From contig BPGA01000001.1 of assembly GCA_026002795.1 (NCBI GenBank), positions 30,001 to 62,000 on the forward strand: 32,000 bases of DNA. The letters run 5' to 3'. Source of the DNA: Candidatus Saccharimonadota bacterium (GTDB lineage Archaea; Nanobdellota; Nanobdellia; Pacearchaeales; GW2011-AR1). The notes beneath the pieces are model-generated. The model was not told the origin of the DNA and made no database searches. It saw nothing but the letters and a program-made list of their open reading frames with translations. Made by a program: the position numbers and the translations under genes. Shown here piece after piece: positions 1 to 32,000 of the stretch (positions are counted from its first letter, which is position 1; each line of letters starts with the position of its first letter).

Positions 1-22
1 TTTTCTTTTTTTCTTTGCCATT

Positions 23-1468
23 TTAATTGAATCCTACATAGATATGTTTAAGGTAAGTATAATCTTGAAGAGAATAAATTGAAAGATCTGAACCATAACC
101 ACTTTGTTTTATTCCTCCATGAGGCATTTCTGAAACAAGAGGAAGATGATCGTTAATCCAAACTTCACCAAACCTTAAAGAGTTTGCTACTAAAAAAGCT
201 TTTTCTATGTTTTTTGTCCAGATGCTTGATGCTAAACCATAATCTACATCATTTGCTTTTTCAATTGCTTCTTCAGTTGTTTTGAATTTAGCGATAGCAA
301 TAATTGGACCGAAAACTTCTAATTTGCAAAGGTTTCCTTTTTGAGAAAAATTTTTGATGATTGTTATTGGAAAGAAATAGCCTTTTTTTGGAACTTTCGA
401 TTGCCAAACAATTTTCTCATCTTTTTCTAAATTTTTTAAAAACCAAGAGACTCTTTCGGTTTGATTTTTTGATATAAGCGGGCCTAAAACAGTAGAATCT
501 TTTGAAGGATCACCTATAGAAATTTTTTCTGCATAGCTTTTTACCATACTTATAAATTTTTCATAAACTTTTTCTTGAACATAAATTCTAGAGGCTGCTG
601 TGCAATCTTGACCAGAATTTATAATTGATGAGTCAACTGCATACTTTGCTGCTTTTTCAAGATCAGCATCTTCAAAAACAATAAATGGTGCTTTTCCTCC
701 TAATTCAAGATGAACTCTTTTTAAATTAGAGGAGGCGAGCCTCATAATTTCTTTTCCTGTTTCAGTGTTTCCAGTCAGAGAAATCATGTTTATTTCAGGA
801 TGAGAAGCAAGAATTCTACCAACATTTTCTCCTGAACCTAGAATAATATTAATAACTCCTGATGGAAAACCTGCTTTTTCTGAAAACTCAGCTAGTTTTA
901 ATGCTGTTAGTGGAGTTAAAGAAGATGGTTTTAAGATTATTGTATTGCCAGCGGCAACTGCAGCAAGTTTCCAACATGCAATCATGAAAGGATAATTCCA
1001 AGGAACAATAGAAGCAACAACACCTACAGGCTCTCTTACAAGTATTGAGGTTCCTAAAGCTTTGTGTTTTTTTCTGAAGTGCTTGTCAATATATGTTCCA
1101 GGCATAACAACCTGAAAATTTCTAACAGCTGATGCAAAAAATTTTAAATTATCTATTGCAAATTCAAAATCAAGTCTTGCAAGAGAAATTGGTTTTCCTT
1201 GATTTTTTGATTCTAGTCTTGATAATTCTTCTTTGTTATTTTCAATTAACTCAGCAAGTTTAAAAAAAAGTTCTGATCTTTCTTTTGGTGTTGTGTTTTT
1301 CCAATTTCTGAACGCATTTTTTGCTGCTTTAACAGCTTCATTAACATCTTTCTCATTTGAATCTACAATTTTTGCGATTTCTTTTTCTGTATAAGGACTT
1401 ATAACACTTATTGTTTTTGTAGAGAAAGAAATGTATTTACCATTGATATAGTTCTTAAATATTTGCAT
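23..1468 (-). CDS. NAD(P)+-dependent aldehyde dehydrogenase family protein
   Basis: 481-aa ORF; the ATG is preceded by a GAGG Shine-Dalgarno-like element. ALDH hallmarks are present: 'LELGGKAP' (catalytic Glu region), 'GQDCTAASR' (catalytic Cys region), 'EVFGPI' and 'PHGGIKQSGYG'. Confidence 0.9.
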   Translation of the reverse strand: MQIFKNYINGKYISFSTKTISVISPYTEKEIAKIVDSNEKDVNEAVKAAKNAFRNWKNTTPKERSELFFKLAELIENNKEELSRLESKNQGKPISLARLDFEFAIDNLKFFASAVRNFQVVMPGTYIDKHFRKKHKALGTSILVREPVGVVASIVPWNYPFMIACWKLAAVAAGNTIILKPSSLTPLTALKLAEFSEKAGFPSGVINIILGSGENVGRILASHPEINMISLTGNTETGKEIMRLASSNLKRVHLELGGKAPFIVFEDADLEKAAKYAVDSSIINSGQDCTAASRIYVQEKVYEKFISMVKSYAEKISIGDPSKDSTVLGPLISKNQTERVSWFLKNLEKDEKIVWQSKVPKKGYFFPITIIKNFSQKGNLCKLEVFGPIIAIAKFKTTEEAIEKANDVDYGLASSIWTKNIEKAFLVANSLRFGEVWINDHLPLVSEMPHGGIKQSGYGSDLSIYSLQDYTYLKHIYVGFN

Positions 1469-1480
1469 GTTTCCTCTTTT

Positions 1481-1711
1481 TTATTTTTTTAAGAGTTTTT
1501 TAAGTTCAGTTTCGTTGTAACCAACAATAATTTTTCCGTTGACGTCAATTACAGGAACTCCCATTTGACCTGATTTCTTAAACATTTCTTGAAGAGCTTT
1601 TTTGTTAGAGCTTACATCAATATCTTTATACTTTATTTTATTTTTTTTAAAAAATTCTCGTGTTTTTGCGCACCATGGGCAGGTTGGAGTTGAATAAAGA
1701 TTTATTGCCAT
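1481..1711 (-). CDS. Glutaredoxin-like / NrdH-like small redox protein (thioredoxin fold)
   Basis: 76-aa ORF with an N-terminal 'CPWC' redox motif and a 'GVPVIDVNGKIIVGY' cis-Pro region typical of glutaredoxin-like proteins. It lies 12 nt downstream of the ALDH gene on the same strand. Confidence 0.8.
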   Translation of the reverse strand: MAINLYSTPTCPWCAKTREFFKKNKIKYKDIDVSSNKKALQEMFKKSGQMGVPVIDVNGKIIVGYNETELKKLLKK

Positions 1712-1808
1712 TTTTTTAAAAAGGAAAACAAATTTATAAATTATTCGTTAACGTTGTTAAGGTTAACTTTATATAAGCTTTTTTCTTTTTTGAATAAAAG
1801 AGGAAAAA

Positions 1809-2660
1809 ATGGCTTTTTACTTACCAATTTTAGGTGCCGGCGCTTTAGCAGCTGGAACAATTCTTGAAAGAGCTGTTTTAGTAAAAAGGAAAATCGATAT
1901 TAAAACTTATCAAATTGTATCTTTTTTAGCAATAGTCTTATCAATGTTTCCTTTGTTATTGTTTTTCTGGAAAGTCGATGCTGAAGCTTTTGAAATTAAG
2001 AATTTTCTAATTTTGTTTTTTGTCGTGTTTTTTTCTATAATTGCAAATATCCTAGTTTTTTATTCTATGAAATGGGAAAAAATAGTTAATTTAGAACCTG
2101 CACGTGTTATGGAACCATTATTTGTGATTTTACTAGCTTTGTTATTTAGTTTTTTTTATGGAGAACTTTATGAGAGAAATGCTAGAGTCGTTATTCCTGC
2201 ATTTGTTGCCTCTTTTGCTTTAATCTTTTCGCATATTAAAAGGCATCATTTAACATTTAACAAATATTTCATTGCAGCAATTTTAGGTAGTTTCTTTTTT
2301 GCTTTAGAACTTGTAATATCAAGGCTTATTCTTAATTTTTACTCACCATTAAGCTTTTATTTTTTAAGAAGTTCTGCAATTTTTTTATTAAGTTTTTTAA
2401 TATTTAGGCCAAAATTTAAAGAAATAAACAAAAAAACAGGTTTTTTAATTTTTTTAACAGGTGTTATTTGGGTTTTATATAGAGTAATAGTTTATTATGG
2501 TTACCTAAAAATAGGTGTAATATTTACAACGTTATTATTAATGCTTGGTCCTGTTTTTATTTACACTTTTGCTCATTTTTTTCTTAAAGAGAAAATGTCT
2601 TGGAAGAATTTCTTAGCATCAATGGTTATTGTTGGTTCTGTAATTTACGCTTTAATGTGA
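1809..2660 (+). CDS. EamA/DMT-superfamily-like multi-pass membrane transporter
   Basis: 283-aa ORF that is almost entirely hydrophobic, with about 10 predicted TM segments arranged as two similar halves. Size and layout fit EamA-type permeases. The ATG is preceded by 'AGAGGAAAAA'. Confidence 0.65.
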   Translation: MAFYLPILGAGALAAGTILERAVLVKRKIDIKTYQIVSFLAIVLSMFPLLLFFWKVDAEAFEIKNFLILFFVVFFSIIANILVFYSMKWEKIVNLEPARVMEPLFVILLALLFSFFYGELYERNARVVIPAFVASFALIFSHIKRHHLTFNKYFIAAILGSFFFALELVISRLILNFYSPLSFYFLRSSAIFLLSFLIFRPKFKEINKKTGFLIFLTGVIWVLYRVIVYYGYLKIGVIFTTLLLMLGPVFIYTFAHFFLKEKMSWKNFLASMVIVGSVIYALM

Positions 2661-3463
2661 TTTTTTAAGAAATTATTTGAATTGAACAAATCAATGAATA
2701 AAGGTTCTTCAGAACCAGTAGAATCCTCAAAAGTGTAAATGCTAATTCTTCCTATAAGAGGTAATTGGTTTTCATTTAAAAGATAAATAAGAGTGTTTGA
2801 AGTTATTCTTTTTATGTCAGAATCTCTAGTTAAAATTCCAACATTTTTTCTTTTAAAAAGGCAATAATAAAGTGCAAGAGCAACTATTTTTTCATCAGTG
2901 TAAAGCTCTTCTTTTTCTTTTTTTGGTTTTATTCTTTTTACAGGGTAAAATTCTGCATAAGAAACTTTTGAATGGGTTAATTCTGATATTTCAATAACTC
3001 TTTTTTCTAGAGAAGCATAATCTTCATTTTGTTTTAAGCTAACAATAGATCTTTTTGCTTCTTTACAACACTCATTTAATAGTTCTAAAATTTCTTCAAA
3101 AAATATTTCTCTTTCACTTTTTTTGTGGTACTTTACTTTTCTTTTATGATCTCTTTTCCTTAGATATCTTATTTTTTCAGAAAGAATCTCTCTTGTTTTT
3201 AACATTTCTTCATAAACTTCTCTAACTGTTATTGTTTTTTGATTTTGAAGGAATCCAAGATAAAATTCTAAAAAATTTATACCTTCAATCATTAAATTTT
3301 TATTTAATTCATGAAAAGAGTTCACAAAAAATAATCTTTGTTCATAATCTTGTAAGAAACCAGAAATAAAAGAAGAAGTATCAAAAATTATTAAATCGTT
3401 TTCGTTAATAATGTCCTCTAAAAATTTTTTTTCTGAAACAGACTTTAAGTTATAAATTGTCAT
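2645..3463 (-). CDS. Hypothetical protein, possibly a PIN-like nuclease with a long charged helical insert
   Basis: The ORF-track start at 3496 is GTG and overlaps the thermosome 3' end, so the first ATG (3463) is preferred. The N-terminal 'LIIFDTSSFI' and C-terminal 'GILTRDSDIKR' resemble the first and last acidic motifs of PIN domains. The middle is K/E-rich. The function is tentative. Confidence 0.45.
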   Translation of the reverse strand: MTIYNLKSVSEKKFLEDIINENDLIIFDTSSFISGFLQDYEQRLFFVNSFHELNKNLMIEGINFLEFYLGFLQNQKTITVREVYEEMLKTREILSEKIRYLRKRDHKRKVKYHKKSEREIFFEEILELLNECCKEAKRSIVSLKQNEDYASLEKRVIEISELTHSKVSYAEFYPVKRIKPKKEKEELYTDEKIVALALYYCLFKRKNVGILTRDSDIKRITSNTLIYLLNENQLPLIGRISIYTFEDSTGSEEPLFIDLFNSNNFLKNHIKA

Positions 3464-5057
3464 AATCTTCTGATTTTTTAAAAGAAGATTTTTCACTTTT
3501 TCCTGTTGAAGAAATTATATCATCTATCCTCAAAATCATTATTGCGACTTCAGTGGCAGAATTTATTGCTTGAGTTTTTATTTTTAAAGGCTCTATAATC
3601 CCCTGATCAAAAACATTTTCTATTTTGTTTGTAAACAAATTTAAACCAACATTTTTTTCTCCAGCATCGTGTCTAGATTTTAGTTCTGTTACTGAATCAA
3701 TTGGATCTAAACCAGCATTTTCGGCAAGTGTTGTTGGTATAAATTCTAAAGCAGAAGCAAACTCCTCTACAGCAAGTTGCTCTCTTCCTGAAAGTTCTTG
3801 AGAAAAATCTCTTAATCTTTTTGATAATTCTATTTCAGTTGCTCCACCTCCAGGAACAACAAGACCTGATTCAATTACAGAAGCTACATCACCTAAGCCA
3901 TCTTTTATTGCTCTTTCTATTTCATCAATAACGTGTTCGCTACCTCCATGAATTAAAATAGTAAGTGCTTTAGGATTTTTACAGCCAGTTATGTAAGTAA
4001 GAGTTTCATCTCCTCTTTTTATCTCTTCAACAAGATCAGCATTACCAAGTTCAAAAGGAGTTAATTCATTAACATTACTTACAATTTTTGCTCCAGTTGC
4101 TTTAGAAATTTTTTCCATATCACTTCTTGAAACGCGTCTACAAGCATAAATTCTATCTTTAGCAAGAAGGTACTGTGCAAAATCATCTATTCCTTTTTGA
4201 CAGAATACAACGTTTGCGCCAGAAATTTTTATTTTTTCTACTATTTCTTTTATTGTTCTTTCTTCCAATAACATAAACTCTTGAAGTTGCTCAGGACTAG
4301 TAATTGAGATTTTTGTATCAATCTCAAGATTTTTTATTTCAATAGGAAAATCAATTAAAGCTATTTTTGCATTTTTTACTTGTCTAGGCATATCATAAGA
4401 AATTCTTTCTTTATCAATTACTATCCCAGAAATTAGTTCTGTGTCTTCTATGCTGCCTCCTTTAGATTTTTGTATTTTTATATCATCAAGATCAACTTTT
4501 CCTTGATTTACAACCTGCTTTAATGCAGAAACAATAATCTCAGCTAATTTTTCTTTTATTCCCTCAGCTCCTTTTCCAGTCATTGCTGTCATAGCTATGT
4601 TTTTAAGAACATCTTCATCATCTTTTGTTATCTTTAATGCTATCTCTTTAAGAATTTCTTGTGCTTTTTCAGAAGCTATTTTATATCCTTTTGCAATTAT
4701 TGTAGGATGTATTTTTTGATCTAAAAGTTTTTCTGCATTCTCAAGAAGTTTTCCAGCTAGCATAACCGCTGTAGTAGTTCCATCTCCAACCTCACTTTCT
4801 TGTGTTTTTGCAATTTCAACCATCATTTTTGCTGCGGGATGATCTATTTGCATTTCTTCAAGTATCGTTACGCCATCATTAGTAATAACAATATCACCAG
4901 AAGGAGAGACAAGCATCTTATCCATACCTTTTGGTCCTAATGTTGTTTTTACAATATCAGATACCATTCTTGCAGCAAGAATATTATTTCTCTGAGCGTC
5001 TTTTCCTAAAATTCTTTGTACATCTTCAGGCATTAAAATTATTGGTTTTTCTACCAT
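3450..5057 (-). CDS. ths: Thermosome subunit (group II chaperonin, Cpn60/TCP-1 family)
   Basis: 535-aa ORF with 'GPKGMDKM', 'VGDGTTTAV', 'ITNDGVTIL' and 'VVPGGGATE' motifs, which are diagnostic for group II chaperonins. Confidence 0.95.
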
Positions 5058-5180
5058 TTTATCTACAAAATTTTAATTAGTGTCCTATTTAAAAATATTG
5101 CTGTTTTCTTTGTAAAAATTTTTTAGTTGTAACTATATAAATTCACAATATTTATAAGTAATTTAAATCTTTAAAAATAT

Positions 5181-5738
5181 ATGAAAAAGATTTTGGTTTC
5201 TGATGTAATGACAAGGAATCCTATTACAATCTCTCCTAAAACTAGCTTGCTTGAATGTGCAAAGATAATGGTAAGAAAAAGAGTCGGAAGTTTAATAATT
5301 AAGGAAAATAAAAAACTTTTAGGGATTATAAGTGAGAAAGATATATTATGGGCATTAGTTAAAAAAAGAAATCCAAGTGTTTTAAAGACAGAAGCAATAA
5401 AACTCTCACCTAAAAAAATAATAACAATAAATCCAAATGCAACAATAGAAGAAGCAATAAAAAAAATGAATAAGCAGAAATTTGATAGATTGCCTGTTGT
5501 TATAAATGGTAATGAACTTTTAGGAATTGTTACAATAAAAGACATTTTAGCATTTCATCCTGAATACTACCCAGAACTTGATGAGTATGCAAAAATAAGA
5601 GAAGAGCAAGAAAAACTAAAAAGAATTAAGAGTAATGTTAGGGTTTTTGAGGGAATATGTGAAGAGTGTGGAAATTGGAGTCAGTTATCCCGTGTTAATG
5701 GAATGCTTGTTTGTGAGGGTTGTAATGAAAAAATTTAG
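5181..5738 (+). CDS. CBS-domain pair protein with a C-terminal zinc ribbon
   Basis: 185-aa ORF with two CBS-like repeats ('VSDVMTRNPITI...GIISEKDIL' and 'PKKIITINPNATI...GIVTIKDIL'), followed by 'CEECGNW...CEGCNEK' (CxxC...CxxC). Confidence 0.8.
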   Translation: MKKILVSDVMTRNPITISPKTSLLECAKIMVRKRVGSLIIKENKKLLGIISEKDILWALVKKRNPSVLKTEAIKLSPKKIITINPNATIEEAIKKMNKQKFDRLPVVINGNELLGIVTIKDILAFHPEYYPELDEYAKIREEQEKLKRIKSNVRVFEGICEECGNWSQLSRVNGMLVCEGCNEKI

Positions 5739-5833
5739 GTGATATAAAAAATAAAAATAATTTTAAGGTTTTTAAAGATTTTAGATAAATATTTAAATTA
5801 TTTTTCCCTTTTTCTTAAAAAGAGGTAATTTAA

Positions 5834-6340
5834 ATGGCAGAAAAAGAAGAGGTATATTCAAGTAAGATAAGCTATAATGGAATATTCTCTTTTAAAGACT
5901 TATATAAGTTTTGTCATGATTGGCTTGTTGAAGAAACAGGAGTTAGTCTTTCTGAGGACAAGTATTCTGAAAAAATTAAAGGAGACTCAAAAGACATTAC
6001 TGTAGAGTGGAAGGGAACGAAGGAGATGACTGATTATTTTAAGATGGAAATTAAGGTTTCTTTTAAAGTTTCTGATTTAAAAAACGTAGAAGTAATGCAA
6101 GGAAATGTAAAAATTTCAACAAATAAAGGATCTGTTGAGATTTCAGTTAAAGGAACTTTAGTTAGAGATTATGAAGATAAGTTTGAGGGTAGTGGCTTTA
6201 AAAAGTTTTTAAGAGAAACTTATGAAAAATATATAATTCATGATAGAGTTTTGCAATATAAAGAAAAAGTTGCTTCATCTTGTGACGAATTTTTGAGCCA
6301 GACTAAAGCGTATCTAGACTTGGAAGCAAAAAAGAAATGA
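5834..6340 (+). CDS. Hypothetical protein
   Basis: 168-aa ORF; the ATG is preceded by 'AGAGGTAA'. The composition is non-repetitive and coding-like, and I recognise no motif. Confidence 0.55.
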   Translation: MAEKEEVYSSKISYNGIFSFKDLYKFCHDWLVEETGVSLSEDKYSEKIKGDSKDITVEWKGTKEMTDYFKMEIKVSFKVSDLKNVEVMQGNVKISTNKGSVEISVKGTLVRDYEDKFEGSGFKKFLRETYEKYIIHDRVLQYKEKVASSCDEFLSQTKAYLDLEAKKK

Positions 6341-6474
6341 TTGTTTAAGAAATAAGATACCTTTTTTACTTAACTTGTTCTTTAGTTTTTGAATTTAATA
6401 AAACATGTAAGCTATTAATAAGAATTAAGTTTTAAAACCGAAATCCTTAAATATAAACTCTTCATCTAGTTAAC

Positions 6475-7861
6475 ATGAAAAGAGGAATTATTTTCTTGTC
6501 TTTGGTTTTTTTAGTATTGTTGGTAAATTTTGCTTCTGCTATAAACCTAAAAATTGAGAAAAAAAGCTCTGGAGAAATTTTAATTGCTGACGTAAATAAT
6601 CCAGTTGTTTTTGAATTAAGCGTGACTAATCTAGGCCCAAGCGATAATTTTATTTTTTATAACCTAGTTGGCTTTAGGAATTTTCCAGAAGAGCCTGTTT
6701 TTATTTCTCAAGCTGAAACTAAAAATATAACTTTAGAAATTCTTCCTTTAAGACAACTTTTAGAAAGGGGTTACTACACAATAACAATTTACGTAAAATC
6801 CCAAAAAGACAATTCTGTAATTAGAGAAGATTTAACATTTAAAATTATTGATTTAAAAGATGCTTTTGAAGTTGGCGCAACAGATATAAGCCCAAGCTCA
6901 ACAGAAACATTGTTTTTTATTAAAAATCGAGGAGAATTATAATTTTGAGAATTTAGAGTTAAAGGTTAGTTCTCCTTTTTTTAGCTTTGAGAGAAAAATC
7001 AGCCTTTCTCCAAGAGAAATTAAAAATATAAGTATAAAACTAGATAAAAATCAATTTAGAAGTTTAACATCAGGATTTTATACTATAAAAACAGAAATAT
7101 CTTATTTAGGAAAAACAACAGAGGTAACTGGTGTTGTTAATTTCGTTGAAAAAGGAATTGTTACAACAACTAGGAAAGATTTTGGGTTTTTTGTTAATAC
7201 AAATGTTATAACTAAAAGTAATGAAGGAAATAAGATAGAACATGCTGATACTGTAATAAAGAAAAATATAATTTCAAGACTTTTTACGAGCTTTTCTCCT
7301 ACTCCAGATTTTGTTGAGAGAAAAGGAACAGCTGTTTACTATACATGGGTAAAAGAATTAAAACCGGGTGAAAAATTTGAAATTGTTGTAAAAACAAACT
7401 GGTTTTTACCATTTATTTTGGTTTTATTTTTGGTTTTGGTTGTTGTTTTAGTTGTTGATTATACAAGAGGTGATATAATCTTAAGAAAAAATGTTCAGTT
7501 TGTAAGAGCTAAAGGCGGTGAGTTTGCTTTAAAAGTTAATTTAACAGTACATGCAAGAAGATTTGTTGAAAGAGTTAATATTATAGATAGAATTCCTGCT
7601 TTAGTAAAACTTTATGATAAATTTAGTGGAGAAGCTCCTAAAAAAGTTGATGAAAAAACAAGAAAAATAGAGTGGAATTTTGAGAGGTTAATGCCTGGAG
7701 AGGTAAGAGTTTTGTCTTATATTATTTACTCAAAAATTGGTGTCACAGGGAAATTTGCTTTGCCTACTGCAACTGCAATTTATGAAAGAGAGGGCAACAT
7801 AAAAGAAGAAGAATCAAATAGGGCTTTCTTTATTGCTGAGCAAAGAAAAATTGAAGAATAA
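6475..7861 (+). pseudogene. Frameshifted surface/membrane protein with CARDB/DUF11-like beta-sandwich repeats (ORFs 6475-6942 and 6890-7861 form one gene)
   Basis: The first ORF has a signal peptide ('IIFLSLVFLVLLVNFASA') and stops at TAA 6940-6942. The +1 frame is open from 6890 and continues the same domain pattern ('NFENLELKVSSPFF...' parallels 'VVFELSVTNLGPSDNF'). It then runs through a TM segment ('FLPFILVLFLVLVVVLVV') to 7861. Removing one base near 6937-6941 ('ttataa') gives a continuous 'IKNRGELNFENLELKV'. Confidence 0.6.
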
Positions 7862-7993
7862 ACTGATTAGTAAAGAAAAGTTATCAAAATGATTTTCATA
7901 AATTTTTGTAATGTTTAGAGTTGTTGGTTTTTATATAAACAGTAGTTGGCAAAGTTGATGACACCGTCAACTAGATTTGAGGGTTATAGATGT

Positions 7994-9781
7994 TTAACTA
8001 GATTCGTATACCTCTAAGCCTTTTTTGGAAAGCAATACTTTATTCCCGAACTCTGGTTTCTTTCTATGTATTTTTTTGAGCATATAGCCCTCTACAGCAG
8101 CCCAATTACTTGTCGGATAATCAAGCTCTATAGTCTCCTTGAACTTGATGTTATTCAGAATATCTTCAAAATATTTAATAGTACTAGATATTTCTTTTTC
8201 TCTTGATTTAGTTATATCTTGTATATCTCCTAATTTTCTAAGATTTTCTTTATTATCTATCATGAAATGCTTTAATAATCTAAGAAGTGCTCCTATTTCT
8301 CTTGGAGTAAGTTTATCCTTTTCTATCTTTTGGGTATGTAATACTTTTTCAATTATGTCAAAATAATTTTTTATTAAATTAAAAGCGAATTCTGTTCCCT
8401 CTTTACGAATATTCTCATCTTCCTTATAGCCTGAATAAAATGTAGCCAATCCTTCAATTTCTAGACCACCCCTCTTATACTTCTTGTTCAACCTTAAAAC
8501 TCCCCCATATGTAATCACACTAATTATACTTTTTCTCGATTCTCCTCTTTTGAGTGTTGTTTCTTTAAAAGAAAACCTTCCAGAAAAGAACCCTTTCTTA
8601 TCAAGTTTTTTAAATACTTGATACCAAAAATTCTCTTCAGATTCTGGGTCTATTCTTGCCTTTAAGATAAAAGAGAGGTTTGGGTCGACTTTTTCTTGAG
8701 TTTTATTAATCTTATAAAATATTTTCTCCATTTGAAGATATTTTTCTTTTTCATCACCTTTTTTAAGAAATATTAGAGTAACTAAAATATGACTATTTAA
8801 CTTATTACCCTTAACAAAAGAAAAAAATCTATGTTGACCGTCTATTATTATTAGAGAATTATACTCATCAAAGAATGTTATTTCTTCATCAGTAGAATTG
8901 TAGAACTCTTTTTCGTCCTTGTAGATATCGGGGTTCAAAAAGATAATAATATTATTTGGAAAAGTTTCACTTTTCTCTAAGTATTCATTTATTTTTTCTA
9001 GCCTATTGGATTTAATCATTCTTTGGAATCCTTTTTTGTCGTACTTTTGAGCCATCCTTAAGACAGTAACATAATCAACAATCTCCTCTACTCTTGGTGA
9101 GAAGGAGTACATGATCATATCTTCTTTAGATAAAGGTAATCTTGTTACCTTAAATGGATTAGACCTTGCTGGTTTATCTGTTTTAGAGGCACTTTTTTTC
9201 TCTAAATCTGATTTTCTTACATTCAAAAAATACATAAAATCATTGAAAAGTATTGTTTTATTTAATCTGTTTAATACTTCAAGAAAATATTGGTGGATGT
9301 CTTTATCGATTATGATATTATTTGATTCTTTTTGCTTTAAGAGATATTCCTCGTCAATTTGCTTATTTGGAGCAAAAAATACCTTCTTTAATATTGGTTT
9401 GTAGTCTGAAGAGAAGGAACGTATATGATCTTGTATTTCTTTAAGTTTATTATTTGCTAATTTCTCTTTTTCCGCAATGTTCTTTTTTCTTTTTTTAGTT
9501 ACTTTAATGCTCAGGTCTAATGCCTCAACTTTATCAACTCTGTCAAGTTTGTCAAAGAACTTTTCTAATTCTTTCATTACCTTTTCACTTCTACCTTCAT
9601 TAATTCCAATCAAAAAAACTAAATTTTTATGTAAGATTACAGCATCTATTTCTCCATCTTTACTTTTATCTCTTAATTTTATTTCATGGCCTATTTTGGG
9701 GTCATCAAAAATATAAATTTTAAACCCTAAGTTATTAGCAAGATTTCTTAGTTCATTATTTGCTGAATAACCTCTTCTCAT
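7994..9781 (-). CDS. DGQHR-domain (DndB-like, ParB/Srx-fold) protein with a ~200-aa N-terminal extension
   Basis: 595-aa ORF with an exact 'DGQHR' motif (aa 314-318, nt 8828-8842). Upstream is 'GFQRMIKSNRLEKINEYL...FPNNIIIF' and downstream 'FYKINKTQEKV', matching the DndB/DGQHR family pattern. Its ATG overlaps the MTase stop (ATGA at 9778-9781). Confidence 0.8.
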   Translation of the reverse strand: MRRGYSANNELRNLANNLGFKIYIFDDPKIGHEIKLRDKSKDGEIDAVILHKNLVFLIGINEGRSEKVMKELEKFFDKLDRVDKVEALDLSIKVTKKRKKNIAEKEKLANNKLKEIQDHIRSFSSDYKPILKKVFFAPNKQIDEEYLLKQKESNNIIIDKDIHQYFLEVLNRLNKTILFNDFMYFLNVRKSDLEKKSASKTDKPARSNPFKVTRLPLSKEDMIMYSFSPRVEEIVDYVTVLRMAQKYDKKGFQRMIKSNRLEKINEYLEKSETFPNNIIIFLNPDIYKDEKEFYNSTDEEITFFDEYNSLIIIDGQHRFFSFVKGNKLNSHILVTLIFLKKGDEKEKYLQMEKIFYKINKTQEKVDPNLSFILKARIDPESEENFWYQVFKKLDKKGFFSGRFSFKETTLKRGESRKSIISVITYGGVLRLNKKYKRGGLEIEGLATFYSGYKEDENIRKEGTEFAFNLIKNYFDIIEKVLHTQKIEKDKLTPREIGALLRLLKHFMIDNKENLRKLGDIQDITKSREKEISSTIKYFEDILNNIKFKETIELDYPTSNWAAVEGYMLKKIHRKKPEFGNKVLLSKKGLEVYESS

Positions 9782-10629
9782 TTTTTCAACCTTTTCAAAC
9801 CTAATTTAATGTAATCAGGATTTATCTCAATCCCTATTGAATTTCTATTTAATTCTTTTGCAACAGCAGATAAAGTGAATGTGCCTGCAAATGGATCTAA
9901 TAGTATGTCATTCTTGTTGCTGCTTACTTTAACGAATATTCTCAAAAGTTCTAAAGGTAACTGGCATGGATGTTTTTTATTAAATCTGTCCTTTGAAACA
10001 TTCTTAAGCAAATTTATATCTAACACATCAATCATACCTTTACTTAATTCAATTAGGTCCAAAAATCTTAATAAATCATAAGAAGTTCTTCCTTTTGAAC
10101 CGTTTTTTATACGTTCTTTTATTTTCTTGACTTCTGGATTTTTATAGTGCTGAATTATATTCTCTCTATTGAAAGTGTATTTGTTGCTTTTTGTAAAAAA
10201 TAGGATTGATCGTTGACTTCTTGTAAAATTCTTTTTAGAGTGTCCTATATTTGTCGGGTAGTGCCATGTTATCCAACGCCTAAATTTAAGCTTTAATTCA
10301 TCTTCTATAAATGGTAGAAGCCTTGCATTAATTTCAGGATAGTTAATTAAATAGAAAGATCCTGTGTTTTTTAACAACCTAGCACATTCTTTTAACCATA
10401 TCCTACATTCAGCAAAATATTCTTCTTTTCTTTTTCTGTCTTTAGAATAAGGACCATAATCTAAACCAACATTATATGGCGGATCAGTAATAATAAGATC
10501 TATATTGCATCCTTTTATATTTTTTAAAATTTTAAGGGAATCACCATTGATGAGAAAATGAGATGTATTATTAAATCTTACCTCTTTTATTTTTCTCTTA
10601 TTTATATTTAACAATATTGAATCCTTCAT
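9778..10629 (-). CDS. Beta-class DNA methyltransferase (N6-adenine or N4-cytosine; N6_N4_Mtase family)
   Basis: 283-aa ORF with motif IV 'ITDPPYNV' near the N-terminus and 'HPCQLPLELL...DILLDPFAGTFT...SIGIEINPDY' (motif I region) at the C-terminus, i.e. beta-class order. There are ATGA overlaps with both neighbours. Confidence 0.9.
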   Translation of the reverse strand: MKDSILLNINKRKIKEVRFNNTSHFLINGDSLKILKNIKGCNIDLIITDPPYNVGLDYGPYSKDRKRKEEYFAECRIWLKECARLLKNTGSFYLINYPEINARLLPFIEDELKLKFRRWITWHYPTNIGHSKKNFTRSQRSILFFTKSNKYTFNRENIIQHYKNPEVKKIKERIKNGSKGRTSYDLLRFLDLIELSKGMIDVLDINLLKNVSKDRFNKKHPCQLPLELLRIFVKVSSNKNDILLDPFAGTFTLSAVAKELNRNSIGIEINPDYIKLGLKRLKK

Positions 10630-13600
10630 TTTATCACGATAGGTTTTTCTTTTTCCTCACTAACAAATCTTTCTATCATTTTCTGAAAATCATCAAACCA
10701 ATACTTCTTGTAACCTTCTGAGAGTTTATTTATATCCTCTGTAAATAGGAAGAGATGAACCTGCACATTAATTTTATCTTTTTGGAAGGTCTTTTTTTCA
10801 TCCTTTTCTTCAAAAATTAATTTATATCCATCTACTTTGTACTCATAATCCGTATGCTTCGTTCCCTTCGGATCAGCAAAAATTATGAAATACTTATTTT
10901 CTTTTTTAAGCCAAAAAATAAAATCTGGTTTGAATTTCTCTATTTTATTATGTGCTTTGTTGTAGTATGGAATAAAAATATTATCAAGGTATTCGTCTAA
11001 TTTACAAAACATCCACCAATCAAATGATTTAAGGATGTTATTTTCTTGTTTTATGAAATTCTCTAATTGTTCAATAAATCTTTTTTCACTTTCTACATTA
11101 ATTATGTGATTAATATAATCTATCTTTTCTTTTTCAGAAAGGATAATTGGGATGTAGTAATGGTTTAATAAATTTTTTATTCTTAATGTAGAACCATTTG
11201 TTATGAATTCTTCTTCATTAGACATCTTACTTAATTCTTTGATTTTAGAAGTATAATCATCTACACTTATCTTTTTGGCTTCCAATAACTTCTTTAATTC
11301 AGACTCTTGTTTTGAAGGATCTCTATATATCTTTACCTTATTTATTAACCCTTTCAATTTCTGCAATTCTCTTGCTTCTAGAGTTACTCTAATTCTCTTA
11401 AAGTGTACTATCTCATCTTCCACTTGCTTAAATTTATCTAAATCTTGCAAAGTTATGTTAACATGACTCATCAGTTTAGCCAATTGAGAATAAACATCGC
11501 TTCCTTTAAATGTTAAGAAATTACCATTTTTAAGAAAATCTCTTGATTTTTCAAGAGTTTTTGGATTAACATAATTTTCGTGAGAGAATAACGCATAAAT
11601 TAATCTTTCATCACCTATCCACTCTATGAAAGCTGTTAAAAGTTGCCTGTTTCCTTCAAATTTAGGAAGCTTTCCAACAGATACCACTTCTTTTCTATCT
11701 TTGTAAACAGGAATGAGTAAAATTTTATCTTTAATCTCTTTATTTTCTTCTAGCTCTATCATCTCTCCAGAAGCTTTTCTTTCATATTTTATGCTTTCCA
11801 GTATTACCTGTACATTCTTTTTATTAGTTCCAAGAACAAACAAGGTTTCTATTAAAGAGATATCTTCTTGCTCTAACTTTGAATATACTTCTTTATCAAT
11901 AATATCATTTTCTCGCTTTAATGGAAGGAGCCTTTTTCTTTTTCCTTTGATTGGCTGAATTCTTACTCCCCTACCAATTGACTGAGTAACGTATTTTTTA
12001 GCATCTCCCTTACCAATATTTATGAAAATCATTACATTTGGCCTGTTAGAATCCCACCCTTCATAAAAGGCTCTTGACCCCATTAAGATATTAACAAAAT
12101 TATTATCATGGCTTATTGTTCTAAAATAACTTTTATTCTCATAAGATTCATTAATCTCATAATTTTCCAATTTATCTTTAAGCCATTGACTAATATCTCC
12201 AATCTTTATTAAAGCAAATGGCTGATCAGACGTTTTTAGTTTAAATATAAGCTCTTCTCTATTTTGTGGAATTTTTATTACTTCAATATTTCCGAAAGAT
12301 GTAGCATTAAAAATCTGTTTAAGCAAGTCTTTTAACTTTATTTTCTTAACATCATTTTCGTTAAACAAAACGCTTTCATTCCCGAACACATATCTTGGAT
12401 GTTCTGAAAGCTCTTCAATTATCTCTTTTTTTGCCTCTTCTAATAAAGTTTTGTCAACTTTCCCCACCCCAATTTTTTCAAGTTCCTTAAAGAATATTTC
12501 TAAATCTGATTCTTCTACATTTACAGAATTTACTAACGCAACCAATAATGGGTTATGGTAATGTTTTCCTTTCAAATTATTGTCTATATTGCTTTTAGCT
12601 ATTTTGCTTAAAGTAAGAAGTATCAAAGATTTTAGGACAATCTTTTGTTTGTTTTTATCGCTAAAATCTCCTTTGTCTTTAAAAGCATTTAATTCTTGCT
12701 GTGAGAGATAAACATTCTTTCCATAACCCTTTCTAATAAAAGTGTCTAAGTTGAAGTTATAAGTAGTTGTTATTATGTCCCATACATCAGTAAATGTTGC
12801 AGAAAAATTGAATAAAAAACCATTTCTTGTTAATAAGGAGTAATAAAGCTGTCTTTTAGAATCTTCTTTATCTCCTTTATGTGCCTCATCTAATAAAACG
12901 AACCATCTTCCATTATTTTCTATATCCTCAAATCCCAGAAGTTTTTCTTTGGTTTCTTCTGAAATTAAATCTGAACGGTAAATGAAAATGTTGATATGTT
13001 CTTTAAATGCTAAAATATTTCCTCTTTTAACATCGTCATATTTGTTTAACTCCCATACTTTTATTTTTCTTGTTGCTTTCTTATTAAATTCATCTATATG
13101 TTGTTTTATCTGATCAATTAAATCTTCTCTATGTGTTAAGATGAGAATGTCATTATCTGGGATTAATCCAGATTGTTTTAGTTTGTCGAGTAATTCTATT
13201 AATTTTATTAAGATAACTGTTTTTCCTGAACCTGTTGCCATCCAAAAACTCATTCTATTAACAAAATGCAAGAAATGTATCTTTTCATGAGAATTTTCTT
13301 CAATTATCGGATAGTATTGCTTTAATTTGCTAAAAAGCAATTTATTTGTCTTTCTAGTTGTTATACCAAGAGAATCTGCTAGTTCTCTTTCAAACTTTCT
13401 TATCTCATTAAAGAATTTCTTTTTTCTTTCAATATTTGCTAATTCATCTTCCCCTTTCTGAAATTTTTGTAAAGAATTAAAATAATAATGGAGAAGTTTT
13501 ATAGCATTCTTAACCGCTTCTTGTTGATAATCAAATAGTGATATGTTGTCTGAGAAAGATGATAAATTTATCCTTAACCATTCTGAAGGAAGACTGTCAA

Positions 13601-13658
13601 AAGAGATTTCTTCTGCAATATCTTGGTACAGCAAGGGTGCTTTTTGTTCTTTAGGCAT
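10626..13658 (-). CDS. Res-like SF2 (DEAH) helicase fused to a C-terminal PD-(D/E)xK-like nuclease motif
   Basis: 1010-aa ORF with 'FDYQQEAV', Walker A 'MATGSGKT' (aa 140-147), 'LLDEAHKG' (DEAH at 257-260), 'FSAT', 'FYEGWDSNRPNV' and 'QSIGRGVRI'. The C-terminal 'KPDFIFW...x...FADPKG' (nt 10863-10928) looks like a restriction-endonuclease core. Confidence 0.85.
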   Translation of the reverse strand: MPKEQKAPLLYQDIAEEISFDSLPSEWLRINLSSFSDNISLFDYQQEAVKNAIKLLHYYFNSLQKFQKGEDELANIERKKKFFNEIRKFERELADSLGITTRKTNKLLFSKLKQYYPIIEENSHEKIHFLHFVNRMSFWMATGSGKTVILIKLIELLDKLKQSGLIPDNDILILTHREDLIDQIKQHIDEFNKKATRKIKVWELNKYDDVKRGNILAFKEHINIFIYRSDLISEETKEKLLGFEDIENNGRWFVLLDEAHKGDKEDSKRQLYYSLLTRNGFLFNFSATFTDVWDIITTTYNFNLDTFIRKGYGKNVYLSQQELNAFKDKGDFSDKNKQKIVLKSLILLTLSKIAKSNIDNNLKGKHYHNPLLVALVNSVNVEESDLEIFFKELEKIGVGKVDKTLLEEAKKEIIEELSEHPRYVFGNESVLFNENDVKKIKLKDLLKQIFNATSFGNIEVIKIPQNREELIFKLKTSDQPFALIKIGDISQWLKDKLENYEINESYENKSYFRTISHDNNFVNILMGSRAFYEGWDSNRPNVMIFINIGKGDAKKYVTQSIGRGVRIQPIKGKRKRLLPLKRENDIIDKEVYSKLEQEDISLIETLFVLGTNKKNVQVILESIKYERKASGEMIELEENKEIKDKILLIPVYKDRKEVVSVGKLPKFEGNRQLLTAFIEWIGDERLIYALFSHENYVNPKTLEKSRDFLKNGNFLTFKGSDVYSQLAKLMSHVNITLQDLDKFKQVEDEIVHFKRIRVTLEARELQKLKGLINKVKIYRDPSKQESELKKLLEAKKISVDDYTSKIKELSKMSNEEEFITNGSTLRIKNLLNHYYIPIILSEKEKIDYINHIINVESEKRFIEQLENFIKQENNILKSFDWWMFCKLDEYLDNIFIPYYNKAHNKIEKFKPDFIFWLKKENKYFIIFADPKGTKHTDYEYKVDGYKLIFEEKDEKKTFQKDKINVQVHLFLFTEDINKLSEGYKKYWFDDFQKMIERFVSEEKEKPIVIK

Positions 13659-14070
13659 TTTTAATCATCTTCCGAATTTCTTTAATTAAAATATTGCATT
13701 TTTCTATTGCTTCTTTGCATGTTTCAAAGTCCATTCTTTTTCCATAATAGGTTAATGAATTTCTTTTATATCTTAAGTCATCAAATAAAATAAATAAATC
13801 TTCTCTCCCCAATTTATCTTTTAAAAAATAGCCAATACAAATATGATTTAATATGTTATACCCTTCTCTAAATGCAATTGCTTGTAAAATCTCAACTATA
13901 GAAGTATAATAATCCTCAAATACAAAATTGCAGTTCTTTTCTGTTATTTCTTTAACTAATCCTATTCTATCTTCTGCTGTTTCAATTAAAGATTTTGCTC
14001 TCTCATAATCAGAAGTCGTTTTTTTAACTGATTGATTTTCAATACAATCATTCCAAGATTTTTCTTTCAT
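13651..14070 (-). CDS. HEPN-domain protein (partner of the upstream nucleotidyltransferase)
   Basis: 139-aa all-helical ORF. It sits directly downstream of a minimal NTase, which is the classic MNT-HEPN pair order. 'DDLRYKRNSLTYYG' lies where the HEPN Rx4-6H motif is expected, with Tyr in place of His. It overlaps the MNT stop (ATGA) and the helicase start (8 nt, ATGCCTAA). Confidence 0.65.
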   Translation of the reverse strand: MKEKSWNDCIENQSVKKTTSDYERAKSLIETAEDRIGLVKEITEKNCNFVFEDYYTSIVEILQAIAFREGYNILNHICIGYFLKDKLGREDLFILFDDLRYKRNSLTYYGKRMDFETCKEAIEKCNILIKEIRKMIKNA

Positions 14071-14600
14071 TTAAACACCTCAACATAGTTATTTAAAACA
14101 ATTCCGTTTAAAATATTATTAGCTAAATGAGGATTTTTAATTTCTTTAATTGTTTTATGCCTAAAAACCTGAATTTCTCTTTTCAATATATTTTCAAACT
14201 TTTCAAGATTAATTTCCTTTTTAGATGGTGTTTCAACATACAAGTCAATATCGCTTTTTTCATTATCTTCTCCCCTTGCATAAGATCCGAAAACAATTAT
14301 TACAGGATTGCTTAATTCTACTTTTAAGAAATTAACAAGGCCAGAAGTGTAAAGTGATTTTATGTTAAACAGCTTTTTCTCTAAAATAAAATTTTCATTG
14401 CTTCTGTTTGCTGTATAAAATGTCACGCTTCCTATTTTTTGCATTGTTAAAATTCCTTCTTTTTCAAGCTCTTTGCAGTATCTTATAACAGATGGTAGAG
14501 GTAATTTTAAATTTCTCTCAATTTCTCTAACCCTGAGTTTAGCAGTCGGATTAATAAAAAAATGTTCCTTAATGGTTTCTTTGATATTTTTCCTTTTCAT
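14067..14600 (-). CDS. wHTH-fused minimal nucleotidyltransferase (MNT, NTP_transf_2-like)
   Basis: 177-aa ORF with an N-terminal winged-helix-like 'VREIERNLKLPLPSVIRYCKELEKEGIL' and the NTase signature 'FGSYARGEDNEKSDIDLYV' (GSx10-SDxD). Confidence 0.85.
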   Translation of the reverse strand: MKRKNIKETIKEHFFINPTAKLRVREIERNLKLPLPSVIRYCKELEKEGILTMQKIGSVTFYTANRSNENFILEKKLFNIKSLYTSGLVNFLKVELSNPVIIVFGSYARGEDNEKSDIDLYVETPSKKEINLEKFENILKREIQVFRHKTIKEIKNPHLANNILNGIVLNNYVEVFK

Positions 14601-14613
14601 ATGATAATAAATA

Positions 14614-14632
14614 ATATCAATTGATATTTAAA
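14614..14632 (-). promoter_or_regulatory. Putative promoter/operator of the MNT-HEPN-helicase-MTase-DGQHR operon
   Basis: On the minus strand, 'TTTAAATA' (complement of 14625-14632) is centred about 28 nt upstream of the MNT ATG, implying a leaderless or near-leaderless transcript. It overlaps a perfect 14-bp palindrome, ATATCAATTGATAT (14614-14627). Palindromes of this kind are not rare in AT-rich DNA, so only the position is suggestive. Confidence 0.3.
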
Positions 14633-14663
14633 GTTATTGGTTGTTAAGATTTTCTTACTTGTG

Positions 14664-15857
14664 TTAAGATTTTTTAACACTTTTATATGTCAAAAGGTTT
14701 TTTGTAGGTTGGGTGTTTTTATCATTCCTTGTTTTATTTAAAAATACTTTTAAAATTAAATCTTTTCCATCTTGATTTATTTCTATGTTTTTTATTCTTC
14801 CTAACTTACTCAAAAACTCACTCTCAATTTTATTTCGTATTGTCCTTATAAGAGATTCTTTAATTACTCCGTCATTCAAATCATAGAGAGAAGAATAGTC
14901 TTTTAATACAAATTCAAATTTTCTCTTTTTGTTATTTATGGAACGCTCTAATTCCTTTACCATTTTTTCATCTAATACTCTTTTTATTTCTCCTCGGTCT
15001 TTTAATGTAATTGTTTTGAAAAATTCTGTTTTTAGTTTATTTTTATTTTGCACTATGCTCAATAAAATAGCCCTTCTTTTTTTCCATCTTTTCAACCAAG
15101 TTTCTAATGAGGAAATCGGCATTTTTTGATCAATAACATAAAAAGTTTTGTTAATATTTATTGCAACGGCCACATGACAAGGTATTAAAACAAAGTAAAT
15201 TTTGTTTTTGGGATATAAATTTAGTAACAAAGCAGATGTTAATTTAGCGTAGTCTCTACAAACAGCCAATCTATATTTAATTATTTCATTGGTAGATAAT
15301 GAAAATTTGAATGTGTCTTTAAGTTTAAACTCTGGATGATTTAATTTCAAGATTCTATATTTTAAGTTTAAATATAAAATTAAGGAGATTATTCCTCCAG
15401 AAGAAAGTGATAAAATAACTATTAAAAATAAATTAAATACTTTGATGGCAGAAATTGGATTTATAGTAATCAAAATTACTATAAAAGATAGAATATATGA
15501 AGTCAGGATAACCAGATAATTAAGAAATATATAAAAACTAAATACTATCCCTACAATTATTAAAATCAGTATTATTGCCCTTAACAGGATAGAGGATGGA
15601 AGTAGGATATATAATCCTGCGATAGAAAAAAATGAAAGAAAGACTAACAATATGAACATCAACCATCTCTCTTCCCAAAAATCTACATTTTTATCCTGCC
15701 ACTCTAAAATATTATTTAATGTTTCAGAATCGTTTTTTCCTTTTAATCTATTTGCTAACTTTTTAACTTCTTTATCATCAATATCTTCTTTTGTTGGAAG
15801 AAATTGTTTTTCTTGGAATTTTCTAAACAATCTAAATTTTAATAAAAATTCAAACAT
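14664..15857 (-). CDS. Multi-pass membrane protein with a C-terminal transglutaminase-like cysteine-protease core
   Basis: 397-aa ORF with about 4-5 TM helices (aa ~65-165). These are followed by 'AVCRDYAKLTSALLLNLYP' (Cys motif), 'IPCHVAVAI' (His) and 'YVIDQK' (Asp), which is the order of the transglutaminase-like triad. Confidence 0.65.
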   Translation of the reverse strand: MFEFLLKFRLFRKFQEKQFLPTKEDIDDKEVKKLANRLKGKNDSETLNNILEWQDKNVDFWEERWLMFILLVFLSFFSIAGLYILLPSSILLRAIILILIIVGIVFSFYIFLNYLVILTSYILSFIVILITINPISAIKVFNLFLIVILSLSSGGIISLILYLNLKYRILKLNHPEFKLKDTFKFSLSTNEIIKYRLAVCRDYAKLTSALLLNLYPKNKIYFVLIPCHVAVAININKTFYVIDQKMPISSLETWLKRWKKRRAILLSIVQNKNKLKTEFFKTITLKDRGEIKRVLDEKMVKELERSINNKKRKFEFVLKDYSSLYDLNDGVIKESLIRTIRNKIESEFLSKLGRIKNIEINQDGKDLILKVFLNKTRNDKNTQPTKNLLTYKSVKKS

Positions 15858-15859
15858 TT

Positions 15860-16276
15860 TTATCTCCCATCCAAAGCATCATTTACTAATTTATCTGCAT
15901 ATTGAATAAACCGATTATTTCTTTTGACATGATTGTAAATGACTTTCTCAAATGCCTTTTCTCTATCTTTTAGAATATAAAACAATTCTCTTAATTTCTC
16001 ATTCTTTATTCTATATCTTCCACTTAATTGCCTTACAACCAATTCACTATCAAGAAAACATCTAATAGTTCTCCTACAATGTGCAGTAGCCAATTCTAAA
16101 GCTTTAATTAATGCTTTATATTCTGCTTGATTATTAGTGCATTCTCCAATACACTCTTTATATTCAGCTATTTTATTTTTGTTTTCGTCAAAGAAAACTA
16201 TACCTATCGCTGCAGGTCCCGGATTACCTCTTGATCCTCCATCGGTATAAACATATAAGTTTAATATCTTAGTCAT
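15860..16276 (-). CDS. rnhA: Ribonuclease HI (type 1 RNase H, archaeal short form)
   Basis: 138-aa ORF with 'YTDGGSRGNPGPAAIG' (Asp1), 'NNQAEYKALIKALE' (Glu), 'FLDSELVVRQL' (Asp) and 'YADKLVNDA' (Asp), giving the DEDD RNase H pattern. Confidence 0.85.
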   Translation of the reverse strand: MTKILNLYVYTDGGSRGNPGPAAIGIVFFDENKNKIAEYKECIGECTNNQAEYKALIKALELATAHCRRTIRCFLDSELVVRQLSGRYRIKNEKLRELFYILKDREKAFEKVIYNHVKRNNRFIQYADKLVNDALDGR

Positions 16277-16277
16277 T

Positions 16278-18776
16278 TTACCACCAAATCAAACCTTTAA
16301 TTAAATTAAAATCAATCTCGTCAAACCTAATCCTTTCACCACCTTCCAAAACAACAGCATTTTTCTCAATCTTTCTTATTGATTTTCCAGTTATGCAAGA
16401 GATTGTTTCTGCTAAATCTATGTTAGGATAAATCTTGTTAAAATCAATTTTGATTTTGTTGTTTTTATAATCTAATTCCATTGCTTCTAAAAACTTTAAA
16501 TCTTTCAGGAAGACATATTGCTGATAGATTGTTTTATCTGAGAAAACAACGAACGGATGGCTTTCTTTATAAACTGCTTTCTTTAAAGTCTGTTCGTATT
16601 GTTCTAAATCATAGTATTTGAAAAATCCACCTGCTTTTTTCTCATTGTATTTTTCTTTAACATCTTTTTCTTTTGAAATTCCAGATTTATCATAAGCTAA
16701 AACTTTTTTCATTCTTGGCAAAACCACCGTCCAAAAATGCTCTCCCATTTCAACTCCAATCCATTTTCTTTTAAGTTTATGTGCTACTGCTGTTGTTGTA
16801 CCTGAACCAAGGAAGAAATCCATAACTAAATCGCCTTCGTTGGAAGTTGATTCTATGACACGCTTTAAGAGGATTTCGGAGTTTTCGGTTGGAAAGTTCC
16901 AATCTTGAGTATACCCGGAATATCATTCCACCAATTTATATATCAAAAGATTCTCTTTTTATTTGTATATTCACACGCCACTCATCTTTTCCACATAGGG
17001 CCTGTTTTTCACTAATTCCTTCATAATGTTTATATCCCAATTTTTCAAACTACCTAAGTTCTTTTTTATTTATAAGATCATTGATTGTTTCTTGCGAAAA
17101 CCAACCCGTCTTGCTGTTGGTGGTAAAATTTTCTTTTCCAAAAAATTTCTAGCTTCATATTTTCCCTGAGTATCTGCATGAATGCCATAAATCTTCTTCA
17201 TTTCTTGTTTTCTCTATTCTCGGTGGATTTATTATAACTTTTCTTCTGAATTTTTAGAATAAAAATATAAGTTATCATAATCAACTGTAAAAGTTTTTGG
17301 TTCTTCAAAAGTCTGTTTTGTACCTCTCATCACAATCTCATTCCTAAAATTCTCCTCGTCAAAAATCTGATTCATTAATAACCTTACATACATGTTGCCG
17401 TTGTAGTCGCATCTAACAAAAATGCTTCCTGTATCTTTTAATAAATCTCTTGCCAAAGTTATTCTGTTTCCAAGTAGAGTTATCCAGGTTGAATCTTTGT
17501 ATTTGACATTATAAAGATAATCGGCATCTTGTTCTTTGTTAAACGGCGGATCAATGTAAATTGTCTGCACCTTCTCTTTGAATTTCGGCAGGATTGTCTT
17601 TAATGCTTGGTAATTTTCGCTATGGATTAGCCAACCATCTAATTCCTCATCTAAATTGTCAAACAAGGAAAGAATTTCCAATTTAATGTTTTCATCAAAA
17701 TATTTTGTGTCTATTGGTAAATGTTCATATTCCTTGCTAATCTCTTTCCCCCTAAGTGTTGTTGTGAATAACTTTTTTCTGTCAAAATCCTCTAAAATTC
17801 CTAACTCTCGCCATTCTTTAATCTGTTCAGAAAGACCATTGTGTTTTATTATTTCCTCTATCACCCTGATCCCGTCTTTTTTCTTAGCTATTCTATCCAA
17901 AGTAATAACATAATTGCTGTTTAAAACAAACTTTGGCTTGTTCCAGATTTTGACTAACTCGTCTTCGAATTGTGCAACAAAATCAATGACCTTGTAAGCA
18001 ATTTCCTTTAGCGCTTTCAATTCTTTCAATCTTTTCTCTGAAAAATCACTTTCATCATCAAACAAATAATTTTTCAACCATAAATCAAACTGTTCTTTTA
18101 AGAAAACTTCGGCATTTTTGTTAATGAAGAAGTCTACTTCGTTTTGCTTTTCAAAAATTCTGAATATTTTTGTTAATTTTTCTTCATCCAGGAAGATTTT
18201 TTTCTTTTTGAATGTTCTAAGAATCTCCTCTGTTTTTGTTTTTCTACCTCTTTCAGAATAAAAAACAATGAAAGTTATTTCTTTATCTTTAATGCTCTTT
18301 AATTCATAGATTATTTCTCTCTTCTCATTGCCTTTTTTATGCTCTAACTTAGAAACATCAAAATGTATTTTGTAATTAACTCCTTCAGCGTCAAAATCAA
18401 TTGTCAAATTATTCCATAGCTTATCTGTTTTGACATAATAAAGCATGTGGGTTTTCCAGAATAAAGCAACGTCCTTCTGGTTAGTATATACCCTTTCATA
18501 AACTTTAGATTTTAAAGGAGTATAACTAAAATAAATGCTTCCTGATTCAGAAAAATATGTTTTAAAGAAGCTGTAAAGCTTGTCAAATAATTCTTCTCTG
18601 AATTCTGGAAAATCTTTTGTTTTTTCTTCAATGTCCTTAACTAACTCTTTAAAAATTACATCAAAATAAGCTGATTTTATTCTCATTAAATTGATAAAAC
18701 CGGATTCTCCTTCTATTTTAGCACCTATGAAAATATCCTTCAACTTATCAAAAAATAATTTTTCTTTCTGATTCAT
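16278..18776 (-). pseudogene. Type III Mod-like adenine-specific DNA methyltransferase, disrupted
   Basis: The N-terminal ORF (17232-18776) carries 'IYIDPPFNKEQDADYLYNVKYKDSTW...FDEENFRNEIV'. The C-terminal ORF (16278-16823) starts inside motif I, 'DFFLGSGTT...WIGVEMGEHF'. The 16824-17231 segment still encodes recognisable Mod sequence ('KILPPTA', 'WFSQETINDLI', 'WWNDIPG', 'NFPTENSEILLKRVIESTSNEGDLVMDFFLGSGTT'), but only across three frames. It is interrupted by stops at 17232-34, 17229-31, 17214-16, 17050-52 and 16936-38. Confidence 0.85.
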
Positions 18777-19009
18777 TTTTCTTCAACTTCCTGATTTATG
18801 TATTCTTTCCATTCCGAACCAGCCTTTATATGATCAAAATGATTTTGTTTAGAGTTATTGAATATCAAATGACATCCAGAAGCGTGTATTTCTTCCGAAG
18901 TTAATGGAACATCTTTTTGCCAAATAAAGCTACCAGAAACAACCTTAATTATTCTCTTATACGTTGTTCCATTTATCTCAATATCTTCTTTTTTATACAT
19001 TTTACTCAT
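18773..19009 (-). CDS. Hypothetical small protein
   Basis: 78-aa ORF translationally coupled on both sides: an ATGA overlap with the Mod start and an 8-nt overlap with the upstream ORF. I recognise no motif. Confidence 0.45.
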   Translation of the reverse strand: MSKMYKKEDIEINGTTYKRIIKVVSGSFIWQKDVPLTSEEIHASGCHLIFNNSKQNHFDHIKAGSEWKEYINQEVEEK

Positions 19010-19253
19010 CTTTCTCCATTTCTTTAATAACCTGCTCAGGATTTTTTAACTTATAAACTCTTTTTCGGGCATCATTAGGATCTAGTTTCATCTCAAGCCA
19101 GCCATTCTGTCTTAACTCTGATAAAGCTATGCTAATCATTTTGTCTTTGTTTAGAGTCTTGAAAGCATCATTATGGCTAAACTCTTTGTCACCGAACTTA
19201 TTCCATAGAACAGAATAGCGATACATGATCCATTTAGGGAGTGGTTTGGTCAT
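19002..19253 (-). CDS. Small winged-helix-like putative DNA-binding protein
   Basis: The track start at 19259 is TTG; the first ATG is at 19253 (83 aa). 'ISIALSELRQNGWLEMKLDPNDARKRVYKLK' resembles the recognition helix plus wing of MarR/PadR-type wHTH proteins. It is the first gene of the Mod cluster, so it may be a controller. This is tentative. Confidence 0.45.
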   Translation of the reverse strand: MTKPLPKWIMYRYSVLWNKFGDKEFSHNDAFKTLNKDKMISIALSELRQNGWLEMKLDPNDARKRVYKLKNPEQVIKEMEKDE

Positions 19254-19383
19254 TTTCAATCACAATTATAATTAATATATCAATAGTATATAAATTTAAC
19301 GGTTAACCTATATATTCTACCACCGATATATTTATATATTAGTTATACTATAAATATAAATATTATATTAATAATTAAAGTAA

Positions 19384-19418
19384 CCAGAGGGTGTTGGTTT
19401 GCGGCCTCAACCCTCTGG
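19384..19418 (+). other. GC-rich imperfect hairpin in the 5' flank of the transposase remnant
   Basis: CCAGAGGGT (19384-19392) is the exact reverse complement of ACCCTCTGG (19410-19418), with a GC-rich 17-nt spacer. It sits in an otherwise almost pure-AT spacer, 18 nt before the transposase ATG. Confidence 0.5.
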
Positions 19419-19435
19419 AGTGGAGTTGACCTCGG

Positions 19436-20759
19436 ATGAAATCAGACCCCACTAATAAAAGTAAAGAGAAAGAACAATTTAAATCTATCGTTAAAGATAG
19501 TTCTGGTAGGTTTGCTAAAACTGAAAACCTAAACATTTTTTGTAGATTCTGTGGTTCTAAGAATGTTGTTAAGTTTGGTTATAACATTACAAAGAAAGGT
19601 AAGAAAGCAAGATACAAATGCAAGGATTGTAATGCTAAGTTCACTCCAACAACAAAGCTGATAAAACAGATCAAATTCAAGTCAAATCATAAGGATATTG
19701 AAAATACAAAGACCAAAGAATTGAGAAAATTATGCAAATTGATAAAGAGAACAATTTATCCTTTCTTGGATTTTAAGCTTCATTATACTGCTAAATATGA
19801 TACAAAGAAATTCTTGGATTTACTGACTCATGTAGCAATGAATCATGATTTCACTCATAATGGTTCTCAGACATTCAGGTTTGTAATGAAAGAAAATACA
19901 CCTGCTTCCAATACATTACTTTATCATATCAGGAAGTTTGATACTCGGGAATTAAAGAGATGCTTTTAGGAAAGCATTTGAAGAAATCTTTAGAACAGCA
20001 AAGAAACATAACGTTTTTAAGAAAAGAAAATTAGATGTTGCTGTTGATTTACACGATTGGCTTTATTATGGTAACAAAAATGACTTTATGGTCTGTGAAA
20101 CAAAGCCACAGAAAGGAACTTCTCATTGTTTTAGATTTGCTACTATAAACATAGTTGAGAATGGAAAAAGGTTTACTTTATTGGCTTTGCCAATGCATGC
20201 TTTTGACAATAAGCATGATGTTCTAAATAAATTGCTAAGTTATGCCAAAAGTAAAATCAATATAAGGAATGTATATGTTGACAGAGGTTTCTTTAATGTT
20301 AAATGTATAGAGGTTTTTGAAAAACAAAAAGTAAAATGGTTAATGCCTGCTGTCAGGAACAGAGCAATAAAGAAACTAATGAAAGAATATGATTCTCCTA
20401 AAGTATTAGATTATGTAATGTGAAGAAAGAATTTTGATCAAGTTAAATTCAAACTTGTTATTGTCAATGACCAAGATGATGTAAAAAGAGTATTTGCTAC
20501 AAATCTTAGAGTTACAGAAGATAATGCTAAAATTCTATTTAATGAATATGGCAAAAGATGGGGTATTGAAACTTCTTACAGAGTTAAGCAGGACTTTAAA
20601 GCAAGAACAACATCAAAGAGATATGTGGTTAGGTTCTTTTACTTTATGTTCTCCGCCTGTCTTTATAATCTTTGGATATTGGCTAACATTCTTGTCGGTT
20701 TAGCAATATTGAAGTTTATCCCAAAAGAGCATTCATTACAGCCAAGATGTTTGGAGTAA
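19436..20759 (+). mobile_element. Degenerate IS element: IS4-superfamily (ISH3-like) DDE transposase pseudogene; element ends not identified
   Basis: An N-terminal zinc ribbon 'CRFCGSKN...YKCKDCNAKF' is followed by the DDE motifs 'VAVDLHDWLYYG', 'VYVDRGFF' and 'YGKRWGIETSYRVKQDF'. These are readable only by joining frames: there is a frameshift within 19956-19969 and an in-frame TGA at 20421-20423. The final stop is at 20757-20759. Confidence 0.7.
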
Positions 20760-21040
20760 TGCTTTATACTCTCTGTTCTTACCTTAATCCTGGTGGTGGA
20801 TAACAGTTGCTTTATCGGATTCTGAATTAATTTTGTTAGTCGTAATTATTTCTAATTCTAGTATTTTTATTGAGATTTGGTCTGTTTTATAGGAAATTTG
20901 TTAAAATCTAATGTGTTCAAAGCAGATTTTCTTAAGATTTTAGAAAGAATTTATAACTCAAAAGCCAATAGATTTATCAACTTTGCCATCTACTGATAAA
21001 ACAAGAAATTTTAAAAACATAATAAGGTTTTTTAAAATAT

Positions 21041-21178
21041 CCCCGCATAGCTCAGTGGTTAGAGCGCTCGGCTGTAGATAGTCTAGGATAGAGATTCCAA
21101 AAAGGATGACTATGAAATCCGATAAGTCGAGAACTCGCAGAACCCGAGAGATCCCAGGTTCGAATCCTGGTGCGGGGA
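21041..21178 (+). tRNA. tRNA-Tyr (anticodon GUA) with a 65-nt intron at the canonical 37/38 position
   Basis: The manual cloverleaf has acceptor CCCCGCA/TGCGGGG (C1:G72, the archaeal Tyr identity pair), D arm GCTC-AGTGGTTA-GAGC, and anticodon stem CTCGG/CCGAG (21067-71 / 21144-48). The loop is CUGUAG|intron|C, the T arm is CCAGG-TTCGAAT-CCTGG, and the discriminator is A. The intron is 21078-21142. A 4-bp helix (CUGU / GCAG) is flanked by 3-nt bulges (AG|A and AA|C), consistent with a BHB-like splice motif. Confidence 0.85.
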
Positions 21179-21216
21179 TTTTATAATTGTTTATAAAAAA
21201 CATAATTAAAGGCTAT

Positions 21217-21600
21217 ATGAGAGAAAAAATTTATGTAGTTCCTATAATTGTAAGAAGTTTTGATGGAAGGATTTTGGTCGTTAAAAAAGAGGGTTCTTTA
21301 GAGTTGCCATTATGGGTTTTTGATTTTAAAGAAAATCCTGTAGATTTTTTAAAAAGAAGGTTAAATGAAGAGTTTTATGGTTCTTTTATAGTTAGATATT
21401 TTTTAGGTGAAAACTCTTCTATTATCGGTAAAGATAATTTAGAGAGGATTATTGCTTATAGGGTTGATTGTAAGACTCATGACGTCTACAATAAAAAAAG
21501 TTTTAATCTCTTTTATAGAGATTTTGTTTGGGCTGATCGCACGAACTTAATAAAACTTAGAGAGCTATTAAAAGAAGAAAGATTTTTGGAGTTTGTATAA
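21217..21600 (+). CDS. Hypothetical protein, possibly a degenerate Nudix-fold protein
   Basis: The track start at 21187 is TTG, only 9 nt after the tRNA, so the ATG at 21217 is preferred (127 aa). 'GRILVVKKEGSLELPLWVFDFKENPVDFLKRRLNEEFYG' loosely follows the Nudix box spacing (Gx5Ex7REUxEExGU), but key residues are missing. Confidence 0.4.
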   Translation: MREKIYVVPIIVRSFDGRILVVKKEGSLELPLWVFDFKENPVDFLKRRLNEEFYGSFIVRYFLGENSSIIGKDNLERIIAYRVDCKTHDVYNKKSFNLFYRDFVWADRTNLIKLRELLKEERFLEFV

Positions 21601-21673
21601 AGGAAGCATAGAAGAAAAGAAAGAAATATTTAAAAACCCCTAAGATATTTTAAAAAAATAAAAAGGGGTGAAG

Positions 21674-21757
21674 ATGTTTGAAGAAGATTTTGATGAAGAG
21701 CTAGAAGACGAGTTTGATGAAGAGCTAGAAAGTCTAGAATTAGATGATTTTGAATAA
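21674..21757 (+). CDS. Candidate 27-aa hyper-acidic micro-protein
   Basis: The ATG lies 5 nt after 'AGGGGTGA', a strong match to the anti-SD. The peptide is MFEEDFDEELEDEFDEELESLELDDFE: 17 of 27 residues are D/E, none is basic, and 'FDEELE' occurs twice. It is too short to support by statistics. Confidence 0.3.
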   Translation: MFEEDFDEELEDEFDEELESLELDDFE

Positions 21758-21849
21758 AAACCAAACATTAAATAAATCTGATTTGAATAATTTGAATAAA
21801 ACCGATTTAATAAAATAAGAAATATAAAATAATAAATAAAATCTTAATC

Positions 21850-22776
21850 TTAGCTTGTTTTTATATTTAAAATTATCTCGTTGTTTTCTTTAAAGAGTTC
21901 TTTTTCGTGGTAATCTATAGATATTTTAATCTTTTCAATGTTTTTTTGTAAAACAAAAATATTATTTATTTTTATTATTTTTCCAGCACCGATTTTAATT
22001 CCTTCTATTGAGGTTTCTTTGATTGGCTTTTCGTCTGCATAAATTATAACTTTTGTAGAGTTTGAATCGGCTAGACCTTGATTTTTTATTGTAAATTCCA
22101 CATTTAAATATCTGCCAGAGATAGATGCAAATGCTTCCTCTAGTGAAAGATCCGGAAGAGTTGGATAAGAGTAGAGTTCATTTATTAGTTTAGGAATTTC
22201 TTCTCCTATTTTTTGATTACAATTACTAATATTGTACATAATATTGTTCGGGTTATCAGAGTGATCAAATCCAAGAGCATGCAAAAGTTCGTGAAGAGCA
22301 ACATTTGGATCAGGACATTTTGACTCTCTAATTAAAGTTATTGCTCCTTGATAAATTACATTAAAATTGTCTGTTATCGTGATGTTAATTGGACCGCCTT
22401 CACCAGCAACAAAAAGATTTCCTGACTCAAATCTCCTCTGTCTTTCGCATGTTATGTAAATTTCTTCATTAGATGTAACAGGATAAAAGTTTAGAATTGT
22501 AAGATTTTCAATTATTTGAAATGCTCTTTCCATTTCGTCCTTTTTTTTAAGAGAACATCCTTCAATTCTGTATGAAATGTCTTTATTTCTATACCTAAGA
22601 TTGTCATAAAACTGCATTTTTGTATTGTTGCTCAAGCTAAAATTTGCTGATTTTTCTGTTTTTTGAGGAAGAAATTCAATAGTGCTAAAAGGAAAAAACC
22701 AGTAAAACCCTAAAAACAGGATTACTAAAATTAAAAAAATTGATAATGAAAGATCTTTAATAGTTTTTGTAGACAT
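21850..22776 (-). CDS. Membrane-anchored/secreted zinc metalloprotease (metzincin, matrixin-like) with a C-terminal CARDB-like domain
   Basis: The track start at 22779 is TTG; the ATG is at 22776. It has an N-terminal anchor 'LSLSIFLILVILFLGFYWFF' and the zinc site 'HELLHALGFDHS' (HExxHxxGxxH), followed by 'NNIMY' (Met-turn). The C-terminal 'LNVEFTIKNQGLADSNSTKVIIY' is a beta-sandwich-like repeat. Confidence 0.8.
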   Translation of the reverse strand: MSTKTIKDLSLSIFLILVILFLGFYWFFPFSTIEFLPQKTEKSANFSLSNNTKMQFYDNLRYRNKDISYRIEGCSLKKKDEMERAFQIIENLTILNFYPVTSNEEIYITCERQRRFESGNLFVAGEGGPINITITDNFNVIYQGAITLIRESKCPDPNVALHELLHALGFDHSDNPNNIMYNISNCNQKIGEEIPKLINELYSYPTLPDLSLEEAFASISGRYLNVEFTIKNQGLADSNSTKVIIYADEKPIKETSIEGIKIGAGKIIKINNIFVLQKNIEKIKISIDYHEKELFKENNEIILNIKTS

Positions 22777-22868
22777 CAAATAAAAAAATAAAAAGAGTAT
22801 TTAAAATTTAATAGAAAGAGCATTAGATTTAATAACGTTTTTATAGTTTATTTTTATGATTATTTAAT

Positions 22869-22940
22869 GGTGGATGTAGTTCAATGGTAGAACGCACGAC
22901 TGTGGCTCGTGAGACGTGGGTTCGATTCCCACCTTCCACC
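22869..22940 (+). tRNA. tRNA-His (anticodon GUG) with genomically encoded G-1
   Basis: The manual cloverleaf has G-1 plus acceptor GTGGATG/CTTCCAC (one T:T mismatch), D arm GTTC-AATGGTA-GAAC, and anticodon arm CACGA-CTGTGGC-TCGTG (GTG). The T arm is GTGGG-TTCGATT-CCCAC, and discriminator C73 can pair with G-1. Confidence 0.9.
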
Positions 22941-22972
22941 CTTTATATTTAATTAGTTAAAATATCTTAAAA

Positions 22973-24115
22973 ATGGAACTGGTTAAAGGTTTTAAAGATT
23001 TTACAGGAGAAGAAGCTGAAAAAAGAGAATTTATAAAAAAAATATTAGTTGAAACTTTTGAAGCTTATGGATTTGAACCAGCAGAGACGCCGATAATAGA
23101 GTATGAAAGTTTTGTTAAAGGAGAAAATCAGCAAGATGATGCTGTATCTGATATTTTTAAACTTCAAGACAAAGGTAAGAGAAATCTTGCTTTAAGATAC
23201 GAGTTCACTTTTCAGCTTAAAAGAATATCAAAAAATAAAAAACTTCCTTATAGAAGATATCAAATAGGAAAAGTTTTTAGAGATGAGCCCGTATCAAAGA
23301 ATAGATTAAGAGAGTTTACTCAGTGTGATGTTGATGTTGTTGGTTCGACAATAAAAGACGAAGCAGAAATTCTTGCTTTAACTAATGAAGTACTTGAAAA
23401 GTTAGGCATAAAGCCAATAATCCTTATAAGCAATAGAAGTTTGATGAATGAAATCCTAGATGATTTAAAAATAAATAAAAAATATAGAGAGGATGTTTTA
23501 AGAGAAATTGACAAATATGAAAAGTTAGGAGAAAAAAAATTAAAACAGAACTTGAAAAAGTATAAAGCTGAAAACCTCATTGATGCTATAAAACAAGGAG
23601 AAGAGTATTTTAAAAAATTTAATTCTTATAAAGAAATAATAAGTCTTATGGAATACTGTAAGCTTTTTAGCTTAAAAGTTTTTTTTTCTCCGACAATAGT
23701 TAGAGGTCTTTCTTATTATGTTGGAAATGTTTTTGAAATTAAATCAAAAGGAATTAAAGAAAGCATTGCAGCTGGAGGGAGTTATTTAATTAACAATAAA
23801 AAGTCAACAGGAATTTCTTTTGGGCTAGAGAGACTTTCTTTAATCTCAAAAATAAAGTTTGAAAAAGAAAAAATTCTTGTTGTTTCTCTTAACCAGGATA
23901 AAGAAGCAATAAAGCTTGCTCAAAAATTAAGAAAAAAAGGAAAGTTCGTTTCAATTTTTTACGGAAAGCCTAGCAAAGCCCTTCAGTATGCAAATTCTTA
24001 TTGTTTTACAAAAGCAATTTTTGTTGGTGAAAAAGAAATTAAATCTGGAAAGTTCAAAATTAAAGATTTAAAAACCGGAAAAGAAAGTGAATTTGAAACT
24101 GAATTTTCTTTGTGA
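22973..24115 (+). CDS. hisS: Histidine--tRNA ligase (class IIa aaRS), compact form
   Basis: 380-aa ORF with motif 2-like 'YQIGKVFRDEPVSKNRLREFTQCDVDVVG', HisA-like 'VRGLSYYVGNVFE' and motif 3 'GISFGLERL'. The C-terminal 'ILVVSL...AIKLAQKLRKKG...AIFVGEKEIKSGKFKIKDLKTG' is an anticodon-binding domain, which argues against HisZ. The gene lies 32 nt after tRNA-His. Confidence 0.8.
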   Translation: MELVKGFKDFTGEEAEKREFIKKILVETFEAYGFEPAETPIIEYESFVKGENQQDDAVSDIFKLQDKGKRNLALRYEFTFQLKRISKNKKLPYRRYQIGKVFRDEPVSKNRLREFTQCDVDVVGSTIKDEAEILALTNEVLEKLGIKPIILISNRSLMNEILDDLKINKKYREDVLREIDKYEKLGEKKLKQNLKKYKAENLIDAIKQGEEYFKKFNSYKEIISLMEYCKLFSLKVFFSPTIVRGLSYYVGNVFEIKSKGIKESIAAGGSYLINNKKSTGISFGLERLSLISKIKFEKEKILVVSLNQDKEAIKLAQKLRKKGKFVSIFYGKPSKALQYANSYCFTKAIFVGEKEIKSGKFKIKDLKTGKESEFETEFSL

Positions 24116-24232
24116 TTTTTTATCTTTTTAAATTTAAAGTTTTTGTTTTTTTGTTATTTTAAAGTGAAAAATAAAAAAGTTTAAAAACTCTAAAATATAT
24201 AAAAACCTATAAAAAGTTTTAAATTAATTAAA

Positions 24233-25867
24233 ATGAGTTTAAAGAATAAATTTTGGTTTTTTTTCTTTAGCTTAACTATTTTAATCTTTAGTTTAGGTTC
24301 TATAAATGCACAAGATGAATTTCAGAATTTTTTAGATTCAACACCAATTATTATCACTATTGGACAAAACAGCTCTCAACTTAATTTTAGTTTAGACACT
24401 TCTTCTAGATCTTGGGATAAACAAAACATACTTATACAAAATAAAAGTGTTGGGGGTATTACAATAAACAATTTGGATATCTCATTTAATATCTCAAAAA
24501 TTTTAGAAGATATTAATGGTGTGGTTGAGATAGAAAGAGGGAGTTATTACCCTCAATTTAAAAAACTTAGTGTGTCAGGTGAAAATCCGACAATTAAAGT
24601 AGGTGTAATAAATATAACAGGCTTGAATATTTCTGGTTCTGGTTGGTTATCAACAAAAAACGTCTTTGAACTTATTCTTGGTAGTTTTGATTCACGTTTA
24701 TCTAATTTAAGTGATATAAGTAATATAAACAACTACCTACAAGAGAATCCTCTTTCTGAACAGTCACCAACCCATATCATATTTACTAAAAATGGAACAA
24801 ATTATTCTATATTATCGGACAAAGGTTACGGAGAAGTTAAAGAAGAGTGGAAAGATGAAATAAGAAATATAATTAATGAAAGTGTTCAGCAAATAAACAT
24901 TAAAAATATCCTCAATGATGTTCTTCCTATATTAGAAAGTAAACCAGAATTCCAAGAAATTTGGAATAAATTAGATTTAAATTTTACAGTTACCGACATA
25001 GATTTGTCTATTTTTGATATAAATGCTTCTGCTTCAAATCTTACAGAGATAAAACTTGAAGATGGAAATTATTTAATTCCAGTTACACTAACAAAAGATT
25101 CTAAAACATACACCAAACAAATTCTTTTAATTATTCATGGAATAGAAAATAAAGATACAGTTGGTTCTGTAACAGAAACATACGTTCCTACAAATCCAGA
25201 AGTTTCTAAATACTTAGCTAGCATTACAGGTCTTCAAAAAGAAGTTTTTGTATCTGTTTCTGTTTTTGATGTTGTACCTTTTGGAGTTTCTTTACCTCCA
25301 AACACCGGAAAAGTTATTAAGTTTTTAGAAATTAATACTAACTCTTCTAATGGAACAATTAACTTTAAGGTGCCTGTTGATAAAGTTACGAATCCATCAT
25401 TAGTTAGCCTTTATGTTTTAGAAGGAACGAACTGGGTTGAATTACAAACAAGCCCACCTAATTTAAATGGTTTATTTTATGAGTATTCTGCATTTACTCC
25501 GCATTTCTCAACATTCATGATAATGGAAAAAATTATTCAAACAGGCATAACAGAAACAGGAGGTAGGGCTAGAGGTTCTCCTAGGTTTGTTATAGAAGAA
25601 CCAGAAGCACCTACTCAAACAACACAGCAGCCTTCTTCTAGCCCACAACCAATTCAAGCAAGCCCGCCTCCACAAACACCAACTAATGGTGGCTTCATAG
25701 CAACAATAACTGGTGCTATAATAGGTGCATTAACAAGCCCAACTGGCCTTTTTTCTCTTTTAGTTATTTTAATTGCGGTTATTATCGCTGTATTAGTAAT
25801 TAGAAATTTGTTCCCTTTGTCAAGAACAAAAAAATTAAATGACAAAAGGGGTGAAGATGATAAATGA
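24233..25867 (+). CDS. Secreted surface protein with a PGF-pre-PGF-like domain, P/Q/S-rich stalk and C-terminal TM anchor
   Basis: 544-aa ORF with signal peptide 'FWFFFFSLTILIFSLGSINA'. 'PPNTGKVIKFLEINT...INFKVPVDKV...LVSLYVLEGTNWVELQTS...YEYSAFTPHFSTFMIM' matches the archaeal PGF-pre-PGF domain pattern. It is followed by 'PEAPTQTTQQPSSSPQPIQASPPPQTP' and the TM segment 'LFSLLVILIAVIIAVLVI'. Confidence 0.7.
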   Translation: MSLKNKFWFFFFSLTILIFSLGSINAQDEFQNFLDSTPIIITIGQNSSQLNFSLDTSSRSWDKQNILIQNKSVGGITINNLDISFNISKILEDINGVVEIERGSYYPQFKKLSVSGENPTIKVGVINITGLNISGSGWLSTKNVFELILGSFDSRLSNLSDISNINNYLQENPLSEQSPTHIIFTKNGTNYSILSDKGYGEVKEEWKDEIRNIINESVQQINIKNILNDVLPILESKPEFQEIWNKLDLNFTVTDIDLSIFDINASASNLTEIKLEDGNYLIPVTLTKDSKTYTKQILLIIHGIENKDTVGSVTETYVPTNPEVSKYLASITGLQKEVFVSVSVFDVVPFGVSLPPNTGKVIKFLEINTNSSNGTINFKVPVDKVTNPSLVSLYVLEGTNWVELQTSPPNLNGLFYEYSAFTPHFSTFMIMEKIIQTGITETGGRARGSPRFVIEEPEAPTQTTQQPSSSPQPIQASPPPQTPTNGGFIATITGAIIGALTSPTGLFSLLVILIAVIIAVLVIRNLFPLSRTKKLNDKRGEDDK

Positions 25868-28800
25868 AAAATTTTGTGAATTTTCTAGTAATTTTTGTTT
25901 TAACAGTTGTATCTATAAATTTGATTAGTGCTCAAACTGTTTCTATTGAATTTAATGTAAAAGACGATTCTGGAAATCCTTTAAAAGAATCATTAATTAT
26001 AATCCAAGGAATAACCAATACAAATTTTAGTCAAACAAAAATAACAGATTCTAATGGAAAAGCTATTTTCAATCTAAACAAAAATGAGCTTTTTTCGTAT
26101 ATTATTTATAAAATTTCTTATGAAGAATTAAGCGGAAGTATATTTACAAATCAAGATAAAGTAATAAATATTGTTTTAAAAAAACTACCTCCAGACCGGT
26201 GGTATTTTTATAGAATAAATAACGGAGAATTAGATTTTAGTTTTAAAAGTTTAGATAATGATACAAATTATAATCCTAATGAATACATAAAGAGCTCAAT
26301 TGAAGTAAAAAATATAGCTGGAAAAAGAATTCAGCTTTTGAATGAAAAAAGTTTTTTTAGAACAATAGATGCAGATACAGAAAAAGTTCTTAGGGCTTGG
26401 GGTAGGTTTGATTTTGGGGGTGGAAAAAATTTAACAGAAGTGATTTTAAAAGAAGGTGGTTGGATAAAAGCAAGTTTAATTGAAGAGAAAGCAGAATTTT
26501 GTGGTAGTAATATAATAATTACTTATAATAACCTAAGAATAGAGCTTTCTGGAAGTGAATCTATTTGTTTAGAAGATTCTCAAAGTTATAACAAAATACC
26601 AGAATGGATTTTAAAAAACAATTATAAGATGAAGCTTGATTACTTTTATAAAATAGATAACATAGAAAGAACAATAAGTTTTATATCTCAACCCTTTTTT
26701 ATTAACAATACAGAATGGAAACCTGAAATAATCTCTTTTCCACAAACAGAGATTTCTGTTGAAGAAGAATGGGTTTATCAAATAAAACTTAAAGAGTATC
26801 CTGAAAGTTATTCTCCTGTTTTAAATCTCATTAATTATGCTCTTATGGATTATCCTGAAGGAATGAGTATTGATAAAGACAAAGGAATTGTTAAATGGAA
26901 ACCAACAAAACCAGGGGAGTATAATGTAACAGTAAGAGCATATCATCAATACTTTGAAAATAATTCAGATAAAATAGCTTTTTTTGATCAGAGCTTTTCA
27001 TTAAAAGTAAAACAAGAAAAGCAAAACAATCCCCCAATTGCATACAACATAAACATAACAACAGAAGAGAATAAGCCAGTAACTTTCAATTTAAATGCAA
27101 CTGATCCTGAAAATGATCCTTTAACTTTTATAATTGTAAGCAATCCATCAAATGGCTCAATTTCCAATTTTAATTCTTCTACAGGAGAAATTACTTACAC
27201 ACCAAATCCAAGTTTTTTTGGAACAGATAGCTTTAGTTTTAAGGCTAATGATGGAAAATTAGATAGCAACATTGCAATTGTAACAATAACAGTAAATCCT
27301 ATACCAAAAAACAAACCACCTGTAATAAAATCTCAGCCTGTGACAGAAGTTAATGAAAATTCTCATTACAGTTATCAAGTTATTGCAGAAGATGAAGATG
27401 GAGATTCTTTAACCTACTCTTTAGAAGCTCCTTCTTGGCTTTCAATAAGCTCTACTGGTTTAATTTCAGGAATAGCTCCAGAAGTTTCAGAGGATGTTGT
27501 TTTTGATGTAATTTTAAGAGTTAGTGATGGAAAAGATTTTTCTGAGCAGAAGTATCAGTTGAAAGTTGTTAATGTAAACAAACCACCTGTGATAAAATCT
27601 CAGCCTGTGACAGAAGTTAATGAAAATTCTCATTACAGTTATCAAGTTATTGCAGAAGATGAAGATGGAGATTCTTTAACCTACTCTTTAGAAGCTCCTT
27701 CTTGGCTTTCAATAAGCTCTACTGGTTTAATTTCAGGAATAGCTCCAGAAGTTTCAGAGGATGTTGTTTTTGATGTAATTTTAAGAGTTAGCGATGGAAA
27801 AGATTTTTCTGAGCAGAAGTATCAGTTGAAGGTTGTTAATGTAAACAAACCACCTGTGATAAAATCTCAGCCTGTGACAGAAGTTAATGAAAATTCTCAT
27901 TACAGTTATCAAGTTATTGCAGAAGATGAAGATGGAGATTCTTTAACCTACTCTTTAGAAGCTCCTTCTTGGCTTTCAATAAGTTCTACTGGTTTAATTT
28001 CAGGAATAGCTCCAGAAGTTTCAGAGGATGTTGTTTTTGATGTAATTTTAAGAGTTAGTGATGGAAAAGATTTTTCTGAGCAGAAGTATCAGTTGAAAGT
28101 TGTTAATGTAAACAAACCACCTGTGATAAAATCTCAGCCTGTGACAGAAGTTAATGAAAATTCTCATTACAGTTACCAGGTTATTGCAGAAGATGAAGAT
28201 GGAGATTCTTTAACCTACTCTTTAGAAGCTCCTTCTTGGCTTTCAATAAGTTCTACTGGTTTAATTTCAGGAATAGCTCCAGAAGTTTCAGAGGATGTTG
28301 TTTTTGATGTAATTTTAAGAGTTAGTGATGGAAAAGATTTTTCTGAGCAGAAGTATCAGTTGAAAGTTGTTAATGTAAACAAACCACCTGTGATAAAATC
28401 TCAGCCTGTGACAGAAGTTAATGAAAATTCTCATTACAGTTATCAAGTTATTGCAGAAGATGAAGATGGAGATTCTTTAACCTACTCTTTAGAAGCTCCT
28501 TCTTGGCTTTCAATAAGTTCTACTGGTTTAATTTCAGGAATAGCTCCAGAAGTTTCAGAGGATGTTGTTTTTGATGTAATTTTAAGAGTTAGTGATGGAA
28601 AAGATTTTTCTGAGCAGAAGTATCAGTTGAAGGTTGTTAATGTAGAGAAAAAAGAAGAAAAGAGAGAAATAGAAGAAAAAAGATTTTCATTTAGGTCAGT
28701 TGAACCAGATGATTTTGAATTTAACATTTATTTTAATCAATTTTCTCTGCCAGAACAGAAGTCTATTCCAATTTCAGAAAAAAGCACTATTAAAAAAAGT

Positions 28801-28932
28801 TTTTTAAAAGAAGAAGATGAAGAGAAAATAAGAGAAATAGCTGTATTGTTTATCTTTTTAAATTTAAATTCTGCTTTGGTTGTTTTGTTTGTTTTAATTA
28901 AAAAAGGATTTATATTTAAAAGAGCTATTTGA
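25864..28932 (+). CDS. Large surface adhesin-like protein (CarboxypepD_reg-like N-terminus, cadherin/Ig-like domains, 5x He_PIG-like repeats, C-terminal TM anchor)
   Basis: 1022-aa ORF whose ATG overlaps the upstream stop (ATGA); the signal peptide is 'FLVIFVLTVVSINLISA'. 'NNPPIAYNINITTEENKPVTFNLNATDPENDPLTF...GTDSFSFKANDGKLDS' is a cadherin-like/Big domain. It is followed by five identical 89-aa units, 'KPPVIKSQPVTEVNENSHYSYQV...', and the C-terminal TM segment 'IAVLFIFLNLNSALVVLFVLI'. Confidence 0.85.
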   Translation: MKNFVNFLVIFVLTVVSINLISAQTVSIEFNVKDDSGNPLKESLIIIQGITNTNFSQTKITDSNGKAIFNLNKNELFSYIIYKISYEELSGSIFTNQDKVINIVLKKLPPDRWYFYRINNGELDFSFKSLDNDTNYNPNEYIKSSIEVKNIAGKRIQLLNEKSFFRTIDADTEKVLRAWGRFDFGGGKNLTEVILKEGGWIKASLIEEKAEFCGSNIIITYNNLRIELSGSESICLEDSQSYNKIPEWILKNNYKMKLDYFYKIDNIERTISFISQPFFINNTEWKPEIISFPQTEISVEEEWVYQIKLKEYPESYSPVLNLINYALMDYPEGMSIDKDKGIVKWKPTKPGEYNVTVRAYHQYFENNSDKIAFFDQSFSLKVKQEKQNNPPIAYNINITTEENKPVTFNLNATDPENDPLTFIIVSNPSNGSISNFNSSTGEITYTPNPSFFGTDSFSFKANDGKLDSNIAIVTITVNPIPKNKPPVIKSQPVTEVNENSHYSYQVIAEDEDGDSLTYSLEAPSWLSISSTGLISGIAPEVSEDVVFDVILRVSDGKDFSEQKYQLKVVNVNKPPVIKSQPVTEVNENSHYSYQVIAEDEDGDSLTYSLEAPSWLSISSTGLISGIAPEVSEDVVFDVILRVSDGKDFSEQKYQLKVVNVNKPPVIKSQPVTEVNENSHYSYQVIAEDEDGDSLTYSLEAPSWLSISSTGLISGIAPEVSEDVVFDVILRVSDGKDFSEQKYQLKVVNVNKPPVIKSQPVTEVNENSHYSYQVIAEDEDGDSLTYSLEAPSWLSISSTGLISGIAPEVSEDVVFDVILRVSDGKDFSEQKYQLKVVNVNKPPVIKSQPVTEVNENSHYSYQVIAEDEDGDSLTYSLEAPSWLSISSTGLISGIAPEVSEDVVFDVILRVSDGKDFSEQKYQLKVVNVEKKEEKREIEEKRFSFRSVEPDDFEFNIYFNQFSLPEQKSIPISEKSTIKKSFLKEEDEEKIREIAVLFIFLNLNSALVVLFVLIKKGFIFKRAI
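27313..28647 (+). repeat. Five head-to-tail 267-bp (89-codon) tandem repeats inside the adhesin gene
   Basis: The units are 27313-27579, 27580-27846, 27847-28113, 28114-28380 and 28381-28647. The internal differences I found are 27324 (a vs g), unit offset 137 (c in units 1-2, t in units 3-5), 27792 (c), 27831 and 28632 (g), and 28176 and 28179 (c, g). In addition, the last codon of unit 5 is gag rather than aac. Confidence 0.97.
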
Positions 28933-28937
28933 TTAAA

Positions 28938-30104
28938 ATGAAAACTAAAATAAGATACTTGTTACCTTTCTTATTTTTTGGTTTTTTTCCTAAAGATTCA
29001 GAAGGTCAATTCAAATTAACTTTAGGAAGAGAAAAATTAGAGGTAAAAAGCGAGTATGTAGATCTCTCATTAGAGAACTCTTTAGGAATTGAAAAAATTA
29101 GAGATATTGAAAATTTAAGAGGTGATTTTGGATTAAAGTTTAAAGATAATTATGTTTTTGTTGTAAGAAACGGAATAAAAAATCATTTTTATGGCGCAAA
29201 TATTAATTTGCCTTATTTTAAAGGTTATCATACAAGCTCTTATCAAAGTACAAGAAATGAAGACACAAAAAGACAAGAATCTCCTATAGGAGAGATAATT
29301 ACTGAAACAAATATTTTGGAAGAGAAAAGAATTAATGAATATGGAACTTTTTTTGAATATGGGGGTTTTTTTGCTGGCTTTGAATTATCAAGAAAAACGT
29401 CAGAATTAAATGGAAGTGTAATAATAAGCTTACCTCAAGATCAAAATAAAACTTTTTTTTCTTCTTATAACGAAGGAAAAGCAGAAATCTATTCTTTAGG
29501 TTTTAATAATGCTTTTCTTAAATTTATAAGAAACGAAATTTTTGAAGGAGAAAAAAGAGAAGAATTAAGAAAAAACAACTTTAATAATTTTTTAGTTGGA
29601 GCTAATTACCAAATTAAAAAAAATGATAAAGAAAAATTTAAGGTTAGTTTATACTATGGAAAAGAATTTTCTGAATTGTCAAATTTAGAAATAAGTGCAT
29701 TAGCTGGATTTTTTAGATTTAATGTTTTTAAAGATTTATATTTTCATTTTTTCTTCGACGGAAAAGAAAAAAAATTTAGAGCAAGTTTATCCACAAAAAA
29801 CTTTTCAGATTTGAATGAGATTGATTTTGAAAGAAGTCTTGAGAATAGGCTAAGAATTGTGCCAAGATTTTATGATAGATCTTTAGAAACAAAAAGAAAG
29901 TACCTTAATGATGCATTTTTTTTAGAACCTTTTTCTTACAGTGTTACTGTTGATGAAGAAAATATAAATGCCTCTCTAAACTTAAACAGATTATTATTTC
30001 ACTACTCAAATGATTCTTTTATTGTAGGAGCTAAATATAGGTTTTTGATAGGCACATATGATTTCAAAAAAGACGAGCTTGGATTAGGAATTTTTTTAAA
30101 ATAA
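28938..30104 (+). CDS. Hypothetical secreted beta-strand-rich protein
   Basis: The track start at 28929 is TTG and overlaps the adhesin stop; the first ATG is at 28938. A short N-terminal hydrophobic segment 'YLLPFLFFGFF' is followed by about 360 aa with alternating hydrophobic/polar stretches ('YSLGFNNAFLKF', 'FLVGANYQI', 'KVSLYYGKEF', 'FIVGAKYRFLIGTY', 'LGLGIFLK'). I recognise no family. Confidence 0.5.
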   Translation: MKTKIRYLLPFLFFGFFPKDSEGQFKLTLGREKLEVKSEYVDLSLENSLGIEKIRDIENLRGDFGLKFKDNYVFVVRNGIKNHFYGANINLPYFKGYHTSSYQSTRNEDTKRQESPIGEIITETNILEEKRINEYGTFFEYGGFFAGFELSRKTSELNGSVIISLPQDQNKTFFSSYNEGKAEIYSLGFNNAFLKFIRNEIFEGEKREELRKNNFNNFLVGANYQIKKNDKEKFKVSLYYGKEFSELSNLEISALAGFFRFNVFKDLYFHFFFDGKEKKFRASLSTKNFSDLNEIDFERSLENRLRIVPRFYDRSLETKRKYLNDAFFLEPFSYSVTVDEENINASLNLNRLLFHYSNDSFIVGAKYRFLIGTYDFKKDELGLGIFLK

Positions 30105-30133
30105 TAATTCTAAATTAATCTAAATTAAATAAC

Positions 30134-30204
30134 GGGCCTGTAGTTTAACGGTAAAACGCATCCCTGGCTTGGATGAGATCCGCGTTCAATTCGCGGCAGG
30201 TCCA
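30134..30204 (+). tRNA. tRNA-Ala (anticodon GGC)
   Basis: The manual cloverleaf has acceptor GGGCCTG/CAGGTCC with a G3:U70 wobble (the Ala identity element), D arm GTTT-AACGGTA-AAAC, and anticodon arm CATCC-CTGGCTT-GGATG (GGC). The T arm is CCGCG-TTCAATT-CGCGG and the discriminator is A. Confidence 0.9.
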
Positions 30205-30713
30205 ATATTTAATCTAACAAAATTAACAATAATCTCTTTATTTCTTACCTCTGGATGAAAAAGAGTTGCATAAAAATTTTCTTTTTGAAAAGTCTCAGGA
30301 AGAGCTCTAAACTGGTTAAGATGGTAAGCATTAATTTCTCCTTTTACGCCTAAAAATTCTTTTTTAATAGTTATTTTTTTAAACCCTATGCTTGGTTTTT
30401 TTTGTTTTTTAAGTTTACATCCTAATAGCAAGCCAATAATATGTGCTCCTCCACAAATTCCTAGAACTGGCTTTTTAAACTTAAGAAGAAAATCAAATTT
30501 TTTTAAATTATTAAGAAATTCATTATCAGATAAACTCGTTCCGCAAATTATTATTTTTTCTACCTTAAGAGGGTTTTTATTTATAATGTCGTCAATTTCT
30601 TTATAGTGCTTGGTTAAAAATTTTACATTCTCTTTTTTTAAAATATCTTCAATTGGTTTTACAAATTCCAAGGCATGAAGAGGCTCTTTGCAGATGTTGA
30701 TTAGTAGAATCAT
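30186..30713 (-). CDS. Class I glutamine amidotransferase-like protein (stand-alone, specificity unknown)
   Basis: 175-aa ORF with the nucleophile elbow 'PVLGICGGAHIIG' and 'LFHPEVRNKEIIVNF' (His-x-Glu of the triad). Its last 19 nt (30186-30204) overlap tRNA-Ala on the opposite strand. It lies 7 nt downstream of the Dph6 gene. Confidence 0.7.
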   Translation of the reverse strand: MILLINICKEPLHALEFVKPIEDILKKENVKFLTKHYKEIDDIINKNPLKVEKIIICGTSLSDNEFLNNLKKFDFLLKFKKPVLGICGGAHIIGLLLGCKLKKQKKPSIGFKKITIKKEFLGVKGEINAYHLNQFRALPETFQKENFYATLFHPEVRNKEIIVNFVRLNIGPAAN

Positions 30714-30720
30714 TTTATAA

Positions 30721-31389
30721 CTACCGAATATCTAAGTCCATTCTCCAAGAATTTTTTTCACCAGAAAATTTAGCTCCTATAACTTTTAATGGTCTTTTAA
30801 AAAGAGGGCATTCTAAAACAAAGGTTTCAAATTCACCTCCTTCACCAGCTGGATTTATTTTGTATTTTTCTTTAAGTTCTTTAACTTCTTCTATAAATTT
30901 TTTATCTATTTCTCTGCCAAGCCAAGAAGCATTAAAAGGATAAGAAAAAACACCAGTAATAATAACTTTAAATTTTTCTTTTAAAAGCTCTTCTAAAAGT
31001 TCTATCTGATCTTTCTGCCACAACGGATTAAAACACTCTAAATTAAGTTTATTGCAAATTTTTTGAATTCTAGAGGCTTGATAAACACTTTCTATTGCTC
31101 CTGTAACAATTCCTTCTATTTTATATTTTTTTATTGCTTCTTTTATTGCGTCTTCTAAATCAATTAGTTCTTTTTCTTTAATCCCTTTTGTTTCTTTTAT
31201 AATTAAAGGGATGCCCATCTCTTTTGCTTGTTTTTCTGTTTTTGAGATGCTTGGTGTATGAAACATAAAACTTTCTTCGTTTTTTGAGATTATTGTTATT
31301 AAGCAACTAATTCCATAACCTAATTTTTTTGTAAGCCAGGCTGAATATGTAGAATCTTTTCCTCCTGAAAATAAAACCCCCACTTTCAT
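30721..31389 (-). CDS. dph6: Diphthine--ammonia ligase (Dph6 / MJ0570-family PP-loop ATPase)
   Basis: The track start at 31392 is TTG; the ATG is at 31389. It has the PP-loop 'VLFSGGKDS', 'EESFMFHTP', 'GIVTGAIESVYQ' and 'PAGEGGEFETFVLECPLF', which align closely to archaeal Dph6 (Diphthami_syn_2 family) as I remember it. Confidence 0.85.
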   Translation of the reverse strand: MKVGVLFSGGKDSTYSAWLTKKLGYGISCLITIISKNEESFMFHTPSISKTEKQAKEMGIPLIIKETKGIKEKELIDLEDAIKEAIKKYKIEGIVTGAIESVYQASRIQKICNKLNLECFNPLWQKDQIELLEELLKEKFKVIITGVFSYPFNASWLGREIDKKFIEEVKELKEKYKINPAGEGGEFETFVLECPLFKRPLKVIGAKFSGEKNSWRMDLDIR

Positions 31390-31500
31390 CAAGAAAAGAA
31401 ATTTTTTGACTTTTTAAGCTGTTTTATTTTTTAATGTATACTCTGAGAAAATTATAAATTATTTTTATACTTTTAATAAGTTATTTCTTATATTAATAAA

Positions 31501-32000
31501 CTATTGTGTTTCTTTAAACTTTTCATTAATAGAACCAACTTCAGAACTAAAGTCAAAATTTTCAGTATTTTCTTTAAAATAAGTTTCGCTCAGCCATATA
31601 TAGAAATCTTCAAATGGAATTTCTTGTTCAAGCCAGAGTTTTTTTTGATGATCAAGATGTAAAAGACCTACAAAATTAATTAATCTTTCTTCTTTATCTG
31701 CTTCTTTTCCTACGAATTCATTAAAAGAAATTTTTTTAAGTTGTTCTTTTTTTAAGCTTTCAATAACTTTTTGATAGATTTCAATAATTTTATTTTTTAT
31801 ACTTATAGATTTTTTTGGAAGAACAAATGAAATCTCTATGTTTGCTCTTTTCTTTATAATTTCTCTTTTAATTCTTCTATTTTCTGTTTTTATTGCTTTA
31901 CTTAAAGCTTCTATGAGTTCATTAAGGGTAACTTTTCTTACTCTTGGTAGAGGGCTTTTTGGAATTATCTCTGGAATTTCTTCTTTGTCTTCTAAAGAAA
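31501..32000 (-). CDS. scpA: Partial CDS (C-terminal ~166 aa; N-terminus outside the window), ScpA/kleisin-like
   Basis: This ORF is not in the ORF track because it is truncated by the window edge. The minus frame is open from 31998 down to TAG at 31501-31503. The translation '...PRVRKVTLNELIEALSKAI...INFVGLLHLDHQKKLWLEQEIPFEDFYIWL...' resembles the conserved middle/C-terminal pattern of segregation and condensation protein A. Confidence 0.5.
   Translation of the reverse strand, partial: SLEDKEEIPEIIPKSPLPRVRKVTLNELIEALSKAIKTENRRIKREIIKKRANIEISFVLPKKSISIKNKIIEIYQKVIESLKKEQLKKISFNEFVGKEADKEERLINFVGLLHLDHQKKLWLEQEIPFEDFYIWLSETYFKENTENFDFSSEVGSINEKFKETQ

Follow-up and report, generated by a model that had tools for sequence, protein, structure and literature searches.

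Do three overlapping genes, for a helicase-nuclease, a DNA methyltransferase (MTase) and a DGQHR-family protein, make up a single defence system? The question is raised by a stretch of DNA of 32,000 nucleotides, referred to here as the window, in which a preliminary description read the three genes as a triad resembling a restriction-modification (R-M) system. As described, all three open reading frames lie on the minus strand. They encode a 1010-aa Type III Res-like SF2 helicase with a C-terminal PD-DxK nuclease (10626-13658), a 283-aa beta-class (DPPY) N6_N4 DNA MTase (9778-10629) and a 595-aa DGQHR-family protein of three domains (7994-9781). The motifs quoted for them (ATGSGKT, DEAH, SAT, QSIGRGVR, PDF...DPKG, DPPY, DPFAGTFT and DGQHR) are all found in the translations, and ATGA is the minus-strand sequence at both gene junctions. 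Gene overlaps, ATGA or other, are also found in 7 of the 18 same-strand neighbour pairs, functionally unrelated pairs included. Because overlaps are habitual in this compact genome, the ATGA junctions are weak evidence of a functional unit. We are largely convinced that the locus is instead a composite defence island, in which the helicase is part of a Type III system of its own and the MTase and DGQHR genes are the conserved unit.

Linkage of the DGQHR gene to methyltransferases

The MTase matches Pfam N6_N4_Mtase (4e-50) and PADLOC MTase_II (1e-61), and it retains an intact (D/S)PPY motif (DPPY) and an intact SAM-binding motif of the FxGxG type (DPFAGTFT). Its closest solved relative is M.MboIIA (6.5e-26). 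The enzyme had been called minimal, with scant room for target recognition, but 283 aa is normal for the beta class, and M.MboIIA itself has 260 aa. MTases like M.MboIIA act alone.

The neighbourhood of the DGQHR gene was surveyed in 18 non-redundant loci that carry a family member of at least 40% identity. An N6_N4 MTase gene is directly upstream on the same strand in 16 of these close loci and nearby in the other two; orthologues of the window MTase, with 59-87% identity, hold the directly upstream position in 12 loci other than the window. The six non-redundant distant relatives (24-30% identity) all have a divergently oriented MTase. The linkage is obligatory, in that no DGQHR gene without a nearby MTase was found among the loci examined. 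The two-gene cassette is found in archaea and in bacteria, with a patchy spread. Complete R-M systems adjoin the DGQHR gene in loci L033, L004, L006 and L027. The order in L033 is MTase, R.BglII and DGQHR, and the neighbour in L004 is a DpnII system with two MTases, such that in both the DGQHR gene accompanies an R-M system that already owns a classical endonuclease.

Three kinds of partner MTase occur, which are not orthologous to each other and carry DPPY or SPPY motifs, and DGQHR proteins that are 55-62% identical to each other pair with unrelated MTases. This variety is more in keeping with a link by way of DNA methylation than with a fixed complex of proteins. The methylation-based role in self/non-self discrimination that was proposed earlier is therefore reasonable, given how tight and deep the linkage is.

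Domain structure of the DGQHR protein

The 595-aa protein consists of a restriction-endonuclease-fold N-domain (aa 1 to about 200), a DGQHR/ParB-type NTPase-like domain (aa ~220-455) and a helical DndB-C-like domain (aa ~455-595). The NCBIfam model TIGR03187 (DGQHR) scores 82.8 bits against a cut-off of 58.85 over aa 224-502. The QR, DGQHR and FxxxN motifs of this superfamily, whose fold is of the ParB/Srx type, are intact: Q253-R254, D314-G-Q-H-R318 and F355..N359 do not vary across 43 sequences. An AF2 model (pLDDT 87.6) was searched with Foldseek, and the top matches of the whole model are ParB N-domains (5k5a, probability 0.87; 6sdk). The ParB/DndB-type fold that had been ascribed to the protein is thus borne out by both profile and model.

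The N-domain model, searched separately, returns nearly only PD-(D/E)xK-fold proteins, with matches that are individually weak (E 0.01-1, TM 0.2-0.4). The canonical E-x-K is replaced by G-I-N in the window protein and is missing throughout its clade, and it is seen in some distant relatives. The acidic residues D26, D46 and D159 are invariant. Given that the canonical ExK is missing in the window clade, the N-domain may merely bind DNA.

Comparison with known systems

DGQHR proteins are known as DndB in the dnd phosphorothioation systems and as DpdB in the dpd 7-deazaguanine systems, and the window protein resembles both in its DGQHR domain, with TIGR03187 above cut-off and weak matches to the DpdB and DGQHR_dnd_1 models. 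It differs in having an added endonuclease-fold N-domain of about 215 aa and an MTase partner. Membership in a Dnd system was rejected, as the equivalog TIGR04172 (DGQHR_dnd_1) scores 49.4 bits against a cut-off of 450 and there are no neighbouring dnd genes; membership in a Dpd system was rejected on a score of 36.8 against 300 for NF041060 (DpdB) and on the absence of a TGT-like gene (DpdA) among window open reading frames of at least 100 aa. Pfam DndB has no match in the window protein at E <= 0.01 and is precomputed for several of its homologues. The preliminary description was right that the dnd and dpd enzymes are absent: no DndC, DndD or DndE (PAPS-reductase-like, SMC-like ABC ATPase, DndE) and no cysteine desulfurase is encoded by any window reading frame of at least 100 aa, and the annotated related loci contain no dnd partner or dpd genes.

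The pair shares with Type II R-M systems of the M.MboIIA type two adjacent, co-oriented and often overlapping genes, a mobile and patchy distribution in bacteria and archaea, an MTase of the M.MboIIA/RsrI type and a partner with a restriction-endonuclease-fold domain. Unlike a Type II endonuclease, that partner has 595 aa with ParB/DGQHR NTPase-type and DndB-C-like helical domains, its endonuclease fold, which Foldseek places in the PD-(D/E)xK type at weak E-values, lacks the canonical ExK in the window clade, and among related DGQHR proteins the MTase partners are not orthologous.

A further likeness is to GmrSD, BrxU and SspE, which join a DUF262 ParB-type NTPase and a helical domain to an HNH/DUF1524 nuclease, and to NsnA of the Menshen system. 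Common to all are a domain of the ParB superfamily that carries QR, FxxxN and the phosphate-binding motif DGQ(H/Q)R, a helical domain after it, a fused domain of nuclease fold or sensor type and a setting in defence islands (PMC4619093, PMC12065111). The known proteins, however, are modification-dependent or work with NsnB and NsnC, and need no cognate MTase, whereas the DGQHR protein has its nuclease fold, one of the PD-(D/E)xK type, at the N-terminus, and an MTase is always present. Neither HNH/DUF1524 nor DUF262 is matched in the protein by Pfam, and PADLOC finds no match to GmrSD, BrxU or SspE, or to NsnA-type or other Nsn models. The NsnB ABC-ATPase and NsnC effector that would adjoin NsnA in Menshen are lacking, and across the loci the DGQHR gene has no conserved ATPase or effector neighbour; the analogy to Menshen lies in domain architecture alone (PMC12065111).

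A proposed role for the pair

PADLOC does not recognise the MTase and DGQHR pair as a system, and the cassette is probably an undescribed defence module resembling R-M. A fuller reading, to which we give an even chance, takes the pair as a mobile, two-gene, methylation-based R-M-like module within the composite island and specifies how it would work. The MTase would mark host DNA, and the DGQHR protein would be its restriction or sensor partner. The variable endonuclease-fold N-domain would read DNA, and the ParB/DndB-type DGQHR domain would bind and hydrolyse NTP as a switch, in the manner of GmrSD, SspE and the NsnA of Menshen. Invader DNA that is unmethylated, such as that of phages, would then be attacked and methylated host DNA spared, either by a non-canonical active site of the N-domain (D26, E44-x-D46, K133, D159-K160) or by the ParB-type domain. 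The literature offers analogies: nuclease fusions and R-M linkage are known for ParB, DGQHR and DUF262 domains (PMC3632139), DUF262 acts as the NTPase sensor in control of a nuclease, NsnA combines REase-fold sensor domains with a DndB-C-like helical domain (both PMC12065111), and a DndB-like protein binds ATP and GTP (PMC12704722).

More tentatively, the pair could represent an unnamed two-gene class of R-M, in which a ParB/DndB-type NTP switch fused to a degenerate endonuclease-fold reader discriminates unmethylated from methylated DNA, works with MTases of the m6A or m4C type, and either cuts by a non-canonical site or recruits the neighbouring Res in Type III operons; we consider this possible but on balance doubtful. 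For the R-M-like reading as a whole, the pairing of DGQHR proteins of 55-62% identity with unrelated MTases is awkward if the two partners have to recognise one and the same sequence.

Alternatively, the DGQHR protein could act on the modification side, as an accessory or regulator of the MTase in the way of DndB or DpdB. A ParB-type clamp would load or slide on DNA in an NTP-dependent manner, with the catalytically dead endonuclease-fold domain as reader, and so tune or target methylation. The loss of ExK in the window clade suits such a role, as does the finding that DndB and DpdB are the nearest profile relatives: DndB is an ATP-modulated repressor of dnd (PMC4507180), DpdB is an ATPase that helps DpdA insert its base (PMC12839542), and fusions of ParB-fold domains to MTases are common in phages (PMC12704722). 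Because the R-M systems of L033 and L004 have their own endonucleases, an accessory role fits those loci as well as a restriction role does. The swapping of three unrelated MTase kinds while the DGQHR protein is maintained argues against a specific physical partnership, however, and MTases like M.MboIIA do without a helper. The invariant acidic residues of the N-domain and the placement of the cassette in a slot that elsewhere holds a pAgo defence cassette also speak against it, and we regard the accessory role as unlikely.

A modification-dependent nuclease of Type IV, of the GmrSD, SspE and BrxU kind, is a poorer candidate. Its target would be modified DNA of foreign origin, and it would accompany MTases or R-M systems only as a complementary layer of defence. 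The combination of ParB-type NTPase, helical and nuclease-fold domains parallels GmrSD and SspE (PMC12065111, PMC4619093), genes of the GmrSD type are often within BREX and R-M loci (PMC12839542, PMC3632139), and complete R-M systems are neighbours in the four loci named above. Type IV enzymes need no cognate MTase, though. Here all the loci examined have one next to the DGQHR gene, in most cases with translational coupling, and it is exchanged for another kind instead of disappearing. Together with the lack of an HNH/DUF1524 domain and of PADLOC matches, this makes a Type IV nuclease quite improbable.

The helicase and its decayed Type III system

The MTase and DGQHR pair is a conserved unit, but the triad is not. 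When neighbours were compared across genomes, most DGQHR-family loci had no helicase, and a Res-like helicase was adjacent in a minority only. Of the R-M-like triad proposed earlier, the link of the DGQHR gene to methylation therefore stands and the membership of the helicase does not.

The helicase matches the Type III Res profiles Pfam ResIII (1e-17) and PADLOC REase_III (2e-26). It combines SF2 helicase motifs with a C-terminal PD-(D/E)xK nuclease, and 31 homologues conserve GSGKT, DEAH, P911-D912 and D929-P930-K931 without exception; by sequence and by profile alike, it has no match to the EcoP15I Res of the PDB. It is a typical representative of a very populous archaeal family of Type III Res proteins, which counts upwards of 5,700 matches as compared to 73 clusters for the DGQHR family. 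The usual partner of this family is an upstream Mod gene of about 820-870 aa, followed by 0-4 variable reading frames and then Res. Homologues in L011, L012-14, L015 and L023 follow a Mod gene of 817-869 aa. The DGQHR gene is missing from L011, L012-14 and L015, and is present in L023 in convergent orientation.

The cognate Mod of the window is a pseudogene upstream of and co-oriented with Res (16278-18776, minus strand). Its N-fragment (17232-18776) matches PADLOC MTase_III PDLC03638 at 3.6e-203 over model positions 1-509 of 816, and its C-fragment (16278-16823) at 1.3e-64 over positions 640-816. Seven in-frame stops fall in the variable region between the fragments. Over its full length the region can be aligned to the intact Mod proteins of L011, L012, L015 and L023. 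Between Mod and Res lie four genes of unrelated cargo, which encode an RNase H-like protein, a membrane protein of transglutaminase-like type, an MNT-like nucleotidyltransferase (14067-14600) and a HEPN-like protein (13651-14070). The latter two, both on the minus strand, match Pfam NTP_transf_2 (4e-10) and the PADLOC profiles PDC-M05A (7e-16) and PDC-M05B (9e-6); this MNT/HEPN pair (13651-14600) is no part of the MTase-DGQHR finding. The likeness to EcoP15I-like Type III R-M thus lies in an SF2 helicase (Walker A, DEAH) with a C-terminal PD-DxK nuclease and a beta-class N6_N4 Mod with a central variable region; the differences are that Mod is here a pseudogene and that variable cargo usually splits Mod from Res in the present archaeal family.

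The closest subclade of DGQHR loci repeatedly has the pair within or beside Type III-like Mod/Res operons. Loci L008 and L022 contain a fully overlapping operon of Mod, a HEPN-like gene in some cases, MTase, DGQHR and Res, with partial evidence in L034 and L019, and L023 carries a remnant of that Res plus a second Mod-Res pair. Given this embedding, some cooperation of the pair with Res may occur. The helicases beside the pair are of two families, between which tblastn at 1e-4 detects no similarity, and their placement is upstream, downstream or convergent. The second (843 aa) is normally found in plain Mod-Res or Mod-ATPase-Res arrangements. Each family is some 100 times the size of the DGQHR family and is as a rule met as plain Type III Mod-Res. 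Because the helicases are non-orthologous and their positions differ, cargo insertion fits better than a fixed complex.

Relative L011 illustrates the exchange of cassettes. Its helicase is 92.8% identical in nucleotides to that of the window, and a 346-aa membrane protein and a 516-aa PIWI/pAgo-like protein occupy the exact place of the MTase and DGQHR genes. By blastn, helicase homology ends at window position 10658, and homology to L011 resumes at the right-hand boundary of the slot (7926-7984), where window 7984-7926 aligns to L011 15606-15664 with 80% identity. No significant hairpin was found at the cassette boundary. The earlier proposal of a three-gene unit, with the DGQHR protein as loader or regulator for a Type III-like motor-nuclease, is not supported by a helicase that is an ordinary Res with its own Mod upstream. 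A single three-component system, in which the DGQHR protein senses or loads on DNA and hands it to a Res kept intact to serve the pair, would account for the intact Res beside a dead Mod, for the gene overlaps, for the L008-type operons and for an N-domain that could use an external nuclease, but the scarcity, non-orthology and independent Type III life of the helicases, the L011 exchange and the commonness of overlaps in this genome make it very improbable. The composite island, on the reading we favour, comprises a Type III R-M system with Mod decayed, Res intact and unrelated cargo between, and a self-contained, horizontally mobile MTase and DGQHR cassette inserted directly after Res.

Implications

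The three-gene triad itself is no new system. The loci show that Type III operons in DPANN-like archaea serve as docking sites: the slots between Mod and Res and after Res hold MNT/HEPN, HEPN-like, ATPase, pAgo-like and MTase-DGQHR cassettes. Such slots with interchangeable defence cassettes are useful for discovering further systems. If the pair is a working restriction system, a ParB-fold NTP switch would join the known restriction partners of DNA methylases. The DndB/DpdB branch of the ParB superfamily, hitherto tied to exotic DNA modifications, would be linked to plain base methylation, and the pair would provide a small, experimentally tractable two-gene model for how DGQHR domains read the modification state of DNA.

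Conservation of the MTase-DGQHR pair

The three minus-strand genes of the preliminary description are present at 10626-13658 (a helicase-nuclease of 1010 aa), 9778-10629 (a methyltransferase, or MTase, of 283 aa) and 7994-9781 (a protein of 595 aa with a DGQHR motif), with ATGA at both minus-strand junctions and all of the quoted motifs in the translations. Gene overlaps are a general habit in the window, occurring in 7 of 18 same-strand neighbour pairs, and so the ATGA junctions by themselves are weak evidence. The domain calls agree with profile searches of Pfam, PADLOC and NCBIfam. The helicase matches Pfam ResIII (1e-17) and PADLOC REase_III (2e-26), and the MTase matches Pfam N6_N4_Mtase (4e-50) and PADLOC MTase_II. 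The 595-aa protein scores 82.8 bits against NCBIfam TIGR03187 DGQHR, for which the cut-off is 58.85, and far under threshold against the DpdB and DGQHR_dnd_1 equivalogs. Enzymes of the dnd and dpd pathways, described as absent, were not found among window ORFs of at least 100 aa. A minimal MTase lacking a target-recognition domain (TRD), a reading suggested by the little room first noted for one, was rejected, given that M.MboIIA-like enzymes have the same size; the MTase is an ordinary enzyme of that kind. The window has a G+C content of about 28% and is archaeal, with thermosome and diphthamide synthase genes and DPANN-like relatives.

Among clustered sequences, 73 full-length relatives of the 595-aa protein were identified (about 590 aa, 31-96% identity), which come from DPANN archaea (GW2011_AR15, Aenigmatarchaeota), Atribacteria and Chitinophagaceae. 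When 1.84 billion representatives were searched with a profile, 31 clusters reached E <= 1e-30 and 694 reached E <= 1e-10, the larger set including many full-length matches of about 575-600 aa. Viral contigs yielded no relative, and a plasmid database yielded only distant DGQHR proteins in other contexts, such as clusters with radical SAM and ATPase genes, which are uninformative for the family. Two alphaproteobacterial plasmids, an Agrobacterium plasmid (L044, 4578-10777) and pNL1 (L045, 4473-10657), carry such a different context, in which a DGQHR protein of about 770 aa is accompanied by a second of about 340 aa, a radical SAM protein and an ATP-binding protein.

Neighbourhoods were compared in 18 non-redundant loci with a DGQHR member of at least 40% identity. 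An N6_N4 MTase gene lies directly upstream of the DGQHR gene on the same strand, mostly overlapping it, in 16 of them. Among distant, non-redundant DGQHR relatives (24-30% identity) the MTase is divergently oriented in all six, and the other neighbours vary (TrwC relaxase, Fic, Schlafen-type helicase, AAA ATPase). The conserved unit is the MTase-DGQHR pair. The partner MTases are of three non-orthologous kinds: type A, that of the window (283-304 aa, DPPY), type B (427-556 aa, SPPY, with a conserved C-terminal extension) and type C (321-337 aa, SPPY). DGQHR proteins whose N-domains are equally similar to that of the window (55-56%) are partnered by type A or type B, which indicates that an MTase is always required yet is interchangeable. 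Type B occurs in the close as well as the distant DGQHR clades, and the ancestral partner may have been of this type. The type B extension, in L009, L010, L018, L037, L041 and L042, is about 170 aa long with a conserved PPLSK(Y/F)G motif.

A type C MTase (337 aa) is followed in L033 (6329-9779) by a BglII-family endonuclease (204 aa) and then by the DGQHR protein, such that the DGQHR gene is placed after a complete classical Type II system. An orthologue of this MTase is found directly ahead of the DGQHR gene, without the endonuclease, in L016, and L004 encodes a DpnII endonuclease with two adjoining MTases.

The helicase and a decayed Type III system

Database searches with the helicase gave over 5,700 relatives from across the Archaea, each about 1,000 aa long, and 31 homologues all preserve its nuclease motif PD...DPK; PDB searches with the single sequence and with a profile gave nothing meaningful. 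In the close relative L011 (95% amino acid identity), in Methanothermococcus (L012-14), in a Woesearchaeote (L015) and in L023, the helicase gene follows an N6_N4 MTase of 817-869 aa (Mod), from which it is separated by 0-4 variable small ORFs.

The corresponding Mod of the window is a pseudogene at 16278-18776 on the minus strand, identified by PADLOC MTase_III and by a full-length alignment to Mod proteins of relatives. Its N-terminal fragment matches the model PDLC03638 at 3.6e-203 (positions 1-509 of 816) and its C-terminal fragment at 1.3e-64 (positions 640-816). Seven in-frame stops (four TAA, one TAG and two TGA) all fall within codons 514-617, a hypervariable stretch that separates the catalytic block from the SAM-binding block, and the flanks are still open with 83-88% nucleotide identity to L011. 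There is no frameshift, and the other frames and strand of the stop-riddled part contain no ORF above 49 aa, so that no alternative reading rescues Mod. The helicase thus belongs to a Type III system with a dead Mod; the system is ordinary and in decay.

Between Mod and Res (the helicase-nuclease) of the window are nested an MNT/HEPN pair (13651-14600, minus strand), a PADLOC candidate system (PDC-M05A/B) that overlaps the helicase start by 8 nt, and genes at 14664-16276 (minus strand) for a transglutaminase-like (DUF553) multi-pass membrane protein and an RNase H/RVT_3-like protein. The MNT-type nucleotidyltransferase carries an N-terminal wHTH, and its partner is a small HEPN-like protein. 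A similar NTP_transf_2 pair adjoins the DGQHR gene in the archaeon GW2011_AR15 (L001, 11840-12759). The spacer ORFs are unlike in each locus: one of 303 aa in L012 (5086-5997), one of 270 aa in L015 (5196-6008) and four small ORFs in L011 (8116-9969), of which one encodes a wHTH protein and two are paralogues. These have no Pfam or PADLOC match and no similarity between loci. Just past the Mod gene, a short ORF (20088-20423, plus strand) with a weak DDE transposase match (1.4e-4) may be a relic that marks where the island ends. Farther on, at 24233-30104 (plus strand), are three overlapping genes of 544, 1022 and 391 aa; the middle one encodes a large He_PIG/Big_9/cadherin-like Ig-repeat protein, probably at the cell surface, and the outer two have no Pfam match.

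Helicases beside the pair and cassette exchange

The preliminary description joined helicase, MTase and DGQHR protein in one system and proposed neighbour co-occurrence as a check. In other genomes DGQHR is tied to the MTase, and a helicase is near the pair in a minority of loci only. In the window Res is upstream of the pair. In L008 (4504-11877) and L022 (59-6123) the order is a Type III-like Mod (690 aa), a HEPN-like protein (190 aa, RNRLQH motif), MTase, DGQHR and a Res of 843 aa with a PD...EIK nuclease, all overlapping, which places the pair within a Type III operon. The 843-aa Res also follows DGQHR in L034; L019 has Mod, the HEPN-like gene, MTase and DGQHR, followed by 360 nt without a helicase; and in L023 the 843-aa Res persists as a remnant, together with a window-type Mod-Res pair that is complete and convergent. 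The 843-aa helicase has no similarity to that of the window by tblastn at 1e-4, and its own relatives, over 5,300 in number, normally occur in plain Mod-Res or Mod-ATPase-Res contexts. Accordingly, the pair is one of several cargo types in or beside Type III operons. Similarly, a COG1479/DUF262/DGQHR-family gene has been reported inside a Campylobacter Type I R-M locus (PMC3632139).

Across the helicase, window and L011 share 92.8% nucleotide identity. Homology ends at window position 10658, about 30 nt ahead of the helicase stop codon, and returns only at 7984-7926, right behind the DGQHR stop. The L011 slot (13012-15593) encodes a protein of 346 aa, which ends in a membrane segment, and a PIWI/pAgo-like protein of 516 aa (PADLOC PprPIWI, 7e-9). 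By sequence the two resemble a short-Argonaute cassette that carries a membrane effector; a comparison showed that they are not remote homologues of MTase and DGQHR. The slot behind this helicase is therefore filled by either of two different defence-type modules, and the MTase-DGQHR pair is an exchangeable cassette. A search for a hairpin or att-like signal at the right cassette boundary gave a fold no better than shuffles.

Domains of the DGQHR protein

A sequence search of the PDB with the DGQHR family gave nothing meaningful. An AlphaFold2 model built from a 43-sequence alignment (pLDDT 87.6, pTM 0.81) has three domains. The best Foldseek matches of the whole model are the ParB N-domains 5k5a (probability 0.87) and 6sdk (CDP bound), which, with the TIGR03187 score, supports the ParB/DndB-type fold first proposed; multi-domain matches are weak. 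The DGQHR domain (aa ~220-455) is the most conserved (mean pairwise identity 53.6%), with invariant Q253-R254, D314-G-Q-H-R318 and F355...N359, the three signatures described by Machnicka et al. (PMC4619093).

Given the weak whole-model matches, the N-domain (aa 1 to ~200) was modelled (pLDDT 89) and searched apart. Foldseek returned almost only PD-(D/E)xK-fold proteins (AF1548, R2 endonuclease, NucS, Card1, Can2, Cdn1, PfoI, BspD6I, Hjc, Bax1, Ecl18kI), each match being weak (E 0.01-1, TM 0.2-0.4). This domain is the most variable (35.7% identity), which would suit a DNA reader. An [E/D]-x-D motif (44-46) is universal. On the strand that follows it, distant relatives retain a Glu, at times as E-V-K; the window clade has G-I-N at this second position, with D26, N53, K133 and D159-K160 conserved instead. 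Catalysis via a migrated site is possible from this conservation; alternatively, the N-domain could bind DNA as a sensor, a role that has been proposed for the inactive REase domains of Menshen NsnA (PMC12065111). The helical C-domain (aa ~455-595; R494, R501 and H505 conserved) corresponds in position to the DndB-C/GmrSD-M/SspE-M helical module (PMC12065111).

Proposed function

ParB, DGQHR and DUF262 domains fused to nucleases and tied to R-M systems are a published theme (PMC3632139). The three-gene combination had not been recognized as a named system. PADLOC v2 run on the locus gives only a weak DpdB match for the DGQHR protein; the literature searched for an MTase paired with an REase-fold, DGQHR and helical protein holds general statements only and does not describe the pair.

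That the DGQHR protein regulates or loads the MTase, in the manner of DndB or DpdB, is unlikely: a replaceable MTase is the pattern expected if coupling is through DNA methylation and not through a fixed complex. The classical endonucleases already in L033 and L004, and the loss of the canonical ExK motif, keep both an accessory and a sensor role alive. That it is a Type IV-like enzyme merely travelling with MTases is quite improbable beside an MTase requirement that holds across the loci examined. The original triad, rejected as a conserved unit by the neighbourhood comparison and the L011 cassette swap, is about as improbable.

The best-supported reading is that MTase and DGQHR protein form a mobile two-gene, methylation-based R-M-like module, for which we infer nuclease activity, NTP use and protection by methylation. 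Four observations point to it: an MTase partner that is obligatory yet replaceable, domains analogous to those of GmrSD, SspE and NsnA, a location in a defence island, and a position equivalent to that of the pAgo-like cassette. In such a module the MTase would mark self DNA, and the DGQHR protein would act as an NTP-switched sensor or nuclease on unmarked DNA.
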